Positions 1 to 64,000 of a DNA stretch of 64,000 nucleotides are shown here, piece after piece. Position 1 is the first letter of the stretch, and each line of letters opens with the position of its first letter. The translations under genes and the position numbers were made by a program. Under the pieces are notes generated by a model that saw nothing but the letters and a program-made list of their open reading frames with translations, was not told where the DNA came from and made no database searches. Origin of the DNA: an uncultured bacterium (GTDB lineage Bacteria > Actinomycetota > Acidimicrobiia > Spongiisociales > UBA5794); contig CAVZRA010000013.1 of the NCBI GenBank assembly GCA_963777645.1, positions 86,514 through 150,513 of the forward strand. The letters run 5' to 3'.

Positions 1-36
1 CACCCTCGACCGCGCCCTCGAGCTTCTCCAATAGCC

Positions 37-1182
37 GTGCTGCCTCTGTCCGGGATCCTCGTGGCCGATTTCTCGCGTGTGCTTGCCGCGCCGCTGGTCA
101 CCATGCAGCTCGCCGATCTCGGAGCCGACGTGATCAAGGTCGAGCGGCCCGGGCCAGGAGACGACACAAGGACTTGGGGACCCCCGTGGGCACCGGATGG
201 AACATCGACGTACTACCTGGGGCTCAACCGGGGCAAGCGCTCGGTGATCCTAGATCTCGACGACCAGACAGATCTCGAGCTCGCTCGACGACTCGCACGG
301 CGCGCCGACGTGATCGTTGAGAATTTTCGCACAGGCTTCATGGATGATTTGGGACTCGGCTACGAGAAGATCACCGCCGCCAACCCGGGCGTGGTCTACT
401 GCTCGATCTCGGGATTCGGAACGGAGGGCTCCACGTCCGGATTCCCCGGGTACGACCTGCTCGTGCAAGCAATGAGTGGAATCATGAGCATTACCGGCCC
501 CTCAGCTGAATCCCCCACCAAGATCGGCGCCGCCGTCGCCGACATGGTTGCTGGTCTCTATGCGACAATCGGGGTCATGGCCGCACTCTACGAACGCGCA
601 ACGACTGGATACGGCAAACGAGTCGAAGTGTCCCTGTTCGACGCGGCTCTCAACGCCCTGCTCAACCAGGGATCAGCATACTTGAATGCCGGGATCGTTC
701 CGACTGCCCAGGGCAATCGGCACCCGTCGATCGCCCCATATGAGGCATTCCGAGCAGCGGACCGCGAATTCGTCCTTGCCGCTGCCAACGACAAACTCTG
801 GCTGATCACGTGTCGGGTTCTCGGTCGCGACGACCTCGCCTCAGACGTCCGCTTTGTCACCAACGCCAAGCGGCGGGTCAATGTCGCCGCGCTCGTGAAC
901 GAACTCAACGCCTCCTTCGCCACCCAGCCCGCCGACTACTGGATCGAGCAGTTGCGTGCAGACGGCGTGCCTGCCGGACCGATCAACCACATCGACGAAG
1001 CGTTCGAGTGGGCGACCGCCGCAGGTATCGACGCGAGCGTCACATACGAAGCGACCGGGGCCAGCGTCGTCAGGTCGCCTATCCGGATCGAAGGTAACCC
1101 GACCACCTCTCCCATCCCACCACCCGATCTCGACGAACAGGGAGACGCCATCAGGAAATGGCTGTCTCAGGAGAGTCCCTGA
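37..1182 (+). CDS. Class III CoA-transferase (CaiB/BaiF family)
   Basis: 381-aa ORF with a GTG start. The N-terminus 'GILVADFSRVLAAPLVTMQLADLGADVIKVE' and 'DVIVENFR' are typical of family III CoA-transferases. Confidence 0.8.
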   Translation: MLPLSGILVADFSRVLAAPLVTMQLADLGADVIKVERPGPGDDTRTWGPPWAPDGTSTYYLGLNRGKRSVILDLDDQTDLELARRLARRADVIVENFRTGFMDDLGLGYEKITAANPGVVYCSISGFGTEGSTSGFPGYDLLVQAMSGIMSITGPSAESPTKIGAAVADMVAGLYATIGVMAALYERATTGYGKRVEVSLFDAALNALLNQGSAYLNAGIVPTAQGNRHPSIAPYEAFRAADREFVLAAANDKLWLITCRVLGRDDLASDVRFVTNAKRRVNVAALVNELNASFATQPADYWIEQLRADGVPAGPINHIDEAFEWATAAGIDASVTYEATGASVVRSPIRIEGNPTTSPIPPPDLDEQGDAIRKWLSQESP

Positions 1183-1766
1183 TCGCCCAGCGCCCGTTCA
1201 TAGTCGGAACGAGTATTGATGTCGACCGGCGCCATCATGGGGAACGGGATGCCGAGCACATCACCGGCAGCGGACTCGAGGAATCGCCAGACACCGTGCG
1301 GTCCCTCGACGTTCGCCGCCTTGCGCAGCGCTTCTGCCGAGAAGAGCAACGGGTGGGCAGGCCCATCGGTGTAGACCGACCACGCTGCCCACGGCTTGTG
1401 CTGATGCCATTCGTCCACCAGCCTGTTGATCATCGTGGTGGTGACACCGGGCATGTCGGCGAGGAGCACAACGACGGCGGCACACTCCCCCAGCGCCGTG
1501 GCGCCGGTGTGGAACGAGGACATGTTCCCCGACTCGAAGTGCGGGTTGTGAACGGTCTCAGCCCGTCCCCCGGCAACCTCGGCAGCGACTTCATCGGCTC
1601 GATGCCCGGTAATGACCACAATGCGGTCTAGATGAGAAGCCTCCGCGGCGGCAACGGTCACGGCAACCACGGTGCGCGCTCCAAGTGGGAGCAGCTGCTT
1701 GGGAAGCGACCCATCCATCCGCTCCGAAAGGCCCGCCGCCAGCACCATTCCCCCGACGTCACACAT
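1167..1766 (-). CDS. mocA: MobA/MocA-like nucleotidyltransferase (YgfJ-family molybdenum hydroxylase accessory protein)
   Basis: 'MVLAAGLSERMDG..PKQLLPLG' is an NTP-transferase N-terminus, followed by 'LLADMPGV'. ATG 1766 has an AAGG-type RBS about 7 nt upstream; ATG 1748 or 1811 are also possible. The gene is divergent from yqeB. Confidence 0.75.
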   Translation of the reverse strand: MCDVGGMVLAAGLSERMDGSLPKQLLPLGARTVVAVTVAAAEASHLDRIVVITGHRADEVAAEVAGGRAETVHNPHFESGNMSSFHTGATALGECAAVVVLLADMPGVTTTMINRLVDEWHQHKPWAAWSVYTDGPAHPLLFSAEALRKAANVEGPHGVWRFLESAAGDVLGIPFPMMAPVDINTRSDYERALGDQGLS

Positions 1767-1990
1767 CACATCGCCTTCATGCCAGCACGAGAGCAGACCT
1801 GCAGACTGCACCCCGTGATCTCTCCGTTGCGAGCCGAACGATAATCGTGAAGGGTGGCAGCTTCGGTGTCACTACGTGTCCGGGCCATGGAGCCAACTAG
1901 TCTATGGGACCGCCCCGGAATACGTCGTCGGCGACGGGCGTCAACCAGGACGCAACACCGTGACATTCGCCGCTTGGGGAAGGAGCATCG

Positions 1991-2800
1991 ATGTTGTTCG
2001 GCGACCATCTCGTCGTGTTTCGAGGAGGAGGCGATCTCGCCACGGGGGCGATCTACCGCCTACGGCATGCCGGTTTCCCCGTGCTCGTGCTGGAACTACC
2101 GCAACCGCACGCGATCCGACGTAGCGTCGCAGTTGCCACCGCCGTTGTTGACGGAAGGGCTCTGATCGAGGATCTCGATGCCATTCTCATCGACGATATC
2201 GACGAGGCGCTCGAGGTCGCTCGCTCTGGCGCCGTTCCCGTGCTCGTCAGCCCGGTGTTGCTCCAGCTCCCCTGGCAACCCTCGGTCGTCATCGATGCCC
2301 GTCATGTCAAGGTGAATGTCGATACGACCATCAACGACGCCCCGCTGGTAATCGGTCTCGGCCCCGGCTTCACGGCCGGATTTGATTCTCATGCTGTGAT
2401 CGAGACCATGCGCGGCCACTTCCTGGGAAGGGTCATCTGGGAGGGCGCGCCAAGCGACAACCCCGCCCAGCTCGACCTGCCGGGCACAAAGCCATCGGAG
2501 CGGATCGTGAGGGCACCCACATTCGGCATCCTCAGTTGGAAGGTCGCCATCGGTGATTTCGTCGGCACCGGCGACGTGCTCGGCGACATAAACGGGGTCC
2601 CGGTGCGGTCCCGGCTCGGTGGTGTGGTGCGGGGACAACTTCCTGCAGGCTATGAGGTCGAGTGGAATTGGAAGATCGCCGAGGTCGACCCGCACGCCGA
2701 TACGAGTGCCTGTTTCGAGATCTCCTACGAGGCTCTAGCCGTCGGTGGTGGCGTAGTCGAGGCGGTGCTCACCTGGCTCAACGAGCCCACGTCCCGGTGA
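1991..2800 (+). CDS. yqeB: YqeB-family selenium-dependent molybdenum hydroxylase system protein
   Basis: 269 aa, with a GGAG RBS before ATG 1991. 'VVFRGGGDLATGAIYRLRHAGFPVLVLE' and the overall length match my recollection of the YqeB/EF2563 family. The gene is followed by yqeC with a GTGA overlap. Confidence 0.75.
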   Translation: MLFGDHLVVFRGGGDLATGAIYRLRHAGFPVLVLELPQPHAIRRSVAVATAVVDGRALIEDLDAILIDDIDEALEVARSGAVPVLVSPVLLQLPWQPSVVIDARHVKVNVDTTINDAPLVIGLGPGFTAGFDSHAVIETMRGHFLGRVIWEGAPSDNPAQLDLPGTKPSERIVRAPTFGILSWKVAIGDFVGTGDVLGDINGVPVRSRLGGVVRGQLPAGYEVEWNWKIAEVDPHADTSACFEISYEALAVGGGVVEAVLTWLNEPTSR

Positions 2801-3522
2801 TTTCCCTCGAGCGGCTCCTCGGGATCGGTGGTCACGAGCTGGTTTCGCTCATCGGGGGTGGTGGCAAGTCAACCCTCCTGTTTGCCCTCGGAGACGAGCT
2901 CGCAGGCAGGGGAGCACGGGTCATCCTCACCACAACTACGAAGATGGGCAGGGAACAAGCGCTCACCGCTCCGGTGATTTGCTGGTCGGCGGAGATGGAG
3001 TGCGCCACAGATGCGCTTGCCGGTGACGGCCCCGTGATGCTGGTGACCGGGGGCGACGACCACAAGGTCACAGGTCCGTCGCCCGATGTCGTCGACCGGC
3101 TGTTCGCCGAATCTGGTGCCGACTATGTCATCGTCGAGGCCGATGGCTCCAGAGGAAGGCCGCTGAAGGCGCCGGCCGCACACGAACCGGTGGTACCGGC
3201 GACGACAACGATGGTCGTTATCTTGATGGGCATCGACGCGATCGGCAAGCCACTTGCGGAGGCGACCCATCGCGTCGAGCAGGCCATCGCATTCAGTGGC
3301 CTGCTCCCGCACCACGTGCTAACCGTTGCGGACTGTGCCCACATACTCACCCACCCGAACGGGCTGCTGCGGGCATGCCCGGAAGCGGCGAGAGTCGTCA
3401 TCGGGATAACCAAGGTCGGCCAGACGGAGCAGGCGATTGCCGCCGAGTTGCGTCGGCGGCTACTCGACCACCCGCGTATCTCCGATGTCGTCGTGTTCGG
3501 GCGACCCATGCGCCCGTCGTGA
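2797..3522 (+). CDS. yqeC: YqeC-family selenium cofactor biosynthesis / hydroxylase accessory protein
   Basis: P-loop 'LIGGGGKSTLLFAL' and 'DYVIVEADGSRGRPLKAP'. GTG 2797 overlaps the yqeB stop (GTGA). The upstream extension of the tracked ORF (from 2662) lies inside yqeB and is rejected. Confidence 0.75.
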   Translation: MISLERLLGIGGHELVSLIGGGGKSTLLFALGDELAGRGARVILTTTTKMGREQALTAPVICWSAEMECATDALAGDGPVMLVTGGDDHKVTGPSPDVVDRLFAESGADYVIVEADGSRGRPLKAPAAHEPVVPATTTMVVILMGIDAIGKPLAEATHRVEQAIAFSGLLPHHVLTVADCAHILTHPNGLLRACPEAARVVIGITKVGQTEQAIAAELRRRLLDHPRISDVVVFGRPMRPS

Positions 3523-3538
3523 CAAAAGAGGGCCCCTG

Positions 3539-6202
3539 CTAGCCGAACGCTCTTCTCAGGAAGGCTGCCATCTGGCCACGAGTGACGTAGCTGGTAGGGC
3601 AGAACCGGTCATTCGCAGGTGGATTGCAGCCCCTGGTAATACCGGCGGTTGCCAGTTTCTCGATGCTCGACTCGAAAGCCAAACCGTCATCGTCAACGAA
3701 GTCATGAGACCCCTGATCACTGAGACCCAGTGCTCTCACCAGGAAGGCCGCCATCTGGCCACGAGTCACGTAGCGGTTGGGGCAGAACCGGTCATTGGCC
3801 GGTGGGTTACAGCCTGCGGTAACCGCGGCAACAGCTAGCTTGTCGATCGCCGCCTCGAAAACCGAACCGTCGTCGTCGACGAAGTAGTCACCGGCACCGG
3901 CATCGGCATACCCGAGCGCACGGACCAGGAATGCGGCCATCTGGCCACGAGTCACGTAACTGTCGGGGCAGTACCGGTCATTGGCCGGTGGGTTACAGCC
4001 ATGAGTGATCCCCGAGCCGGAAAGCCAATCAATGTCCTCCTCGAAGATCAACCCACCCGTATCGATGAAACCCCGGGCTGTTGTGAACGTCGCGGCAGGG
4101 CCAATCGTCTGCTGCTCACCGGAATCAAATGCCTCGACCTCGAAGCGGTACGTGGTGTTCGGCAAGAGACCGGCGACGGTTGCGGTGGTGGCCGTCGTGG
4201 TCTTCACCGCCGTCCCATCCAGATACACCCGATACCCGGCGACCCCGTAGTCGTCTACAGCCGCGGGCCAGGCCAGGGTGATCTGGTCCTTGCGGATACT
4301 CGGCGCCCGCAGCGTCGCGCTCGGCCAGGTAGGCGGATCCGAGATATCGCCAACATCGGAGACGGCGAGACTCAGGGTGCCCGTTGCACCGCTGGAGCCG
4401 CTCGCCTGCACCCAGTAGGTATGGCCGGGGAACACGTCGGCGCTGACCCGGGCGCTTGTGTGGCCTGCGATGTCGTCGTTGCAGGCAAGGGCGGTCAACG
4501 CATCGACCGTCGCGCCCTCGTACAAACCGAGGATCGTGTCAAAGTCACTCCCTGCAGTGTCGATTGTCATCTCGGTCCTGTAGCCGGGCTCGAGGCGATA
4601 CCAGACGGTGGCACCGATGTTATCGACGACACCATCGCTCGGATCGAGACATCGCCGTGGCTCCCCCGACTGCATCGTCGCCCGCACCGTCGACGCCGAT
4701 AAGGAGATCGGAGAGGTCAGCAAAACCGCCTCTTCGAACGGATCATTCTCGGGCCAGGGCAGGTCGAGCCGCGAGAGCGCGTCGGCGACGTCGAGCCTGG
4801 CAATCGACCACGAAGCCGCCGGGATCTCCACCGGCGAGTACTTGATGGCGGCGAGGATGTCTTCCACACCAGCGCTTGGCTTTGCCTCCTTGAGGAGCGC
4901 CCACGCACCCGCAACATGTGGGGCTGCCATCGACGTGCCGTTGTAGCTGGCCCATCCGCCCGGCACCGACGAGTAGATCATCGACCCGGGGGCGATCACA
5001 TCGACCATCTCGCCGATGTTGGAGAAGTCCGAGCGCTCATCGGCTTTGGTGCTGCTGGCGACGGTGACCGCGGTCGAGATACACCCCGGTGCGCTGACAC
5101 CGTCGTTGGCATAGCCGTTGCCTGCGGCGATGACCGTGGCGACACCTGCGCCGAGCAGGTTGTCGATTGCCAGCTTGCGGACGTCCGTGTCACAGGCGGA
5201 CGGGTAGGTCGTCGTACCACCGATGCTCATGTTCACCGAAGCGATGTTGTACGTGTCGCGCACGGCATAGACATACTCGAGCGCCGCCAGCTGGTCGGCG
5301 GTGTAGGCGGCGGCGCCGCCGCCCACATCCGAGAACACCTGGACTGCGACGATATCGGCACCGGGTGCCACTCCGGAAAGACCCGGCGAGTCATAGCCGG
5401 CGGCGATCCCGGCCACATGCGTACCGTGCGGGCAATTGACAGTATCGAAGAGACACGGAGCGGCCGATCCAGGCCCGTGGACGCTTGTCTTCTCGCCGGG
5501 GCAGTCGCCGCCACTGCTGAAACAGGCCTCACCAACAACCCGGCCCGACAGAAATGCGTGGGTACTGTCGACACCGGTGTCGACGATTGCCACCGACTGT
5601 CCTGCACCGTCGTATCCGAGGTCCCACACGTCTGGAGCGTTGATGAGCGGCACCGACTCGCTGAGCACAGCGGTATCGAGCTCATCGAGTTGCACCGTGG
5701 CCGCAAGACCCGACGCCCGCAGACTCGCCAGCGCGGCCGGGTCGAGCTCCAGAGCCAGAGCCGGTATGTACCGGTAGCGGTGCAACACCTTGTAGCCGGC
5801 TGTTCCGAGTGCGCCGATCACCTGTTGCTGCCTTGCATCGATCGTGTCCGCCTGTGACACACGCTCAACGGTTTCGAGCAACTGCCCGGGTGCCCATCGC
5901 ATCTGGAGAGTGACGATCACACGCACTGTCCCATCACGCGTTGCGACGCCGGCGAGCTGGTCGAAACTGTCCGCTGCCGCCACATCGAACCGTGTGTCAC
6001 TGGTCAAGCTCTCACGGCTGATCGCAGACTCTGGCTTGATCACGTCGCCCCCTGGCATCGGCCGGGCAGCGTCAGCCGGCCCAGCCACACCGACCGTGGC
6101 CCCGCCCACGATCAGGAGGACGACGCCGACAACCCCGATAGCTCCGCCGCTACGTTGAGAAATCCGACCCAATCCTTCCCTCCTGAACAGACGTGGGAGC
6201 AT
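3539..6202 (-). CDS. Secreted S8 subtilisin-like serine protease with FN3-like segment and three C-terminal SLH-like wall-anchor repeats
   Basis: Catalytic motifs 'VAIVDTGVDSTH', 'HGTHVAGIAAG' and 'GTSMAAPHVAGAWALL'. There is an N-terminal TM/signal segment. Three repeats of about 60 aa have the form 'GITxGCNPPANDR(F/Y)CPxxYVTRGQMAAFLxRA'. Confidence 0.85.
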   Translation of the reverse strand: MLPRLFRREGLGRISQRSGGAIGVVGVVLLIVGGATVGVAGPADAARPMPGGDVIKPESAISRESLTSDTRFDVAAADSFDQLAGVATRDGTVRVIVTLQMRWAPGQLLETVERVSQADTIDARQQQVIGALGTAGYKVLHRYRYIPALALELDPAALASLRASGLAATVQLDELDTAVLSESVPLINAPDVWDLGYDGAGQSVAIVDTGVDSTHAFLSGRVVGEACFSSGGDCPGEKTSVHGPGSAAPCLFDTVNCPHGTHVAGIAAGYDSPGLSGVAPGADIVAVQVFSDVGGGAAAYTADQLAALEYVYAVRDTYNIASVNMSIGGTTTYPSACDTDVRKLAIDNLLGAGVATVIAAGNGYANDGVSAPGCISTAVTVASSTKADERSDFSNIGEMVDVIAPGSMIYSSVPGGWASYNGTSMAAPHVAGAWALLKEAKPSAGVEDILAAIKYSPVEIPAASWSIARLDVADALSRLDLPWPENDPFEEAVLLTSPISLSASTVRATMQSGEPRRCLDPSDGVVDNIGATVWYRLEPGYRTEMTIDTAGSDFDTILGLYEGATVDALTALACNDDIAGHTSARVSADVFPGHTYWVQASGSSGATGTLSLAVSDVGDISDPPTWPSATLRAPSIRKDQITLAWPAAVDDYGVAGYRVYLDGTAVKTTTATTATVAGLLPNTTYRFEVEAFDSGEQQTIGPAATFTTARGFIDTGGLIFEEDIDWLSGSGITHGCNPPANDRYCPDSYVTRGQMAAFLVRALGYADAGAGDYFVDDDGSVFEAAIDKLAVAAVTAGCNPPANDRFCPNRYVTRGQMAAFLVRALGLSDQGSHDFVDDDGLAFESSIEKLATAGITRGCNPPANDRFCPTSYVTRGQMAAFLRRAFG

Positions 6203-7425
6203 ACCGTCGACGGGTACCGCACCTTCTCTACTATGACCGGGTGCGCTTGCTCATCCGCCTTGCCGTCGTGTTCATGGTATCGACCGCTTTCAGCCCTCTG
6301 TTGAGCGCGGCGGCGGCACTACCGCCGGGCGGGACCTTCGTCGATGACGACGCATCGCAGCACCAGGGGGCAATCGAAGCCATCTCAGCAGCAGGTATCA
6401 CCTACGGGTGCAACCCGCCGGACAACGACCGATTCTGCCCGAACGATCCGGTCACGAGAGGGCAGATGGCGGCGTTCCTGGCACGCGCCCTCGACCTTTC
6501 GTCGGCGCCGCAGGCGGGTTTCACCGACACCGCCGACTCAGTGTTCTCAACCGATATCGACAGGCTCGCCGCAGCAGGCATCACCTACGGGTGCAACCCG
6601 CCGGAGAACGACCGATTCTGCCCGAACGATCCGGTCACGAGAGGGCAGATGGCGGCGTTCCTGGCACGCGCCCTGAAAATCCCGGTCGTCGTCGGTGACA
6701 CGTTCATCGATATCGATGGCTCGCCGTTCCGGGGAGCCATCGCGGCCATCCACGGCGCCGGGCTCACGACCGGGTGTAATCCCCCGGAGAACGACCGATT
6801 CTGCCCGAACGATGCGATTTCCCGGGCGCAGATGGCGACTTTTCTCAGTCGTGCGCTCGATCTCACCCCGATATCGGTCACCCCGAGGCGATACCAGGTA
6901 GCGGTGATCGGTCGGGATGGGTGGGGAGCTGCGCCGCCGCGCGGTACATTTGCCCCCAACGAGATCGAGCACATCACGATCCACCACTCCGACACGTCGG
7001 GCGGCGTAACAGGGCCGGCACAGTTCCGTTCGTGGCAGCAGTGGCACTTCCACCTTGGTTGGCCCGACATCGCATATCACTTCATCATCGGGCGCGATGG
7101 GAAGGTCTATGAAGGTCGGCCGTACACCGCCGTCGGCGATACCGCCACCGAATACGACCCGACCGGCCACCTCCTGATCGTCCTCGAGGGTGACTTCAAC
7201 ATCGAAACACCGACCGATGCTCAGCTCGAGATGTTGGCGGAGATGGTCGCCTGGGGCTCGATGCAGTTCAATGTGGACGTGGCGACGATCCAGGGCCATC
7301 GCGATCTCGCCGCGACCAGTTGCCCGGGGGACAACCTCTATGCACGCATCACCGACGGCTCGATCGCAGGGCGGGCAGCAGAGATCCTCGCCGCAGGTGG
7401 CATCACCCTCGACGTGCAGCCGTAA
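6193..7425 (+). CDS. Cell-wall amidase (amidase_2/PGRP domain) with three N-terminal SLH-like repeats
   Basis: Signal-like N-terminus and three 'GITYGCNPPxNDRFCPNDxxTRGQMAAFLARAL' repeats. The C-terminal motifs are 'ITIHHSDT', 'WPDIAYHFIIGRDGKVYEGR' and 'GHRDLAATSCPG'. The start is ambiguous: GTG 6193 overlaps the protease start, and in-frame GTG 6241 is also plausible. Confidence 0.8.
   Translation: MGAYRRRVPHLLYYDRVRLLIRLAVVFMVSTAFSPLLSAAAALPPGGTFVDDDASQHQGAIEAISAAGITYGCNPPDNDRFCPNDPVTRGQMAAFLARALDLSSAPQAGFTDTADSVFSTDIDRLAAAGITYGCNPPENDRFCPNDPVTRGQMAAFLARALKIPVVVGDTFIDIDGSPFRGAIAAIHGAGLTTGCNPPENDRFCPNDAISRAQMATFLSRALDLTPISVTPRRYQVAVIGRDGWGAAPPRGTFAPNEIEHITIHHSDTSGGVTGPAQFRSWQQWHFHLGWPDIAYHFIIGRDGKVYEGRPYTAVGDTATEYDPTGHLLIVLEGDFNIETPTDAQLEMLAEMVAWGSMQFNVDVATIQGHRDLAATSCPGDNLYARITDGSIAGRAAEILAAGGITLDVQP
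6388..6674 (+). repeat. Near-identical 104-bp direct repeat (6388-6491 and 6571-6674, 183-bp period) inside the amidase gene
   Basis: The two copies differ at 2 of 104 positions by my alignment (t/c at 6396, c/g at 6426). They encode SLH-like repeats 1 and 2. Confidence 0.8.
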
Positions 7426-7443
7426 CGCATCGCCGTTGCATCG

Positions 7444-7836
7444 TCACGGATCGACCAGATCGCCCGGATCCGGCGGCACGTCGACCGCATATCGCTCCAG
7501 CACCCCCAGGGGAACGATGTCGAGCACATTCTCATGGGTGGCGGCAAGGACTACAGGGGAGGCAGCACCGTCGAGGTGAGCGCGCAACCAGTTAGGCGCG
7601 GTGACGCACCACCTGTCGCCCGGCTCGAGACCCGGGAAGTGATACTCGGGCATCGGGGTGATCAGATCGTTGCCAATCCGCCTCTGATGCTCGAGAAATT
7701 CCCGGCTCACGACGGCGCAGATGGTGTGGCTGCCCCGATCGCCGGGACCGGTGCGACACGATCCGTCCCGAAACCAGCCGGTCAGGGGATCCATGCTGCA
7801 CTGCTCCAGCTCCCCACCGATGACGTTCTTCTCCAT
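7444..7836 (-). CDS. DUF2237 family protein
   Basis: 'GGELEQCSMDPLTGWFRDGSCRTGPGDRGSHTICA...FLEHQRRIGNDL' resembles DUF2237. The ATG at 7836 removes an Arg/Ser-rich unlikely N-terminal extension. Confidence 0.65.
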   Translation of the reverse strand: MEKNVIGGELEQCSMDPLTGWFRDGSCRTGPGDRGSHTICAVVSREFLEHQRRIGNDLITPMPEYHFPGLEPGDRWCVTAPNWLRAHLDGAASPVVLAATHENVLDIVPLGVLERYAVDVPPDPGDLVDP

Positions 7837-7912
7837 ATGGCGATTCAGGCTATCAGCACCCGTGATCGACAGTTCGCCACTGAGCGATAATGGCTGAAAT
7901 AGGAGGTACACA

Positions 7913-8224
7913 ATGAGCGTCGTCAAGATAAACGCGATCTCGGTTCCCGAGGGTGCCGGGAGCGAGCTGGAGAAGCGGTTCGCCGCCCGTTTGGGCGCGG
8001 TTGAGAATATGCCGGGATTCGAGGGTTTCGAGCTCCTGCGCCCCACCAAGGGTGAAGATCGCTACTTCGTATACACCCGCTGGACCACAGAGAAGGACTT
8101 TCAGAACTGGCTCAACTCCCAGCAGTTCCAACACGGGCACACCGGCGACGCCAATGCATCGGAGCGACCGCCGGTCAGCTCGGGCTCTGCCCTTCTCGAG
8201 TTCGAGGTCGTTGAGCGAGTGTGA
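7913..8224 (+). CDS. Antibiotic-biosynthesis-monooxygenase (ABM) fold protein, IsdG/MhuD-like
   Basis: 103 aa, with a GGAGG RBS before ATG 7913. 'GFEGFELLRP...YFVYTRWTTEKDFQNW' is typical of ABM domains. Confidence 0.7.
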   Translation: MSVVKINAISVPEGAGSELEKRFAARLGAVENMPGFEGFELLRPTKGEDRYFVYTRWTTEKDFQNWLNSQQFQHGHTGDANASERPPVSSGSALLEFEVVERV

Positions 8225-8241
8225 GCAACCGCAAGTAGCAG

Positions 8242-8718
8242 CTACAGCGACTGGATGTAGGCGATGAGGGCGTTGATGTCATCATCGGTGAGCGTATCCC
8301 CAAACGTCTGCGGCATGATGTCCGGGCTGAACCCCGCAACGATATCGGCGTTCGGGTCAACAATCGACTGGCGGAGATAGGCAGCGTCGCGCGTCGCGCC
8401 GAGCCCCTTCCAGCTAGGCCCGGTGCCATCAACACCGTTCGTCGAGTGGCAGGCAACACAACCGTTGCTGGTCGCAAGCTCCTCGCCCATCGCCACGAGC
8501 GGATCGACAACAACGGGTTCACTGTTCACAGGTGCGGTCGTCGGCGAGCTCAAGACCTCGTCGACGGCAGGTATCACTGCGCTGGCCGCACCGATGACAA
8601 TCAGCGCCACCAAAGCACCCCCGGCCAGACCAAAGATGGCGCCGAACAGTAAGTAAGACCTGTGCGTCTCTTTCTCGGGAGCCGCCTCGACACTGTCTGG
8701 GACGCCGTTCTCTGTCAT
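8242..8718 (-). CDS. Membrane-anchored class I c-type cytochrome
   Basis: Single CXXCH motif ('CVACHS') and an N-terminal TM helix 'LLFGAIFGLAGGALVALIVIGAA'. ATG 8718 is preceded by a GGAG RBS. Confidence 0.75.
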   Translation of the reverse strand: MTENGVPDSVEAAPEKETHRSYLLFGAIFGLAGGALVALIVIGAASAVIPAVDEVLSSPTTAPVNSEPVVVDPLVAMGEELATSNGCVACHSTNGVDGTGPSWKGLGATRDAAYLRQSIVDPNADIVAGFSPDIMPQTFGDTLTDDDINALIAYIQSL

Positions 8719-8852
8719 GTGCTCTCCACCGCCGTTGCCGGGACTCAACGCGGCAGAGAATAGTGCTGCTCGATGTGTCGTCCTTCAGACCTCGCACCGC
8801 GTCGAAACGATTAGGGTTCGTGTTGCTCAGGCTACGACACGAGGATGTGCCT

Positions 8853-8954
8853 ATGACCGAAAGAGGCAAGCGGGAATCACTCCTTCTCGGCGTGATCGCC
8901 GGTGCCATCATCGCCATCGTGATCGTGGTGCCCCTGATTGCCTTGAACCTCTGA
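8853..8954 (+). CDS. Possible 33-aa single-TM small protein
   Basis: ATG 8853 lies 8 nt after GAGGA. The product 'MTERGKRESLLLGVIAGAIIAIVIVVPLIALNL' is one hydrophobic helix. There is no homology support. Confidence 0.25.
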   Translation: MTERGKRESLLLGVIAGAIIAIVIVVPLIALNL

Positions 8955-9244
8955 GCAGAGGCCCGTCACAGCTCGGCGAGCGGGGCAAACCAGGCGAGTC
9001 CACGGGTCCCCCCTCGGATCCCGTGAACTCATTTCTCGGCACTAGCCCTGCCGATTCCGGACAGGCCTGCACTCTTAGCGGTACAGTCACCCACTACGCC
9101 TGACCGTTGACCCATCCGCATGGTAAACGCAGATACGTGCATATCAAGTTGATGACACAGAGACCGACACACGGCTGGCCATCAATAGCCAACACGATTC
9201 GACGGAGCGGCGCCCAAGCGAGCAGAATCAGCTGCTTATCGAGA

Positions 9245-9271
9245 ACCACTCACCGAGGACCACTCACCGAG
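9245..9271 (+). repeat. Tandem 13-bp direct repeat ACCACTCACCGAG x2 just upstream of padR
   Basis: Copies at 9245-9257 and 9259-9271. The repeat ends 15 nt before the TTG start at 9286. Confidence 0.6.
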
Positions 9272-9285
9272 AACCAGGAGACGAC

Positions 9286-9654
9286 TTGAGACGCAAAGCA
9301 GGCACCAGCCTGGTACGCAACGAGCTCCGCTTGCTACTAACCGCGGCGGATTTGCTGACTGCAGGTACCGAGCGGTTCCATGGCTACGATCTGGCTCGCA
9401 ACCTCGCGGCAACCGAGCAGTCGGGCTCACTCATGTCACAACCGACGCTCTATCGATCCCTTCGCCGTCTCGAAGAGCGTGGTGCCCTCACGAGCGAGTG
9501 GGAGAGCCTGGAAGATGCTTCGGCGAACGGGCGCGAAGGACGCCCCCGCCGCTATTACCGGATCACAAACGCAGGCATCGAACTGGCCGAGGCCGAGTTG
9601 CAGATCCACCAGCTTCGCTGGGTGGGAGGCAGGTTGGTGCCGGCGACCAGCTAA
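9286..9654 (+). CDS. PadR-family transcriptional regulator
   Basis: Winged-helix signature 'GYDLARNL...QPTLYRSLRRLEERGALTSEWE...GRPRRYYRITNAG'. TTG start. Confidence 0.85.
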   Translation: MRRKAGTSLVRNELRLLLTAADLLTAGTERFHGYDLARNLAATEQSGSLMSQPTLYRSLRRLEERGALTSEWESLEDASANGREGRPRRYYRITNAGIELAEAELQIHQLRWVGGRLVPATS

Positions 9655-9670
9655 GGGGACGAGTCTGATC

Positions 9671-10462
9671 ATGGAAGCACTGGCACAGGGACGGATATCG
9701 CTTGCAGTTGGTATTGCGCGGGCGCTCACCCGCGTGCTCTCCTGGGGAATGGAACCACAAAGGCGGGCCCGATTCGTGTCGGAGTGCTACACCGACTGGG
9801 AGTTGATGTCCCGAGATTTTGGGCCACACCGTGTACTGGGGCGTGCCATGCGTGGGATACCGACTGCATTGCTCGGACGTATGGACGATCACGACCTGAC
9901 TGCGGTCCCGACCTCGCTCGTGCTGGTGCTCATCTCCGTAGCCACCGGCGGTATGGGCCTGATGGATCACACCTATCCGGCGGATGTGAGGAGGTGGATC
10001 GTGCTCAGTGCCTTGAGCCTTACCGTCGGAAGCATCATATTCATGCGCACCCCGCGGTGCATCGATGTCCGCAGGTTGCGCTGGCCTGTGCTCGCTCTCG
10101 CCGTCGGGGTTCTCGGGATAGCCGCCAACATGCCAACGGCGACCGATTGGCCATACGACTACCCCTACATGAATCCCAGGCTCAGTGACGGCCTTACTGT
10201 CGGCGGTTTCGTTGCCGTCGCCCTCGGATGTCTCGTCTTCGCATTGGCGTCTACAACAGTTGCGGGGCGGCGCAAAATGGTGCTGGGCGGCGGAGCCATT
10301 GCGGTGACCGGCATCGTCGTGTTCGGCACCGGACAGATCGTTTGGGGGGTCGTGGCTGCCCCAGTCGACCTGACCATCACGATCACCGCGATCGGCGCCG
10401 GGCTCGGATCATATGCCCTCGCCCACGTACTCCCCCGGCTGCGTCACCTCGAGATGCGGTGA
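9671..10462 (+). CDS. Multi-pass membrane protein of unknown function (PadR-associated)
   Basis: ATG 9671 follows the padR stop. There are several hydrophobic helices. The longer tracked form (from 9380) overlaps padR out of frame and is rejected. Confidence 0.55.
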   Translation: MEALAQGRISLAVGIARALTRVLSWGMEPQRRARFVSECYTDWELMSRDFGPHRVLGRAMRGIPTALLGRMDDHDLTAVPTSLVLVLISVATGGMGLMDHTYPADVRRWIVLSALSLTVGSIIFMRTPRCIDVRRLRWPVLALAVGVLGIAANMPTATDWPYDYPYMNPRLSDGLTVGGFVAVALGCLVFALASTTVAGRRKMVLGGGAIAVTGIVVFGTGQIVWGVVAAPVDLTITITAIGAGLGSYALAHVLPRLRHLEMR

Positions 10463-10473
10463 CGATGTCGTCA

Positions 10474-10491
10474 GCCTCCGGACCAGGAGGC
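10474..10491. terminator. GC hairpin between convergent genes
   Basis: GCCTCC-GGACCA-GGAGGC, a 6-bp stem with a 6-nt loop. It lies in the 66-bp gap between convergent stops and has no clear T-tract. Confidence 0.3.
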
Positions 10492-10528
10492 AACCAACGC
10501 CGGTGGGTGATTGTTTCGTTGGACCGCG

Positions 10529-11257
10529 TCACGGCTGCTCGACGAGCGTGTCCCAGCACTCCGGGGTCGTGAACACGCCGAGCATCTCAGGTGACGTAGG
10601 TACCTGAAGCTCCAGGGTCATCTGCGAATAGGTGACGGTACCGGTCACGGCATCGCTCGCCGCGTCATAGTGCGCAGCCACAGTGCCCGGCTCGTCGAGC
10701 TTTACGGGTGTCGTCCCCGCGGTCGACGTCACCGACGCCGACACCGGCACCTCGCCCGCGATCGTCTGGGTCGCCGGATCGTAGCGCAGAACCGAGCCAC
10801 CCGCCGAGGTGGGCTCCCTGCGGCTATCGCGCACAAAGCCATACGTCTCGATGTCCCCGTTGTCCCTCGTGAGGAAAGCGCTGCCGTACAGGTACATCGG
10901 CCCGCCATCGACAGGAAACTGGATCTGTACGACGTTCCACGCATAGAGAGTGTTGTCGACGATCTCTCCCCCGTTTGGCACCTGGTGATCGGTGAAGTTG
11001 GAGAACCAGCCTTCACCGGCGACGTAGTCGGCTGGCACTTGCTCGCAGCTCGCAGCCGTCGTAGCCGTCGCCGTGGTCTGCGATCCACCCGTTGTGCCCG
11101 GGGCGGTCTGGGTCGTCCCGGCCGCTTCTGTCGAGGTCGTCGTGTCGCCGGCAGCGAGCGTCGTCTCGGCGACGGTGTCCCCACCACTTGCCGCTATCAA
11201 GGCGATGACCACAGCCGCGAGGACGACACCAATCCCCACCAAGATCCACCGTTGCAT
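10529..11257 (-). CDS. Membrane-anchored/secreted Thr-rich protein of unknown function
   Basis: N-terminal TM 'WILVGIGVVLAAVVIALIAA', a Thr/Ala-rich linker, then a roughly 170-aa domain with two Cys. No family recognised. Confidence 0.5.
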   Translation of the reverse strand: MQRWILVGIGVVLAAVVIALIAASGGDTVAETTLAAGDTTTSTEAAGTTQTAPGTTGGSQTTATATTAASCEQVPADYVAGEGWFSNFTDHQVPNGGEIVDNTLYAWNVVQIQFPVDGGPMYLYGSAFLTRDNGDIETYGFVRDSRREPTSAGGSVLRYDPATQTIAGEVPVSASVTSTAGTTPVKLDEPGTVAAHYDAASDAVTGTVTYSQMTLELQVPTSPEMLGVFTTPECWDTLVEQP

Positions 11258-11327
11258 GACGATCTCCTCCCTCTCCGGTGATTCCTCGGGTCGCGAATCT
11301 TACCGGAGAGGGTGCGGATGTGGCTGG

Positions 11328-14300
11328 CTATTCCTGGTAGCCCGGGTGACCGACCTTGGTGCCTTCACCACCCGCCATCGGCAGGTGAGGCATCGATCCC
11401 TCGAGGCCCCGCCACAGCGCATACATCTGGGCCGCAGGCTCGAGTGTGAGTATCTGCCCGGCAACGGCTCCCGTCCCCGGCTGCGCCGAGACAAGCGCAA
11501 GCGTTTCGTTCTCGAGGGTGGCCTGGAGCGACGGTGCCGAGTATTCGACCTTGCCGTTGATCGCCAGACGATGGGTCTCACCGTCGAAACGGCCTTCGAT
11601 GACGGAGGTGTCGCCATCGTTTGTGATCCAGAAGGCGTTGTCCTTCTCCGCCTCGAAGTCGGGACGATGCAGGTACAGCCTCGGCTTGTCGCGATACGGG
11701 TCGCCCGAAGTGGGGCATGCGGTGACACAGTTGCCGCACTCGTTGCAGAAGTCGGTGAGCACCGCAATCTGGAGCGACTGGTCCACACGGAACGGCCCCA
11801 TTTCCCCCACTGTCACCCCGCCGTCGCCAACCGCCAGTGCCGGTAGCTGTGCACGGAACGGCGACATCTGATATGTCATCAACGCCATGTTCGGGCACAC
11901 CCCGACACATAGGCTACAAATCGTGTCGCAGTCGAGACAGCGTGATGCCTCTGCCTGCGCTTCGGCATCGGTGAAGGTATGCAACGTCTCGTCGAAATTG
12001 TCTCTCACGTCGAGCGGTGTGTGCCGCACCGGAACCCTGTACTCACGATGCGCCCTGCGGGTCACCATGTCCGAGAGGCTCAGCTCGAGCGGCTTCCAGG
12101 TGGCGGGCATCGGCACCGGAATGCCCGAGGCAGCCTCGATGATGGCTGCGGCAACGGCCTTGCCGTCTGCGGCCGCCTTGACGATCGATGCGGGACCGGC
12201 GGCAGCCACGTCGCCACCGGCGTATACGCCGGGGATGGTCGTCTGGTGGGTCTTCGGGTCGACGACGATGTAACCACGCGAGGTCAGTTCCGGCTCGTCG
12301 TCGCCAAAGAAGTCGAGCAGCGAGTACTGGCTGATCGCCAGAATCAGCGTGTCCAGCTCGATTTCGAACTCCGAGTCCGGCACGTCGAACGGGATCTTCC
12401 TGCCGGAAGCATCACGGTCCCCCCGGTACTCGGTCTTGGTGCAGACGAGGCCCTTGAGCTTGCCGTCTTCAACGTGGATCGAACGCGGGTTGGCAAGCTC
12501 GACGAACTTGACACCCTCGGCAAGCGACTCGTGGATCTCCTCGCGGTCGGCAGGCATCTGGTCGATGCTCCGCCGGTAGATGAGAGAGGTCTCTGTTGCC
12601 CCGACCCGCCATGATGAGCGAACACAGTCCATGGCGGTGTCGCCGGCACCGACAACACCGACGCGCGGACCGACGGGCATAGGATGCCCCTCGCGAACGC
12701 TGCGCAGGAACGCCAGAGCATCGATGACACCTTCGGCGTCCTCGCCCTCAAAGCCGAGATGCTTGGGGAGCTGAGCGCCAACCGCGACGAAGGTGTAGTT
12801 GTAGCCCTGGTCGCGAAGATCGGTCAGCGTGAAGTCACGGCCTGCCTTCATGTTGTACTTGATCTCGACCCCGAGGTCATCGAGCGCCTGCAGGTCCTGG
12901 TCGATCTTCGACTGCGGGATCCGATACTCCGGGATGGCGCCACCGACCATGCCACCCGCATAGGGGTAGGCCTCGAAGATGGTGACGGACAGCCCGGCTT
13001 CCCCCAACTCACGACCGGCCGCAATGCCGGCAGGGCCGGCGCCGATGATCGCCACCTTGCCGGGCATCCCCGACGCTTTCGTGACACCGCTCGAGGTCTC
13101 GTGCTCCATGATGAAGCGCTTCATCTCACGGATTGCAAGCGGCTCGTCGAGGTGGGTTCGAATACAGGTGGTTTCGCAGAGGTGGTCGCAGACCCGGCCG
13201 AGAATGGACCCGAGCGGGTTATCGGCACGCACGATCGACACGGCCTTGTCGAAATCGCCCTCACGGACTGCACGCATGTATGCGGGAACATCCTGATCGA
13301 TCGGGCATTCATCGACACAGGGTGCCTGGATACAGTCGAATAGGTGCAGCTCGCGTTCGGTCTTGGAGCGATCGGTACGGAACGAGCCCTTCAGATAGCG
13401 CCAGTCAGTGCGCACGAAGCTCGCATACTGGCGGAGGTTGACCCGCTTCAGAGCGTTGAGAGTCAGCCTGACCAGATCTGCGGCTCGCTCTTCGTCGAAG
13501 CCATGGTCCCGAGCCCACGTCTCGATTGCGGCCAGCGGCGATTGCCCGTCGCTCACCGAGCGCAGCGCCTCACCCAGGGAGACTACCTGGTCTGTGGTCA
13601 GGTTCAGCCCGCTCTCGGTGAGGGCGCCGTAGGTGAGGATGCCTGCGAAGTCGGCCATGTTCTCCTGCTGCAGCGCCGTGTTTGCAATGAACTCGGCGAG
13701 ATTTGCGGCACCGGCCTTGTCGAGAGCGTTGTTCAACTCTTCGATGTACTGCGGAAGACGCAGGTAGCCGCCGGTCTTGAGCAGATCGGAGCAGACCGTG
13801 ATCGTCTTCATCCCCGCTCGCAACAGATCGGAGACATTGAACGCGTCGGCGCCACCCGCATAGGACAACAGCAGATCACCTTTGAACTCCTCGGAGATCC
13901 GCAGCGCCAGGTTGCTGGTGACGGCATGCAGCGCCCGACCCGACAGGTACATCATCTCGTCGGACTCGAACACGGTGCGGTGATTCTCCACCTCGAGCGT
14001 GTTGGTCAGCTTGAGCCCGAAAGTGAGCCCGTTGGTCCTGGCGACCCGCCGCAGATTATGGAACATCGGGACCGCATCGACGTACTTGAGGTCGTGGCCA
14101 AATGCCTCGTCGGGAACGGGGATGTCGGTAAAGCCGAGGTCGTCGTTGATGATGCCACGCACCCGGTCGGCACCGAGCAGGGTCGGGTTGCACTTCACCG
14201 ACGTGTGGATCTTCCGCTCATTCAACAGGTAGAGGACTATCTGCTCGATCTCGTCCGGTGGGCATCCGTGCATCGTCGAAAGGGTGATGGTGTCGGACAC

Positions 14301-14906
14301 GGTGTCGGGGATGGCGATGTCCCGGATCTCCGGGTACCTGCGGGCAACGATGTCGACGTACTGCTGCTTGTATGCCGAAGCATCGGCCATGGCGTCGAAG
14401 TACCACTGCACGTTCGGCTTCTTGATGCCCTCGAGGTTGTAGCCGACAGACATGTTGAAGATCATCCCGGGAAAGTCACCCGGGAAGCCCAGCTTCTTGT
14501 GCAGCGCATGAATCAGCACCCAGGCGCGCAGATACTCGTCGAATGATTCGAAAATCTTGAGCTCCTGCGACCACTCGACGTTGTATCCCTCGTCTTCCAG
14601 ATCGATGCACGGCTTGTTGACGTCGAGCTCATCCAGGGTCTGGACGGTCTTCAGCTCGAGGAACCGGGCGCCGACGAGCCAGGACACAATGATGTTCTGC
14701 GCCATCTGGGTGTGCGGGCCTGCGGCGACACCAAACGGTGTCTCCAGGAGCTTGCCGTACTTCTCAAAACGGAAACGATCGTCTACCGACGGTACGAAGA
14801 ACGAAGACCGGGGAATACCAAAGATCGAGTCCTTTTCCTCGAGCTCGGTGAACACCCAGTCTGTGAGCTGTTCCATCGTGATGGGATGGAAGCGGTCCGA
14901 CATCAT
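11328..14906 (-). CDS. ygfK: YgfK-like Fe-S/flavin oxidoreductase (DHOD-like barrel + GltD-like FAD/NAD(P) domains + 2x[4Fe-4S])
   Basis: ATG 14906 has a GGAG RBS and lies 7 nt after the ssnA stop. The N-terminus 'FGVAAGPHTQMAQNIIVSWLVGARFLELKTVQ' is collinear with E. coli YgfK as I recall it. Dinucleotide folds are 'VAIIGAGPAGIAAG' and 'VGVVGAGDTAMDC'. Ferredoxin motifs are 'CLDCDTICSLCVGVCP' and 'CNECGNCVTACP'. Confidence 0.85.
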   Translation of the reverse strand: MMSDRFHPITMEQLTDWVFTELEEKDSIFGIPRSSFFVPSVDDRFRFEKYGKLLETPFGVAAGPHTQMAQNIIVSWLVGARFLELKTVQTLDELDVNKPCIDLEDEGYNVEWSQELKIFESFDEYLRAWVLIHALHKKLGFPGDFPGMIFNMSVGYNLEGIKKPNVQWYFDAMADASAYKQQYVDIVARRYPEIRDIAIPDTVSDTITLSTMHGCPPDEIEQIVLYLLNERKIHTSVKCNPTLLGADRVRGIINDDLGFTDIPVPDEAFGHDLKYVDAVPMFHNLRRVARTNGLTFGLKLTNTLEVENHRTVFESDEMMYLSGRALHAVTSNLALRISEEFKGDLLLSYAGGADAFNVSDLLRAGMKTITVCSDLLKTGGYLRLPQYIEELNNALDKAGAANLAEFIANTALQQENMADFAGILTYGALTESGLNLTTDQVVSLGEALRSVSDGQSPLAAIETWARDHGFDEERAADLVRLTLNALKRVNLRQYASFVRTDWRYLKGSFRTDRSKTERELHLFDCIQAPCVDECPIDQDVPAYMRAVREGDFDKAVSIVRADNPLGSILGRVCDHLCETTCIRTHLDEPLAIREMKRFIMEHETSSGVTKASGMPGKVAIIGAGPAGIAAGRELGEAGLSVTIFEAYPYAGGMVGGAIPEYRIPQSKIDQDLQALDDLGVEIKYNMKAGRDFTLTDLRDQGYNYTFVAVGAQLPKHLGFEGEDAEGVIDALAFLRSVREGHPMPVGPRVGVVGAGDTAMDCVRSSWRVGATETSLIYRRSIDQMPADREEIHESLAEGVKFVELANPRSIHVEDGKLKGLVCTKTEYRGDRDASGRKIPFDVPDSEFEIELDTLILAISQYSLLDFFGDDEPELTSRGYIVVDPKTHQTTIPGVYAGGDVAAAGPASIVKAAADGKAVAAAIIEAASGIPVPMPATWKPLELSLSDMVTRRAHREYRVPVRHTPLDVRDNFDETLHTFTDAEAQAEASRCLDCDTICSLCVGVCPNMALMTYQMSPFRAQLPALAVGDGGVTVGEMGPFRVDQSLQIAVLTDFCNECGNCVTACPTSGDPYRDKPRLYLHRPDFEAEKDNAFWITNDGDTSVIEGRFDGETHRLAINGKVEYSAPSLQATLENETLALVSAQPGTGAVAGQILTLEPAAQMYALWRGLEGSMPHLPMAGGEGTKVGHPGYQE

Positions 14907-14913
14907 CACCCTC

Positions 14914-15936
14914 CTAGAGCTTGGCGTGCAGTCTCTCGGCTTGTTCTCTTGCCTTGGCGCGGACCTCGTCCGCATCTACGCGAGTTGGCTTTCCATCCTT
15001 GAAGACGACTTCGCCGTCGACCTTGACCTCGACGGGGTGGACCCCGGGAGTAAACGCCAGGTGCCACGGATCCATCGGGTCGTACGACCAGGTGACCTCG
15101 TCATTGCGAGCTTCGGGCACGATGTTCCAGCCCTCTTCGAGCCATGACCACGCCGGGTCGGGCCCGACGGTGACGTCAACGGAACGCTGCATCACGTAGG
15201 CGAGACGGAACGACTCGATCATGTTGGCGCCGATCCCGTCGGTCCCCAAAGCAACCGGATTGCTGAACCGGGCGGGGTCTGCGTAGCCAACACCATTGTT
15301 GAGGTTCGATCGTGGATTGTGCAGGATCGTCCCCTTCAGGTTGTGATCGGTCGGTAAGTGAACACAGTGGCTGAGCAGCCAATTATCCTCGGTGAGCCCT
15401 TCGAGACGTTGCGGAGCATCGACATCGCCGATTCCCTCGCAAACATGGATGTGGACTCCGACACCCAGATCTCTGGCAAGACCGGCAGCGGCCTCGAGCG
15501 ATTCGTCGGTGCAGGTGAACGCTGCATGGACCCCGACCAGAGCCTTGTTGCCTTCTTTGACGAAGCGCTCATTCTCCGCCAGCCCCCGCCTGGCTCCATC
15601 TGCACCGTGCCTGTCGGTGATCCCGTATGCGGTGAGAACACGTACCCCGACCTCTTCGCACGCCTCCTTGATGACCGACAGCGAGCCCTCGATGGCGCTC
15701 GGCGTCTCGTTGTGGTCGACGATGGCGGTGGTCCCCGCTTCGAGTGCCTCCAGTGCCCCGAGCCGGGCCGAAGCACGCAGCATGTCGAGGTCGAGCGCCA
15801 CATCGAGTCGCCACCAAACCTGCTCCAGGATTTCCTGGAAGTTGGTTGCCACCTTCGGGGGCGCAGGCATGCCCCGCGCCAGTTCCGAGTAGAGATGGTG
15901 ATGGGCACATACGAGACCGGGAGTTGTTGCCGTCAT
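14914..15936 (-). CDS. ssnA: SsnA-like amidohydrolase (N-terminally short form)
   Basis: 'GLVCAHHHLYS...WWRLDVALD...AIVDHNETP...HIHVCEG' is collinear with E. coli SsnA from about residue 55 onward. The ORF starts right at the HxH metal motif. Confidence 0.8.
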   Translation of the reverse strand: MTATTPGLVCAHHHLYSELARGMPAPPKVATNFQEILEQVWWRLDVALDLDMLRASARLGALEALEAGTTAIVDHNETPSAIEGSLSVIKEACEEVGVRVLTAYGITDRHGADGARRGLAENERFVKEGNKALVGVHAAFTCTDESLEAAAGLARDLGVGVHIHVCEGIGDVDAPQRLEGLTEDNWLLSHCVHLPTDHNLKGTILHNPRSNLNNGVGYADPARFSNPVALGTDGIGANMIESFRLAYVMQRSVDVTVGPDPAWSWLEEGWNIVPEARNDEVTWSYDPMDPWHLAFTPGVHPVEVKVDGEVVFKDGKPTRVDADEVRAKAREQAERLHAKL

Positions 15937-15956
15937 GCGATCCTTCCCTTCAGACT

Positions 15957-18539
15957 TCAGATTTTCGACTGGATATCAACAGGCTCGTGGACACCCATCG
16001 GTACCTGTGTTCGCCACTTCCCGTCTACTTCGTGAAGCGCGGCTGCGACCGCACCCGCGGTCGGTACCAAGCCTATCTCACCGACGCCCTTGATTCCGTA
16101 AGGGGATCTCGGTTGCGGAACCTCGACGATAATCGACTCGACATCGGGCATGTCCTTGGCCCGAAGAATGCCCAAGCTGCGCAACGTCTTCTTGATAGGC
16201 CGCGCGTCGTCATCAGTGGGAAACTCCTCAGTCAGGGCATATCCCAAACCCATGTGCACGGCACCTTCGATCTGACCCTGCACCAGGGTGGGATTGACAG
16301 CTTTGCCAACGTCGTGCGCGGCAAGGACCTTCTCTATCTTGCCGGTTTTCGGGTCAGCGATGACCATCTGCGCAGCATATCCGAATGCGGAATGGACAAT
16401 CGGATTCTCGACACCGTCCTCGAGCGCATTGGTCCAATCTACGCGGTATTCGCCCTGGTAGTCGATGCCCGGCTGCTGACCGTTCTCATTGGCCACCCGG
16501 CAAGCGTCTTTTACGCCTCCCGCCGCCATCAGAGTGCCCCTTGACCCGGTCGTCTGCCCGGCTCCGAGTTCGCGGTTCGTGTCAGAGGTGATCCTGATCC
16601 GAGCCGGGTCTACCCCTAGCTCCTCTGCGGCCACCTGGATCGCCACTGTATGCACACCCTGCCCCATCTCAGTCCAGCAGTGTTGTACTTCTACGGTACC
16701 GTCCTCTTCGAACCGAACAACAGCTCGGGAGATCTCCACGAAGCCGTTGCCGAGCCCTGAATTCTTGATCCCTAGCCCGATCCCGACGGCCTTCCCACTG
16801 GCCTTCGCGGCTTCGTAGGCAGGCTTGAGAGCTTCGAGGCACTCGGTGGCTCCTCGACAGCCATCGTCCATGATCTGACCGGGTCCCCAGACGACGCCCG
16901 GCGTGACTACATTGCGAAACCGCATCTCCCAGCCGCTGATCCCGACAGCATGTGCGAGTCGATCGATTGTCCCCTCCATCGCAAACTGTGCCTGGTTTGC
17001 ACCAAATCCTCTGAAGGCACCCCCGACCGGGTTGTTGGTCCGCACAGCCACAGCCTCTACGTCGACATTGTCGACCACGTACGGTCCGCACATGTGCCCG
17101 GCGGCACGTTCCAGCACCTTCATCCCGACCGAGGCATACGGCCCAGAGTCACCGATCATCCGGGACCGTAGCGCCGTCAGCTTGCCCAGTTCGTCGCATC
17201 CGGCCCACACCTCGATCTCAATAGGGTGTCGCTTGTCGTGAACCCTGAAGGATTCTTCACGAGATAGCGTGCATTTGACCGGTCGCTGGAGCAGGTATGC
17301 CGCAAGTGCAGTCTGACCCTGATTTGACATGTCTTCTTTGCCACCGAAAGCGCCCCCATTCGATACCAATTCGACTACGACTTGCAGTGGCTCAATCCCG
17401 AGTAGAGAAGCAATCTGATCACGATCGTCCCATATCCCTTGCCCGCCGGAGTAGACATGAAGTCGTCCCGTCTTGTCTGGCATGGCGAGGGTGGATTCCG
17501 GCTCGAGAAACGCATGTTCCACTCGCTGCGTTTTGAAGACCTCGTGGAGGGTGTGTGTCGAAAAAGCCAGCGCCGCATCAACATCGCCACGCTGGTACTT
17601 CGACGTTGAGAGCACATTGCCGTCCAGGCCCCAAACCGCATCCTCATCGGACGCCAGCGCGGTCCTGACATCGGCAAACGGCACGAGCACGTTGTACTCG
17701 ACGTCGATGAGCTCGGTGGCGGCCCTAGCCTGACGACGCGTCTCCGCCACAACGATTGCCAGGACATCTCCGTAGTATGACGTCCTCCCGCCCTCGGGAA
17801 TGAACACGGGCCAGTCTTTGTGGATCATCCCCACGCGGAGCTTTCCCGGGACGTCCGCGGCAGTGAACACTGCTACAACACCATCGGCAGCTTCGGCACG
17901 GCCGGTATCGATTCGTAGCACATCGGCGCGAGCGTGTTCGGTGAGTCTCAAGGCACCGTGCAGGAGGCCAGCAGGCCGGAGATCGTCGACATAGCCGCGA
18001 TCACCCAGGGCGAGGTCCATGGCTTCGTATTTGACGCCGTTCTTGCCAACCGCGCCCGGCAAACTCAGCGGCGCTACTGATCCGGAGGCCAACATCTCAA
18101 CAGCATCCAAGATCTTGGTATACCCGGTGCACCGACAGAGGTGAGCCCCCAAACGACCGGCCGCAATCTCCGACGTTACGCCTGCTGGGCCCTTCTGGTC
18201 GAATAGTGCCTTTGTTCGCACCATGATGCCGGGTGTACAGAATCCACACTGGAGGGCGCCGGTGACCGCAAAGGCTGACGCCAACCGGTCCCGCTCGGCA
18301 GGATCAAATCCTTCAAGAGTGGTCACCTCAGCGTCAGCAGCCTTTTCCATGCTGACAAGACAGCTCTGGATGGCTTTACCATTGAGCAGGACCGTGCATG
18401 CCCCACATTGGCCAGAGGGCGAGCAACCGTCCTTGGGTGAAGTCACGTCGAGCTCGTCGCGCAATGCCGAAAGCAGGTGGGGGTGGTCCGCGGCGACAGC
18501 AACCGACGCACCGTTTACGGTCATGCTCACTTTTGGCAT
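15957..18539 (-). CDS. Fused [2Fe-2S]x2 / molybdopterin-binding hydroxylase (XdhD / selenium-dependent XDH / Mop-like), no FAD domain
   Basis: 'CSPSGQCGACTV' and 'CGFCTPG...CRCTGY' are followed by an MoCo domain ('GGAFGGKED', 'FRGFGANQ', 'PYGIKGVGE'). ATG 18539 lies 6 nt after GGGAGG. Confidence 0.85.
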   Translation of the reverse strand: MPKVSMTVNGASVAVAADHPHLLSALRDELDVTSPKDGCSPSGQCGACTVLLNGKAIQSCLVSMEKAADAEVTTLEGFDPAERDRLASAFAVTGALQCGFCTPGIMVRTKALFDQKGPAGVTSEIAAGRLGAHLCRCTGYTKILDAVEMLASGSVAPLSLPGAVGKNGVKYEAMDLALGDRGYVDDLRPAGLLHGALRLTEHARADVLRIDTGRAEAADGVVAVFTAADVPGKLRVGMIHKDWPVFIPEGGRTSYYGDVLAIVVAETRRQARAATELIDVEYNVLVPFADVRTALASDEDAVWGLDGNVLSTSKYQRGDVDAALAFSTHTLHEVFKTQRVEHAFLEPESTLAMPDKTGRLHVYSGGQGIWDDRDQIASLLGIEPLQVVVELVSNGGAFGGKEDMSNQGQTALAAYLLQRPVKCTLSREESFRVHDKRHPIEIEVWAGCDELGKLTALRSRMIGDSGPYASVGMKVLERAAGHMCGPYVVDNVDVEAVAVRTNNPVGGAFRGFGANQAQFAMEGTIDRLAHAVGISGWEMRFRNVVTPGVVWGPGQIMDDGCRGATECLEALKPAYEAAKASGKAVGIGLGIKNSGLGNGFVEISRAVVRFEEDGTVEVQHCWTEMGQGVHTVAIQVAAEELGVDPARIRITSDTNRELGAGQTTGSRGTLMAAGGVKDACRVANENGQQPGIDYQGEYRVDWTNALEDGVENPIVHSAFGYAAQMVIADPKTGKIEKVLAAHDVGKAVNPTLVQGQIEGAVHMGLGYALTEEFPTDDDARPIKKTLRSLGILRAKDMPDVESIIVEVPQPRSPYGIKGVGEIGLVPTAGAVAAALHEVDGKWRTQVPMGVHEPVDIQSKI

Positions 18540-18560
18540 TGATACCTCCCAGCCAAAGAA

Positions 18561-18577
18561 TATTGATCTGCTCAATG
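18561..18577. promoter_or_regulatory. Operator-like palindrome site A: TATTGA-TCTGC-TCAATG
   Basis: 11 of 12 matches to TATTGA-N5-TCAATA. It lies 22 nt upstream of the xdhD-like start. Confidence 0.5.
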
Positions 18578-18683
18578 ATGTCGGCCTGTTTACAAAATGT
18601 CAAGTTCAACCGCCGTCAACCCCGAGGGCTACCAGGATCTCCCTGGCGCCTGGCTTGCAGTTCGCACAAGGCCATGCCACAAT

Positions 18684-18700
18684 TATTGATCATATCAATA
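18684..18700. promoter_or_regulatory. Operator-like palindrome site B: TATTGA-TCATA-TCAATA (perfect)
   Basis: Perfect 6-5-6 inverted repeat 38 nt upstream of the folD ATG. Confidence 0.55.
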
Positions 18701-18737
18701 CAGCAGTGATGTGGACCACGACGAAAGGGAGCCAAGA

Positions 18738-19604
18738 ATGGCAGCTGAGATCCTCTCCGGTCGCGACGTTGCAGCCGTTGTGAAGGAGGAGGTTGCCACC
18801 CGGGTGGCGGCGCTGAACCAACAGGGCAAGTCCGTCGGCTTAGCCACCGTTCTAGTGGGCGATGACCCGGCGTCAAAGATATACGTGCGCAACAAGCATC
18901 GAGCGGCGAAGCAGGTCGGCATGTTGTCGTTTGACTACACATTGCCCAGCGGTACCACCCAAGAGGCAGTGGAATCGCTGGTGGCACAGTTGAACGCAGA
19001 CGAGAAGATCGATGGAATGATCGTGCAACTCCCCCTGCCCGACCACCTCGACGGCCGTAGGGCGGTTCAGGCGGTTGCGCCAGCCAAGGATGCCGACGGA
19101 CTCCACCCACACAACCTCGGACTGCTCGTGCTCGATGAGCCAGGGCCGCAACCGGCAACACCGAGCGGGATCATGCGGATCCTCGACCACTATGCCATCA
19201 CAACTGCCGGCAAACGGGCCGTGGTCGTCGGCCGATCTTTCCTCGTCGGTCGCCCCATCGCCATCATGCTCGCCAGGAAAGGTGTGGATGCAACGGTGAC
19301 ACAGGCCCATTCCAGGACGCCCGAGTTGGACTCACTTCTCCGCACTGCCGACATCCTGGTGGTCGCGGCGGGCCGACCGGGCCTCGTCAACGCCCAAGAC
19401 GTAAAGCCGGGAGCGGTCGTCATTGACGTCGGCACCAATCGAACCGACGACGGATTGGTTGGCGATGTCGACTTTGCCACGGTAGCGGAGGTGGCCGGTG
19501 CAATCACACCAGTTCCCGGTGGCGTCGGCCCCATGACCATCGCCTCCCTCCTCGCAAACACGGTTGCCGCTGCCGAGCGGTCGAACGAAGGGCGCCACGT
19601 GTGA
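18738..19604 (+). CDS. folD: Bifunctional 5,10-methylene-THF dehydrogenase / methenyl-THF cyclohydrolase
   Basis: 'ATVLVGDDPASKIYVRNKHRAAKQVGM', 'DGMIVQLPLP' and 'PGGVGPMT'. ATG 18738 has a GGGAG RBS. Confidence 0.9.
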   Translation: MAAEILSGRDVAAVVKEEVATRVAALNQQGKSVGLATVLVGDDPASKIYVRNKHRAAKQVGMLSFDYTLPSGTTQEAVESLVAQLNADEKIDGMIVQLPLPDHLDGRRAVQAVAPAKDADGLHPHNLGLLVLDEPGPQPATPSGIMRILDHYAITTAGKRAVVVGRSFLVGRPIAIMLARKGVDATVTQAHSRTPELDSLLRTADILVVAAGRPGLVNAQDVKPGAVVIDVGTNRTDDGLVGDVDFATVAEVAGAITPVPGGVGPMTIASLLANTVAAAERSNEGRHV

Positions 19605-20944
19605 GGGATTCCATTTCTGCATTCATGGATGACGTGAGACAGCGCAGCGCTGGCGAAGCCGAATTCCATCAGGCTGTTAGGGAGGTCGTCGAGTCGATCT
19701 ATCCGATTCTCGACGAGTACCCGACGATACGAGAGGCGAAGGTCCTCGAACGTATGGTTGAACCCGAGCGCGTAATCATGTTCCGGGTGCCCTGGGTCGA
19801 CGACGCCGGCGCGGTTCAGATAAACCGCGGATTCCGGGTCGAGGTCAACAGCGCCATCGGTCCCTACAAGGGCGGGCTGCGGTTCCACCCCAGCGTCAAC
19901 CTTGGGATCCTGAAGTTTCTGGGATTCGAACAAGTCTTCAAGAATGCTCTCACGACACTTCCAATGGGTGGGGCCAAAGGTGGCTCGGATTTTGATCCGA
20001 AGGGCAAGAGCGAGATGGAGGTCATGCGCTTCTGCCAGTCTTTCATGAACGAACTCTGGCGCCATATCGGTGCTCGTACCGATGTGCCGGCAGGTGACAT
20101 CGGTGTCGGGGGCCGGGAAATCGGCTACCTGTTTGGCCAATACAAGAGACTGTCCAACAAGTTCGCCGGTGTCCTTACCGGCAAAGGCCCCGGCTGGGGA
20201 GGAAGTCTGATCCGACCTGAGGCCACGGGATACGGGACCATCTACTTCGCCGAGGAGATGCTCAGCGTCAAGAACGACAGCATCTACCAGAAGACTTGTC
20301 TGGTCTCGGGCTCGGGAAATGTTGCCCAATACGCTGTCGAGAACATCAACCGCATCGGCGGCAAGGCCGTGACTCTGTCCGACTCCGATGGCTACGTATA
20401 CGACAAAGATGGGATAGACGACGAGAAATTGGCGTGGGTCATGGACCTCAAGAACATCCGTCGCGGAAGGATCTCTGAGTACGCCGACAGATACGGCGTT
20501 GATTACTACAAAGGTGAGCGTCCTTGGGCGGTCGAGGGCGCGGACTGCGCTTTTCCTTGTGCGACTCAGAACGAGGTGAGCCTCGAAGACGCAAAACGCC
20601 TGATCACCAACAAAGTGGTCCTTGTTGCCGAAGGCGCCAACATGCCGACAGTGCCGGACGGCGTGCATATGTTCCAGCACGAGGGCATCTTGTTCGCCCC
20701 CGGCAAGGCAGCCAACGCCGGCGGTGTCGCCACCAGCGGACTCGAGATGGCACAGAACGCGGGGCACACCTCTTGGGATCGCGACACGGTCGACCGGAAA
20801 CTCCGCGACATCATGGTGAACATCCACAAGAACGTCTACAGCGCCGCCGCTGCCCACGACGCACCCGGCGACTATGTCAGGGGTGCCAACATCGCCGGCT
20901 TCCTCAAGGTGGCCGACGCAATGCTGGCCCAGGGCGTGGTGTAG
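19601..20944 (+). CDS. gdhA: NADP-type glutamate dehydrogenase
   Basis: Collinear with E. coli GdhA ('GPYKGGLRFHPSVNLGILKFLGFEQVFKNALTTLPMGGAKGGSDFDPKGKS'). GTG 19601 overlaps the folD TGA. Confidence 0.9.
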   Translation: MRDSISAFMDDVRQRSAGEAEFHQAVREVVESIYPILDEYPTIREAKVLERMVEPERVIMFRVPWVDDAGAVQINRGFRVEVNSAIGPYKGGLRFHPSVNLGILKFLGFEQVFKNALTTLPMGGAKGGSDFDPKGKSEMEVMRFCQSFMNELWRHIGARTDVPAGDIGVGGREIGYLFGQYKRLSNKFAGVLTGKGPGWGGSLIRPEATGYGTIYFAEEMLSVKNDSIYQKTCLVSGSGNVAQYAVENINRIGGKAVTLSDSDGYVYDKDGIDDEKLAWVMDLKNIRRGRISEYADRYGVDYYKGERPWAVEGADCAFPCATQNEVSLEDAKRLITNKVVLVAEGANMPTVPDGVHMFQHEGILFAPGKAANAGGVATSGLEMAQNAGHTSWDRDTVDRKLRDIMVNIHKNVYSAAAAHDAPGDYVRGANIAGFLKVADAMLAQGVV

Positions 20945-21000
20945 CAACGAATCGGGTACGCCCACGATCGGCAAGAATGCGACCAGCAGCGGAGGAACAA

Positions 21001-21375
21001 ATGACAAGAAAGACGGTTGGCTACTTCGAGGGAACAGATTCAACGCTGCTAACCAACCTCATCTGCAATGGCTACGACACACTTCCAGTCTCGAACGGAG
21101 TAGACCATCACGGCAAGTCCGCATACCTCATAAACGACAAGGAGAAGTACGATCTCCTTGTCGGGTATGTACACAAGTTGTACCACCCGGACCGGCTAGG
21201 CCTTCCCTACCAAAGGCTCTTCCATATTTGCAACACCTATGGAATCCCCGTCTTGATTGAGGTCCCCGCCGCTCTACAAGAAATGGCCAGGGCTCTCATG
21301 CCCGAGGCACCAGACATCGTCGAATTCCTCGACCCCGCCGACATACTCAACCGGACTATGGAACTTCTTGGATAA
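21001..21375 (+). CDS. Hypothetical 124-aa protein
   Basis: ATG 21001 directly follows GGAGGAACAA. No family recognised. G+C is about 52% by hand count, which appears lower than the flanks. The tracked ORF from 20524 overlaps the gdhA 3' end and is rejected. Confidence 0.5.
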   Translation: MTRKTVGYFEGTDSTLLTNLICNGYDTLPVSNGVDHHGKSAYLINDKEKYDLLVGYVHKLYHPDRLGLPYQRLFHICNTYGIPVLIEVPAALQEMARALMPEAPDIVEFLDPADILNRTMELLG

Positions 21376-21418
21376 CCCGGCCCCACCACCTGCGACAACC
21401 GTCCTCTTGAGCTGTGCC

Positions 21419-22057
21419 ATGCTCGAGCCCTACCTGACCCCACTTCTCGACGGCGGTATGCCCGCCACGTTCTTCGACCTCGGCCTACACGACAACCCGA
21501 CCCGGATGCGGCCGGCCCTCCAGGACCAACTGGACGCACTTGCCGAGCCCACCACGGTCCTCATCGGGTACGGATTGTGCGGCAACGGCGTGGTAGGCCT
21601 CGAGGCCGGACCACATACCCTGATCCTGCCCAAAGCCCACGATTGCATCGGCATGGCCTACGGTTCGGCCGAAGCCCACGCTGCAGCGATCAAGGCTAAT
21701 CCCGGTACCTATTACGTAACCAGGGGCTGGATCGGGACCGGGAACGATCCCCTCGAACAGTACGAACGATATGTCGAGCAGTACGGCGAGAAACGAGCCG
21801 ACCGCGTGGTCGAGGCGTTCTACGGTCACTACGACAGGGTCTGCCTAATCGCGTTCTCGGAAGAAGAACTGGCCGATGTCAGGCCGTTGGCAGCCCCCGT
21901 GGTTCAATGGTTCCAGGATCGATGGCAGCTTGAATACGTCGAGAAGGTCGGAGAGTCTTCTTTCATCGAGCGCCTCGTGACCGAACAGCGGAAGACACCC
22001 GATGAATTTGTAATCGTTGATCCCGGCGGCACGGTCACAATGGAGATGTTCCTCTAA
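21419..22057 (+). CDS. DUF1638 domain protein
   Basis: 'VLIGYGLCGNG...LILPKAHDCIGM...YYVTRGW' is typical of DUF1638. The start is ATG 21419, or TTG 21407. Confidence 0.65.
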   Translation: MLEPYLTPLLDGGMPATFFDLGLHDNPTRMRPALQDQLDALAEPTTVLIGYGLCGNGVVGLEAGPHTLILPKAHDCIGMAYGSAEAHAAAIKANPGTYYVTRGWIGTGNDPLEQYERYVEQYGEKRADRVVEAFYGHYDRVCLIAFSEEELADVRPLAAPVVQWFQDRWQLEYVEKVGESSFIERLVTEQRKTPDEFVIVDPGGTVTMEMFL

Positions 22058-22061
22058 GCGG

Positions 22062-22096
22062 GGCCACGCCAACGTTGTGGCCGGCCCGGTTGGGCC
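22062..22096. terminator. Two short GC hairpins in a convergent gap
   Basis: GGCCAC...GTGGCC at 22062-22082 and GGCCC-GGTT-GGGCC at 22083-22096, between the stops at 22057 (+) and 22130 (-). Confidence 0.3.
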
Positions 22097-22129
22097 CGCC
22101 ACAGACCCCCAGGCGACCCTCAACCATTG

Positions 22130-24349
22130 TTACCCCAGGGCAATATCCTGCGGCAATACCGGTGTCCGCGTCAGAGCCCGGCCGGTGGCATCCCGGATCG
22201 CTGCAACAACCGCAGGCGTGGCTGAGATAGTCGGCGGCTCACCTATCCCCTTGGCGCCGAACGGTCCCCAGTGGTCGGGCTCTTCCACAAAACGCACCTC
22301 TATATGGGGCGCATCGAGGAAGGTTGGCAACAGGTAGTCGGTGAAGTTCGCATTGAGGATCTTGCCGTCGTCGATCACGAGCTCTTCGAGAACAGCAAGG
22401 CCAACGCCCTGCATCGTTCCACCCTCGATCTGGCCGACAGCCGCTATCGGGTTGAGCACCTTCCCGACATCCTGGACTGTGTCGATCTGAACCACCCGCA
22501 CCAGCCCCAGCTCCGGGTCCACATCTACAACCGCCCGATGCGCCGCAACGGCAAACCCGGCGTGCATGTCACCCTGACCGTTCTCGTCGGGCGGAAAGGT
22601 CTCTGGATGACGAAACCGAATCTCATGTTTTGCAACGTCAGTTGCGCAGATCTCGCTACGAGCAACAATCAGATTGCCGTCGCGCCACGCTCCTTCTTCA
22701 CTGAGATCGTCTGCGCCAAAACGCTCGAGGATCTTGTCCCTGAGCTCAGTCGCCGCGTGGAAGACGGCACCACCGGTCATCTGCGTCTGGCGTGACGCCG
22801 ACGTTGAGCCTGAGGAGCCGATACGGGACGTGTCGCTCCACACAACGTCCACTCGCTCGATTCCAAGAACAGAACGAGCTATCTGCTGGAGAATGGTGAC
22901 CAAACCCTGGCCGACTTCGACGGCGGCGGTGTGAACCTCCACTCCCACCTCCGTGAGAACCACGCGGACGTCGGCGTAATCATCGAAGCCCTCCGAAAAC
23001 GCCAGGTTCTTCAGGGTGACCCCGTAGCCAATCCCCCGCTTGACGTGGCTGGCGCCGGTCGTCAGCCCCGTACCACCAGGGAGATGGCGCGGATCATCGG
23101 ATTCCAACGGTTCGGGCAGGGGCATGGAGGCCAGTTCATCAATGACTCTGGTGGTCGGCAGCGAACCCTCGATAATCTGACCGGTCGTCGAGTTCGGTTG
23201 CCCGGCCTCCAGCGCGTTGCGTCGACGCAGCTCGAGTGGATCAATCCCGAGTTCAGCGGCCAAGCGATCCATCTGGGCCTCATGGGCGAATGCCGACTGA
23301 ACACACCCAAAGCCGCGCATCGCCCCGGCGGGCGGGTTATTGGTCTTGGCCGCCACAGCATCGACCACAACGTTGTCACAAACGTATGGACCGACCGCAA
23401 AGTATGCGGCGTTGAAAGTCACCGCGTTCGAGGTCGCGTGATAGGGACCGCCATCGAGAATGATCTTCGCTTCGACCTTGACCAGCTTGCCATCACGATT
23501 GGCTTCGTGGCGGAACCACATCTTGGCTGGATGACGATGCACATGGCCGACGAAGCCTTCCGCACGGTCGAACATCATCTTCACCGGACGACCGGTCCGT
23601 AAAGCCAGCATGCACAAGTGGATATGCATGCTCATGTCTTCTCGCGCACCGAAGGCCCCACCCATGCCGACCGGATGACACCGCACTTGCTCAGGCTCGA
23701 GTGCCAGACACGGATATATCTGGGCATGATCCTCGTGGACCCACTGGCTCGTAGCATGAAGATCAACGCCACCTTCGCCATCCGGAATAGCCAAGCCCGC
23801 CTCGTTACCCAGCGGAGCCTGATCCTGCTGTCCGACTTCGTAGTATCCCTCTACGACAACGTCGCCGACTGCGTTCGGATCACCGCGGCGCATCCGGGGC
23901 CGGCAGGTAACCGAGTCGAGCTTGTCGGCAAGTTCCGAATCCACAAGCGGTTCCAACACTTCGTATTCAACGAGAATGGCGGCAACCGCACGTTGTGCGG
24001 TTCTTGGATCGTCGGCGGCGACGATGGCCACCGGTTCACCCCAGAACTGCGTCTGCTCTGACGCGAGGACGGGCTGATCCTGGACCGCCTGGCCAAAGAA
24101 CGGTTTTCCGGGTACGTCTTCGTGGGTCAACACGGCGTGAACTCCCGTCATGGCCAACGCCGGAGTGGTATCCAACTTCGTGATTCGAGCTCGTGGGTAC
24201 GGGCTGCGCAGAGTTGCGCCCCACAACATGCCATCCATGTGAAGGTCCGAAGCGTATGCAAAACGACCGCGCACCTTCAAGAGCCCGTCGGGCCGGAGCG
24301 GCGAAGTGCCTACACCATCTCTCACTCTCGTCTTTGCGAATGTCGTCAT
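22130..24349 (-). CDS. Xanthine-dehydrogenase-family molybdopterin-binding large subunit
   Basis: 'VRGRFAYASDL', 'GGAFGAREDM', 'RGFGCVQSAF' and 'PFGAKGIGE'. ATG 24349 overlaps the FeS-subunit stop (ATGA). Confidence 0.85.
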   Translation of the reverse strand: MTTFAKTRVRDGVGTSPLRPDGLLKVRGRFAYASDLHMDGMLWGATLRSPYPRARITKLDTTPALAMTGVHAVLTHEDVPGKPFFGQAVQDQPVLASEQTQFWGEPVAIVAADDPRTAQRAVAAILVEYEVLEPLVDSELADKLDSVTCRPRMRRGDPNAVGDVVVEGYYEVGQQDQAPLGNEAGLAIPDGEGGVDLHATSQWVHEDHAQIYPCLALEPEQVRCHPVGMGGAFGAREDMSMHIHLCMLALRTGRPVKMMFDRAEGFVGHVHRHPAKMWFRHEANRDGKLVKVEAKIILDGGPYHATSNAVTFNAAYFAVGPYVCDNVVVDAVAAKTNNPPAGAMRGFGCVQSAFAHEAQMDRLAAELGIDPLELRRRNALEAGQPNSTTGQIIEGSLPTTRVIDELASMPLPEPLESDDPRHLPGGTGLTTGASHVKRGIGYGVTLKNLAFSEGFDDYADVRVVLTEVGVEVHTAAVEVGQGLVTILQQIARSVLGIERVDVVWSDTSRIGSSGSTSASRQTQMTGGAVFHAATELRDKILERFGADDLSEEGAWRDGNLIVARSEICATDVAKHEIRFRHPETFPPDENGQGDMHAGFAVAAHRAVVDVDPELGLVRVVQIDTVQDVGKVLNPIAAVGQIEGGTMQGVGLAVLEELVIDDGKILNANFTDYLLPTFLDAPHIEVRFVEEPDHWGPFGAKGIGEPPTISATPAVVAAIRDATGRALTRTPVLPQDIALG

Positions 24350-24810
24350 CCGCTCATCTCCTCTGCCAGGGCTTCGAGACCACGGAGAATGGCACCGTAT
24401 CCGGTGCACCGGCAAATGTTCCCCGACAGTGCCTCCCGAATCGTGTCATCACTCGGATGTGGGTTCTCTCCGAAGAGGTGCGCTGCCGCTACGACGAAGC
24501 CTGGTGTGCAAAAGCCGCATTGGACCGCACCGGCGTTGATCAGTGCTCTCTGGACGACGTTCAGTTCCCGATCGGACGAGAGTCCCTCGATCGTGGTGAT
24601 TTCGGAGTTCTCGCAATCTGCTGCCATGACGAGACATGACGTCACCAACGACCCATCGAGGATTACCGAGCATGAACCGCACTCCCCCTGCTCACACGCG
24701 TTCTTCGATCCGGGAAGACCCAGCTGCTCGCGCAGCACCTCGAGTAGGCTCTCGGGACCTGTCACCACCGCGTTGCGCATCTCGTCGTTGACCTTCATGT
24801 TGACAATCAT
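24346..24810 (-). CDS. (2Fe-2S)-binding small subunit of Mo hydroxylase
   Basis: 'CEQGECGSCSV', 'CGFCTPG' and 'CRCTGY'. ATG 24810 overlaps the FAD-subunit stop (ATGA). Confidence 0.85.
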   Translation of the reverse strand: MIVNMKVNDEMRNAVVTGPESLLEVLREQLGLPGSKNACEQGECGSCSVILDGSLVTSCLVMAADCENSEITTIEGLSSDRELNVVQRALINAGAVQCGFCTPGFVVAAAHLFGENPHPSDDTIREALSGNICRCTGYGAILRGLEALAEEMSG

Positions 24811-25634
24811 TGCGCCAGGCACCTTTCAAGTAAACGACGGGCCAATACCCCGGAAGCATGGCGGCGATAGGCTTCGGTGGAGCGATGGTCGGTAATCGGC
24901 TGCACCTCCTCGGAAACCGTTCTGGCGAACTCTTCGAGCAGTTCCGCCGACGGCGCCGGGTTGCCCGAGATGAGGGCTTCCGCTCGGCGGGCCCGCAGCG
25001 GCGTCGTGGCTACCGAACCGAGGGCGACGCGCACCGACCCGTTCTCGGCTCTCATGACACAGGCAGACACGGTCGAGATAACCATCGCACTACGCTGACC
25101 GATCTTGCCAAAATGCTGATTCGATGGGATGTCTTCCGGCACCATGACGGCGACTATCAATTCGTCGGCCTCGAGGGCATTGCGTTTGACCCCGGTGAAG
25201 AAAGCGTCCCACGGAATGAGACGCGTTCCTCTCGCCTTGGAATAGACCTCTATCTCGGCCTCGGCGGCGGCCAACCACGGAAGACCATCTCCGGCGGGGC
25301 TCGAGGTGCCGATATTGCCGCCAATCGTGCCCGCGGCGCGGATCTGAGGAGACCCAACGGTGCGGGCGGCCTGGGCGAGAGCCTGATGGGAACAGCCCTC
25401 AAGACGAGCCCAGGTCACCCCGGCTCCGATACGGCGGTCGGTGTATTTCGCCAACTCATCAACCTTGCGGAGCCCTATGACATGCTCGGGCGAGAAGCGT
25501 CCGAAATTGACCTCCACCATGAGGTCGGTTCCACCAGCGAGCAAGGATGCGTTTGGGTCGCTGGCCTTGGCAGAGGCTGCCTCGTCGAGTGACGTTGGTC
25601 GACTGAACTCCACCGATTCCTCCTTACCAGTCAC
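24807..25634 (-). CDS. FAD-binding medium subunit of Mo hydroxylase (CoxM/XdhB-like)
   Basis: 'LLAGGTDLMVEVNF' and 'GTIGGNIGTSSPAGD'. GTG start at 25634. Confidence 0.85.
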   Translation of the reverse strand: MTGKEESVEFSRPTSLDEAASAKASDPNASLLAGGTDLMVEVNFGRFSPEHVIGLRKVDELAKYTDRRIGAGVTWARLEGCSHQALAQAARTVGSPQIRAAGTIGGNIGTSSPAGDGLPWLAAAEAEIEVYSKARGTRLIPWDAFFTGVKRNALEADELIVAVMVPEDIPSNQHFGKIGQRSAMVISTVSACVMRAENGSVRVALGSVATTPLRARRAEALISGNPAPSAELLEEFARTVSEEVQPITDHRSTEAYRRHASGVLARRLLERCLAQ

Positions 25635-25644
25635 CGTCTGGGAG

Positions 25645-25661
25645 TATTGACTGTTTCAATA
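25645..25661. promoter_or_regulatory. Operator-like palindrome site C: TATTGA-CTGTT-TCAATA (perfect; flanks G...C)
   Basis: Perfect inverted repeat 11 nt upstream of the FAD-subunit start, in the divergent region shared with the FNT gene. Confidence 0.55.
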
Positions 25662-25753
25662 CTAGCTGGCGAACGACTAGTCCATCCAGCTTGCCCCTCA
25701 AATCATGAATGCAGTCCCGCCGAGCTTGATCCTCGTCTCGCAAAGGTTAGAAT

Positions 25754-25770
25754 TATAGTTTCTATCAATA
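25754..25770. promoter_or_regulatory. Operator-like site D: TATAGT-TTCTA-TCAATA
   Basis: 10 of 12 matches with a perfect right half. It lies just upstream of the RBS of the FNT gene. Confidence 0.35.
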
Positions 25771-25785
25771 ATCGGGAGAGATTCG

Positions 25786-26655
25786 ATGACCCAACAGTTG
25801 TCCAGCCAACCTACGCTCGACGCGCTCGTTCCACCTGATATGGCTCAGAAGGCTGAAGATATCGGGGTGGCCAAGGTCAATCTGAACCCGGCAAGCTTGT
25901 TTGCTCTGGCGGTACTGGCCGGTGCCTTCATAGCCCTCGGAGCCATCTTTGCTACCACAGTCACCACCGGTGCCGGTACACTTCCATTCGGAGTCGCCAA
26001 AGTGCTCGGGGGTCTGGCCTTCAGTCTTGGCCTGATCCTCGTAATCGGCGCCGGCGCCGAACTATTCACTGGCAACAACCTGATCGTGATGGCATGGGCC
26101 GGTGGGAAGGTCTCAACCCGGCGCCTCATGTACAACTGGATCGTTGTCTACGTTGGCAACTTTGTCGGCTCAATCGTGACTGCCTACATGATGTTCTTGA
26201 GCCGCCAGTACCTCTTCGCCGATGGGGCTGTTGGTCTCAACGTCCTCAAGACCGCGACCGCAAAGACAAGTCTCGATTTCGGGCAAGCCATCGTGCTTGG
26301 AATCTTCTGTAACGCACTCGTGTGCCTCGCTGTATGGCTTTCGTTCAGCGCCCGAACGCTTACCGACAAGATCCTGGCGGTCATATTCCCTATCACCGCG
26401 TTTGTCGCTGCCGGCTTCGAGCACTCCGTCGCCAACATGTATTTCATCCCAACGGGCCTGTTCGTGAAGTCAGGGGCGATCGATGAATTCTGGAAGACAA
26501 CCGGAACTGCGGCATCCGACTTCGGCAATCTGACCTGGGGTAGATTCCTGACCGCAAACCTACTCCCGGTGACAATAGGCAACACCATCGGTGGAGTTGC
26601 ACTGGTTGGTCTCGTGTATTGGTTCATCTATCGCCGTCCGCAGACCTCGACTTGA
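25786..26655 (+). CDS. Formate/nitrite transporter (FNT) family channel
   Basis: 'AELFTGNNL' and 'GFEHSVANMYF' are FNT signatures, and there are six hydrophobic segments. Substrate (formate, nitrite or other) cannot be assigned from sequence. Confidence 0.85.
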   Translation: MTQQLSSQPTLDALVPPDMAQKAEDIGVAKVNLNPASLFALAVLAGAFIALGAIFATTVTTGAGTLPFGVAKVLGGLAFSLGLILVIGAGAELFTGNNLIVMAWAGGKVSTRRLMYNWIVVYVGNFVGSIVTAYMMFLSRQYLFADGAVGLNVLKTATAKTSLDFGQAIVLGIFCNALVCLAVWLSFSARTLTDKILAVIFPITAFVAAGFEHSVANMYFIPTGLFVKSGAIDEFWKTTGTAASDFGNLTWGRFLTANLLPVTIGNTIGGVALVGLVYWFIYRRPQTST

Positions 26656-26676
26656 CCCACCGCGTACACGATGAGA

Positions 26677-26693
26677 TATTGTTGTGATCAATG
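26677..26693. promoter_or_regulatory. Operator-like site E: TATTGT-TGTGA-TCAATG
   Basis: 10 of 12 matches. It lies in a 290-bp gap between convergent stops with no convincing gene downstream. Confidence 0.3.
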
Positions 26694-26944
26694 TTGGGCA
26701 AAGGGTCCTGGGGCGGAATCGTTCCATTCGCGTCGCGCCGGCGGTCCGGGATGCACATCATTCGATGATGAGCGCGTCACACCGGAACAGTCGCTCAGTG
26801 CGGCTTTGGACCGGATCGCCGACTCCGCAGAGCAAGCCCTCGATATGGGCGCAATCGACATACTCGTTGGTATCACGTGAATGAACGCTCAGCTCAGGAG
26901 GATCGTGATAGGCAGCAACGCTTGCAACAGATCGCGCTCTGAGA

Positions 26945-28075
26945 TTAGGAGTCCTCAGTTGGCTCGACGTTACCCTCGACCACGATCTCACCCGTGCGGA
27001 TCTTCTCAGCGATCTCGGCAACGGTCGCACGCACGTCCTCGGGAACCAGGGCCTCGTTGAGTGGAGCGATCTCACAGCCACCATCAGCGAGGAGAAACAC
27101 GATCCGCTCCATTGGAGCGTCATACGGCGTGCCATTGGTCTCATGATCCCACCACGTGTCGATCAGTGACCCGAGCGCCGGATCCCACCTCGCCACCGAG
27201 CTCGTGATAACGGTCTCGGGATAGACAGACTCCTGGTCAGTGAAATCACCGACGCCGAGGACTCCAGCACTGCTGGCAGCCTCGAGCGACCCAAAACTGG
27301 AGGCGTAGATTACGTCGGCGCCCCCCGTAATCTGTGCCGCGGCCGCCTCTCGAGCCGTCGGCGGATCGAACCAACTCTCGATGTAAGTCATCAACATCTC
27401 GACATCGGGGTTGACGGATCGAGCACCGTCGATGAAAGCGTTGGTCGTCAGGTTGACGTTCGGGAACGGAAACGCGGCCACGGCGCCGATCTTGTTCGTC
27501 TCCGTCAACAAACCGGCGGCAACACCGCCCAGATAGGTGCATTCATGGTTGAAGACGTCGATCCAATATCCGTTGCCGCCGGTGGGCTCGTTACCCGAGC
27601 CCGAATAGACAAACATCGTCTCCGGGTAATCATCCTTGACGGGTGCGATCGCATCGGAAAATGTGCTGTGGCCCAGGATGATGTCGTATTTGCCCGAGGC
27701 CGCCAGATCCCTAACCACTCGCTCGGCATCGGTCGCCGCGATGTTCTCGAACGTCTCGTAGCTGATATCGAGGTTGTGCGGCCGAGATTCCACCGCTCGA
27801 TCCAGGGCCGCCACCATGGTCGAGTTCCACGGCTCTTCGAGCACACTGCCAATGAACATCGCGATCCTCAGCGACTCGGGACCATCGGTTGCGGCAGGTG
27901 CTTCCGACGACACGGGGCTCGCCTCTGTCGTCGACACCGCCGTCGTAGTGCTCGACGAGGCTGTCGTAGTGCTCGACGAGGCTGTCGTAGTGCTCGACGA
28001 GTCGCCACAAGCGGCCAGCATCAGCGCCAGCACAACACTGAGAGCCAAAAACACAGCTCTTCGTCCTGTCATCAT
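26945..28075 (-). CDS. BMP/PnrA-family ABC substrate-binding lipoprotein (nucleoside-type), orphan copy
   Basis: ATG 28075 has a GAGGAG RBS. The lipobox is 'LMLAACG', followed by a Ser/Thr linker and a BMP-family body paralogous to 39140 and 57296. Confidence 0.85.
   Translation of the reverse strand: MMTGRRAVFLALSVVLALMLAACGDSSSTTTASSSTTTASSSTTTAVSTTEASPVSSEAPAATDGPESLRIAMFIGSVLEEPWNSTMVAALDRAVESRPHNLDISYETFENIAATDAERVVRDLAASGKYDIILGHSTFSDAIAPVKDDYPETMFVYSGSGNEPTGGNGYWIDVFNHECTYLGGVAAGLLTETNKIGAVAAFPFPNVNLTTNAFIDGARSVNPDVEMLMTYIESWFDPPTAREAAAAQITGGADVIYASSFGSLEAASSAGVLGVGDFTDQESVYPETVITSSVARWDPALGSLIDTWWDHETNGTPYDAPMERIVFLLADGGCEIAPLNEALVPEDVRATVAEIAEKIRTGEIVVEGNVEPTEDS
27942..28001. repeat. 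21-bp tandem repeat x2.9 (gtcgtagtgctcgacgaggct)
   Basis: Units at 27942, 27963 and 27984. They encode the 'SSSTTTA' x3 linker after the lipobox Cys. Confidence 0.85.
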
Positions 28076-28173
28076 GTTTGGTACTCCTCTTCGTCCCATC
28101 ATCGTGTCCGATCCTCCAAATGCTGTCTCCGATTGTCTCTGGCGTTGACGCGCCCTGGGGCTCGGAACTGTTG

Positions 28174-29586
28174 TCAATTCCGGAACGTTCGCCATGGTTC
28201 GAGTAGCCCCTCAAACCCCGCGGCAGCAACGAGGCCGGCAGCGCTCGCCCTGGTTTCTTCGAAGACAGCGTCCTCGTCAACGAGGGTGCATCTGCCGTCT
28301 TCGAGGATGACCTTGCCACCAACGACCGTATACGCGACGTCAGCCGGAGAAGCCGAGTAGACAACCGCAGCAACCGCCCGGTGAAGCGGGGTGTGATGGG
28401 GCCCCGACAACTTCACTACAGCCATGTCGGCCAATCGACCCGGTGCCAGGAAGCCTGATTCGATGCCTAGAAAGGCGGCACCCTCGCGGGTGGCCAGCTC
28501 GATAGCCTCCTCCCCGTTGGAGACTGTCGTTTCCTGGTTGTGCACACGCTGCAGCAGCACGGACTGCTTCATACATGAGAACATGTCGAGACGGTGACCG
28601 CTGCCGCCATCGAGGCCGAGACCGACCTTTGCCCCTGCGCCTCGAAGATCGCGCAACCGCATCACCCCGAGTCCCATGTACTGGTGCGAGATGGGGCAAT
28701 AGGCAACTCCGGTTCCCGTCGCCCCGACCCGTTCCACTTCGCGATCATCAAGGAATATCCCATGGGCGAGGGTGGCCCCATCGCCCAAGAGACCCTGGTC
28801 GTAAAGCCAATCGGCCGGCCGGACACCATACTCGTCGAGGTAGTACACCGGATCGGTGCTGGCTTCCGAGCAATGAGTATGCCAGCCGGTTCCACTCTCC
28901 CGAGCAAGGTCAACCGAGGCACGCATCAGATCCTGGTCAACATAGATGACATTCACCGGGGCCGGCCACACACCAACCTGAGAGCCCGGTGGACGCTCCT
29001 CAATGCACTCGCGGGTAATAGCCAATTCATCGGCCGCCGAATAGCAGAAGATCTCCCCGGCAAGATTGTGACGCCGGGCGATATCGGTCGGATCGCCCAT
29101 GATTCCGCGGGCCACCGCCCCACGCAGCCCAACCTCCTCGATCGACGTGGCGACCCCGAGCGTCGCCACGGCATCGGTGGGTGCATAGTGGTGATCGAGA
29201 ACGGCAGTCACCCCGGAATGTGCGGCCTCGATGGCTCCCAGCTTGGCGCCCAAGACGGCATCGGCTGGAGTGATCGCATCCGCAAGGGGCCATATGAATC
29301 CTGACAACCATGGCCACAGCTCCATGCCTTCGCCCAGGCCCCGCATCAGGTACTGGAACAGATGCTGGTGGGTGTCGACAAAACCCGGCAACACCACCAT
29401 CCCGGCCGTATCAATCCGACGATTCGCCTGCCATCCGGAAAAATCCTCGGCCGGGCCTACTGCAACGATCCGGTCACCAGTCACCGCAACCGCACCAGGA
29501 TCAAAGACGTGCCTTGCGTCATCGACGGTCACCACGGAGCCGCCGATCAGGAGAAGCTCACACCGGTCGGTATCGTCGGGCCTCAA
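28174..29586 (-). CDS. TRZ/ATZ-family amidohydrolase (guanine/8-oxoguanine/MTA-deaminase-like)
   Basis: 'VLPGFVDTHQHLFQ' and 'WHTHCSE'. TTG 29586 is preceded by GGAGGAGGAG. The tracked ATG at 29661 would place operator-like site F2 inside the gene. Confidence 0.75.
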   Translation of the reverse strand: MRPDDTDRCELLLIGGSVVTVDDARHVFDPGAVAVTGDRIVAVGPAEDFSGWQANRRIDTAGMVVLPGFVDTHQHLFQYLMRGLGEGMELWPWLSGFIWPLADAITPADAVLGAKLGAIEAAHSGVTAVLDHHYAPTDAVATLGVATSIEEVGLRGAVARGIMGDPTDIARRHNLAGEIFCYSAADELAITRECIEERPPGSQVGVWPAPVNVIYVDQDLMRASVDLARESGTGWHTHCSEASTDPVYYLDEYGVRPADWLYDQGLLGDGATLAHGIFLDDREVERVGATGTGVAYCPISHQYMGLGVMRLRDLRGAGAKVGLGLDGGSGHRLDMFSCMKQSVLLQRVHNQETTVSNGEEAIELATREGAAFLGIESGFLAPGRLADMAVVKLSGPHHTPLHRAVAAVVYSASPADVAYTVVGGKVILEDGRCTLVDEDAVFEETRASAAGLVAAAGFEGLLEPWRTFRN

Positions 29587-29614
29587 AGCTCCTCCTCCAA
29601 GAATCGGCGGGCAA

Positions 29615-29631
29615 TATTGATGATAGTAATA
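29615..29631. promoter_or_regulatory. Operator-like site F2: TATTGA-TGATA-GTAATA
   Basis: 10 of 12 matches with a perfect left half. It lies 29 nt upstream of the proposed TTG start of the amidohydrolase. Confidence 0.35.
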
Positions 29632-29718
29632 CCGGATGGTCCGGACCGCAACCCCCGCCAAGCACCGACTGGTACACCGCGATCCGGTCCCTCAGTCTCG
29701 AGAACGAGATCCACGAGA

Positions 29719-29735
29719 AATTGCTTGTATCAATA
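29719..29735. promoter_or_regulatory. Operator-like site F: AATTGC-TTGTA-TCAATA
   Basis: 10 of 12 matches with a perfect right half. It lies 71 nt upstream of the serA TTG start. Confidence 0.35.
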
Positions 29736-29805
29736 TTTCGGACTACTTTGGCCCGAGGCCTTGGCCACTCAATGCACCTAGGAAATCACGACAAAGGTTG
29801 CCCTC

Positions 29806-31026
29806 TTGAAGATCCTCTTTGCCGATTCTTTCGATAAGTCCGCGCTCGCCACGCTCCAAGCGCACGGGCACGAATGCAGGTCCGAGCCTGGCTTGACCGC
29901 AGACGACCTCCCAACAGCGTTGGGCGGTGCCGACGCTCTGGTGGTGCGAAGCACCAAGGTAACGGCAGCGGCGCTGGAATCATCAGATTCGCTGCGACTC
30001 ATCGTACGCGCAGGCGCCGGAACCAACACAATCGATAAGCAGACTGCGGCCAATCGGGGGATCTATGTGTGCAATACCCCCGGCAAGAACGCGGTCGCGG
30101 TTGCCGAACTGACAATGGCGCTCCTGCTGGCGATAGATCGCAGGCTTCCCGACAATGTTGCTGCGCTGCGCGACGGACGATGGGACAAGAAGAGGTTCGC
30201 CAAGGCCCAAGGTCTGTTCGGCAAAACAATGGGCATCATCGGCCTGGGAGCAATCGGCCTCGAAGTAGCGGTCCGGGCCAAGGCCTTTGGGCTCGACGTA
30301 CTGGTGATCGCCAAAGATCGGCCCGCCCCGACAGTGAAGCGCATCGAAGAAATCGGGATCCGGGTAGTCGATAACCTCGACGAGCTATTGGCCAGTAGCG
30401 ATATCGTCTCCATTCACGTCCCGCTGAGCGAGGCTACCCATCATCTGGTGGATACCGCCTTCCTGGGCAAGCTACGCGACGGGGCGTGGATAATCAACAC
30501 GTCGCGCGGAGACATCGTCGACGGACCGGCACTGCTGGAAGCAGTCGAAAATCGCGGCATGGCAGCCGGCCTTGACGTATATCCCGACGAACCGTCCTCT
30601 GGCCAGGCGGATTTTGAATCGGAACTTGCTCAACACCCGGCCATCTACGGCACTCACCATATTGGTGCCTCTACGGAGCAGGCACAGCAAGCAATTGCCG
30701 ACGAGGTCGTCGAAATCATCCAAGCCTTCGAGAACGGTCGGGTTCTGAACTCGGTCAACACCGAAACACATCCGGTCGGCTCTACAACGTTGGTCGTCCG
30801 CCACCGCGACCGGGTTGGTGTGCTCTCCTCCGTTCTTGCTCTCCTGAAGAACGCGGGCATCAACATCGAACAGATGGAGAATGCAATCTTTGCAGGCGCC
30901 AACGCGGCGTGTGCCACCCTCCATGTTGCGGGGTCCGTTGACGCAGATCTGTTGAATCTCATCTCCGCACAGGACGGCATCATCCAAGCCATTGCACGAG
31001 AAAAGAGCGGAAGAACCAAACCATGA
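29806..31026 (+). CDS. serA: D-3-phosphoglycerate dehydrogenase-type 2-hydroxyacid dehydrogenase with C-terminal ACT-like domain
   Basis: 'RAGAGTNTID' and 'GIIGLGAIGLEVA' (NAD fold). The C-terminal segment of about 80 aa is ACT-like. TTG start. The gene is followed by serC with an ATGA overlap. Confidence 0.8.
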   Translation: MKILFADSFDKSALATLQAHGHECRSEPGLTADDLPTALGGADALVVRSTKVTAAALESSDSLRLIVRAGAGTNTIDKQTAANRGIYVCNTPGKNAVAVAELTMALLLAIDRRLPDNVAALRDGRWDKKRFAKAQGLFGKTMGIIGLGAIGLEVAVRAKAFGLDVLVIAKDRPAPTVKRIEEIGIRVVDNLDELLASSDIVSIHVPLSEATHHLVDTAFLGKLRDGAWIINTSRGDIVDGPALLEAVENRGMAAGLDVYPDEPSSGQADFESELAQHPAIYGTHHIGASTEQAQQAIADEVVEIIQAFENGRVLNSVNTETHPVGSTTLVVRHRDRVGVLSSVLALLKNAGINIEQMENAIFAGANAACATLHVAGSVDADLLNLISAQDGIIQAIAREKSGRTKP

Positions 31027-32102
31027 GAATCTTCAACTTCAGCGCCGGCCCATGCACGCTTCCCCTTCCCGTCCTCGAAGCCGTTCAAGCCGAGTTCGTC
31101 GATTACCGGGGCTCGGGAATGTCGATGGTGGAAATGAGCCACCGCACCGCCCCATACGACGAGGTGCATCAAAGCGCCACTGGCCTGGCCAGAGAGCTCT
31201 ATGGCGTCCCCGATGGCTTCGACGTCATCTTTGTCCAGGGAGGAGCGACGATGCAGTTCGGCATGGTGCCGATGAACCTGCTCGCCGACGGCTCACGAGG
31301 TGCGTACGTTGACACGGGTATATGGGCCACCAAGGCATTCAGGGACGGCTCCCACCACGGTGACGTCTACACCGCGTGGAGTGGCGCCGACCTCGCATAC
31401 TCCAGGGTCCCCTCGTCTGACGAGATTTCTGTTGCAGGCAACACTCGGTACCTCCATATCACCAGCAACGAGACAATCGGTGGAGTTCAGTTCAAGGAGT
31501 GGCCTGAAGTTCCGGTTCCACTGGTCGCCGACATGTCGTCGGACTACATGAGCCGCCCGATTCCTTGGGAGAAATTCGATCTCGTATACGGCGGAGTCCA
31601 GAAGAACCTGGCGCCTGCGGGGGCAGCTCTGGTGTTCATCCGCCGTAGCATTCTCGAGGAAACCAATAGAAACCTCGCGTCATATTTCCGATACGACATA
31701 CATGCGAGCAAGGACTCGATGTACAACACCCCACCAGTGTTTCCCATTTATGTGATGGAAAAAGTATTGCGCTGGATGAAGGACCAGGGCGGTCTCTCCG
31801 CAATGGAAACGGCCGCTAATCAACGCGCCGAACTCATCTACAGCACAATCGACGGAAGCGATGGTTTCTACACCAACCCGATCGATCCTGTCTGTAGGTC
31901 CAATATGAATGTCGTGTTCCGGATCGCAAACAACGATCTCGAATCCCGGTTCGTGGCCGAGGCGGCTGCCAGGGGTATGTCGGGCCTGAAGGGTCACCGT
32001 AGCGTTGGTGGCTGTCGCGCCTCGATCTACAACGCGATGCCGCAGGCCGGAGCCGAGGCATTGTGTGACTTCATGTTGAACTTCCAGCGTGCCGCTGGCT
32101 GA
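31023..32102 (+). CDS. serC: Phosphoserine aminotransferase
   Basis: 'FNFSAGPCTLPLPVLE...MSHRT' and 'GGCRASIYNAMP' are typical SerC motifs. Confidence 0.9.
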   Translation: MRIFNFSAGPCTLPLPVLEAVQAEFVDYRGSGMSMVEMSHRTAPYDEVHQSATGLARELYGVPDGFDVIFVQGGATMQFGMVPMNLLADGSRGAYVDTGIWATKAFRDGSHHGDVYTAWSGADLAYSRVPSSDEISVAGNTRYLHITSNETIGGVQFKEWPEVPVPLVADMSSDYMSRPIPWEKFDLVYGGVQKNLAPAGAALVFIRRSILEETNRNLASYFRYDIHASKDSMYNTPPVFPIYVMEKVLRWMKDQGGLSAMETAANQRAELIYSTIDGSDGFYTNPIDPVCRSNMNVVFRIANNDLESRFVAEAAARGMSGLKGHRSVGGCRASIYNAMPQAGAEALCDFMLNFQRAAG

Positions 32103-32108
32103 GCCCCG

Positions 32109-33290
32109 GTGGACATTCGGCCTCTCGATATCATGCTGGTGGATCCCGAGGTCGCGCCACAGGTGGCGGTGCCGGCGTACGACCTATTGTCAACGGCGGA
32201 TCGCCATCGCATCCTGTCGGGTGAACCCCTCAGCTTCCTCAACGCAATCAGGCTTCCCGAGGATTACCGACAGGGTATTGAGCGTGGAGCCGATCGTCAT
32301 CTGCGGGACTCTCAAACCGCGCTCCGGCGCATGGTCGCCGATGGGGTGTTCCGACGGACTGGTGGACCATCCCTGTTCATCTATCGGCTGACGACCGAGA
32401 ACCACCAGCAGACCGCGGTCGTAGCCGCCGTTCCGGTGCAGGCGTACAACGAAGGATTGGTTCTACGCCATGAAGAAACGCGAGATGAGAAGCTGGCCGG
32501 GCTGCGCAGCTACATCGAGAACGTCAAAGCAAGTTCATCTCCAGTGTGTCTCGCATATCGGCCGGTTCCGGAGATCGACGAGCTAGTCGCCACCATCGTC
32601 TCGAGGGAGCCTGAAGTCGACTTTGTCGCGTATACCGGGACTCGTCAGGAGATCTGGACGATTACAGATATTGTGATCGTCGGCCAGATCATCGGGCTGT
32701 TTCGTGACGTTCCACGGATGTACATAACCGATGGCCACCATCGCGCCGCCGCAACCGCCTGCGTCGACCCGGAATCCACCATTCTGGCGGCGATCTTCCC
32801 AACCGACCAGCTCCAGCTGGTGGCCTACCATCGCTGCCTACGCGATCTGGGTACCGAGACCACGGCCGGTCTCCTCGGACGACTGGCTGAAGCGTTTGAC
32901 ATAGAGACCCGTCCAGCCACCGAGAGACCCCCGGCTCCGGCGCCCGGCAAGATCGTGATGTGCCTGGATGGCAATTGGCACCAACTCACTCGTCGCGACA
33001 ACGCTGACGATCTCGATGTCGTCGTGCTACAGGACCGTATTCTCGACCGTATATTGGGCGTCGCTGACCCGCGCTCCGACCCAAGACTTGCGTGTGTGAC
33101 TTCGCGCATCGATGCAGACGCAATAGGAAGATGGGTCAACAACGGGGTGTACGACGTCGCCTTCCTGCTGCATCCGATGTCTCTGGATCAACTAATGGCC
33201 GCCTCCGAAGCCGGTTCCATGCTTCCGCCTAAGTCGTCTTGGTTCACTCCCAAGGCAGGCTCCGGGATCTTCCTACGGTTTGACGGATAG
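32109..33290 (+). CDS. DUF1015 domain protein
   Basis: 393 aa with a GTG start. 'YITDGHHR' and the overall layout match DUF1015, which I recall as commonly linked to serA/serC. Confidence 0.7.
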   Translation: MDIRPLDIMLVDPEVAPQVAVPAYDLLSTADRHRILSGEPLSFLNAIRLPEDYRQGIERGADRHLRDSQTALRRMVADGVFRRTGGPSLFIYRLTTENHQQTAVVAAVPVQAYNEGLVLRHEETRDEKLAGLRSYIENVKASSSPVCLAYRPVPEIDELVATIVSREPEVDFVAYTGTRQEIWTITDIVIVGQIIGLFRDVPRMYITDGHHRAAATACVDPESTILAAIFPTDQLQLVAYHRCLRDLGTETTAGLLGRLAEAFDIETRPATERPPAPAPGKIVMCLDGNWHQLTRRDNADDLDVVVLQDRILDRILGVADPRSDPRLACVTSRIDADAIGRWVNNGVYDVAFLLHPMSLDQLMAASEAGSMLPPKSSWFTPKAGSGIFLRFDG

Positions 33291-33514
33291 CCGCCGCAGC
33301 ATTCACCGGCATGGTCTCGACGTAGGATCCGTACCGGCCCCTGCTGGAACCGACGTCCTGTGGTTCAAAACTACGTCGCGCCTTGACGAGATCGATGCGG
33401 CACTCAGCGCCTCATCGAGGACGGAAGCAACCGTGCCGGTATGGCCGCGTTGCTGCTCCTGCAGATCGCACCAAAGCGGTTCAGAGTAGATGCGAACTTG
33501 TCAGCAGATGTGAA

Positions 33515-33531
33515 TATTGATACAGTCAATG
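33515..33531. promoter_or_regulatory. Operator-like site G: TATTGA-TACAG-TCAATG
   Basis: 11 of 12 matches. It lies 51 nt upstream of the corrinoid-protein ATG at 33582. Confidence 0.5.
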
Positions 33532-33581
33532 TCGGGAATTTAGTGCATTCCGATTCGACGCTCAGTAAGGAGAGAGGTCCC

Positions 33582-34295
33582 ATGACAGCACAGGAGATAC
33601 TCAACGGCCTGAAGCAGGCCGTAGTCGACGGAGACGAGGGCGATGCTGCTGCGTTTGCTGCGCAGGCAATCGAAGCCGAGATCAAGCCAATGGAAATCAT
33701 CCAGGGTGCAATCAACCCTGCGATGGACGAAGTCGGCCAGGCGTTTGAAGACGGTGATGCCTACCTCCCCGAGCTGATCCTCGCCGGTGATGCCGCAAGG
33801 GCCGCCCTCGATTTGATCATTCCAACCATCTCGGCAGACGATCTCGAAGGAGCTGTACAAGGAACCGTCGTCATCGGCACCATCTACGGCGATGCCCATG
33901 ACATCGGCAAGAACATCGTGTCTGCGATCCTGGCGGCGCATGGCATCAAAGTCATTGACCTCGGGATCAACGTCTCACCCAAGCAGTACATCGAAGCAGC
34001 AATCGCCGAAGATGCGGACATAATCGCCATCTCGTCGCTAATCACCACATCGCTGCCATATCACCGAGAGGTCATCAACACGCTTACCGATCGTGGCGAA
34101 CGCGACAAGTTCTTTGTCATCGTCGGCGGCGGTCCCGTCACCCCGGAGTGGACCGCGCAGATCGGCGCGGACGGCTATGGCCGTGACGCTCGAGACGCGG
34201 CACTCGTCGTAACCCAGTTACTAGAAGGGCTTGCCGCAGGAAACACAGCGCCGCTCGCCAAACCGGTGCTCGTCGGCGTACTGGAGCACGGTTAG
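33582..34295 (+). CDS. Cobalamin-binding corrinoid protein (MtmC/MtgC-like), cassette 1
   Basis: A four-helix cap is followed by the B12-binding motifs 'GDAHDIGKN' (DxHxxG), 'SSLITTS' and 'VIVGGGPV'. ATG 33582 follows AAGGAGAGAGG. Confidence 0.85.
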   Translation: MTAQEILNGLKQAVVDGDEGDAAAFAAQAIEAEIKPMEIIQGAINPAMDEVGQAFEDGDAYLPELILAGDAARAALDLIIPTISADDLEGAVQGTVVIGTIYGDAHDIGKNIVSAILAAHGIKVIDLGINVSPKQYIEAAIAEDADIIAISSLITTSLPYHREVINTLTDRGERDKFFVIVGGGPVTPEWTAQIGADGYGRDARDAALVVTQLLEGLAAGNTAPLAKPVLVGVLEHG

Positions 34296-34437
34296 GAGTC
34301 TGGTCGACAATCGTCATGGCGACTCGCAGCCGCAACGAAACCCGCGATCTGTCCCTGCACCGATAACCCTGAACCGAGGATATCCAACACACTCCTAGGA
34401 AGCGGAGAAACCAATATGAAGAACAAGCCAGACATCC

Positions 34438-35802
34438 TTGAGATCCTGCAGCCGCGCCCAGACCGGCGAGTACTGCACCCAGAAACAATGGGACACCAAA
34501 AAGATCCCGCTAACAATTCGCAACATACTCAAGGAACACGGCCTGCAGAAGACGTGTGACATGGAGAACCCTGTCAACACGGACATGGAACTCGCCGACA
34601 AGTTCTACGCAGCCGGCTATCAGGCGGCTTTGGAACTCGGCTACCTGTGCACAGACACCGACCGCATCATCAGCGTGTCCAAAGAGGAACTCGACAGCGC
34701 GCTGAAGCATGCACCGGCTGAACTCACGGTTGGCGAAGGAAAGGATGCAACGGTTCTCAAGGCAAGGACGCCTTCCGATCCCTATCCGATGAAGGCTGCG
34801 ACATCTCTGGGGATCACCCTGTCGGAAGATATCTACGCGGACATGGCTTTCTTGATTGCGAGTGAACCCGAGGTGGACATCCTCGAAGCTGGTTCGCTTA
34901 CGACGGTTCACGGCTATGAGGTGCTGTCAGGGACACCGATTGAGACCCGGATGGGCTACGAGCACGGTGTTATGCATCGCGAGGCCCGCCGCAAGGCCGG
35001 TCGGCCGGGTATGGGAGGAATGGGAAGCATCAGTGCCATCACCGAATATGGGCAGTTCGGTGCCTATGGAACGCCAGGCGGCTTCCGCAACACCGACCTT
35101 GCTCTGATTCTCTTCCCATCTGAGATGAAGGTCGACTACCGCACACTGCACAAGGTCGTCCACACCCTCAACATGGGTGGAATCATGAAATGTGACTCCC
35201 CCGGAATGATCGGCGGCATGCCCGGCCCGGCCGAAGGCGCCGTCGTCTCCAGCATTGCCTGTGCACTGCTTTCGTACGCCATTCTGCAAACCCATGTCGG
35301 TGGAGGCGAGATATACGACGTCCGGTACCTCGCCACCGTCAACCGCGAAGGACTCTGGGCTCTCAGCATGACGAACCAAGCGCTGAGCCGTAACACTCAT
35401 ACGTTGGTCCACAACATCTCCAACCAGGTTTCTGGTCCCGGCACCGAGAACTTGCTTCGTGAGATCGCCGCTGGAGTATCGATAATTGCAGCGTCCGGCG
35501 CCTCGCTGACCACGGGGCCCCGCAGCGCTGGTGGCAAGCTCAACGACTTTGTCACTCCGCTCGAGTGTCGCTTCCTTGCCGAGGTGGCGCACGCCGCATC
35601 AGCTATGGAACTCAGCAAGGTCAATGAAGTCGTCAAGGCTCTGTTGCCCAAGTATGAGGACTCGATCAAGGACCCGGACCTGGGTGTGCCGTTCCAGAAG
35701 GCCTACAACATGGAGACGCTCGAGCCAACTCCAGAATGGGAAGCAGCGTACCGCAAGGTCAAGGCCGAGTGCATCGAGCTCGGGATTCCACTCGACGCTT
35801 GA
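34438..35802 (+). CDS. MtmB-family (monomethylamine-methyltransferase-like) methyltransferase without pyrrolysine, copy 1
   Basis: Collinear with archaeal MtmB as I recall it ('GEYCTQKQWDTKKIP', 'GYLCTDTDRI', 'AGRPGMGGMG', 'SGPGTE'). There is no in-frame TAG. The tracked ORF starts at TTG 34438. The likely true N-terminus 'MKNKPDILEILQ' starts at ATG 34416 in frame -1 relative to the body, which implies one extra base near 34452. Confidence 0.8.
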   Translation: MRSCSRAQTGEYCTQKQWDTKKIPLTIRNILKEHGLQKTCDMENPVNTDMELADKFYAAGYQAALELGYLCTDTDRIISVSKEELDSALKHAPAELTVGEGKDATVLKARTPSDPYPMKAATSLGITLSEDIYADMAFLIASEPEVDILEAGSLTTVHGYEVLSGTPIETRMGYEHGVMHREARRKAGRPGMGGMGSISAITEYGQFGAYGTPGGFRNTDLALILFPSEMKVDYRTLHKVVHTLNMGGIMKCDSPGMIGGMPGPAEGAVVSSIACALLSYAILQTHVGGGEIYDVRYLATVNREGLWALSMTNQALSRNTHTLVHNISNQVSGPGTENLLREIAAGVSIIAASGASLTTGPRSAGGKLNDFVTPLECRFLAEVAHAASAMELSKVNEVVKALLPKYEDSIKDPDLGVPFQKAYNMETLEPTPEWEAAYRKVKAECIELGIPLDA

Positions 35803-35837
35803 TCCGGTGAAGTCCTGAGATTGGAGATCCAGCAGAT

Positions 35838-36689
35838 ATGAAGACAACGATCACCAGCCGTTCCAAGAGCGTTGCGATCGATACCGACGGTCCCGTCACC
35901 ATGATCGGTGAGAAGATCAACCCGACCGGTCGCAAACGTTTGGCGGCGGCATTGACGGAGGGAGATCTCGACTACGTCGTCGGTCTGGCAGTACGTCAGG
36001 TCAATGACGGGGCCGACATCATCGACATCAATGTTGGTGTGCCCGGACTCGATGAAGTCAAGGCCATGCGCGACGTCGTCGCCGCTGTCACGGATGCAGT
36101 GGATGTTCCGCTGTGTCTTGACTCACCAAGCCATGAGTCCGTAGCGGCTGGTCTTGCCGCCTGTCAAGGTCGTCCCCTGATCAATTCGGTCAGGGGCGAG
36201 GAAACTTCGATGAACGAGATCCTGCCGCTCGTCAAGGAGTACGACGCCTCAGTCATCGCACTCCTTCTGGACGAGGATGGAATCCCGGAAACGGCCGAGG
36301 CGCGAGTTGCGGTTGCCAAGAAGATCATCGACAGAGCCGATTCCATGGGAATCCCGCTCGAGAGCATCGTCATTGATCCGCTCGTGCTCACAGTGGGATC
36401 GGATAGCAACGCCGGCAAAATCACGCTCGACACCATTGAAATGCTGACAGCCGAATACGGCATCAACATCAATCTCGGTGCCAGCAATGTGTCGTTTGGG
36501 CTTCCGGATCGTCATACGCTCAATCAGGCGTTCCTGGGACTGGCAATCGGTGCAGGAGCTTCGTGCCTCATCACCGATGTAGCCAAGATGGCTCCAACAA
36601 TCCACGCCGCCGATCTCCTGCGCGGCCGCGACAACCACGGGATGAGATACATCAAGTACTTCCGGGCCCACGCCCCCAAGGACGACTGA
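35838..36689 (+). CDS. Methyl-THF:corrinoid methyltransferase (pterin-binding, MtgA/AcsE/MetH-domain-like)
   Basis: 'IGEKINPTGRKRL', 'DIIDINVG', 'PLINSV' and 'GASNVSFGLP' are typical of the pterin-binding barrel. Confidence 0.85.
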   Translation: MKTTITSRSKSVAIDTDGPVTMIGEKINPTGRKRLAAALTEGDLDYVVGLAVRQVNDGADIIDINVGVPGLDEVKAMRDVVAAVTDAVDVPLCLDSPSHESVAAGLAACQGRPLINSVRGEETSMNEILPLVKEYDASVIALLLDEDGIPETAEARVAVAKKIIDRADSMGIPLESIVIDPLVLTVGSDSNAGKITLDTIEMLTAEYGININLGASNVSFGLPDRHTLNQAFLGLAIGAGASCLITDVAKMAPTIHAADLLRGRDNHGMRYIKYFRAHAPKDD

Positions 36690-36694
36690 CAACT

Positions 36695-37375
36695 ATGGCC
36701 GTACGGCGAGGCTGGGTGCTCGAATACGACGTCGATGACGTCGTACGCAGCCAGTCCGCCGATCCGGCTGCCATTCGAGTTCGTCGACCAAAGCTGATCG
36801 AGCTATCCGAGCGAGCGCTCGACGAGGGACGCACCCTCATCGAGCCCCTGGTGTTGATGAAGCGAATCCCTGTCGAGAGAAGTCGACACAACCGGATTAC
36901 GCTCGCAGACGGTAACCACCTTTCCGGGCCGCTCATCACAGAGCACCTTGGTGGTGCTGACGAGATTGTGGTCCTGCTGTGCACAATCGGAGACAAGCTC
37001 GGCAGACGCGCACTCGCCAAGAGCGAAGCGAACGTGAGCTATGGCTTTGCCCTCGATGCCGTCGGATCGGCAGCGGTCTATTCCCTCAACGCGGCCGCAT
37101 GCAACGTTATCGAACAGGAGGCGATCAGCGCAGGGCTCCAAACCAGCCTTCCCCTCAGCCCGGGGATGGAGGGGTGGGGTGTTGACCCGGGACAGCGCGA
37201 GCTTTTCGAGCTGATCGACGCAGACGAAGTAGGCGTGACCCTCTCCCCCACGCTGGAAATGAGGCCACTGAAGTCTCTCTCCGCCGTCATCGGTGTCGGC
37301 GCCGACATCGCCACCAAGGGAGCCATCTGTGACTACTGCGCGCTGCACGACACCTGCCGCCACCGCATCGCCTAA
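36695..37375 (+). CDS. Stand-alone MetH activation-domain-like protein (Met_synt_B12)
   Basis: 'LSPGMEGWGVDPGQRELFELIDADEVGVTLSPTLEMRPLKSLSAVIGVG' resembles the AdoMet-binding reactivation domain. The C-terminal Cys cluster is 'CDYCALHDTC'. Confidence 0.65.
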   Translation: MAVRRGWVLEYDVDDVVRSQSADPAAIRVRRPKLIELSERALDEGRTLIEPLVLMKRIPVERSRHNRITLADGNHLSGPLITEHLGGADEIVVLLCTIGDKLGRRALAKSEANVSYGFALDAVGSAAVYSLNAAACNVIEQEAISAGLQTSLPLSPGMEGWGVDPGQRELFELIDADEVGVTLSPTLEMRPLKSLSAVIGVGADIATKGAICDYCALHDTCRHRIA

Positions 37376-37405
37376 CAAGGATTCAGCAAACAGGATGGGA
37401 CAACA

Positions 37406-37978
37406 ATGACGAAGCCGGAAGCCTTCGAGGCCCAGACCGAGGCTCTTCGCTTCGGTGACCGCAAGGAGAAGGGAATCTGGAGGAAGATCAGGTTCCTTAT
37501 TCAGGATCACCCGACACCGTTGGTGTGGACTTGGAAGCTGGCCGAGGCCATCCTCAAACGTATGGGCGGTCTGTTCGAAAAGGTGGGAGTCAAGCGTGCG
37601 TCGCGCTGGACGAAGCCTATCGAAGAGCTTGTCAAAAAGCCGCTCTTTGACTGTCAGATGTGCGGTCAGTGCATCCTCCATTCCACCGGCATGACCTGCC
37701 CCATGACTTGCCCGAAACAACTCCGCAATGGCCCATGTGGCGGGGTTCGCATGGATGGCAAGTGTGAGGTCAAGCCGGAGGCCGATTGCATCTGGGTGAA
37801 AGCCATCGAACGGTCGGCTAAGACGAGCTACTCGCTAGAGATCGGCAAGCTCAATCCCCCTGTTGATTGGCAACTGCACAAGGCAGCATCCTGGGTGACC
37901 ATGGCAATCGGGCGCGATCAGGTGGTCACCGGAAGCGGCAGCGGCCCACACCACGCTTCGGAGGTCATCTCCTCGTGA
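37406..37978 (+). CDS. metV: MetV (methylene-THF reductase C-terminal-domain, Cys-rich subunit)
   Basis: 'CQMCGQCILHSTGMTCPMTCPKQLRNGPCGG' matches the MTHFR_C zinc-ribbon-like motif. Confidence 0.75.
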   Translation: MTKPEAFEAQTEALRFGDRKEKGIWRKIRFLIQDHPTPLVWTWKLAEAILKRMGGLFEKVGVKRASRWTKPIEELVKKPLFDCQMCGQCILHSTGMTCPMTCPKQLRNGPCGGVRMDGKCEVKPEADCIWVKAIERSAKTSYSLEIGKLNPPVDWQLHKAASWVTMAIGRDQVVTGSGSGPHHASEVISS

Positions 37979-38955
37979 CAACACCCCAGAACCAACCTTC
38001 GGGAAACATTGCCCCCTCGCAGAGTCGTCTCGCTCGCGTCCTCCAAGCAGGTCACTTTGCTCTTACTCTCGAGATCTCACCACCGGTCGGCCCCAACCGG
38101 GCGGCAGTCGATAGCCAGATCAAGCTGCTATCTGACTACGCCGATGCCTTCAATGTCACCGACAATCAATCAGCCCGAGTGCACGCCTCGAGCCTTGCGG
38201 TGAGCATCATGCTGAAGCAGGCGGGACTCGATCCCATACTCCAGGTGACCTGCCGCGACCGCAACCGGTTGGGTATCCAATCCGACCTGCTTGGCGCATC
38301 GATGTACGGCATCACTAATGTCCTCGCCCTCAGCGGAGACGCCCCCATATGGGGGGATCATCCGCAGACAAAGGGAGTCTTCGAGATCGACTCGATCAAT
38401 CTGGTCCGGATCTTGCGCATGATGCGCGACGACCAGGTTTTCGAAAACGGCAAAGGGATCCCCAAGATCGCTCCTGAGTACTTCATCGGTGCCGCAGCCA
38501 ACCCGTTTGCTCCTCCGCATGACTTTCGACCGGTTCGGCTGGCCAAGAAGATCGCAGCCGGAGCCGACTTCATCCAGACCCAATTGGTCTACAACGTGCC
38601 TCGCTTCCGAGAATATATGCGGCGCGTCGTTGACATGGGTCTTCACGAGAAGACTGCCATTCTGGCCGGAGTCGGCCCAATTCGGTCGGCACGAGGCGCC
38701 GAGTTCATGAAGAACGAGGTTGCCGGGATGGACATCCCGGACGAGATCGTCTCCCGTATGAAGGGCCTCGACAAAGAGAAGGCAGCGGAGGAAGGCGTCA
38801 ACATCTGCATCGAGATCGCTGAAGAAGTACGCCAGATCGAGGGCGTGCGCGGCCTCCACGTGATGGCAGTTTCGTGGGCCTCGATCCTTCCCGAGTTGGT
38901 GACCCGTCTTGGACTTCATCCCAGACCGGATGTCTCGCTGGAGACCGCAACTTGA
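37975..38955 (+). CDS. metF: Methylenetetrahydrofolate reductase
   Basis: 'FALTLEISPP', 'NVTDNQSA', 'TCRDRN' and 'NVLALSGD'. GTG 37975 overlaps the metV stop (GTGA). Confidence 0.85.
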   Translation: MTTPQNQPSGNIAPSQSRLARVLQAGHFALTLEISPPVGPNRAAVDSQIKLLSDYADAFNVTDNQSARVHASSLAVSIMLKQAGLDPILQVTCRDRNRLGIQSDLLGASMYGITNVLALSGDAPIWGDHPQTKGVFEIDSINLVRILRMMRDDQVFENGKGIPKIAPEYFIGAAANPFAPPHDFRPVRLAKKIAAGADFIQTQLVYNVPRFREYMRRVVDMGLHEKTAILAGVGPIRSARGAEFMKNEVAGMDIPDEIVSRMKGLDKEKAAEEGVNICIEIAEEVRQIEGVRGLHVMAVSWASILPELVTRLGLHPRPDVSLETAT

Positions 38956-38986
38956 TCCTCGAGTCGTGGAACCGGCTACCCGCTCG

Positions 38987-39003
38987 TATTGACAGTACCA
39001 ATA
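38987..39003. promoter_or_regulatory. Operator-like site H: TATTGA-CAGTA-CCAATA (flanks G...C)
   Basis: 11 of 12 matches, upstream of the BMP lipoprotein gene at 39140. Confidence 0.5.
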
Positions 39004-39139
39004 CTCAAACTCTAGCCTTAGACCTACTAGACCGATTCATATGCGCAAGACACCCTCTCCAGTTCATCGGCACAGGCCGTCTCGGAGAGACCCAAAAGCA
39101 CATACCCGGTCGCTACAACCAAGGAGGAGAGGCGTGACC

Positions 39140-40216
39140 ATGAAGCGAATCGCAATCGTTTTGGTGGCCTTGGCCCTGGCAGTAACTGCCTGTGGAGGAG
39201 ACAACGAACCGTCAGAAACAACTGTCACCCCGGGTACCGAGACGACAGCAGCTACTGCCGAGACAACTGCCGCCCCGGATACCGCGACGACGGCAACGAC
39301 TGCGGAAACCGGTATCCGAGTCGCCCTGGTAACGCCGGGCGAGATCAATGACTTGTCGTGGAACCAGGTGATGTACGAGGGCGCAGAAGCTCTCAAGGCC
39401 GAGGGTCTGATCAGTGACTTTTCGTACACCGAACTGGTACCGGAGGGAGATGCCGAGCGAGCGATTCGTGGCTATGCCGAGGACGGCTATGACCTCATCG
39501 TCGCCCACTCATTCGGATATGGAGAAACGGCATTGGCCGTCGCCGCCGACTTTCCCGATACCGCATTTGCCTGGGCAGGCGGCATCGAAGGTCAAACCGG
39601 CAACCTCGCCGACTATGCACAGCCTTTCTACGAGGCCTATTACCTTGCTGGAATCCTTGCTGGTGGCGTCACGAAGACTGATGTGCTCGGCGGAGCCGGT
39701 GGCTTCGACATACCGGTTTGTCACTCGCTGATCGAAGCGTTCTACCTTGGCGCCCAGGAAGTCAACCCGGCTGTGCGCGGCGTAACAGCATACGTTGGCG
39801 ACTGGATTGACGTCGTCAAAGCCAAGGAAGCCGCAAGTGCTGCGGCGGCCGACGGCGCTGATGTGTTTGCAGCCTGCGGTGAAGGTCCTGTCCTGGGCCA
39901 GATCGAGCTGGCGAAGGAGCAGGGACTTTATGCCATCGGCTATGTCGGTGACATGTCATCCCTTGCCCCAGCCTCCGTCCTGGCCTCAGTGACATGGAAC
40001 ACCAAAGAACTCCTGCGGCCGATGATCGAGGACGTCATGGCCGGCACATTCACACCGGCGAAGTATTACTCAGTCGGCGTTGCAGACGACGGATTGATTG
40101 TGAAGATCAACCCCGAGCTCGAAGGTGATATCAGTCAAGCCGCCATGGATCTGTATACCCAGCGTCTCCAGGAGATCAAGGACGGGACATTCACGGTTCC
40201 ATTCATAACGGAATAG
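39140..40216 (+). CDS. BMP/PnrA-family ABC substrate-binding lipoprotein
   Basis: ATG 39140 follows AAGGAGGAGAGG. The lipobox is 'LAVTACGG', followed by a Thr/Ala-rich linker and a BMP-family body. Confidence 0.85.
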   Translation: MKRIAIVLVALALAVTACGGDNEPSETTVTPGTETTAATAETTAAPDTATTATTAETGIRVALVTPGEINDLSWNQVMYEGAEALKAEGLISDFSYTELVPEGDAERAIRGYAEDGYDLIVAHSFGYGETALAVAADFPDTAFAWAGGIEGQTGNLADYAQPFYEAYYLAGILAGGVTKTDVLGGAGGFDIPVCHSLIEAFYLGAQEVNPAVRGVTAYVGDWIDVVKAKEAASAAAADGADVFAACGEGPVLGQIELAKEQGLYAIGYVGDMSSLAPASVLASVTWNTKELLRPMIEDVMAGTFTPAKYYSVGVADDGLIVKINPELEGDISQAAMDLYTQRLQEIKDGTFTVPFITE

Positions 40217-40232
40217 TAGAACCCAGCCTGTC

Positions 40233-41716
40233 TTGACACAAATACCCCTACACGAAACGGATACCCCGGCCATCACGGTGACCGGGGTATCCCGACACTT
40301 TGGGCTCGTGCGAGCATTGTCCGACGTGAGCCTGGAGTGCCGCTACGGTGAGGTCCTTGCCATCCTGGGCGAAAACGGGGCAGGCAAGACAACGCTGATG
40401 AGGATCCTCGCCGGCTTGGATCAAGCCAGCTCCGGTCAGCTTCTCAAACGTTCCGAGCCCTACCGACCTCGCTCTCCGCGTGACGCGGTCAGTGCCGGAG
40501 TCACGCTGGTCCAGCAGCATTTTGCGCTGGTTCCAACGATGACCGCCGCAGAGAATATCCTCCTATTCCGCAGCCAACGCCGGATGCGTACGACCCGCGA
40601 TAAGGCTGCAAGCGATCTGGAAGCACTGTCGGCTCGACTTGGATTCAAGATCGATTCCGACAAGACCCGTTGGCGAGATGTCCGTGGGCGCACGGCAACG
40701 GCTGGAGTTACTGCGAGCCCTCGACTCCAATCCAGATGTATCTGCTCCTCGATGAGCCAACCGCGGTCCTGACCGATGCAGAATCCGATTCTCTTCTGGA
40801 GATCGTGCGGAGTCTTGCTCATGACGACAACCGATCAATTGTCTTCATCACGCACAGGCTCCGTGAAGTCGTCAAAGCTGCGGATCGCGTCGTCGTGCTG
40901 CGCAATGGCAGAGTCGTTGCACCCGGCGCACCCGTTGGTGAGCGGACAGCTGCAGAACTAGCGGGAGAGATGGTGGGCTCGGACGTCCACGATGCGATCC
41001 GCACGGCACAGCGTCTCGGCAAACCACGTCTGATCCTCGACGGGCTAACCGCCGCCGAAGTCGGTCCGATCAGCCTGATCGTCCACGAGGGAGAGGTGCT
41101 CGGAATTGCAGGCGTCGGCGGCAACGGCCAGACCGAACTCGAGGCGGTTTTGATCGGAGCCAGGCATTGCACCGGCGGAAAGGCCGACTTCGACGGAATC
41201 AGCTTGGCGGACATTCACCCGCGCCATCGCATCGCCAGCAACATCGCTGTACATCCCATCCGACCGCGACAAGACCGCACTCGTCGGGCCAATGCGCTGC
41301 GACGAGAACCTTCTGCTCGGGCGCACTACCCGCCTGGCGCGGCGTCACCGAGAAAGCGAAACCCCTTATGGACGAGTGGTCGGTGATTGGGTTGCCCGAG
41401 TTGGCGGCAAATGCCTTGTCAGGAGGCAACGCTCAAAAGCTGGTTGCCGCCCGTGAGATGGAAGGCGGCCCGGCATTGATACTTGCCTTCCAACCCACCC
41501 GTGGACTTGATCCGGGAGCCACCGCCTTCTCTACGCCAGGCTCTGCTCGACATGACTGCTGCAGGCAGCGCCGTTCTGTGGGTCTCCGCTGATCTCGACG
41601 AGCTTCTCTCGGTCTCCGATCGGATCATGGTCATGTTCTCAGGCAGCATCGCAGGCGAGTTCGAGCCACCGTTCGACCGTGGCGCGATTGGTCTCGCTAT
41701 GGCAGGTATGACATGA
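40233..41716 (+). pseudogene. Two-domain ABC ATPase (nucleoside/sugar type) interrupted by about 5 frameshifts
   Basis: Homologous segments run in frames 0,1,2,0,1,2 ('GENGAGKTTL', 'VGEMSVGARQRLELLRAL', 'LLLDEPTAVL', 'GVGGNGQTEL', 'YIPSDRDK', 'LSGGNAQK', '[10 protein letters not shown]'). The shifts are near 40668, 40741, 41249, 41340 and 41530, and each is resolved by deleting one base. The intact paralog is at 58480. Confidence 0.8.
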
Positions 41717-42852
41717 CCGTCGACGAATCGCACACTGACCCGCAACCACCTGCCGACGGTTTGACCAACTCGCTGCTACATCGCGGACTGCAATCTGGAG
41801 TATTCATCGTCCTTGGATCCGTCACGGCTGCACTACTGGTCGGGGCAATCCTCATCTTGTGGGTCGGGGAGAATCCTCTCAATGTCTATCGGGTCATCTT
41901 CACCGAATCCCTACTCAAGGCTACGGGCTGGCGTGACACGCTCATCCAGGCAACGCCTCTTGGCATCATCGGTCTTGGGCTTGCATTTGGCTTCCGGGCG
42001 GGCGTCTGGAACATCGGGGCAGAGGGACAGCTGATCGTTGGCACAGTCACGGCCATCGCCGTCGTTGGCCCGATGCGCGATCTGCCGGGCATCATCGTCA
42101 TTCCTGCCGGGCTTCTTGCTGCGATGGTGGGGGGTGCAGCCTGGGGAGCGGTGGCAGCATATCTTCATGTCAAGTTTGCGGTAAACGCTGTGATCGCAAC
42201 ATTACTGATGGTCTTCATCGCCGAACCGTTGCTCAACTGGGCAATCCGGGTCCCGTTGAAGGACCCGGCAACGTTCCTCCCGCAGAGCCGCACCGTAGGC
42301 AACGGGGCATTGCCCGAGATCTTCAACACGAACATGCATGTCGGGATCCTGGCACTCTTCGTGTTGGTTCCAGTCGCAGCCTGGGCAATGAACTACTCTC
42401 GGTTTGGCTACCTCGTACGCGCCCACGGGGCTAACCGTTATGCGGTCTACGCCAACGAAAGCCGGCCCGGCCGTCTTCCGTTCATTCTTCTCGCCCTCGG
42501 TGGATCCCTCGCCGGTGCAGCGGGATTCATCCAGCTGGCTGGAGTCCAGATGCGGGTTGGCAGTGGTACCGCCGCCGGGTTCGGCTTTACCGCGATCATC
42601 GTTGCCATTCTCGGTCGTAACCGTCCGGTTGGCGTGTTCTTGGCTGCCATCGGCCTTTCAGCGATGCTGGTAGGAGCAGAGGCAGCGCAACGCCTGCTCG
42701 GACTGCCGGTTGCGCTCACCCAATCGATCCAACCGATCATCGTGATATTCGTAGTTGCCGGTGAAGCCTTCAGTGCGCGTGCGCTGAAACGAGAGGCTGA
42801 ACGGGTAGCGGCAATCGCCGCAATCCAACTAGGAGCCGGGGCCCAGATATGA
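41713..42852 (+). CDS. ABC transporter permease (BMP-type system)
   Basis: 379 aa and multi-pass. It is paralogous to 60042-61187. ATGA overlap with the upstream ATPase reading frame. Confidence 0.85.
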
Positions 42853-43803
42853 TCCTTGGCCAAACCGACATCGTCTCGATCGCATTTTGGGCAACCGTGC
42901 TCGCCGCAGGAGTACGTCTTGCTGTCTCCGTCGGAATGGCTGCACTGGGTGAGATGATCAACGAAAGAGCCGGTGTACTCAACCTGGGTCTCGAGGGCGT
43001 CATGCTCATCGCTGGCTTCGCCGGGTTCGCTGCATCTTTCGAATCCGGCTCGCCATGGCTCGGTCTTGGAGTTGGATTCATCGTCGGGGGCCTGGTCGGT
43101 GCGCTATTCGCCTTCTTGGTCGTGGTACTTAGAGCCGACCAGGTCGTGACGGGCCTCGCTCTCACTCTTTTCGGTATCGCATTCACTGCTTTCCTGAATC
43201 GCGAGATCTATGGCGGCGGCAGTACCCCGCCACGGGCTCCTAAGCCGGGCGTGTGGGAGATTCCGATCTTGAAGAACATCCCGATTCTTGGCGAAGGATT
43301 GTTTAGCCAATCCCAGGTGGCGTATCTCGCAATCCTGATCACCGTGCTCCTTGTCGTGTACTTGCGGCGTAGCTACTGGACAATCGTGCTGGACGCGGTC
43401 GGAGAAGAGCCCCGAGCCGCTGACGCGGCCGGTCATTCCGTAGTAGTCGTTCGGTTTATCGCCACCGTTGCCGGCTCTTGTTTGGCTGGTCTTGCCGGAG
43501 CCCTTCTCATCGTCGGCCAACTCGGATTCTTCAACACCAACATCACCGCAGGGCGTGGCTTCATCGCCGTGGCCCTGGTTATCTTCGGTCGATGGCGACC
43601 GGGAGGCATCGCGCTCGGAGCGCTCCTGTTTGGCGCCCTCGACGCTCTTGCAGTTCCGCTTCCAAACTCTCGACACCGCTATCCCGTTCGAATTCTTTAT
43701 CGCGCTGCCCTTCGCCGTCACACTCATCGCCGTGGCGTTCGGCGCCAAGAGAGCCCGCGAACCATCTGCCCTCACAATCCCGTTCTTCCGAGAAACGGAA
43801 TAG
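42849..43803 (+). pseudogene. ABC transporter permease with one frameshift near 43650
   Basis: Frame 0 is good through 'GALLFGALDAL'. The true C-terminus 'QFRFQTLDTAIPFEFFIALPFAVTLIAVAF...' continues in frame +1 and ends at 43803. Compare the intact paralog, 'FLDGLQLSLQAVGFDLPYQLLLALPF'. Confidence 0.75.
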
Positions 43804-43867
43804 ACGGCCAATGCGTGGCAAGTTCGATACAAGACACGGAATCGACCAACATGACGGAGGGTACACA

Positions 43868-44621
43868 ATGGGAAAGCTAGAGGGACGGGTCGCGATAGTC
43901 ACCGGCGGTGCCGGTGTGATTGGTACCGCATATTGCAAAGGGTTCGCAGCAGAAGGTGCCGCCGTCGTGGTAGCAGATATGGCAGACGCGATCCGGGTTG
44001 GTTGCCGAGCTGAAGGCGGCCGGGCATCAGGCTCTGGCAGTGAAAGTCGATATCTCGGATGCCGCTTCGACTGAGGCAATGGCTAAGACGGTACTTGATG
44101 AATTTGGCAGGATTGATGATCTTGGTCGAACAACGCTGCCTTCTTCAAGTCCGTCACCCGTGGACCGTTCGAAGAAATCTCGGTCGAAGAGTGGGACCTG
44201 ACGATGGCGGTCAACGTGCGGGGCCCCTGGCTGTGCTGCAAGAGCAGTGCTACCGGCGATGAAGAAACAGGGTCACGGCCGAATAATCAACATCTCATCC
44301 AACGTCGTGTGGAAAGGAGTCCCCGGGTTCCTGCACTACACAACCTCGAAATCAGCCCTGCTCGGCTTCACCCGGGCCATGGCTCGCGAAGTCGGCGAGT
44401 TTGGTATCACCGTCAACAATGTGGCACCTGATTTCATCCCGGATGACGCGTTGCGCGCCCACCAGCCGGGCAACGAGGATGCCGTAAATGCACAACGTGC
44501 CATCAAGCGCACCTCCGTGCCCGAGGACATGGTGGGAACCGTTCTCTACCTGTCGAGCGATGACGCTTCGTTCGTCACGGGTCAGGCGATCTTGGTCAAC
44601 GGCGGCGCCTTCATGTATTGA
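43868..44621 (+). pseudogene. SDR-family oxidoreductase (FabG-like) interrupted by 3-4 frameshifts
   Basis: 'GRVAIVTGGAGVIG' (frame 2), 'VAELKAAGHQALAVKVDISD' (frame 0), 'NNAAFF...MAVNVRGPW' (frame 2) and 'GRIINISS...YTTSKSAL' (frame 0). Extra bases lie near 43997, 44124/44128 and 44246. Confidence 0.75.
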
Positions 44622-44651
44622 CCCCTAGGTGCCGTTCGTGATGTCCCAAAT

Positions 44652-44668
44652 GTTTGATATGATCAATA
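44652..44668. promoter_or_regulatory. Operator-like site I: GTTTGA-TATGA-TCAATA
   Basis: 10 of 12 matches with a perfect right half. It lies 23 nt upstream of the Rieske oxygenase ATG. Confidence 0.4.
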
Positions 44669-44690
44669 CTCCAAGTCGAGGAGGGACAGG

Positions 44691-45771
44691 ATGACTGAGG
44701 TCGCGCAAGGCATCGACGTAGACGTCTCGGAATTGGTAAACGAGCTGGACGAAGCGGGCGAAGAGCGGCTGTACCAGTCGCTCCACTACTTCTGGCATCC
44801 GGTGATGTTCGCCGAAGACCTCGGCGAACATCCGCAGCGAGTCGTCCTACTCGACAAGACCGTGGCCATTGCCCGCCTTCAAGGGAAGGTCCATGCGTTC
44901 TACGACCTTTGTATGCACCGCGGTGCCGCAATCTCACTCGGCGAGGTGGATGACGGATGTATTCGCTGCCCCTATCACGGATGGAAATACGATGCGACCG
45001 GGCAGTGCGTCGAGATCCCATCTCGCCCACAACTCTCACGTCTCACCCACGCCAAACTGACGCCATACCTCTGCGAAGAGCGCTATGGCATCATCTGGGT
45101 CAGCCTCACTGACAAGCCATACTTCGACATCCCCGAGCTGCATCAATGGGACGATCCGCAATTCCGATTCATCCGCGGTCCCGTCACAGAGTGGCGATGC
45201 TCCTCACCGCGGCGTCTGGAGAATTACGTCGACTTCGGGCACTTCTCGTGGGTGCACGACGGTTTTCTCGGGTCACGAGAGAATCCCGAGGTGACCGACC
45301 ACGACGTTTCGATGGAAGACGGCGAAATGCGCGTGACGCCAAACCGTCCACGAACCAGTGACCGGCAAGTTCAAGGCCCACCTGGGGGCCGCCGGCGAGA
45401 TGATCACCGCCCTGAACGTCTATCGAGTGTTCCTCCCCCACGCGGTGAACCTCGACCGCCACTTCGATGGCGGCGGACGCTACATCCTGTTCATGGCGCC
45501 GTCGCCGGTCGGCAGGAAACAGACCAGGAGTTTCTGGTACATCGGCCGCAACTATGCGACCGAGCCAGAACATGACGCTGAGTTCCTGGACTTCGAGCTC
45601 CAGATCCTCGAGCAAGACAAACCGGTAGTGGAGTCGCAGCGGCCCGAGCAGCTGCCGTTGGACCTGACCAAGGAGCTACATATCAAGGTAGCCGACAAGA
45701 TCTCCCTGAACTATCGACGAGCTCTGATCCGGATCGCCGACGAACTGAGCCCGGCAACAGAAGACGACTAA
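44691..45771 (+). pseudogene. Rieske [2Fe-2S] non-heme-iron oxygenase alpha subunit (about 360 aa, VanA/NdmA-size class) with one frameshift near 45339
   Basis: Rieske motif 'CMHRG...CPYHGWKY'. Frame 0 is good through 'GEMRVT', and the C-terminal catalytic part continues in frame +1 ('QTVHEPVTGKFKAH...YILFMAPSPV'). Confidence 0.75.
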
Positions 45772-45808
45772 TCGGCATATCGCCGACATCTGGAAAGGAG
45801 TAATAGCG

Positions 45809-47242
45809 ATGAGCTTGGCTTCTGACTTGGGCACATGTGACCTGCTACTCGACGGTGGGGTCGTCATCACTATCGATGACGCCAAGCGCGTTATCGACAA
45901 CGGTGGGGTCGCGATCAAGGGTGACCGAATCGTTGCGGTTGGCGACTCGGCGGAGTTGGCCGCATATCGCCACGACGCGACTCGGATAGTCGACTGTAGC
46001 AACAGAGTCATCATGCCCGGCCTCACCGACGGCCACACCCACCTGTTCCAAACGTTGGGACGAGGTATGGGTGACGGGCTCAGTCTTGTACCCTGGCTTC
46101 GTCGATTCATGTTCCCCTACGCGAAAACCATCTCTGGTGACGTAGCGGCGGCAGGCGCTCGGCTCGGCGCCCTCCAGGCGGCCCTATCCGGTACGACCGT
46201 CGTAGTCGACAATCACTATGGCCCAACAGACACATCCACCACACTCGCAGTCGCCGCAGGGATTGAGAGCGTCGGCATTCGTGGTGCGGTTGCCCGCGGC
46301 ATCTTCGGAAAACCCAACCGCGGTGGTGAGATCATGGGAGTTGCACCAGAGCTCTTCCCCTGGACAAACGACGAAGAGCTCGCCATTACCAAGGAATGTA
46401 TCGATGCCAGACCGGCGGGGTCCAAGGTGGAGATCTGGCCGGGTCCCGAGAATGTCGTGTACGTAACGCCAGAACTGATCGCCGGATCAGCCGAGCTAGC
46501 CGAGAATGCGGGTGTTCGCTGGCACATGCACTGCTCCGAATCATCGTCCGAGATCGAATTCTTCGAGTCGATATTCGGTATACGGCCGGTTGCCTGGCTG
46601 GCTCGAGAAGGCCTACTGACCCATAGGACCACACTGGCCCACGCCATCTGGCTCGATGACGACGAGGTGTCGGCACTCGGCGAGAACCATTCCACCACAG
46701 TCCACAATCCCGTCTCGAACCAATATCTCGCCTCGGGAGTGATGCGTCTCCAGCCGCTGCAGAGCGCCGGGGCGAATGTTGCGCTCGGCACCGACGGCAT
46801 CGCCGTTACCGGACAGGACATGTTCGAGGCGATGAAGGCAGGGACGTTGCTCCATCGAGTCCACCACCTGGATCCAGAAGCAACAACCGTAGAGCAGTTC
46901 ATTGAGATCGCGGCAGCAGGCGGCTCGGCGATGACCGGCATCGATGCCGGAACGCTGACGCCAGGTCGTCTTGCCGACATCGTCGTTGTCGATGTCGACA
47001 AGGTTCGTCACACCCCATGGAACCGCCCGGTAGCATCCATCGTCCACTGCGGAAGAGCGGCGGACGTCGACATGACAATCGTGGGCGGCGAGATCATTGT
47101 CGAAAACGGCAAGTCAACTCAGGTCGATGAGGACGAAGTCCGTGCGACCGCCACGGAAGCGGCAGAGCGACTCATCGCCGATGCCGATCTTTCGGGACTT
47201 ACCCGGGGCTGGTTCTCGCCGAACGCCCATCACCAGCAGTAG
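45809..47242 (+). CDS. TRZ/ATZ-family amidohydrolase (paralog of 28174-29586)
   Basis: 'MPGLTDGHTHLFQ' and 'WHMHCSE'. AAGGAG RBS before ATG 45809. Confidence 0.85.
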   Translation: MSLASDLGTCDLLLDGGVVITIDDAKRVIDNGGVAIKGDRIVAVGDSAELAAYRHDATRIVDCSNRVIMPGLTDGHTHLFQTLGRGMGDGLSLVPWLRRFMFPYAKTISGDVAAAGARLGALQAALSGTTVVVDNHYGPTDTSTTLAVAAGIESVGIRGAVARGIFGKPNRGGEIMGVAPELFPWTNDEELAITKECIDARPAGSKVEIWPGPENVVYVTPELIAGSAELAENAGVRWHMHCSESSSEIEFFESIFGIRPVAWLAREGLLTHRTTLAHAIWLDDDEVSALGENHSTTVHNPVSNQYLASGVMRLQPLQSAGANVALGTDGIAVTGQDMFEAMKAGTLLHRVHHLDPEATTVEQFIEIAAAGGSAMTGIDAGTLTPGRLADIVVVDVDKVRHTPWNRPVASIVHCGRAADVDMTIVGGEIIVENGKSTQVDEDEVRATATEAAERLIADADLSGLTRGWFSPNAHHQQ

Positions 47243-47258
47243 CGGAGGGAAAACAGCG

Positions 47259-48071
47259 ATGACCACCAAGACGCCGAGTGTTAGGCACCTCTACACAACC
47301 GGAGCCTCCGAGAATCGTTTGCATTACATCGATTTTGGTGGAACCGGCCGGCCGCTGATCGCCATGCATGGCGTTACCGGAAACGCTTGGAATTGGTACA
47401 AGGTGGCAGAGGGACTGACCGATCGCCGACACGTCTATGCGCTCGATTTCCGGGGCTACGGTGAAAGCCAATGGTCATCCGAGGGCGCCTACACCACGTC
47501 CGACCATGTTGCTGATCTGGGCGCTGTACTCGACTCGCTTGGGGCGCCCGTCGTAGACCTCATCGGATCGTCATGGGGTGCGCTAGTAGCAATCCAATAC
47601 GCCGCAGAGAGCCCCGATCGTGTTGGCCAGCTAGTCGTGGTCGACGTTGAGGCATCCTTCGCCCAGGGAGAAACCGATCTCTTCCCACGCCCGACGAGCT
47701 ATGCCGGCATCAACGAGGTAGCTGCCGGAGAAGCCCAACGCAACCCGAATGCCACCCCCGAAATGGTGGCAATGATGACTGCGACTTGCTACACCCCCGG
47801 AGCTGAAGGCACCCTCGTGCCAAAGCACGATCCGTACTTCTTCAAGCGATGGCCGTTTCGCTCAGACGACCACTGGGAGCTGCTCGAGACGATAAAGGCA
47901 CCAACTCTGCTACTCCACGCAGCCAGCAGCTTTGTCAACGGTGCAACCATGGAGAAGATGGCAGACCGAATCCCCAACGCACTCCTCGTTGAGATTGCCG
48001 AGAGTGGCCACGCCGTACCCGTGGAGAACCCTGCTGGAATCGTCGCCGCCGCAGCCTCGTTCCTCGAATAG
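47259..48071 (+). CDS. Alpha/beta-fold hydrolase
   Basis: 'LIAMHGVTGNAWNW' and the nucleophile elbow 'GSSWG'. ATG 47259 follows GGAGGGAAAACAGCG. Confidence 0.8.
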   Translation: MTTKTPSVRHLYTTGASENRLHYIDFGGTGRPLIAMHGVTGNAWNWYKVAEGLTDRRHVYALDFRGYGESQWSSEGAYTTSDHVADLGAVLDSLGAPVVDLIGSSWGALVAIQYAAESPDRVGQLVVVDVEASFAQGETDLFPRPTSYAGINEVAAGEAQRNPNATPEMVAMMTATCYTPGAEGTLVPKHDPYFFKRWPFRSDDHWELLETIKAPTLLLHAASSFVNGATMEKMADRIPNALLVEIAESGHAVPVENPAGIVAAAASFLE

Positions 48072-48097
48072 CAGGGATCACCAGAACCTCGACTCTA

Positions 48098-48114
48098 TAT
48101 TGCTTAGATCAATA
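48098..48114. promoter_or_regulatory. Operator-like site J: TATTGC-TTAGA-TCAATA
   Basis: 11 of 12 matches. It lies 83 nt upstream of the second corrinoid-protein gene. Confidence 0.5.
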
Positions 48115-48196
48115 TTCATGTAGTAGGCTACGGGCAGATGGCTGATGAACCTATGGACAGCCCCATGTAGAAGCCTTCGAGTCAAGGAGCCAAGCA

Positions 48197-48895
48197 ATGG
48201 GTAGCCCAAATGAGTACGAGAGCCTCAGGCAGGCGATCCTGGAGGGGGACGAGCAAGCAGCGGCTGCAATCGGCCACGAAGTGGCCGCCGCCGCTGAGAA
48301 CCCTCTCGGTGCCGTAGAAGTCGCCTCCAATGTGATCCGAGAAGTTGGCGACAAGTTCGGAACAGGAGAGCTATTCCTTCCCGAAATGGTGCTGGCCGCT
48401 GAGGCAATGCAGGCTTTCATGGCCGAAGTCTCCGCTCGACTCGAAGCAGAGGCCGGTGAGGGCGGCAGCCGGAAACGCGGCAAAGTGGTAATTGGGACCG
48501 TACAGGGCGACATCCATAGTATTGGAAAGAACATCGTTGCAACCATGCTGGGCGCGGCCGGCTATGAGGTTGTCGACCTCGGCGTCAATGTGGGCCCCAT
48601 GGAAGCGATCCAGGCCGCCGAGAAAAGCGGCGCATCTTTCATCGGTCTATCGGCTCTAATGACGACGTCCATGCCGTATCAAAAGGAAGTCGTTGACCTC
48701 CTCAACGAGCTCAACCAGCGAGACGATTTCTTCGTCCTCATCGGCGGTGGACCGGTCACACGAGAGTACGCCGACGACATAAACGCCAACGGTTGGGCAG
48801 CGGATGCAGCGGCAGCCGTGCAAGTGTGCGATCGGCTCGCTTCGGGCGATACCACGCCTTCCGACACCAATCTCGTCTACGTAGTGGCGGAGTGA
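48197..48895 (+). CDS. Cobalamin-binding corrinoid protein, cassette 2
   Basis: 'GDIHSIGKN' (DxHxxG), 'SALMTTS' and 'VLIGGGPV'. AAGGAG RBS. Confidence 0.85.
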   Translation: MGSPNEYESLRQAILEGDEQAAAAIGHEVAAAAENPLGAVEVASNVIREVGDKFGTGELFLPEMVLAAEAMQAFMAEVSARLEAEAGEGGSRKRGKVVIGTVQGDIHSIGKNIVATMLGAAGYEVVDLGVNVGPMEAIQAAEKSGASFIGLSALMTTSMPYQKEVVDLLNELNQRDDFFVLIGGGPVTREYADDINANGWAADAAAAVQVCDRLASGDTTPSDTNLVYVVAE

Positions 48896-48898
48896 ACA

Positions 48899-50281
48899 AT
48901 GAAACTTGAACGTATTTTGGACGTGCTGGACCGCGCTCACAACGGGCCGGTCTACAAGGAACGCGAATTCAACCTGAACGTGGTCGCGAGCACCATCGCC
49001 GCCAAGGTCAAGAAGTTTGGCCTCGCCGGGACTGTCGATACTGAGAACCCCATCGGGAGCAACGACGAGCTCGCCGACCGTTTCTATCAGGCGGGTTTCG
49101 AAGCTGCAGTGGAGATCGGTCTCCTCTGCGGCGACACGAATCGGGCGATTCGCTTCAACGCAGAAGAACTCCAGGGACTAGTCGATGAGGCACCCAGTGA
49201 GTTCTGGCTTGGCGAAGGCGACCAGAGAGTCCATTTTCAGCATCGCGGGCTGAACGACCCCACGACGCCGGTATGGACGGTACCGCTCAGCATTGTGGTG
49301 TCCGAGGACATCTTTGTCGATATGGTCCACGGCCTGGCCGCGATCGATGTCGTCGATTGCCTCGAAGGGCCTTCCCTGGAAACTGTCTACGGACGGCCGC
49401 TTCGTTCCGGATCACCGTACGAACATCTTGCGGGCCGGTATCAGGCCGATCTGATGTACGAGGGGATCAAGAGAGCAGGGCGAGTCGGAATGCCGATGGA
49501 TGCCATCGGCTCATCGACAACGCACTACGGGCTCCTGGGAGGCTATGGCGTTGAGGGTGGATACCGCCCCAAGTACGACCTTGTGACCATCCTGTCCATC
49601 GGCGATTTCTGGACCTCTTACGAGTCGCTCTTCAAGCTGACCCAGGTGTATGTTGCCGGTGGCGAACACATCTCAGCGTCATCCTGGGTGATGCTCGGCG
49701 GCTATGCCGGCGGCCCGGAAGGCACCGCGGTCGCCTCGGTCGCCTACACACTTCTCATGTACGCAGTGTTCCAGGGATCACGAGGCGGCGTGCCTCCGTT
49801 TGATATCTCCTATATGGGTAACTCTGGCAGACGGGCGCAATGGGCATTGAGTGTTTCCAACCAGGCGATCACACGTAACACCAACAACGTATATCACTCG
49901 ATCGCCAACCAGGTGGCGGGTCCCGGCACCGAAATGCTGCTCTACGAGAGCTTGGTCGGAATGACCACCATGGCTGTCACCGGTGTCACCAATGTCGTCG
50001 GGACTCGCTCCGCAGGCGGCCGGCTCACCGACTACCTGACACCTCTCGAGCACCAGTTCGCCGGCGAGGTCTTCAAGGCCGCAGCCGGGCTGAGCCGCGA
50101 GCAAGGTAATGAGATCGCCAGGAAGTTCATCCCCAAGTACGAAGATCAACTCGTCGCCAAGCCAGACGGGCGCTCCTTCCAGGAGCTATACGACATCGAC
50201 ACGCTGACACCGATTCCCGAGTGGCAAGCCATGTACGACAAGGTGAAGCAAGAAGCAATCGACGCAGGTCTACCGCTCTAG
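48899..50281 (+). CDS. MtmB-family methyltransferase without pyrrolysine, copy 2 (divergent paralog)
   Basis: 460 aa with no in-frame TAG. It is collinear with copy 1 and with archaeal MtmB ('ADRFYQAGFEAAVEIGLLCGDTNR', 'AGRVGMPMD', 'AGPGTEMLLYES', 'LTPIPEWQAMYDKVKQEAIDAGLPL'). Confidence 0.8.
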   Translation: MKLERILDVLDRAHNGPVYKEREFNLNVVASTIAAKVKKFGLAGTVDTENPIGSNDELADRFYQAGFEAAVEIGLLCGDTNRAIRFNAEELQGLVDEAPSEFWLGEGDQRVHFQHRGLNDPTTPVWTVPLSIVVSEDIFVDMVHGLAAIDVVDCLEGPSLETVYGRPLRSGSPYEHLAGRYQADLMYEGIKRAGRVGMPMDAIGSSTTHYGLLGGYGVEGGYRPKYDLVTILSIGDFWTSYESLFKLTQVYVAGGEHISASSWVMLGGYAGGPEGTAVASVAYTLLMYAVFQGSRGGVPPFDISYMGNSGRRAQWALSVSNQAITRNTNNVYHSIANQVAGPGTEMLLYESLVGMTTMAVTGVTNVVGTRSAGGRLTDYLTPLEHQFAGEVFKAAAGLSREQGNEIARKFIPKYEDQLVAKPDGRSFQELYDIDTLTPIPEWQAMYDKVKQEAIDAGLPL

Positions 50282-50353
50282 GAGTTCCTATCCTCGGACC
50301 TATCTCGCTCAAAGCACGACTACGGTGCGTGAACGCCATTCAGAGGGCTTCCT

Positions 50354-52424
50354 ATGGATGAAACGACACGCACCGAGTCATTTACCCTGGTCTTTCAACC
50401 TTCCGGCGCTCGAGGAAAGGTCGAGGCTGGGACCAGTATTAGACGTGCGGCAACCGACCTCGGAGTGGAGATCGAGAGCATCTGCGCCGACGCTGCCACC
50501 TGCGGCAAGTGCCGGGTCTTGATCGAAGACGGCCACTTTGGCAGCATTACCTCGTCACCGGACCATGCTTCCGAGATGCGATCCACCGAGGAGTTGTGGA
50601 TCACCAAACGGGCCAAGACCTGGGTCAAGATGGGTCTCGACCCCGACCGCCTGCGGCTGTCGTGCCAGGCCAAAGTCCAAGGGGACATGGTGGTGTTTGT
50701 CCCTGAGTCAAGCCGGGGCAACCGACAGATCATTCGTAAGGCCGCAACCGACCGCCACATCGAAATCCACCCCGCTGTTCGGCGCTACTACCTGGAGCTA
50801 GACCCGGCAACACTCGAAGACCCTCTTGGAGATCTCGAACGGGTCTCCCGAAGTCTGGTGGCAGCCATGACAAGGATCCACGGTAAGCCGGGCTGGGTCG
50901 AACCCGATCCCAACGACATCTGGTTCGATTTCCCCGTCATCCGGACGATGGGTGCCGTCATTCGCGAGGCCGATTGGAAGGTGTCGCTAACGGTATGGCA
51001 GAACCGCGAGGTTATCGACATTCGGCCTGGATACAGCGAGGACCTATACGGGATCGCCGTTGATGTCGGTAGCACCGCGATTGCCATCTACATCTGCAAT
51101 CTCATCACGGGTGAGGTGGTTGACACCGATTCGATGATGAATCCACAGACCGCGTTTGGCGACGACATCATGTCCCGCATGACCTATGAGAATGAGCACG
51201 AAGACGGTCTCGCCATCCTTCATGATGCCGTATTGTCGGGGCTCAGCAAGCTGATCGCTAGAGCTCTACGAGCCAACCGCATCAAGGCAATTGATGTTCA
51301 TGAATTGACTGTGGTCGGCAACACAACCATGCAGCATCTGCTGCTCGGAATCTCCACCAAGTACCTCAGCACAGTGCCGTTTGTCCCGACCTCGCATCGT
51401 GCCTTCGACATCAAGGCTCGCGATCTGCCGATCGTGGCCAACCCCAACGCCAACATCCACGTTCTACCGATCGCGGCCAGCTTTGTCGGCGCCGATGCGA
51501 TGGCAGTTGCCATCGCAGAAGAGCCGCACAAGCAAGACGAGATCCTGCTCATTATCGACATTGGGACCAACGCTGAGCTCATCGCCGGAAACCGCGAGCG
51601 ACTGGTGTGTACATCAACACCTACCGGGCCGGCGTTCGAGGGTGCTCACATAGAATATGGCATGCGAGCGGCAGACGGCGCTCTGGAGCGGATCGAGATC
51701 GATCCGGAGACTTTCGAACCGCGTTACCGGGTTATCGGGACCAAGGGTTGGGGACCGGACCAGCTCGAGAGTGACGAACCAACCGATCGACGGCGGCCCG
51801 GTCAAAGGCATTTGTGGCTCCGCAATCATCGACGGCGTCGCCGAGATGTTCCGGACAGGGATCATCACACCACGCGGCCATTTCAACAAGGACCTGGACT
51901 CGGAGCGGATCCGCCAGGGTGAGCTGGGCTGGGAATACGTGGTGGCGTGGGCTGACGAGACCTCGATCGGCAGGGATATCCCGATCACACTGGACGATGT
52001 GCGTCAGATCCAACTAGCCAAGGCCGCCCTGTATACGGCTTCGCACATACTGCTCAGAGAATTAGGCGTCACGACCCCGGACAAAATCATTCTGGCCGGC
52101 GCCTTTGGCTCCCATATCGACAAGACCCGGGCAATGATCCTCGGTATGATCCCCAACTGCCCGCTTGATCGAGTGTTCTCAGTCGGAAACGCCGCAGGCG
52201 ATGGTGCTCGAATCGCCCTTCTCAACCGATACAAGCGACTCGAGGCTCAGGAGATAGCTCGAACCATCACCCGCGTTGAGCTGCCCGTCGACCCGGACTT
52301 TCAAAGCGAATACATGCAGGCGCTCAACTTCCCCCACATGGTGCACGAGTTCACCTCGATCGCCGATCTCATCCCTGCCTACAAGGCCGACCCGATGGCA
52401 GCAAAGCTCAGCAACTCTCGCTAA
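50354..52424 (+). pseudogene. RamA/RACE-type corrinoid reductive activase (N-terminal 2Fe-2S ferredoxin + ASKHA ATPase) with one frameshift near 51780
   Basis: N-terminal 'CGKCRV...LSCQA'. The ASKHA part is 'GIAVDVGSTAIA' and 'IDIGTNAEL'. Frame 2 is good to about 'GWGPDQLES', then frame 0 continues with 'PIDGGPVKGICGSAIIDGVAEMF...FGSHID...GNAAGDGA'. Confidence 0.75.
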
Positions 52425-52496
52425 GCGATTTCAAATACGCTTTCGCCATCCGTACGCGGCAACTATTCAAGGGCACCCTAGAACGACGGTGGTGAG

Positions 52497-53093
52497 CTAA
52501 CGAATAAAAACCGCGCAGTGCCATTTCCCGTGTTGTGCCACCCGTGTGGCCGACCCGACGGGATAGGTGTAGGCGTCACCTGCCTCGAGCTCAACCGTGT
52601 CGTAACCGCTCAGAGCGACGGAAATCGATCCATCCAGGACGTAGATCATCTCTTCGCCCTCGTGGGCAAGTTCGCAACCCGATTCGGCGCCCTCTTCTGC
52701 CGTAATGAGATTCGTCTCGACGTGATGGTGGGCCCCCTCGACGAGGAAGTAAGCACACGCTCCATGCCCCAGTTGGTAACGGCGGGTGGCCGCACCCCGT
52801 ACCAGGCTCACCTCAGTCGAGACGGCGGGCTGGAGCAGGACTTGCGCCGATGTTCCGAGTGCGGCGGCAACCTGATGCAACGCCAGGAGACTCGGCATCG
52901 CCTTGCCATTCTCCAACTGGCTGAGAAATGGCTGTGACAAGCCACACATGTCGGCTAATTGTTGGAGCGTGAGACCTCGAGCCTTGCGATGCTCTCGGAG
53001 CGCCTGACCGAGTGACACCGCCAACTCATCACCGTCCACCGACACAGCGGCAGAGGCATCATTACCAGATTGTGGGTCTTGTTGTGTGATCAT
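52497..53093 (-). CDS. XRE-family HTH regulator with C-terminal cupin domain
   Basis: 'LGQALREHRKARGLTLQQLADMCGLSQPFLSQLENGK' is the HTH, and the cupin region is 'HEGEEMIYVLDGSI'. ATG 53093 avoids an Arg-rich extension and an overlap with the upstream gene. Confidence 0.8.
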   Translation of the reverse strand: MITQQDPQSGNDASAAVSVDGDELAVSLGQALREHRKARGLTLQQLADMCGLSQPFLSQLENGKAMPSLLALHQVAAALGTSAQVLLQPAVSTEVSLVRGAATRRYQLGHGACAYFLVEGAHHHVETNLITAEEGAESGCELAHEGEEMIYVLDGSISVALSGYDTVELEAGDAYTYPVGSATRVAQHGKWHCAVFIR

Positions 53094-53098
53094 ATCAG

Positions 53099-53115
53099 TA
53101 TCGACTATACCAATA
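53099..53115. promoter_or_regulatory. Operator-like site K: TATCGA-CTATA-CCAATA
   Basis: 10 of 12 matches. It lies 6 nt upstream of the XRE-cupin ATG, which suggests a leaderless transcript or autoregulation. Confidence 0.4.
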
Positions 53116-53202
53116 CCCCGGCCACTCCGCGATTGCTCGAATCGAAGAAGTCTACCGGTGTCGAGTTGGTCAGCCGATCTCGCCAACTGTCCGGTCGAGC
53201 GC

Positions 53203-55519
53203 CTACTCCCGTGCCGCAATAGCCGTCGCCAGCCGCTGAGGCGTGATCGGAATCTGAGTTATCGCAATGCCAGCGGCGTCTGCAACTGCGTTCGCAATCG
53301 CGGGACCTGGACCGAGGATGGGATGTTCCCCGATGCCTTTGGCGCCGAATGGACCCAACGCATCAGGCACCTCGATCAGGGAGGTCTTTATCCGAGGCAT
53401 GTCGAGGATCGTGGGTAGTCGATAGTCAACGAGATTGGGGTTCAGGATTCGTCCATCCTCGATCATCACCTCTTCCCAAAGGCTACCGCCGAGACCCTGA
53501 GCGATGGCTCCTTCGATCTGGCCTACCAAGGCCATCGGGTTTATAGCCTTGCCGACGTCGTGGGACGCGGTATAGCCAAGGATCGTCACCTGACCGGTCT
53601 GTGGATCGATTTCGACCTCGGCGATGTGGGTCCCGAATCCAAATGTCGGGTAAAGGCCTTCGGCGAACCCACCGCCAATTGGCTCATCGTGGTGACCATA
53701 GGCCGACCATGAGCCAACGCCAATCAGTGGTCCACCAAATCCATAGATCGAGGTTTCTGCTACAGCCTGTAACGTCATCCCGACTTCGGGTTCCGATCGC
53801 TTGTAGGCGCGCCCTCCCGAGACGGTGATGTCACTCTCCCGGCATCCCAACGCTCGAGCCGCACATTCCGCGATCTTGGCATAGAGGTCCTCACTCGCCA
53901 GCCGCACGGCGCTCCCGTTGTCGAAGACGGTTCGGCTTGCAATCGAGCCGAGGTCAAACGCGGTGTGATCGGAATCGGGGGCGGCCACCGAGATTTGATT
54001 CATAGACACTCCGAGCACTTCGGCAGCAATCTGAGATAGAACCGTGTGTGTCCCGGTTCCGATTTCAACGGCAGCCGTCGTGATCGAAATTGTCCCGTCC
54101 TCGGCGAGATGAACATTTGCCGAAGACGACAGCAAGCCGACCGTCTTGACAACATTTGCGATACCGATACCCCGATTGGGACCGAGCTTGCCCTTCTTGT
54201 CCCAGTAGCCAGAATTGTCTAGCGCCTGCTCCATCGTCTCTCTGATATGCACATCATGAAGCGTTGCTCCAGAAATCAATTCGTCCCCGTTAGCCACCAG
54301 GTTCGCCAATCGCAGCTCAGCAGGGTCAATGGCCAACTCCTTAGCCATGGCATCGAGATGGGTCTCGAGCGCAAACACCGCTTGAATCGTGCCATACCCG
54401 CGCATACAGCCGTGGTCGGGGTTGTTGGTATAGACCGCGCGGGTCCTCACCTTCCAGTTGGGAAACCGGTAGACCCCCTCCGATGAACTCAGCGCATGAC
54501 TAGCCGTGCCTATCACGTGGTCGGAGAACCCCCCGGCATCGGCAACGATATCGATATCTCCACCGGTCAACCTACCGTCGCGAGTAGCGCCGAGCTTCAC
54601 CCTGATACTGAACGGAGCTCGGCCGTTGGCCGCAATGAACTCTTCGCTCCGCGTCATCGCCAGCCGAACGGGCAGTCCCGTCTTCAGAGCTAGTAGCGCA
54701 GTCAATGGTTCCAGATTGCTCTTGAGCTTTCCTCCGAAACCTCCTCCGCATTCGAGCGGTACTACTTTGACCTCACCCATCGACATCCCTAGCGCCATCG
54801 CCAATTCCGCATGGCACACGCTCAGTTGCTGGGTAGCAGTCCAAACGGTGAGACGGCCCCGGTGGTCAAAACCCGCTACGCATGCGTGCGGTTCGATGGG
54901 CGCTTGATTGATGGCGCCGGTTCGGTACACACGTTCCAAGACAACGTCAGACTCCGCAAAGGCCTTGTCGACGTCGCCCCGTTCCAACTGGGCTTCCATG
55001 CATACGTTCCCGTACCTGATGTACGGAAAGACCGCTGCATAGTCGGCAAGGTCGGGATGCAACTGGGGAGCGTCGTGCGCCAGTGCGGCATCGGTATCCA
55101 ATATGGGCTCACGGTCCTCGTAGGTAACCGCGATGAGACCGAGAGCCTGCTCTGCGACGCTTTCACTCACTGCAGCAACAGCAGCAACGCGATCGCCGAT
55201 GTACTTGACCTCGCCCTTAGCAAGGATCGTCTTGTCCTTCAGGTAGATCCCGTAGCGGGTATCTGGGGCATCGTCACCGGTGATGACGGCTTTGACGCCG
55301 GGAAGAGCGAGAGCCTTGCTGACGTCGATATCGACAATGCGTGCGTACGGCCTATCGCTGAAGAGGATCTTGGCATGCAACATGCCCGTCAGGTAAAAGT
55401 CGGTGCTGTACTTGGAGGCTCCAGTGACTTTGGCAATGCTGTCGATCTCTGGTCACCGACTTGCCGACGACCTTGTACTCGGGCTTCGATACCTGCTTGT
55501 GTGTTTTCGAGGTGGTCAT
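53203..55519 (-). pseudogene. Xanthine-dehydrogenase-family molybdopterin-binding large subunit with one frameshift near 55447
   Basis: ATG 55519 overlaps the FeS-subunit stop (ATGA) and encodes 'MTTSKTHKQVSKPEYKVVGKSVTR'. Deleting one base at about 55447 joins it to 'IDSIAKVTGASKYSTDFYLTGMLHAKILFS...'. The uninterrupted ORF is 53203-55383. Confidence 0.8.
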
Positions 55520-55989
55520 TGTTCGCCCTCGGCCATCAAGAGTGCCGCCGTGTTGACCGCAGAAATGATCGATCCGTAGCCGGTGCACCGACACAGGTTC
55601 CCGGCGAGACCAGCACGAATCTGATCTTCGGTCGGATGAGCCTCTTCGGCCAGTAGCGCCGCTGACATCATGATCATGCCAGGGGTGCAATAGCCGCATT
55701 GCGCTGCCCCAAAGTCGACGAAGCCCTGCTGGACCGGGTGCAGGCCTGACTCCCCCGCAAGCCCTTCAACCGTCATAATCTCCTTGCCCTGGGCCGTTGC
55801 GGTCAGGACAAGGCAACTGGTTACAGGGCGCCCGTCGAGCAACACTGTGCATGCCCCGCAGTCCCCCGTCGCACATCCCTTCTTGGACCCGGTGAGACCT
55901 AGAGTCTCCCGCAGGGTATCAATGAGCAGCGCGCCGGGCTCTGCTACTACATCTCGGATCTCTCCGTTGACGTGAAGATTGATCTCCAT
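55516..55989 (-). CDS. (2Fe-2S)-binding small subunit of Mo hydroxylase
   Basis: 'CATGDCGACTV', 'CGYCTPG' and 'CRCTGY'. Confidence 0.85.
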   Translation of the reverse strand: MEINLHVNGEIRDVVAEPGALLIDTLRETLGLTGSKKGCATGDCGACTVLLDGRPVTSCLVLTATAQGKEIMTVEGLAGESGLHPVQQGFVDFGAAQCGYCTPGMIMMSAALLAEEAHPTEDQIRAGLAGNLCRCTGYGSIISAVNTAALLMAEGEQ

Positions 55990-55991
55990 GC

Positions 55992-56870
55992 CTACGCCTC
56001 CTTCTGCTTGCCGACGCGCTCACCGAGATCGACAAGCAGGCGGGCCACCAATCGCTCGATCATCTTCTTTCGATAATCTGCGCTGCCACGCACGTCGCTG
56101 ATCGGTGAGATCCCGGCTGCCGCCACCCGAGCGGCTTCCTTCGCAAGAGCCAAGTCCATCTTTGCCGAGCCGTTGATGACTTCCTCTGCCGCTGTCGCCC
56201 GTATTGGTGTTGGGGCCACAGCGCCCAGGCCGATCCGAGCGTGCAGACCTGCTGGTTCTTGCCAAAGCGCCACCGCGACACCAACAATCGCAAGGTCCAT
56301 CGCACGACGTGGGCTCAGCTTCGTGTAGGAAGCCACCGCACCGGGTGCCGGCCATGGCAGCCACAGTGCTTCAAGCATCTCGCCCCGATCGAGAACGGTC
56401 TTGCCAGGCCCTACGAAGAAGTCCTCTAGCAGGACGTTTCTACGACCGGCAGCAGATACGATGTGTACCTCGGCTTTGAGCACCAACAACGGGGCGACCG
56501 TATCCGCCGATGGCGAGGCGTTGCATATGTTGCCCCCGATGGTTGCCATGTTCCGTATCTGCGGGCCGGCAACCACAACCGCCCCCTCGGAAAGCACCGG
56601 GAACCGTTCTGCAATAACATCTGAAGCGAGTATGTCGACCAACCGCACCGCAGCCCCTATCCGCAACCCTTCGGGCTCCACAGCTATCTCACCAAGCTCG
56701 GCGACGCCGGTTATGTCCACCATCGTTATCTCGGACCCCGGCTGATCCCGGTACTTCAGAAGTAGATCGGTGCCGCCGGCTAAAAGGCGGGATTCGGTAT
56801 CACGATCGTCAATGATCGAAAGAAGATCTTCAAGCTGTGCTGGGCAAACGACTTCTCTGATCGAGGCCAT
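55992..56870 (-). CDS. FAD-binding medium subunit of Mo hydroxylase
   Basis: 'LLAGGTDLLLKY' and 'ATIGGNICNASPSAD'. The start is ATG 56870. Confidence 0.85.
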   Translation of the reverse strand: MASIREVVCPAQLEDLLSIIDDRDTESRLLAGGTDLLLKYRDQPGSEITMVDITGVAELGEIAVEPEGLRIGAAVRLVDILASDVIAERFPVLSEGAVVVAGPQIRNMATIGGNICNASPSADTVAPLLVLKAEVHIVSAAGRRNVLLEDFFVGPGKTVLDRGEMLEALWLPWPAPGAVASYTKLSPRRAMDLAIVGVAVALWQEPAGLHARIGLGAVAPTPIRATAAEEVINGSAKMDLALAKEAARVAAAGISPISDVRGSADYRKKMIERLVARLLVDLGERVGKQKEA

Positions 56871-56921
56871 GGGTTGCTCCCGACTTCGTGTCTCGGCTGC
56901 TAGCCGGCAGTCTACCGCGAA

Positions 56922-56938
56922 AATTGATTCCATCAATA
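56922..56938. promoter_or_regulatory. Operator-like site L: AATTGA-TTCCA-TCAATA
   Basis: 11 of 12 matches. It lies 52 nt upstream of the FAD-subunit start. Confidence 0.5.
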
Positions 56939-57034
56939 CAGGCTCATCAACACGGGCTCAACGACAGAATTCACACATCCAAGGACAACGAACCGCAACT
57001 AGATTATGTGCCCTCCCAGTTTTTGGTCTGCGAG

Positions 57035-57051
57035 TATTTGCATGATCAATA
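57035..57051. promoter_or_regulatory. Operator-like site M: TATTTG-CATGA-TCAATA
   Basis: 10 of 12 matches. It is the second site in the 425-bp divergent region between the Mo-hydroxylase and BMP/ABC operons. Confidence 0.35.
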
Positions 57052-57295
57052 TTTGTTGCGTAGATTCCTTCCAAGCGGGACGGGAGAGCCGTGCAGACGA
57101 CCGTTCGATTGGTGCAGTCGCATAGAAGGCTAGAGAGTCGCTGTTCGATGCGCGTGACCCGTCCTTCGGACCCGGCAACGACTTTTCGTCGGATGTCACC
57201 CATGTCCGCACCTCCCCCCATTTGTCCTTCCTTCGTGCATCCCTATCGGGTGCTTCGATCAGTTACACGTCAGAATTAGAGAAGGAGACCAGTAG

Positions 57296-58426
57296 ATGCG
57301 TTCGAGATTGATCAAGATCCTCGCCTTAGTTGCCGTGTTGTCGTTGTTCACAACAGCATGCGGCGGCGACGATGCCACCCCGACCACGAAAGCAACAACA
57401 GAGACAACCGCAGCCGGGACAGAGACAACCGCAGCCGGGACAGAGACAACCGCAGCCGGGACAGAGACAACCGCAGCTGCAACGGCGGACGGCCCAACTG
57501 AGGTCAACATTGCTGTTGTATTCGCAGGTGTGAAGGAAGAGCCGTGGTATGCCACGATGCTTGAAACGCTAGAGCGCATCAAGGCCAATAGCCCTCACGG
57601 TATGACGGTGAACTACGACTGGTTCGAAAGCATCGCGTATGCAGATGGTGAGAGAGTGATCGGCGAACTAGCTGCTTCGGGCAAGTACGACATCATCCTG
57701 GGCCACAGCCTCTTCGGTGAGTCCATCGCCCCGCTCAAGGATCAGTATCCGGAAATCCTGTTTGCGTTCTCCGGTTCGGGTAATGACGGAATCAGCGGTG
57801 GCAATGCATACTGGATCGACGCATACACCCACGAAGCCGCATATCTGTGCGGAATCGTGGCAGGAATGATGACCAAGTCGAACGTGATCTCAGCCGTCGC
57901 AGCCTTCCCATTTCCAAACGTGAATCTGCCTTTGAATGCATACATCGCAGGTGCTGAGTCGGTGAATCCCGACGTCAAGGCGCAGGTCACCTACATTGAG
58001 AGTTGGTTCGACCCGACCAAAGCGAAGGAATCAGCAATCGCTCAGATCGCGGCCGGATCCGACATCATCTATGCCGAACGTCTCGGCGTCTTTGAGGCGG
58101 CCGCAGAGAACGAAGGTGTGTATGCCTTTGGCCATTGGGCCGATCAGGCGGCCCTTGCTCCAGATGTGGTACTCACCAGTTCGCTCGCCCGTTGGGACCC
58201 AGCAATGAATTATCTAATCGATGCCTGGTATTCCCACGTGACTGAGGGCACCCCCTACGACGGCCCGCCAGATCGAATTGTGTTCTTGATGGCTGACGGA
58301 GGCACCGACCTGGCCGCCATGAGCGACCTGATCCCCGCCGATGTGCAGGCCGCCGTCACGGAAGCCAGAGACAAGATACTGAGCGGTGAACTCGTTGTGC
58401 CGATGAACGAGGCCCCGATCGAGTAA
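57296..58426 (+). CDS. BMP/PnrA-family ABC substrate-binding lipoprotein
   Basis: AAGGAGACC RBS. The lipobox is 'LFTTACGG', followed by the 'TETTAAG' x3 linker. The closest paralog in the window is 26945-28075. Confidence 0.85.
   Translation: MRSRLIKILALVAVLSLFTTACGGDDATPTTKATTETTAAGTETTAAGTETTAAGTETTAAATADGPTEVNIAVVFAGVKEEPWYATMLETLERIKANSPHGMTVNYDWFESIAYADGERVIGELAASGKYDIILGHSLFGESIAPLKDQYPEILFAFSGSGNDGISGGNAYWIDAYTHEAAYLCGIVAGMMTKSNVISAVAAFPFPNVNLPLNAYIAGAESVNPDVKAQVTYIESWFDPTKAKESAIAQIAAGSDIIYAERLGVFEAAAENEGVYAFGHWADQAALAPDVVLTSSLARWDPAMNYLIDAWYSHVTEGTPYDGPPDRIVFLMADGGTDLAAMSDLIPADVQAAVTEARDKILSGELVVPMNEAPIE
57398..57477. repeat. 21-bp tandem repeat x3.8 (acagagacaaccgcagccggg)
   Basis: Units at 57398, 57419, 57440 and 57461 (partial). 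They encode the lipoprotein linker. Confidence 0.85.
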
Positions 58427-58438
58427 CCATATTCAATA

Positions 58439-58468
58439 GTGAGGCCGGTCCATATGGACCGGCCTCAC
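58439..58468. terminator. 30-nt perfect palindrome (GTGAGGCCGGTCCAT|ATGGACCGGCCTCAC) between the binding-protein and ATPase genes
   Basis: Potential stem of about 13 bp, lying 13 nt after the stop at 58426 and 12 nt before ATG 58480. There is no T-tract. It is likely an intra-operon attenuator or mRNA-stability hairpin. Confidence 0.45.
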
Positions 58469-58479
58469 GGCAATTCTGG

Positions 58480-60045
58480 ATGAGAAGCATGACAGTCTTT
58501 CAGGAACCGCCGCCTCCGTTGCTGAGTGTTGAGCACGTAACAAAGCTCTTCCCCGACGTCGTTGCTAACGACGATGTAACCCTCGACGTCCTAGCAGGCG
58601 AGGTGTTGTGCCTTCTGGGCGAGAATGGGGCAGGCAAGACCACGCTTGCCGACATGCTCTACGGTGTCTATTCCCCCGATGATGGCCAGCTTCTCTTTCG
58701 CGGCGAGCCGCTCCAGCTCAGGAATCCTAGGGAAGCCATTCAGTCGGGCATCGGGATGGTGCACCAACATTTTGAGTTGGTGACCCCCATGTCAGCCCTC
58801 GAGAATGTCGTCATCGGGACGGAAGACGCTCGCTGGGCAAACCTGCCGGCAGCTCGAAAGAAACTCGAGGACTTGTGCGAGCAGTACGAAATCCATATTG
58901 ACCTCGACACCGAGGTCGGGCTGCTTTCCGTCGGTGAGCAGCAGTGGGTCGAGATCCTCAAGGCTCTTTACACCGGCGTCGAGTTGCTGATTCTCGACGA
59001 GCCGACGGCAGTCCTGACCCCGCAAGGGGTGCAGCGCCTGTTCAAGTTCTTGCGCGAGATGAAGCTGAACGGAGTCGGAATCGTGCTGATCACCCACAAA
59101 CTGTGGGAGGTGATGGAGATCTCAGACCGTGTCGCGGTCCTCCGCAAGGGGAAGCTCGTCGACATCGTCAATACGACGGAAACCGACAGCGCGGGTCTGG
59201 CAAGGCTCATGGTGGGCCGCGATGTGGTGCTGCGAGTCGACAAGGAGCTGGCAAAGGCTGGCCCGGTGATACTCCAGGTAGACAACATTGCAGCTCCCGG
59301 CAGATCAGAACGCGGAGCCCTTGAAGACGTGACATTTGATCTCCGAGAGGGAGAAATCCTTGGCCTTGCCGGCGTCTCCGGGAATGGGCAGGCCGCGCTA
59401 TTCGATGTTCTGGTTGGAGTCAACCCACCAACCAGGGGGACGATCCGCATTGCTGGTGTCGATACAACGCACGCCTCACCGAAGAAGATCGCAAGCAAGG
59501 GGCTGTCTGGCGTCCCTAGCGATCGAATCCGCCAGGGCCTGATGATGGATTTCCGCGTTCAAGAGAACTTGATCCTCGGACGCCACCGGTCATCCGACTT
59601 CGAATCGAGAGGCATGATCAACGGCCGGGCGATGCGCGAGTTCGCCGCCACCGCCATCAAAGAGTTTGAGATCAAGACACCCTCGGGACAGCTCACAACC
59701 CGGTTGTTGTCGGGCGGCAATCTACAGAAGGTCATCCTGGCGCGGGAGTTGATGGGCAACCCTCCTCGGGTACTGGTCATCCATCAACCGACGCGGGGTC
59801 TCGATATCGGAGCCAGCGAGTATGTACGGCGGCGTTTGGTCGCTGAGCGTGACCGTGGCGCAGGCGTGCTGCTCATCTCTGATGATCTTGATGAGATCTT
59901 CAACCTCTCTGATCGTGTGATCGTCATCTTCGAAGGCGCAATCATCGGCCAGGTCGACCCCGCCGAAGCGAACTACGAAGAGATCGGACTTTTGATGGCT
60001 GGAATCAGCAAGCGCAACCTCGGCGAAGGGGGGTCAAGCTCGTGA
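58480..60045 (+). CDS. Two-domain ABC ATPase (nucleoside/sugar type), intact
   Basis: Two Walker A motifs ('GENGAGKTTL', 'GVSGNGQAAL'), signature motifs 'LSVGEQQ' and 'LSGGNLQK', and 'LILDEPT'. Confidence 0.85.
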   Translation: MRSMTVFQEPPPPLLSVEHVTKLFPDVVANDDVTLDVLAGEVLCLLGENGAGKTTLADMLYGVYSPDDGQLLFRGEPLQLRNPREAIQSGIGMVHQHFELVTPMSALENVVIGTEDARWANLPAARKKLEDLCEQYEIHIDLDTEVGLLSVGEQQWVEILKALYTGVELLILDEPTAVLTPQGVQRLFKFLREMKLNGVGIVLITHKLWEVMEISDRVAVLRKGKLVDIVNTTETDSAGLARLMVGRDVVLRVDKELAKAGPVILQVDNIAAPGRSERGALEDVTFDLREGEILGLAGVSGNGQAALFDVLVGVNPPTRGTIRIAGVDTTHASPKKIASKGLSGVPSDRIRQGLMMDFRVQENLILGRHRSSDFESRGMINGRAMREFAATAIKEFEIKTPSGQLTTRLLSGGNLQKVILARELMGNPPRVLVIHQPTRGLDIGASEYVRRRLVAERDRGAGVLLISDDLDEIFNLSDRVIVIFEGAIIGQVDPAEANYEEIGLLMAGISKRNLGEGGSSS

Positions 60046-61187
60046 CAACTCCACCGCCGTCGGACACGTCTACTGATCCGCAACCTGGCCACACTCCGAC
60101 CAGCCTTCTGCAGCCCGGAGCAAGGTGGCGTTTTGAGAAGCGTCTCCATGTCGGGTGGAAGAGCGAAGCCGTGACCCTCGTGCTCGCCATTCTGGTCGCG
60201 GTCGGAATCAGCAGCTTTCTAATAATGGCTGCGGGTACCGGTGTCTGGGACGCATACAAAGCCCTGATCCAGGGTGCGATTGGATCCCGCCGCTCCATTC
60301 TGGAGAGTCTGGTACAGGCCACACCGTTGATTCTCACCGGGCTAGCTGCCGCCGTCGCCTTCCGCGCCAAAATATGGAATATCGGCGGTGAGGGTCAATT
60401 CTTCGCAGGTGCAATGGGAGCCTGGTGGATCGCCGACGCCGTCGGGAATACCCTCCCCCGATTCTTGATGCTCCCGCTCATTGTCCTTTTTGGAGCAATC
60501 GCCGGCGCCTTCTGGGGCGGTATTGCCGGGTTCTTGCGGGCACGCTACGGCACCAATGAAATAATCGTGACCGTGATGATGAACTTCATCATCCTGTTGA
60601 TCCTCTCCTGGCTTCTCGGTGGACCGTGGCGGTCACCCGACACGTTCTACTTCCAGACCGAGAAAATGCCCGAATCATCCTGGCTGCCGAGGTTCCTTGC
60701 TGACAGCAGACTGCACTGGGGATTCGGTATTGCCATCATTGCTGCGATCGCCGTATACATCCTCATATGGAAGACGCCTCTCGGGTTCGAGATCCGCGGG
60801 CTCGGCATCAACGCAGTAGCGGCGCGATTCAAAGGCATCAGCGTCGCTAGGACAATCATCGTCGTGATGCTGATCAGCGGAGCCTTGGCCGGTATCGCCG
60901 GCGCAGGCGAGGTGGGCGGTATTCATCACCGCCTCCAACTCGACATCTCGATCGGCTACGGCTTCACCGGCATCATCATCGCCCTCATCGGCAGACTCCA
61001 TCCCGCCGGTGTGGTCGCTGCAGCAATCGCTTTTGGGGCCCTCATCAACGGCGCAACCTTCATGCAGATCACTACAGGAACCCCGTCGGCACTCGTCGAT
61101 GTCATCCAGGGGCTTGTGCTGATAACGGTGCTCATCGGGGCAGTCGTAGTTCGATACCGTCTCCGGAGGCTCAGCCGCGATGAATGA
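60042..61187 (+). CDS. ABC transporter permease
   Basis: 381 aa and multi-pass. GTGA overlap with the ATPase. Paralog of 41713-42852. Confidence 0.85.
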   Translation: MTTPPPSDTSTDPQPGHTPTSLLQPGARWRFEKRLHVGWKSEAVTLVLAILVAVGISSFLIMAAGTGVWDAYKALIQGAIGSRRSILESLVQATPLILTGLAAAVAFRAKIWNIGGEGQFFAGAMGAWWIADAVGNTLPRFLMLPLIVLFGAIAGAFWGGIAGFLRARYGTNEIIVTVMMNFIILLILSWLLGGPWRSPDTFYFQTEKMPESSWLPRFLADSRLHWGFGIAIIAAIAVYILIWKTPLGFEIRGLGINAVAARFKGISVARTIIVVMLISGALAGIAGAGEVGGIHHRLQLDISIGYGFTGIIIALIGRLHPAGVVAAAIAFGALINGATFMQITTGTPSALVDVIQGLVLITVLIGAVVVRYRLRRLSRDE

Positions 61188-62127
61188 CGTCTTTACTCAG
61201 GCTTTTGTGATCGGTGTTCTCGCCACCGCGATCCGAATCGCGACTCCGCTGATCTTCGGGGCGGTCGGCGAACTCGTCGCCGAGAGCTCGGGAATCCTCA
61301 ACTTGAGCATCGAGGGTACGATGACTGTCGGTGCTCTTGCCGGCTTCGCCGTCGCCGGTGGTACCGACTCACTATGGCTCGGCATCGCCGGAGCAGTATT
61401 TGCAGGCGGTTTGATGGGCATGCTCATGGCTTTCATGTCCGCAACCGTCAAGGTCGACCAGATAGTTGCGGGATTGGCGCTCAATCTGTTTGGTGGCGGG
61501 CTCAGCTTCTTCCTGTTTCGGACGATCTTCTCCGACACCGCGTCCTCTGAGATTCCGACGGTCGGCGTGTTCACGGTTCCCCACCTCCCCGGGCTATCCG
61601 ATATTCCTTGGGCCGGCGAGATCGTATTCTCGCAACAATGGCTGACCTATATCGCCTTTCTCAGCGTCCCTCTCGTCTGGCTGTTTCTGAACAAGACCCG
61701 GTATGGACTAGAGCTGCGCAGCGTCGGCCACAACCCGGAAGCCTGCGATATGCGCGGCATCAGCGTGCAGCAAAAGCAATACTTCGCCACTGTCTTCGGC
61801 GGCATGATGGCCGGATTGGGTGGCGGCTTCCTGACTCTTTCAACGACAGGCTTGTGGTTCCCTGAGCTGATATCCGGGCGAGGTTGGATCGCGTTGGCCA
61901 TCGTTATCTTTGGCAACTGGCGGGTAACGTGGATTCTCGCCGGGGCGGTCTTCTTTGGCTTCCTCGATGGGCTGCAGCTTTCCCTCCAGGCCGTCGGCTT
62001 CGATCTGCCCTATCAGCTGCTCTTAGCCCTCCCATTCGTGCTGACGATTGTGGCGCTGGTAGTCAACAGAAGCCGCTCGAATGTTCCACTCTCGCTGGCT
62101 ATCCCGTACCATCGCGGACAGAGGTAG
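61180..62127 (+). CDS. ABC transporter permease
   Basis: 315 aa and multi-pass. It overlaps the upstream permease by 8 nt. It is the intact counterpart of 42849-43803. Confidence 0.85.
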   Translation: MNDVFTQAFVIGVLATAIRIATPLIFGAVGELVAESSGILNLSIEGTMTVGALAGFAVAGGTDSLWLGIAGAVFAGGLMGMLMAFMSATVKVDQIVAGLALNLFGGGLSFFLFRTIFSDTASSEIPTVGVFTVPHLPGLSDIPWAGEIVFSQQWLTYIAFLSVPLVWLFLNKTRYGLELRSVGHNPEACDMRGISVQQKQYFATVFGGMMAGLGGGFLTLSTTGLWFPELISGRGWIALAIVIFGNWRVTWILAGAVFFGFLDGLQLSLQAVGFDLPYQLLLALPFVLTIVALVVNRSRSNVPLSLAIPYHRGQR

Positions 62128-62274
62128 CCGTGTACAGGTATCAGGGCGATAGTCGCCCGAACATGGCTGCCAAGTATGGTTGCATAGGCCGATGAACCCG
62201 TGGTCGACTCGATGACGCTGAGTTCATGAGGCACAAGGCCAACGACGCCATCTCGCCGGGGCAACCTCCGGTTG

Positions 62275-63171
62275 TCACACCTGGGCGCTCACCGCAATGA
62301 GGATCACCCCGAAGACGACCAATCCGGCTCCGGTTGCCATCCGCAACGTGACATGTTCGATGTTGTGCAGTAGCACCCACGACAGCCCGACGACACCAAG
62401 CGGTTGCGCTGCAATGATAGGACCGACTGCAGAAACGGCCCCTCCCTCGAGGGCCTTGAACAGAGCCAGCAGTGCAGCAGCAATGCTGATGCCTGCCGCC
62501 ACCAGCCAACCCCAGCCAGCTCCGACCTTTATCTGACGCCGCAAACCGGGGACCGAAGCAGCTGCAACGGCCAAAATGGACAACATGCTCAACACTGCTA
62601 CCAGGGCGCCAAAGGCAGGGTGCGCAGTGTGCTTGAGCCCTGACTTGCGAAACAGATCCGAGACGGCAAATCCCACTCCGGCCAGCACCGGCAGCGGCAG
62701 CGCAGACCACCGCATCGCAGCCGAACGCGGTGCTGCGATGACCCGAGCCTGATCACTGGAAGACGGAGTCAACAGGACCCAAATGCCGGCTACCACGGTA
62801 ACGGCTCCAAGCACCTGCATCGCGTTGACGGTTTCGGAAAGCACTACCACACCGCCGGTAACGGCTATCAGCGGATACGCCGCAGTCTGGATCGGAATCG
62901 CAACCGATGGTCCCAATCGGTCCACTGCACCCAGCATCGAAAACCGCCCGATACCGTCGCCGACTAGACCGGCTGCAACGAACAGCCAGAATGCGTTTGC
63001 CGTTACGTTTTCGGGAGGATCGAAGAGGACCACAACCCCGAGGATGAACGCGGCCACGCTCGACGACAACAACAACGCAGTTAGAGCGTTCGTGTGCTGC
63101 AGCCCACGTTTGGCAAGGACGCTTCCCGCAGCAAAGGAGGCGGCAGCTATCACAGCGAGGAGAATGACCAT
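62275..63171 (-). CDS. EamA/DMT-family transporter
   Basis: 298 aa with about 10 hydrophobic helices in two EamA-like halves. Confidence 0.75.
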   Translation of the reverse strand: MVILLAVIAAASFAAGSVLAKRGLQHTNALTALLLSSSVAAFILGVVVLFDPPENVTANAFWLFVAAGLVGDGIGRFSMLGAVDRLGPSVAIPIQTAAYPLIAVTGGVVVLSETVNAMQVLGAVTVVAGIWVLLTPSSSDQARVIAAPRSAAMRWSALPLPVLAGVGFAVSDLFRKSGLKHTAHPAFGALVAVLSMLSILAVAAASVPGLRRQIKVGAGWGWLVAAGISIAAALLALFKALEGGAVSAVGPIIAAQPLGVVGLSWVLLHNIEHVTLRMATGAGLVVFGVILIAVSAQV

Positions 63172-63240
63172 GTTCCCACCTCGCTCTCGTGATCGTCGTC
63201 AGACGATAACGCGGTCCTCTGCGAAACAGCCGACACCAGC

Positions 63241-64000
63241 CTAAAAGAGACCGACAACGTTTCCTTCTCGGTCGATATCGACGTTCATGAAGGCTGGCCT
63301 TGTTCCCAGCCCCGGCATCGTCCTCATGGTGCCGATGATCGGATATATGAAACCCGCACCTACCGAGGCTCGTACCTCGCGGACGGGCATAACGTATCCG
63401 CTCGGCGCTCCCTTCAAGTTGGGGTCGTGGCTGATGCTGAGGTGGGTCTTAGCCATGCAGATCGGTAGATACCCGAATCCATTCTTCTCATAGCTGGCGA
63501 TCTGCTGGGTTGCCGTGTCACTGAGTTCAATGCCGGACGCGCCGTATATCTCGGTGGCGATCGTATTGATCTTCTCCTCTATGCTCTGATTGAGCGGATA
63601 CAGGAATTCGAACCTGGATTCCTGCTCGCAAGCTTCGACAACTGCCTCAGCCAGATCAACGCAACCGCGTCCACCGCCACCCCAGGGATCGGCAGCGACG
63701 GAGGCAAACGCTCCGTTCTCCATTGCCATTCGCTTCACAAGCTCGACCTCAGCCGACGTATCGGTTTGGAAGGTATTGACCGCCACCACTACCGGTATCC
63801 CGAACTTCCTAGCGTTGGTGATATGGGCAATGAGATTGACCATTCCCGCTCGGAGCAAAGAGAGATTCTCCTCTGTATAGACCTTGTCCAACGGCCTGCC
63901 GGGGACAACCCTCGGTCCCCCTCCGTGGGTCTTGAGAGCACGAATCGTGGCGACGAGCACGATGCAATCAGGGGCAAGGCCCGAAACCCGGCACTTGATA
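63241..64000 (-). CDS. fhs: Formate--tetrahydrofolate ligase, C-terminal part (gene runs off the window)
   Basis: 'VATIRALKTHGG', 'PICMAKT' and 'GFIYPIIGTMRTMPGL' are typical of FTHFS. The reading frame stays open upstream of the tracked Met to position 64000. Confidence 0.9.
   Translation of the reverse strand, partial: IKCRVSGLAPDCIVLVATIRALKTHGGGPRVVPGRPLDKVYTEENLSLLRAGMVNLIAHITNARKFGIPVVVAVNTFQTDTSAEVELVKRMAMENGAFASVAADPWGGGGRGCVDLAEAVVEACEQESRFEFLYPLNQSIEEKINTIATEIYGASGIELSDTATQQIASYEKNGFGYLPICMAKTHLSISHDPNLKGAPSGYVMPVREVRASVGAGFIYPIIGTMRTMPGLGTRPAFMNVDIDREGNVVGLF

Follow-up and report, generated by a model that had tools for sequence, protein, structure and literature searches.

Pyrrolysine-free MtmB-family methyltransferases in a purine-catabolic-type gene island of an Acidimicrobiia genome

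We analysed a 64,000-nt stretch of an Acidimicrobiia genome (the window) and found that it encodes two B12/corrinoid-dependent three-component methyltransferase systems built around MtmB-like proteins without pyrrolysine (Pyl). The MtmB-like genes very probably belong to an MT1/CoP/MT2-to-tetrahydrofolate (THF) system, in which CoP is the corrinoid protein. The module sits within a ~50 kb island of purine-catabolic-type genes, which is the new point of our analysis and the main clue to the substrate, one not mentioned in an earlier note on this DNA. That neighbourhood tentatively suggests a methylated purine-type heterocycle as the substrate, and we give the whole explanation, substrate class included, a probability of about 45%.

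The six co-directional genes described in the earlier note were all found, on the plus strand between 33582 and 38955:

33582–34295, plus strand: corrinoid protein 1, methyl carrier (PF02310, 98.5 bits; PF02607, 70.9 bits)
34416–35802, plus strand: MtmB-like methyltransferase 1 (MT1), Pyl-free (PF05369; ORF 34438–35802, 454 aa)
35838–36689, plus strand: methyl-THF:corrinoid methyltransferase (MT2), pterin-binding (PF00809, 100.7 bits; NF005719)
36695–37375, plus strand: TM0269-like (MetH-reactivation-like) protein, 226 aa (profile match to PDB 1J6R)
37406–37978, plus strand: MetV, DUF5981 zinc-ribbon/Fe-S subunit of MetVF (PF12225, 95.7 bits)
37975–38955, plus strand: MetF, methylene-THF reductase (PF02219 (MTHFR), 139.9 bits)

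They are as tightly packed as claimed, with gaps of 120 nt (142 nt to the TTG start of the 454-aa ORF), 35, 5 and 30 nt, and the MetF GTG start then overlaps the MetV stop by 4 nt (GTGA), consistent with translational coupling. Profile matches of all module genes support a complete corrinoid-to-THF methyl-transfer module around the MtmB-like gene. MT2 exceeded the NF005719 cut-off (292.3 bits versus 259), and corrinoid protein 1 carries the expected DxHxxG motif as DAHDIG at residue 104 (TIGR02370, 171 bits, below its cut-off). The description of the 226-aa protein as MetH-activation-like held at the profile level only: its family profile (A3) matched Thermotoga maritima TM0269 (PDB 1J6R) at E 1.8e-16 and the lone sequence at E 0.0012, whereas Pfam Met_synt_B12 gave only E 0.056. 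Four of its cysteines (Cys96, Cys212, Cys215 and Cys221) are almost invariant.

Judged by HMM, sequence and predicted fold, MT1 is a genuine Pyl-free MtmB-family protein. It scored 268.6 bits against PF05369 (cut-off 25), aligned full-length (profile positions 8–449 of 450), and matched Methanosarcina barkeri MtmB1 (PDB 1L2Q) at E 6e-55. Its AF2 model (pLDDT 95.3) superposed on the MtmB crystal structures 1NTH/1L2Q with a TM score of 0.93 and an rmsd of 1.9 Å; the structures ranked next, MttB/MtgB, reached only ~0.5. Alignment with GRPGMGVXG of MtmB1 placed pyrrolysine on Met195 (ORF numbering) of GRPGMGGMGS, the residue named in the earlier note. This methionine is not a family feature: across the superfamily, hypervariability marks the Pyl-equivalent column (L, I, V, G, M, D and others), and no replacement nucleophile is conserved there. 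The claims of no in-frame TAG and no pyl genes in the window were also borne out: the ORF has no internal stop, none of the ~55 window ORFs scanned had a pyl-type domain, and the window yielded no tRNA gene. TAG serves as a normal stop codon, ending 15 of 44 window genes.

A second corrinoid/MtmB-like/RACo set, absent from the earlier note, lies at 48197–52424, followed by a regulator:

48197–48895, plus strand: corrinoid protein 2 (DIHSIG; PF02310, PF02607)
48899–50281, plus strand: MtmB-like methyltransferase 2, 460 aa (PF05369, 227 bits)
50354–52424, plus strand: RACo/RamA-type reductive activator of corrinoid proteins, two overlapping ORFs (RACo domains)
52497–53219, minus strand: HTH_3 + Cupin_2 regulator (domain matches)

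The two corrinoid proteins are 41% identical, as are the two MtmB-like proteins (BLASTP), and Asp occupies the Pyl-equivalent column of the second. RACo is divided between ORF 50354–51922 (Raco_middle, RACo_linker, Fer2 and RACo_C_ter positions 1–69) and ORF 51657–52424 (RACo_C_ter positions 58–257).

The surrounding island comprises three xanthine-dehydrogenase (XDH)-type enzymes, YgfK, purine-type deaminases, three AtzT/Bmp-type transporters, FolD, Fhs and FocA:

11328–14975, minus strand: YgfK (TIGR03315, 915.6 bits, exceeding the cut-off of 835.3)
15957–18575, minus strand: fused 2Fe-2S/Mo hydroxylase, selenium-dependent-XDH type (TIGR03311, 817.6 bits; cut-off 830.45)
18711–19604, plus strand: FolD, methylene-THF dehydrogenase/cyclohydrolase (domain match)
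21257–22057, plus strand: DUF1638 protein, recurrent companion of corrinoid methyltransferase genes (domain match)
22130–24415, minus strand: PucD-like xanthine dehydrogenase Mo subunit (TIGR03196, 713 bits; cut-off 783.65)
24807–25634, minus strand: xanthine dehydrogenase FAD subunit (Pfam domains)
25786–26655, plus strand: FocA-type formate/nitrite channel (PF01226, 264.7 bits)
26945–28195, minus strand: Bmp-type binding protein (domain match)
28174–29661, minus strand: second purine-type amidohydrolase (nearest-model match)
39041–43880, plus strand: Bmp/AtzT-type ABC transporter (PF02608, 164.8 bits; ABC_tran fragments; BPD_transp_2)
45809–47242, plus strand: purine/triazine-type amidohydrolase, deaminase family (PF01979, 166.7 bits)
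53203–56936, minus strand: XDH-family trio of Mo, 2Fe-2S and FAD subunits (domain matches)
57296–62127, plus strand: third Bmp-type ABC transporter, with binding protein, ATPase and two permeases (domain matches)
63241–63960, minus strand: formate–THF ligase (Fhs), C-terminal part, cut by the window end (PF01268, 293.8 bits)

The transporter beside the first module consists of a binding protein (39041–40216), an ATPase in three ORFs (40233–41592) and permeases at 41713–42852 and 42849–43880. The best PDB match of the binding protein was AtzT (6PI5, E 4.6e-39), whose crystals contained guanine, apparently the original ligand (PMC6834077). The three window amidohydrolases were nearest to 8-oxoguanine, adenosine-type and triazine deaminases; that at 45809–47242 lay closest to the NCBIfam models for 5'-deoxyadenosine deaminase, 8-oxoguanine deaminase and SsnA, all below cut-off, and matched AtzA, 8-oxoguanine deaminase and MTA/SAH deaminase in the PDB. 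Two Mo enzymes came within 2–10% of xanthine-dehydrogenase cut-offs, and the models closest to the trio Mo subunit (53203–55383) were 4-hydroxybenzoyl-CoA reductase alpha and XdhA, both below cut-off. Curated cut-offs were not reached by the amidohydrolases or by two of the three Mo enzymes, so these scores do not fix their specificities. YgfK is a 2,8-dioxopurine reductase, and functions of YgfK and XdhD have been described (bioRxiv 10.1101/2025.04.24.650524, 10.1101/2025.05.19.654654); HyuA, YgeW, YgeX and YgeY, the remaining members of the reductive purine pathway, were not seen in the window. Neither the window nor seven related loci yielded a riboswitch or any other RNA that would report on a ligand.

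The comparison of neighbourhoods in related genomes covered 33 loci of at least 12 kb with an MtmB homolog at least 55% identical. An XDH large subunit was present in 64% of them, an amidohydrolase in 61% and a Bmp binding protein in 64%, with at least one of the three in 97%. The nearest amidohydrolase lay a median of 956 nt from the MtmB gene, measured over the full set of 56 loci of this minimum length (12 kb). In 53 of 53 loci the MtmB-like gene was accompanied by a corrinoid gene (median distance, 47 nt). A TM0269-like protein occurred in 33% of same-clade loci and DUF1638 in 30%. The latter also lies inside the Spirochaetia array, which runs Bmp-ABC-perm-perm-RACo-MtmB-CoP-DUF1638-XDH(FAD)-XDH(Mo)-URO-D, all in the same orientation and no more than 200 nt apart. 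In Anaerolineales, XDH subunits and amidohydrolases are interleaved with MtmB, CoP and URO-D genes, with overlapping stop and start codons. These conserved neighbours suggest that the two systems of the window may demethylate purine-like bases. Individual loci hold up to four divergent MtmB paralogs (28–36% identical).

In the pathway that we favour, each Pyl-free methyltransferase (34416–35802 and 48899–50281) would demethylate a small substrate and hand the methyl group to its own corrinoid protein in the Co(I) form, and MT2 would pass it to THF, while RACo and the TM0269-like protein would reactivate cobalt that had been oxidised to Co(II). Oxidation of methyl-THF by MetVF, FolD and formate–THF ligase would give formate, for which FocA is a possible outlet; the oxidative MetVF of the earlier note fits the presence of FolD, formate–THF ligase and FocA in the same window. 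The likeliest substrates would be methylated purine-type N-heteroaromatic bases, such as methylguanines, methyladenines and methylxanthines, imported by the adjacent AtzT/Bmp-type ABC transporters. Caffeine N-methyl 13C is converted to methane in anoxic sediment (bioRxiv 10.64898/2026.01.06.697959), and this turnover is a process in need of an enzyme. In this scheme demethylation would precede hydroxylation, with the demethylated base deaminated by the purine-type amidohydrolases and then passed to the XDH-family enzymes and YgfK (the reductive 2,8-dioxopurine route). The characterised non-Pyl relatives act on substrates with a nitrogen that already bears a positive charge (glycine betaine, carnitine, tetramethylammonium, choline), and a ring-N-methylated purinium or pyridinium could, by analogy, be the heteroaromatic counterpart.

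To our knowledge, all characterised non-Pyl MttB enzymes act on quaternary amines, and the window might likewise encode MtqB-like methyltransferases for tetramethylammonium, choline or related onium compounds, with the purine neighbours forming a separate nitrogen-scavenging pathway that shares the island. The interpretation in the earlier note stands as to a Pyl-free MtmB protein and a complete THF module, but its statement that no non-Pyl MtmB homolog had been characterised is out of date. Non-Pyl MtmBs are a large superfamily known for years, a tree of 1,061 Pyl and non-Pyl family sequences exists, and MtqB of Methanococcoides methylutens Q3c, the sole non-Pyl homolog with demonstrated function, demethylates tetramethylammonium and choline and, to a small extent, monomethylamine (PMC13044021, March 2026). 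In the Acidimicrobiia array, the Bmp transporter alone is directly adjacent, with XDH-type genes at least 8 kb away, which counts against the purine reading and is what a shared island would allow. We nevertheless consider quaternary amines improbable, given the 97% co-occurrence above and the single same-strand arrays of purine-type and methyltransferase genes in Spirochaetia and Anaerolineales. Genes related to choline/TMA, MttB-family genes and transporters of the BCCT or glycine-betaine type are also absent from the window. Furthermore, MT1 shares only 21–31% identity with those non-Pyl proteins that lie nearest Pyl-MtmB, among which the MtqB clade was placed (PMC13044021), and neither Methanococcoides nor Methanosarcina appeared among its best 80 genome matches (down to 39% identity).

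N-methylated pyridine-type substrates (trigonelline, homarine, 1-methylnicotinamide) are similarly improbable. Hydroxylases of nicotinate and other N-heterocycles belong to the XDH family, the Mo subunit at 53203–55383 exceeds the cut-off of no purine-specific model, and N-methylpyridinium compounds, which are common marine osmolytes, are cationic and fit the non-Pyl pattern. A nicotinate-dehydrogenase-like XDH and enamidase-like, ring-opening amidohydrolases would, however, sit poorly with YgfK above its equivalog cut-off, two Mo enzymes just short of xanthine-dehydrogenase cut-offs, a guanine-holding relative of the binding protein and amidohydrolases nearest aminopurine/triazine deaminases rather than enamidase. 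More remote still is a scheme in which the amidohydrolases free methylamine from N-methylamino heterocycles (for example, N6-methyladenine, N2-methylguanine or alkylamino-triazines) for use by the MtmB-like enzymes without pyrrolysine. No neighbour is linked more tightly than the amidohydrolase, alkylamino-triazine hydrolases fall within its family, and MtqB has its slight monomethylamine activity (PMC13044021). The hypervariable Pyl-equivalent column, which has no conserved replacement nucleophile, speaks against the scheme, and the divergent paralogs argue for several substrates over a single one. Activation of neutral methylamine is also considered to require pyrrolysine.

Irrespective of the role of the family in other genomes, the MT1 gene, perhaps with the entire 34–52.4 kb stretch, could be decaying and non-functional here. 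Its 454-aa ORF (TTG 34438) is the remainder of a longer gene whose conserved start, ATG 34416 (MKNKPDILEIL), is out of frame because of one extra base near 34451 (codon 12). That base is missing from four relatives, and in one of these, a 95%-identical contig, it is the sole gap over 3,090 nt. Four further genes between 40 and 52.4 kb (ABC ATPase, SDR, Rieske/VanA and RACo) are each in pieces, the first three being unbroken in relative L006. Together, these lesions mean that this copy of the system may be inactive or that the assembly contains indel errors. Long-read assemblies with high error rates typically show such indels, the other 454 codons are unbroken and match the intact homolog P0001 at 99% identity, and initiation at TTG 34438 could yield a protein short of only 7 residues. 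We regard decay as unlikely, though a serious contender. The earlier note is silent on this 5' frameshift.

The HTH_3 + Cupin_2 pair is also found directly downstream of the MtmB homolog in the Chloroflexota locus L003.

Domain searches and gene coordinates bore out the six co-directional genes described in the earlier note, all of which lie on the + strand at 33582-38955 and encode the following.

33582-34295, + strand: corrinoid protein (CoP; PF02310/PF02607), with DAHDIG (DxHxxG) at residue 104
34438-35802, + strand: MtmB-like ORF of 454 aa, the methyltransferase 1 (MT1) of the module (PF05369, 268.6 bits, profile positions 8-449 of 450)
35838-36689, + strand: methyl-THF:corrinoid methyltransferase (MT2; NF005719, 292 bits, cut-off 259)
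36695-37375, + strand: TM0269-like protein of 226 aa (family profile match to PDB 1J6R)
37406-37978, + strand: MetV (DUF5981)
37975-38955, + strand: MetF (MTHFR)

The packing is as tight as had been claimed, with spacings of 120 nt (142 nt to the TTG), 35, 5 and 30 nt, and MetV and MetF overlap by 4 nt (GTGA). The genes for MT1, its corrinoid partner (DxHxxG) and the pterin-binding MT2 lie in one cluster (33582-36689) with gaps of no more than 142 nt, and corrinoid activation is represented both by RACo domains (reductive activator of corrinoid proteins) encoded in a split gene at 50354-52424 and by the TM0269-like protein at 36695-37375. The MT1/CoP/MT2(THF)/activator set is complete, and MetVF, FolD, Fhs and FocA lie nearby. 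We put the probability that it is a corrinoid methyl-transfer system feeding THF at about 0.9. Methyl groups would pass from the substrate to Co(I) and on to THF, and would then be oxidized to formate.

The 226-aa protein had no significant Pfam match (Met_synt_B12 only at E = 0.056), and its earlier label, 'MetH-activation-like', is correct in the TM0269 sense because a profile built from 12 orthologues matches PDB 1J6R, the 'methionine synthase' chain TM0269 of T. maritima (E = 1.8e-16). Four cysteines are nearly invariant in this family (the window protein and those of the related loci L013, L024 and L038), namely C96 and a C-terminal CxxCx5C, a pattern that suggests a metal or Fe-S site. 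The TM0269-like gene often directly adjoins RACo, and the two proteins may therefore act jointly in corrinoid reactivation. The module is immediately preceded, in the same orientation, by SerA-like, SerC-like and DUF1015 genes (29806-33290). DUF1015 recurs near an MtmB homologue in only two other loci, L008 and L011, so a link to the module is doubtful and we rejected these genes as part of the system.

The PF05369 match (cut-off 25 bits) upholds the earlier assignment of the 454-aa protein to the MtmB family over its full length. The ORF aligned with Methanosarcina barkeri MtmB1 (1L2Q) over residues 5-450 against 14-456 (E = 6e-55), and its identity to M. barkeri MtmB is 28-33%. An AlphaFold (AF2) model (pLDDT 95.3, pTM 0.94; 90-sequence alignment) was predicted to form the MtmB TIM barrel; Foldseek placed it on the crystal structures 1NTH, 1L2Q and 1TV2 with a TM of 0.93 and an rmsd of 1.9 Å over 453 columns, and the next structural matches, MttB and MtgB, reached a TM of about 0.5 (0.46-0.52).

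As the earlier note stated, the pyrrolysine (Pyl) of MtmB1 (GRPGMGVXG) aligns with a methionine, Met195 of GRPGMGGMGS; no UAG stands at the Pyl202 position and the ORF has no internal stop. The reported absence of pyl genes also stood, as neither a pyl-type domain (Pfam on ~55 ORFs) nor any tRNA gene, tRNA-Pyl included (tRNA scan), was found in the 64-kb window. TAG ends 15 of 44 window genes and is therefore an ordinary stop codon here. Across 158 superfamily sequences the Pyl-equivalent column is hypervariable (L 24, I 21, V 16, G 11, and others) and the preceding GRPGM(G/P) motif is conserved. We rejected the idea that Met functionally substitutes for Pyl, given this family-wide variability and the Ile, Val or Trp found at the position in close homologues.

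A second set of genes, absent from the earlier note, lies at 48197-52424 and comprises a second CoP (motif DIHSIG), a second MtmB-like protein and an activator of the RACo/RamA type. This second MtmB-like protein (460 aa; PF05369, 227 bits) shares 41% identity with the first and carries Asp in the Pyl column; both MtmB types are also paired in the related loci L025 and L029. The superfamily as a whole comprises 828 clusters at 50% identity (E up to 1e-3), among which that of the first window protein is isolated, its representative being 68% identical and the next representative 44%. Many database 'proteins' of ~244-256 aa (P0204, P0212, P0305-P0418) begin directly after the Pyl position and are C-terminal halves of Pyl-MtmB genes cut at the UAG by gene callers. 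One of these fragments, P0204, shares 39-42% identity with the window proteins, which suggests that relatives with Pyl may exist at no great distance from these Pyl-free clades.

Domain scans (Pfam, NCBIfam) covering almost every ORF placed the module within an island of about 50 kb that contains the following genes.

11328-14975, - strand: YgfK (TIGR03315, 915.6 bits, above the ortholog cut-off of 835.3)
15957-18575, - strand: fused 2Fe-2S/Mo hydroxylase of the selenium-dependent xanthine dehydrogenase (XDH) type (TIGR03311, 817.6 bits against 830.45)
18711-19604: FolD, C1 route
21257-22057: DUF1638, companion gene
22130-25634: PucD-like XDH and FAD subunit (713 bits against a cut-off of 784)
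25786-26655: FocA-type channel, C1 route
53203-56936: third XDH-family trio
window edge: formate-THF ligase, C1 route

The island also has three Bmp-type ABC transporters, with binding proteins encoded at 26945-28195, 39041-40216 and 57296-58426, and three amidohydrolases, the latter being nearest to 8-oxoguanine, adenosine-type and triazine deaminases; SsnA models scored 160-184 bits on the window amidohydrolases against cut-offs of 444-455. The binding protein beside MetF has AtzT (6PI5) as its closest solved relative (E = 4.6e-39), a protein whose crystals contained guanine, apparently the original ligand (PMC6834077). In the reductive uric-acid pathway, YgfK is the NADPH:2,8-dioxopurine oxidoreductase and XdhD/XdhAC reduces urate to 2,8-dioxopurine (bioRxiv 10.1101/2025.04.24.650524 and 10.1101/2025.05.19.654654). 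YgfK and its selenium-dependent-XDH-type neighbour (11328-18575, - strand) are hallmark genes of this recently described 2,8-dioxopurine pathway, here in an Acidimicrobiia genome. A Pfam scan of the ~55 window ORFs returned none of HyuA, YgeW, YgeX and YgeY, and Rfam searches at gathering thresholds of the window and seven related loci returned no ligand-reporting RNA. Unrelated to the module, two S-layer homology-domain proteins are encoded at 3539-7425, a subtilase with fn3 (887 aa) and an N-acetylmuramoyl-L-alanine amidase (410 aa).

To assess the conservation of this neighbourhood, we scanned one genome per species, which yielded 75 loci. Homologues of at least 56% identity were found in Acidimicrobiia, Anaerolineae/Chloroflexia, Verrucomicrobiota/Kiritimatiellae and Spirochaetia, with relatives at 39-48% identity in Hadarchaeota, Clostridia, Peptococcaceae and Oscillospiraceae; the closest genome was that of Acidimicrobiia bacterium UBA5794 (96% protein identity, ~85% DNA identity). 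Neighbours were counted over the 33 close-clade loci that reach 12 kb or more (MtmB homologue at least 55% identical).

Neighbours of MtmB homologues, as shares of the 33 close-clade loci
Corrinoid protein: 94%
XDH large subunit: 64%
Bmp binding protein: 64%
Amidohydrolase: 61%
At least one of XDH large subunit, amidohydrolase and Bmp binding protein: 97%
RACo: 55%

An unbiased clustering that took in every ORF ranked the neighbours in the same way and added URO-D-type MT2 genes, GntR/UTRA regulators and OTCase-type genes; the OTCase-type genes were confined to five related loci. The linked genes form closely packed arrays in a single orientation. Spirochaetia have the arrangement Bmp-ABC-perm-perm-RACo-MtmB-CoP-DUF1638-XDH(FAD)-XDH(Mo)-URO-D, all on the same strand and separated by no more than 200 nt, and in Anaerolineales the MtmB, corrinoid and URO-D genes are interleaved with XDH subunits and amidohydrolases, their stops and starts overlapping. 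If a genome of 4-5 Mb is assumed to carry a few such genes, each copy would fall within a given 21-kb window in ~0.5% of cases; on these assumed gene numbers we infer that such a window would hold an XDH, amidohydrolase or Bmp gene by chance in a few per cent of cases at most. The frequencies observed near MtmB homologues are 61-64%, compared with the assumption-based ~0.5% per copy. A single locus can encode up to four MtmB paralogues with a mutual identity of only 28-36%. Intact MT1s of this clade are found, for example, in locus L081 (P0001) and, as a Spirochaetia homologue, in L046. In six loci (L005, L011, L032, L036, L037 and L043), up to four paralogues are interleaved with two or three corrinoid proteins, a pattern that resembles the substrate-specific MT1 expansions of MttB and the O-demethylases.

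The window enzyme shares with M. barkeri MtmB (1L2Q/1NTH) its Pfam family, collinearity over ~445 residues, a closely superposable predicted barrel (TM 0.93, rmsd 1.9 Å), the GRPGMG preceding the Pyl site and an adjoining cognate DxHxxG CoP. It differs from that enzyme in having Met for Pyl, no UAG, no pyl genes and TAG as a normal stop, and in belonging to a bacterial system whose downstream methyl acceptor is THF rather than CoM. The window enzyme is unlikely to use monomethylamine.

The earlier observation stands and its interpretation is supported in part; the statement that no non-Pyl MtmB homologue had been characterized is out of date. MtqB (ACT9XH_RS04775) of Methanococcoides methylutens Q3c is such a homologue and demethylates tetramethylammonium and choline (Kashyap et al., Front Microbiol, March 2026, PMC13044021), which shows that an MtmB fold lacking Pyl can function when the nitrogen of its substrate is already cationic. 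The same paper notes that the roles of non-Pyl MtmB homologues 'have remained elusive', and most of its 1,061-sequence tree is without a function; in dichloromethane-grown 'Ca. Formimonas warabiya', the most up-regulated protein is a non-Pyl member of the superfamily (PMC9768040). In strain DCMF of this organism, locus L078 has XDH genes next to an MtmB homologue. The window system resembles MtqB/MtqC in pairing a Pyl-free MtmB-superfamily MT1 with its own corrinoid protein. MtqB, however, is archaeal, is reported to branch beside the Pyl-MtmBs and feeds coenzyme M and methanogenesis (PMC13044021). The window protein shares only 21-31% identity with the full-length non-Pyl proteins nearest MtmB1, the part of the tree in which the paper puts MtqB, and this speaks indirectly against its membership of the MtqB clade. 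The gene contexts also differ, as the window has purine-type hydroxylases, deaminases and Bmp transporters, and none of the 80 best genome matches was a Methanococcoides or Methanosarcina locus.

In their overall logic, a non-Pyl MT1, a CoP, an MT2 acting on THF and a RamA/RACo activator, the window system and the glycine betaine:THF system MtgB/MtgC/MtgA of Desulfitobacterium hafniense, together with MtcB, MtpB and MtyB, are the same, and both the MtgB-type and window systems deliver methyl groups to the THF C1 pool. The MT1 of MtgB systems, in contrast, belongs to the MttB superfamily (COG5598; Foldseek TM to the window model only ~0.46-0.52), and their substrates are aliphatic quaternary amines; we know of no association between MttB-type systems and XDH-type genes. 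The caffeine and methylxanthine N-demethylases of Pseudomonas putida CBB5, NdmABCDE, are O2-dependent Rieske oxygenases that release formaldehyde. If the substrate proposed here is right, they would offer a parallel in which several paralogues demethylate different purine ring nitrogens before xanthine oxidation, although the window system is not homologous to them and would act by oxygen-independent Co(I) nucleophilic methyl transfer to THF. The likeness to the reductive purine pathway lies in the YgfK orthologue beside a fused selenium-dependent-XDH-type enzyme and SsnA-like amidohydrolases; the passages and abstract consulted from two preprints on that pathway (10.1101/2025.04.24.650524, 10.1101/2025.05.19.654654) make no link to corrinoid methyltransferases.

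We propose that the substrate is a methylated purine-type heterocycle imported through the Bmp/AtzT-type transporters, and give methylated purine-type bases as the substrate class slightly less than an even chance. After demethylation the base would be deaminated and handed to the XDH and YgfK enzymes. The Pyl-free relatives characterized to date use substrates whose nitrogen is cationic from the outset, and by analogy we infer that ring-N-methylated purinium or pyridinium species could be the heteroaromatic equivalent of these substrates. More speculatively, the reducing equivalents from methyl oxidation could be consumed by the reductive purine route, which might supply the electron acceptor that the earlier note had sought for oxidative MetVF. 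With somewhat greater reserve, we suggest that a large branch of the MtmB superfamily may consist of oxygen-independent, corrinoid-dependent demethylases for methylguanines, methyladenines and methylxanthines, including those of the caffeine type. Its divergent paralogues would take different methyl positions or bases and would be hard-wired into arrays with purine transporters, deaminases and XDH-type enzymes. The branch would span Acidimicrobiia, Chloroflexota, Spirochaetota, Verrucomicrobiota and Bacillota, and its remoter relatives would be those of Hadarchaeota and Bathyarchaeia.

Taken alone, the Pyl-free MtmB in its THF module adds a new member to a known, largely uncharacterized superfamily. 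Its conserved coupling with purine transport and catabolism in same-strand arrays appears to be undescribed: in the literature searched, which lay largely outside subscription journals, we found no link between MtmB and xanthine dehydrogenase or between corrinoid-dependent methyl transfer and methylated purines, nor, judged by titles and the openings of abstracts, an on-topic paper on MtmB and 'purine'. Only five papers in that literature mention non-Pyl together with MtmB. Methane formation from the N-methyl carbon of caffeine has been observed in anoxic sediment, with no enzyme named (2026 preprint 10.64898/2026.01.06.697959). The purine coupling turns an 'unknown substrate' into a specific, testable proposal; the neighbourhood data provide a concrete, cheap hypothesis, methylated purine-type bases, for one large cross-phylum branch. 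If correct, it would fill an enzymatic gap, that of the N-demethylation of methylated nucleobases and methylxanthines without oxygen, a process seen in anoxic sediments. It would also add an input to microbial C1 metabolism, through an undescribed route that links the turnover of methylated nucleobases both with purine degradation and with the C1 pool of THF (or CoM), and broaden the chemical rule for dispensing with Pyl. If it is wrong, the window system is one more uncharacterized superfamily member in a standard corrinoid-to-THF module.

The gene for the first MtmB-like protein carries one extra base near 34451, at codon 12 (CTGCAGCCG against CTGCA-CCG in relatives; 34416-34460). A conserved N terminus, MKNKPDILEIL, begins at an ATG at 34416 that is preceded by a GGAGAA ribosome-binding site; this frame stops after 47 codons and is separated by the extra base from the 454-aa ORF. 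The base is absent from three Acidimicrobiia orthologues, and in a 95%-identical metagenome contig (3,090 nt compared) it is the sole gap. We rejected programmed frameshifting at codon 12, as four relatives, one of them 95% identical in DNA, simply lack the extra base. Another four genes in the 40-52.4 kb interval are broken into ORF fragments that overlap or adjoin, namely those for an ABC ATPase (40233-41592), an SDR (43478-44621), a Rieske/VanA oxygenase (44691-45771) and RACo (50354-52424), and the first three of these are intact in the related locus L006. No similar breaks were noticed in large genes of the window outside the 34-52.4 kb stretch. The broken genes could be the result of assembly error or of local gene decay. 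The Rieske [2Fe-2S]/VanA_C-type oxygenase, which is 359 aa in its intact form in L006, lies between the transporter and the amidohydrolase. This class includes oxygen-dependent N- and O-demethylases, and the island may therefore hold an oxygenase route and a corrinoid route together.

What the first reader, a model, noticed from the sequence alone, without database searches (positions are those of the whole stretch)
48197..52424. Second, divergent MtmB-like/corrinoid pair with a RamA-type activase
**Seen in sequence.** A second corrinoid protein (GDIHSIGKN) and a 460-aa MtmB-like paralog are separated by 3 nt. A ferredoxin-ASKHA corrinoid activase follows them. Copy 2 is clearly diverged from copy 1. 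For example, the putative Pyl-equivalent context is GRVGMPMDAI, with Asp where copy 1 has Met by my alignment, and the N-termini differ.

**Inference.** Two paralogs, each with its own corrinoid partner, suggest two different methyl donors handled by one organism. This parallels the MtmB/MtbB/MttB or MtgB/MtcB/MtpB logic.
Basis: partly seen in the sequence, partly recalled or inferred. Interest (0 to 1): 0.75.

Follow-up and report, generated by a model that had tools for sequence, protein, structure and literature searches.

The report
Second pyrrolysine-free MtmB-like demethylase cassette
An uncultured Acidimicrobiia bacterium carries two anciently diverged vitamin-B12-dependent methyl-removing enzyme pairs from a family with only one characterised pyrrolysine-free member, and both sit among genes for breaking down nitrogen-containing ring compounds, which suggests a testable substrate class.

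Summary
Window 48197-52424 encodes a corrinoid protein (DxHxxG), a 460-aa pyrrolysine-free MtmB homolog 3 nt downstream, and a corrinoid reductive activase. The activase is RACo/AcsV-type, not RamA-type. Its split into two ORFs comes from a single extra base at 51786 that two independent assemblies lack.

Copy 2 is 40% identical to copy 1 (34416-35802). At the Pyl202-equivalent position copy 2 has Asp and copy 1 has Met.

The two are old paralogs, not recent duplicates:
- Each belongs to its own orthologous clade found in several phyla (Asp/Glu clade versus Ile/Met/Leu clade).
- 50 alignment columns discriminate the clades.
- The corrinoid partners co-evolve with their methyltransferases (22/22 and 15/15).

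The pairs share one methyl-THF-forming methyltransferase, MTHFR, FolD, FTHFS and one activase. In relatives they are often adjacent.

Both clades are recurrently linked to Bmp/PnrA-type ABC transporters, TRZ/ATZ/8-oxoguanine-deaminase-like amidohydrolases and three-subunit xanthine-dehydrogenase-family enzymes. A sister clade is not.

My best reading is one THF-linked demethylation system with two specificities, probably acting on N-methylated N-heterocycles. The substrate is inferred, not shown. I rate it a new variant of a known kind, of moderate interest.

The parts
48197..48895 (+). Corrinoid protein 2 (CoP2), cognate partner of MtmB-like 2
   Evidence: PF02310 and PF02607. DxHxxG at 105, plus SxL and GG motifs. 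It scores below the cutoff of every named NCBIfam corrinoid-protein model (best MtgC, 189 against 310). Orthologs always accompany Asp/Glu-clade methyltransferases (22/22).
48899..50281 (+). MtmB-like methyltransferase 2 (non-Pyl, Asp201 at the Pyl202-equivalent position); substrate:corrinoid methyltransferase (MT1)
   Evidence: PF05369 at 227 bits. PDB MtmB E=5e-43. AF2 pLDDT 95; Foldseek 1L2Q TM 0.93. No in-frame stop codon. Asp/Glu is conserved in the clade.
50354..52424 (+). RACo/AcsV-type ATP-dependent corrinoid reductive activase. It is split in this window by a 1-nt insertion at 51786 and is an intact 689 aa in L001/L002.
   Evidence: Fer2, RACo_linker, Raco_middle and RACo_C_ter domains. 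NF040756 AcsV 420 bits against TIGR04270 RamA 102 bits. Indel mapping. Cys44/50/53/104 and ASKHA motifs DVGST and DIGTN.
33441..34295 (+). Corrinoid protein 1 (CoP1). This is the ORF as listed; the homologous part starts near 33600.
   Evidence: PF02310 and PF02607. 42% identical to CoP2. DAHDIG motif. Orthologs accompany Ile-clade methyltransferases (15/15).
34416..35802 (+). MtmB-like methyltransferase 1 (non-Pyl, Met at the Pyl-equivalent position). The N-terminus is disrupted by a window-specific 1-nt insertion near 34448; the listed ORF is 34438-35802.
   Evidence: PF05369 at 269 bits. PDB MtmB E=6e-55. P0121 is 461 aa and 99% identical over the aligned region in the protein search; its N-terminus MKNKPDILEILH is read in another frame here.
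35838..36689 (+). Pterin-binding methylcorrinoid:tetrahydrofolate methyltransferase (MT2). It is the only one in the window, so presumably shared by both pairs.
   Evidence: PF00809. NF005719 at 292 bits, above the cutoff of 259. The tblastn search shows a single copy in the window.
36695..37375 (+). Conserved 226-aa protein of unknown function with a C-terminal Cys motif. It travels with these cassettes.
   Evidence: 45-50% identical homologs lie next to the MT2, RACo or MTHFR gene in L012, L015, L019, L020, L021, L042 and L082. No Pfam or NCBIfam family matches; there is only a marginal Met_synt_B12 hint at E=0.056.
37867..38955 (+). Methylenetetrahydrofolate reductase
   Evidence: PF02219.
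39041..43880 (+). Bmp/PnrA-type ABC transporter 1 (binding protein, ATPase, two permeases)
   Evidence: PF02608, PF00005 and PF02653. It is conserved upstream of cassette 2 in L003 and L005.
43868..44621 (+). SDR oxidoreductase. It is broken here by several window-specific 1-nt insertions and is an intact 249 aa in L001.
44691..45771 (+). Rieske/VanA-like oxygenase. It has a frameshift at 45335 in this window and is an intact 359 aa in L001.
   Evidence: PF00355 and PF19112.
45809..47242 (+). Amidohydrolase of the TRZ/ATZ, 8-oxoguanine-deaminase and MTA-deaminase group
   Evidence: PF01979. NCBIfam best hits are all below cutoff. PDB best hits are AtzA 4V1X, 3HPA, 4F0R and 7WW2. It is syntenic in L003, L005, L006, L020 and L021.
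47259..48071 (+). Alpha/beta-fold hydrolase immediately upstream of CoP2
   Evidence: PF00561. It is conserved upstream of CoP2 in L003-L006.
52481..53093 (-). HTH_3 + cupin transcriptional regulator, convergent with the activase (frameshift at 52563 in this window)
53203..56936 (-). Three-subunit xanthine-dehydrogenase-family molybdenum hydroxylase (large, 2Fe-2S and FAD subunits). The large subunit has a frameshift at 55446 in this window.
   Evidence: PF02738, PF20256 and PF01315. PDB best hits are 4-hydroxybenzoyl-CoA reductase, quinoline 2-oxidoreductase and nicotinate dehydrogenase.
57296..62127 (+). Bmp/PnrA-type ABC transporter 2
   Evidence: It lies adjacent to cassette 2 in L003, L004 and L019.
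18711..19604 (+). FolD (methylene-THF dehydrogenase/cyclohydrolase), downstream C1 oxidation
   Evidence: tblastn with the L012 FolD gives 51% identity.
63241..63999 (-). Formate-THF ligase, cut by the window end
   Evidence: tblastn with the L012 FTHFS gives 61% identity.

Best explanation
**Architecture.** The window encodes one tetrahydrofolate-linked, corrinoid-dependent demethylation system with two substrate-specific front ends.

**Proposed mechanism.**
1. Each front end is a pyrrolysine-free MtmB-family TIM-barrel methyltransferase (MT1). It takes a methyl group from its substrate and puts it on the Co(I) corrinoid of its own co-evolved corrinoid protein.
2. Both methyl-corrinoid proteins are unloaded by the single pterin-binding methyltransferase (35838-36689) onto THF.
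3. Methyl-THF is oxidised through MTHFR, FolD and formate-THF ligase, all encoded in the window.
4. The single RACo-type activase behind copy 2 uses ATP and a low-potential electron to return adventitiously oxidised Co(II) corrinoid to Co(I) for both pairs.

**Relationship of the two copies.** They are ancient paralogs with different pockets: Asp/Glu versus Ile/Met at the position where MtmB carries pyrrolysine. They therefore take different methyl donors.

**Likely substrates.** The two clades are repeatedly co-clustered with each other and with Bmp/PnrA-type uptake systems, purine/triazine-type aminohydrolases and xanthine-dehydrogenase-family hydroxylases. The donors are therefore most likely two related N-methylated N-heterocycles, or two methylation states of one. 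Candidates are methylated purine bases or nucleosides, or N-methyl-pyridinium compounds. Their demethylated ring would then be deaminated and hydroxylated.

**Shown.** Gene content, homology, fold, residue differences, clade conservation, co-evolution and synteny statistics.

**Inferred.** Direction of methyl flow, sharing of MT2 and activase, and above all the substrate class.
For: - **Family and fold.**
- **Complete component set in the window.** Two MT1, two CoP, one MT2 (NF005719 above cutoff), MTHFR, FolD, FTHFS and one activase. No URO-D-type CoM methyltransferase is present.
- **Functional motifs.** DxHxxG, SxL and GG in both CoPs. [2Fe-2S] cysteines and ASKHA motifs in the activase.
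- **Activase intact in the population**.
- **Ancient paralogy.** 40% identity. There are separate orthologous clades, with Asp/Glu in 53 of the first 54 listed copy-2 homologs that were long enough to align, and Ile/Leu/Met/Val in 99 copy-1 homologs.
- **Clade-discriminating columns.** 50 in total. They include 199, 201, 202, 209, 236, 238, 263 and 269 (copy-2 numbering), at or after strands 200-202, 228-232 and 258-266.
- **CoP co-evolution.** 22/22 and 15/15.
- **Co-clustering of the two clades.** 7 of 14 copy-2-type loci of at least 8 kb also hold a copy-1-type gene. In L021/L020 the two cassettes are contiguous.
- **Context, in 23 loci of at least 8 kb with either clade.** Bmp-ABC 15, amidohydrolase 13, XDH-family 12, and at least one of these in all 23.
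- **Contrast with the sister Tyr clade (n=15).** Bmp 0 (p=3e-5), XDH 2 (p=0.02), MttB 9 against 2 (p=0.001).
- **The window itself.** It holds three XDH-family large subunits, three such amidohydrolases and three Bmp binding proteins.
- **Purine nucleoside phosphorylase** is present in L015.
- **Amidohydrolase relatives.** The closest solved structures act on purine or triazine rings.
- **Mo-enzyme relatives.** Solved relatives include the N-heteroaromatic hydroxylases quinoline 2-oxidoreductase and nicotinate dehydrogenase, though the top hit is 4-hydroxybenzoyl-CoA reductase.
Against: - No biochemical or expression data exist for either clade.
- The context argument is guilt by association. 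The loci are not phylogenetically independent, so the Fisher p-values are optimistic.
- Amidohydrolase linkage is not specific to these clades (13/23 against 6/15, p=0.51).
- None of the neighbouring enzymes reaches an NCBIfam equivalog cutoff, so their own substrates are unknown. The Mo enzyme's best solved relative is 4-hydroxybenzoyl-CoA reductase, not xanthine dehydrogenase.
- The only characterised non-Pyl MtmB homolog, MtqB, uses tetramethylammonium and choline (PMC13044021). A quaternary-amine substrate therefore cannot be excluded.
- An oxygen-sensitive Co(I) system next to a Rieske oxygenase in an apparently aerobic lineage is unusual. Aerobic precedents such as CmuA/CmuB exist (my own knowledge).
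Confidence: 0.6

Rival explanations
1. Quaternary-amine demethylases like MtqB. One or both pairs demethylate choline, tetramethylammonium or another osmolyte-type quaternary amine, and the heterocycle-catabolism neighbours are incidental.
For: The only non-Pyl MtmB homolog with a demonstrated function uses tetramethylammonium and choline (PMC13044021). A carboxylate at the Pyl position (Asp201) could pair with any cationic N-methyl donor. The sister Tyr clade is linked to MttB-superfamily genes, which are known quaternary-amine methyltransferases.
Against: - Both window copies are only 27-29% identical to M. barkeri MtmB. They cluster away from the representatives nearest Pyl-MtmB, where the paper places the MtqB clade (PMC13044021, Fig. 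6 legend).
- Transporters next to these clades are Bmp/PnrA-type (15/23), not BCCT or ProU/OpuA-type.
- No MttB gene is in the window.
- All 23 loci carry heterocycle-type neighbours.
Confidence: 0.15
2. O- or S-demethylases. The pairs remove methyl groups from methoxy- or methylthio-substituted aromatic or heterocyclic compounds rather than from nitrogen.
For: Corrinoid MT1 families have repeatedly changed heteroatom specificity (my own knowledge). A VanA-like Rieske oxygenase, whose Pfam C-terminal domain is named for vanillate O-demethylase oxygenase, sits in the Acidimicrobiia version of cassette 2. The closest solved relative of the Mo enzyme is 4-hydroxybenzoyl-CoA reductase.
Against: Every characterised member of PF05369 acts on N-methyl groups (MtmB, MtqB). 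The Rieske gene is confined to the Acidimicrobiia loci (3 of 14 copy-2-type loci and none of the 16 copy-1-type loci). The linked aminohydrolases and Bmp transporters point to N-rich rings.
Confidence: 0.1
3. True monomethylamine methyltransferases, as the databases annotate them. The AtzB/AtzC-like amidohydrolases release methylamine from N-methylamino heterocycles, and the MtmB-like enzymes demethylate it without pyrrolysine.
For: Source annotations read 'monomethylamine:corrinoid methyltransferase'. [quoted passage not shown] The amidohydrolase's solved relatives include hydroxydechloroatrazine ethylaminohydrolase (7WW2), which by its name releases an alkylamine.
Against: There is no Pyl codon and no tRNA gene of any kind in the window. 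In MtmB, pyrrolysine is the residue that binds and activates methylamine (PMC9842639). Two clades with chemically opposite residues (Asp versus Ile) at that site are unlikely to share one tiny substrate. NCBIfam has no model that accepts either protein.
Confidence: 0.07
4. The system runs in the biosynthetic direction. Methyl-THF methylates the corrinoid proteins, and the MtmB-like enzymes methylate an acceptor, as in the anaerobic corrinoid-dependent estrogen methylation reported for denitrifying bacteria (abstracts of bioRxiv 714501 and PMC7448270).
For: Methyl transfer between THF and corrinoid is reversible. MTHFR and MT2 are adjacent.
Against: The cassettes sit in a catabolic island with uptake transporters, deaminases, hydroxylases and the full THF oxidation branch through to formate-THF ligase. 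No biosynthetic cluster is nearby.
Confidence: 0.05
5. Redundant or decaying copy. Copy 2 is a recent duplicate or a dying cassette, since its activase is frameshifted.
For: In this window the activase and at least five neighbouring genes carry frameshifts.
Against: - All 13 indels against L001, and all 6 against L002, are extra bases in the window. Both independent assemblies encode intact genes.
- Identity between the copies is 40%.
- Copy-2 orthologs are conserved at 60-94% identity across phyla with Asp/Glu retained.
Confidence: 0.03

Closest known systems
MtmB, monomethylamine:corrinoid methyltransferase of Methanosarcina barkeri (PDB 1L2Q/1NTH/1TV2; Pfam PF05369)
   Same: Same Pfam family over the full length. 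Same TIM-barrel fold (TM 0.93, rmsd 1.9 A). The gene lies next to a DxHxxG corrinoid protein. The conserved AGRxGM strand carries the key residue.
   Different: - Only 26-29% identical.
- No UAG-encoded pyrrolysine: Asp201 (copy 2) or Met (copy 1) takes its place.
- Bacterial (Acidimicrobiia) rather than methanogen.
- The methyl acceptor pathway is THF (pterin-binding MT2, MTHFR, FolD, FTHFS) rather than coenzyme M.
- The activase is RACo-type rather than RamA.
MtqB/MtqC, tetramethylammonium/choline methyltransferase of Methanococcoides methylutens Q3c (Kashyap et al. 2026, PMC13044021). It is the only non-Pyl MtmB homolog with a demonstrated function.
   Same: A pyrrolysine-free MtmB homolog working with its own distinct corrinoid protein. 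It shows that this family can use cationic N-methyl donors other than monomethylamine.
   Different: - MtqB feeds coenzyme M through MtqA/MtbA in a methanogen.
- The paper places its clade next to the Pyl-MtmBs. The window proteins instead sit in a separate bacterial supercluster at 27-29% identity to MtmB.
- The genomic context here is heterocycle catabolism, not methylamine genes.
- The MtqB sequence itself was not available to me, so no direct identity value could be computed.
Non-Pyl MttB-superfamily systems of Desulfitobacterium hafniense and Eubacterium limosum (MtgB, MtcB, MtpB, MtyB and a choline system; PMC8604678, PMC12155760, PMC13080624)
   Same: Same system logic. Several pyrrolysine-free MT1 paralogs, each specific for one methyl donor, hand the methyl group through a corrinoid protein and a pterin-binding MT2 to THF. 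A COG3894-type activase keeps the corrinoid reduced.
   Different: The MT1 belongs to a different family (PF06253 MttB). Foldseek detects only remote TIM-barrel similarity (TM about 0.5). Those organisms are strict anaerobes using quaternary amines.
RACo of Carboxydothermus hydrogenoformans / AcsV (NCBIfam NF040756), and RamA (TIGR04270)
   Same: The domain order is N-terminal [2Fe-2S] ferredoxin, then linker, middle domain and ASKHA ATPase. This is the RACo architecture. The role matches RamA: ATP-dependent reductive reactivation of Co(II) corrinoid proteins.
   Different: It scores below the AcsV equivalog cutoff (420 against 800). It is not next to CODH/ACS genes. It is not RamA-type (102 bits against a cutoff of 500). 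RamA carries C-terminal 4Fe-4S clusters (my own knowledge).

Membership tests
MtmB superfamily (Pfam PF05369) | Full-length match to the family profile above the gathering score | tested here: met
   Copy 2: 227 bits, residues 6-458 against profile positions 3-450 of 450. Copy 1: 268.6 bits.
MtmB superfamily (Pfam PF05369) | MtmB TIM-barrel fold | tested here: met
   AF2 model with pLDDT 95 and pTM 0.94. Foldseek top hits are 1L2Q, 1TV2 and 1NTH, with TM 0.92-0.94 and rmsd 1.9-2.0 A.
Pyl-dependent monomethylamine methyltransferase (MtmB sensu stricto) | In-frame UAG decoded as pyrrolysine at the position of Pyl202 | tested here: not met
   Both ORFs are uninterrupted. The aligned residue is Asp201 (copy 2) or Met (copy 1). 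No tRNA gene is found in the window.
Pyl-dependent monomethylamine methyltransferase (MtmB sensu stricto) | Monomethylamine-dependent methylation of the cognate corrinoid protein | not testable with these tools
   This needs an enzyme assay.
MtqB clade (tetramethylammonium/choline methyltransferase) | Phylogenetic placement in the MtqB clade adjacent to the Pyl-MtmBs | tested here: inconclusive
   The MtqB sequence was not obtainable. The window copies are 27-29% identical to M. barkeri MtmB and cluster apart from the representatives that are 39-42% identical to it. This suggests they are not members.
MtqB clade (tetramethylammonium/choline methyltransferase) | Methyl passed on to coenzyme M by a URO-D-type MtqA/MtbA | tested here: not met
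   No URO-D homolog is in the window at E below 1e-6. The MT2 present is pterin-binding, with NF005719 at 292 bits above the cutoff of 259.
Three-component corrinoid methyltransferase system, THF-linked (MT1 - CoP - MT2 + activase) | Adjacent corrinoid protein with the DxHxxG...SxL...GG base-off/His-on signature | tested here: met
   CoP2 has DIHSIG at 105. CoP1 has DAHDIG at 95. Both have SxL and GG.
Three-component corrinoid methyltransferase system, THF-linked (MT1 - CoP - MT2 + activase) | Methylcorrinoid:THF methyltransferase and an ATP-dependent reductive activase encoded with the MT1/CoP genes | tested here: met
   MT2 is at 35838-36689 and the activase at 50354-52424. The same components recur in relatives.
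Three-component corrinoid methyltransferase system, THF-linked (MT1 - CoP - MT2 + activase) | Reconstituted substrate:THF methyl transfer | not testable with these tools
   This needs purified proteins.
RamA (TIGR04270) | Score above the family cutoff, with RamA architecture | tested here: not met
   102 bits against a cutoff of 500. The N-terminal 2Fe-2S domain is RACo-like.
RACo / AcsV (NF040756; Pfam RACo_linker, Raco_middle, RACo_C_ter) | Fer2 - linker - middle - ASKHA domain order with the four 2Fe-2S cysteines | tested here: met
   All four Pfam domains are above gathering score. Cys44/50/53/104 are present. The AcsV equivalog cutoff is not reached (420 against 800), so it is a RACo-type protein but not the CODH/ACS-associated equivalog.

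The most novel reading that the evidence does not exclude
The Asp/Glu clade (copy 2) and the Ile/Met clade (copy 1) would be the first corrinoid-dependent N-demethylases for methylated nucleobases, nucleosides or other cationic N-methyl heteroaromatics. Candidate substrates are 7-methylguanine, 1-methyladenine, dimethylated guanine or adenine, trigonelline and 1-methylnicotinamide.

The acidic residue that replaces pyrrolysine would hold the positively charged ring while Co(I) removes the methyl group. The freed base would then enter aminohydrolase and xanthine-dehydrogenase-type catabolism.

This would assign a function to a large, so far 'elusive' part of the non-Pyl MtmB family. It would also reveal a THF-conserving route by which Acidimicrobiia and Chloroflexota of sediments and seawater recycle the methylated nucleobase waste of RNA turnover.
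Probability: 0.3. Interest if true: 0.8.

Novelty: new variant of a known kind. Interest (0 to 1): 0.55.

Why it matters
Pyrrolysine-free MtmB homologs have been known for years. The only one with a demonstrated function was reported in 2026 (MtqB, PMC13044021). That paper calls the roles of the rest 'elusive', and databases label them all 'monomethylamine methyltransferase'.

This locus and about 90 related loci show three things:
- At least two conserved bacterial sub-families exist, each with its own co-evolving corrinoid protein and its own residue at the pyrrolysine site.
- They work side by side on a THF pathway.
- They are specifically tied to purine-type uptake, deamination and molybdenum-hydroxylase genes.

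Together these give a concrete, cheap-to-test substrate panel for an orphan enzyme family. They warn against reading bacterial 'mtmB' hits in metagenomes as methylamine use. They also suggest a cobalamin-dependent fate for methylated N-heterocycles in Actinomycetota and Chloroflexota.

Tried and rejected
- **Pseudogene reading of the activase: rejected.** The frameshift is a window-specific extra base. 13 of 13 indels against L001 and 6 of 6 against L002 are insertions in the window.
- **Recent duplication: rejected.**
- **RamA membership: rejected**.
- **Placing MtqB in my tree: failed.** Placement relative to MtqB therefore rests on identity to M. barkeri MtmB only.
- **The single-protein genome-contig scan gave only 7 loci.** An alignment query would have been better. 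The metagenome scan with alignment A1 compensated.
- **NCBIfam naming of neighbours: uninformative.** The amidohydrolase, Mo enzyme, SDR, Rieske protein and hydrolase are all below equivalog cutoffs.
- **Promoter and terminator scan of 43800-53400:** nothing above the shuffled expectation.
- **tRNA scan of the window:** no tRNA genes of any kind, so no sign of a tRNA-Pyl gene.
- **Literature searches found nothing.** They looked for any link between MtmB homologs and Acidimicrobiia, xanthine dehydrogenase, caffeine or trigonelline. The caffeine preprint 10.64898/2026.01.06.697959 attributes N-demethylation to methanogens and does not involve this family.
- **NJ tree with Biopython timed out.** It was replaced by average-linkage clustering on pairwise identity, so no bootstrap-supported phylogeny is offered.

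Full report
**1. What is at the coordinates**

- **Corrinoid protein.** The ORF at 48197-48895 matches the two B12-binding domains of methyltransferase corrinoid proteins. It carries the base-off/His-on signature D105-I-H-S-I-G plus the SxL and GG motifs.
- **Spacing.** Its TGA stop is followed by ACA and then the ATG at 48899.
- **MtmB-like protein.** 48899-50281 is an uninterrupted 460-codon ORF. It matches Pfam PF05369 (MtmB) from end to end (227 bits). It matches the M. barkeri MtmB crystal-structure sequences at E=5e-43.
- **Fold.** An AlphaFold2 model built on a 52-sequence alignment has pLDDT 95 and pTM 0.94. It superposes on 1L2Q, 1TV2 and 1NTH with TM 0.92-0.94 and rmsd 1.9-2.0 A.
- **Pyl-equivalent residue.** In the HMMER alignments, the residue opposite pyrrolysine-202 (X or K in the PDB sequences) is Asp201 in copy 2 (AGRVGMPMDAIG). 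It is Met in copy 1 (AGRPGMGGMGS). In the model Asp201 lies in strand 200-202, matching the barrel strand that anchors Pyl202 in MtmB (PMC9842639).
- **Activase.** It starts 72 nt after copy 2. It has Fer2, RACo_linker, Raco_middle and RACo_C_ter domains.

**2. Two corrections to the observation**

*The activase frameshift is an assembly artefact.*
- In this window the activase is split into two overlapping ORFs (50354-51922 and 51657-52424).
- The exact copy-2 protein also occurs on two independent assemblies (JGI 3300036925 and Logan SRR11829002). There the activase is one 689-aa gene.
- Aligning those contigs to the window (98.4% and 99.65% identity) shows that every indel is an extra base in the window: 13 of 13 and 6 of 6. 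One is an extra A at 51786.
- The same kind of insertion breaks the SDR, the Rieske oxygenase, the HTH-cupin regulator, the Mo-enzyme large subunit and the N-terminus of copy 1.
- These are almost certainly consensus errors of this assembly, not pseudogenes.

*The activase is RACo-type, not RamA-type.*
- It has the N-terminal plant-type [2Fe-2S] motif (Cys44/50/53/104).
- It scores 420 bits on the AcsV/RACo model against 102 bits on the RamA model, whose cutoff is 500.
- The role is the same as RamA's; the architecture differs.

**3. Copy 1 and the rest of the system**

- Copy 1 (CoP 33441/33600-34295; MtmB-like 34416-35802) is 40% identical to copy 2. The corrinoid proteins are 42% identical.
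- Directly behind copy 1 lie three genes:
  - a pterin-binding methyltransferase that passes the NCBIfam cutoff for methyl-THF:corrinoid methyltransferases;
  - a conserved 226-aa protein of unknown function;
  - MTHFR.
- The window also holds FolD and the start of formate-THF ligase.
- It has only one MT2 and one activase. It has no URO-D-type coenzyme M methyltransferase and no MttB homolog.
- The parts therefore add up to one THF-linked system with two MT1/CoP front ends.
- The organism is an uncultured Acidimicrobiia bacterium. Relatives are UBA5794 at 94%, MO_035.B13 at 90% and UBA4744 at 83%.

**4. Are the copies functionally distinct?**

- **Separate clades.** Searches with each copy return separate sets of orthologs at 60-99% identity from Acidimicrobiia, Anaerolineales/Chloroflexota and many unbinned contigs.
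- **Residue at the Pyl column.**
  - The copy-2 clade keeps Asp or Glu there.
  - The next clade, about 55% identical, has Tyr, Phe or His.
  - A clade at about 47% identity has Thr.
  - The copy-1 clade has Ile (mostly), Met, Leu or Val, with Trp and Asn sub-clades.
- **Rarity of an acid.** Among 137 family representatives clustered at 50% identity, an acidic residue at this column occurs in only 7.
- **Discriminating columns.** Fifty alignment columns are at least 85% conserved in each of the two clades but differ between them. Clusters lie at 199-213, 233-243 and 263-272 (copy-2 numbering), at or just after strands 200-202, 228-232 and 258-266 of the model.
- **Partner co-evolution.** All 22 corrinoid genes immediately upstream of Asp/Glu-clade genes are closer to CoP2. 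All 15 upstream of Ile-clade genes are closer to CoP1.
- These results contradict 'recent duplicates with the same pocket'.

**5. The two clades travel together**

- Of 14 copy-2-type loci of at least 8 kb, 7 also contain a copy-1-type gene within the fetched stretch.
- Hits from the two protein searches that share the same longest-contig length suggest that orthologs of both copies lie on one contig in several Acidimicrobiia MAGs.
- In metagenome contig L021, continued by L020, the two cassettes are contiguous. The order is amidohydrolase, CoP1-type, MtmB-like 1-type, the 226-aa protein, MTHFR, amidohydrolase, CoP2-type, MtmB-like 2-type, activase.
- Other relatives carry arrays of three MtmB-like/CoP pairs (L010, L028).
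- This pattern fits related steps of one pathway better than two unrelated substrates.

**6. Genomic context and the substrate hypothesis**

*Conserved order in Acidimicrobiia.* The order is Bmp-type ABC transporter, SDR, Rieske/VanA-like oxygenase, amidohydrolase, alpha/beta hydrolase, CoP2, MtmB-like 2, activase (L003, L005, L006).

*Context in more distant relatives.*
- The Rieske, SDR and hydrolase genes are absent from the loci outside Acidimicrobiia.
- Three partners recur:
  - Bmp/PnrA-family ABC transporters;
  - amidohydrolases of the TRZ/ATZ, 8-oxoguanine-deaminase and MTA-deaminase group;
  - three-subunit xanthine-dehydrogenase-family molybdenum hydroxylases.
- Once, a purine nucleoside phosphorylase is present (L015).

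*Counts.* In 23 loci of at least 8 kb holding either clade:

| Neighbour | Asp/Glu + Ile clades (n=23) | Tyr clade (n=15) | Fisher p |
|---|---|---|---|
| Bmp-ABC | 15 | 0 | 3e-5 |
| XDH-family | 12 | 2 | 0.02 |
| Amidohydrolase | 13 | 6 | 0.51 |
| MttB | 2 | 9 | 0.001 |

Every one of the 23 loci has at least one of Bmp-ABC, XDH-family or amidohydrolase. The loci are not phylogenetically independent, so the p-values are only indicative.

*The window itself* is a roughly 50-kb island. It holds three XDH-family large subunits, three such amidohydrolases and three Bmp binding proteins.

*Neighbour enzymes.*
- The closest solved relatives of the amidohydrolase are AtzA, 8-oxoguanine deaminase, MTA/SAH deaminase and AtzB.
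- Those of the Mo enzyme are 4-hydroxybenzoyl-CoA reductase, quinoline 2-oxidoreductase and nicotinate dehydrogenase.

*Other small clades.* Other small clades of this supercluster, and some Tyr/Phe-clade loci, sit next to dihydropyrimidine-dehydrogenase-like and dihydroorotase/dihydropyrimidinase-like genes (L008, L014, L041, L052, L054, L066).

*Inference.* I infer that the methyl donors are N-methylated N-heterocycles of the nucleobase or pyridinium type. The chemistry fits, though this is my inference and was not tested. Co(I) removes methyl groups readily from positively charged nitrogen, as in quaternary amines or the Pyl-methylammonium adduct. N-methyl-heteroaromatic cations such as 7-methylguanine, 1-methyladenine or trigonelline provide that charge, and an Asp/Glu at the Pyl site could hold it.

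**7. Comparison with what is known**

- Kashyap et al. 2026 (PMC13044021) report the first function for any non-Pyl MtmB homolog: MtqB, using tetramethylammonium and choline in Methanococcoides. They state that the functions of the remaining roughly 1,000 sequences are unknown.
- A non-Pyl MtmB-superfamily protein was the most strongly induced protein in dichloromethane-grown strain DCMF (PMC9768040).
- Metagenome studies simply annotate bacterial hits as mtmB (PMC11264602).
- I found no paper linking the family to Acidimicrobiia, to xanthine-dehydrogenase clusters or to heterocycle demethylation.
- A profile search of 1.84 billion representatives gives 345 family members at E<=1e-30 and 881 at E<=1e-10. 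The family is modest in size but very diverse.
- Both window copies fall in one bacterial supercluster at 27-29% identity to M. barkeri MtmB. They are apart from the representatives closest to it, which is where the paper places MtqB.
- In system logic the closest analogues are the non-Pyl MttB systems of Desulfitobacterium and Eubacterium limosum (PMC8604678, PMC12155760). Their MT1 belongs to a different family.

**8. Verdict**

- The locus is a THF-linked corrinoid demethylation system of a well-known type. Its two MT1/CoP pairs belong to uncharacterised, conserved sub-families of an orphan enzyme family, and the recurrent context suggests a new substrate class.
- I rate it a new variant of a known kind, with interest 0.55.
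- The heterocycle-substrate reading has roughly 0.3 probability in its specific form. It would deserve about 0.8 if proven.

Noticed in passing
window 43647, 43844, 43989, 44117, 44127, 44243, 45335, 51786, 52454, 52476-52477, 52563, 55446, and near 34448: This assembly carries systematic single-base insertions relative to two independent assemblies of the same population. Every indel is an extra base in the window. They frameshift the SDR, the Rieske oxygenase, the activase, the HTH-cupin regulator, the Mo-enzyme large subunit and copy 1 of the MtmB-like gene. They are not in homopolymers, and several create or adjoin GATC-like contexts. Any ORF-based reading of this window should expect artefactual pseudogenes.
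   Followed up: partly
window 36695-37375 (+): A conserved 226-aa protein matches no Pfam or NCBIfam family (only a marginal Met_synt_B12 hint, E=0.056). The homologs in L015 and L012 have a C-terminal CDYC...C motif. Homologs at 45-50% identity sit beside the MT2, MTHFR or activase gene in at least seven related loci. It may be an uncharacterised accessory component of these methyltransferase systems.
   Followed up: partly
window 11328-29661 and 53203-62127: The window is a large N-heterocycle catabolic island. Besides the locus studied, it has two more XDH-family large subunits (15957-18575 and 22130-24415, both minus strand) and two more amidohydrolases (14914-15936 and 28174-29661, minus strand). 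It also has a third Bmp binding protein (26945-28195, minus strand) and a 1215-aa flavoprotein with a dihydropyrimidine-dehydrogenase-type 4Fe-4S domain (11328-14975, minus strand).
   Followed up: partly
L013, L033, L035, L036, L039, L040, L044, L048, L049, L051, L053: The clade closest to copy 2 (about 55% identity; Tyr or Phe at the Pyl column) is usually found beside a second corrinoid protein and an MttB-superfamily gene. It is never found with Bmp transporters. This suggests mixed MtmB-family/MttB-family demethylation operons with yet another substrate.
   Followed up: partly
L008, L014, L041, L052, L054, L066: MtmB homologs with Thr, Gln, Gly, Tyr or Phe at the Pyl column lie next to dihydropyrimidine-dehydrogenase-like and dihydroorotase/dihydropyrimidinase-like genes. 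This may be a pyrimidine-type counterpart of the purine-type context seen for the window's clades.
   Followed up: no
window 29806-33290 (+); L012 18978-20969: A SerA-like 2-hydroxyacid dehydrogenase with an ACT domain, a class-V aminotransferase and a DUF1015 protein sit directly upstream of cassette 1. The first two recur beside the activase in the Chloroflexota-like locus L012. This hints at a link between the methyl-THF output and serine/glycine metabolism.
   Followed up: no
window 3539-7425: An 887-aa subtilase with fn3 and SLH domains (minus strand) and an SLH-domain N-acetylmuramoyl-L-alanine amidase (plus strand) point to an S-layer-anchored cell-surface apparatus in this Acidimicrobiia genome.
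   Followed up: no
L016 1712-3602: The RACo-type activase is also split into two gene calls in an unrelated ENA assembly (ERZ25039527 contig_41603). I did not check whether that split is another assembly error or a genuine two-gene form.
   Followed up: no
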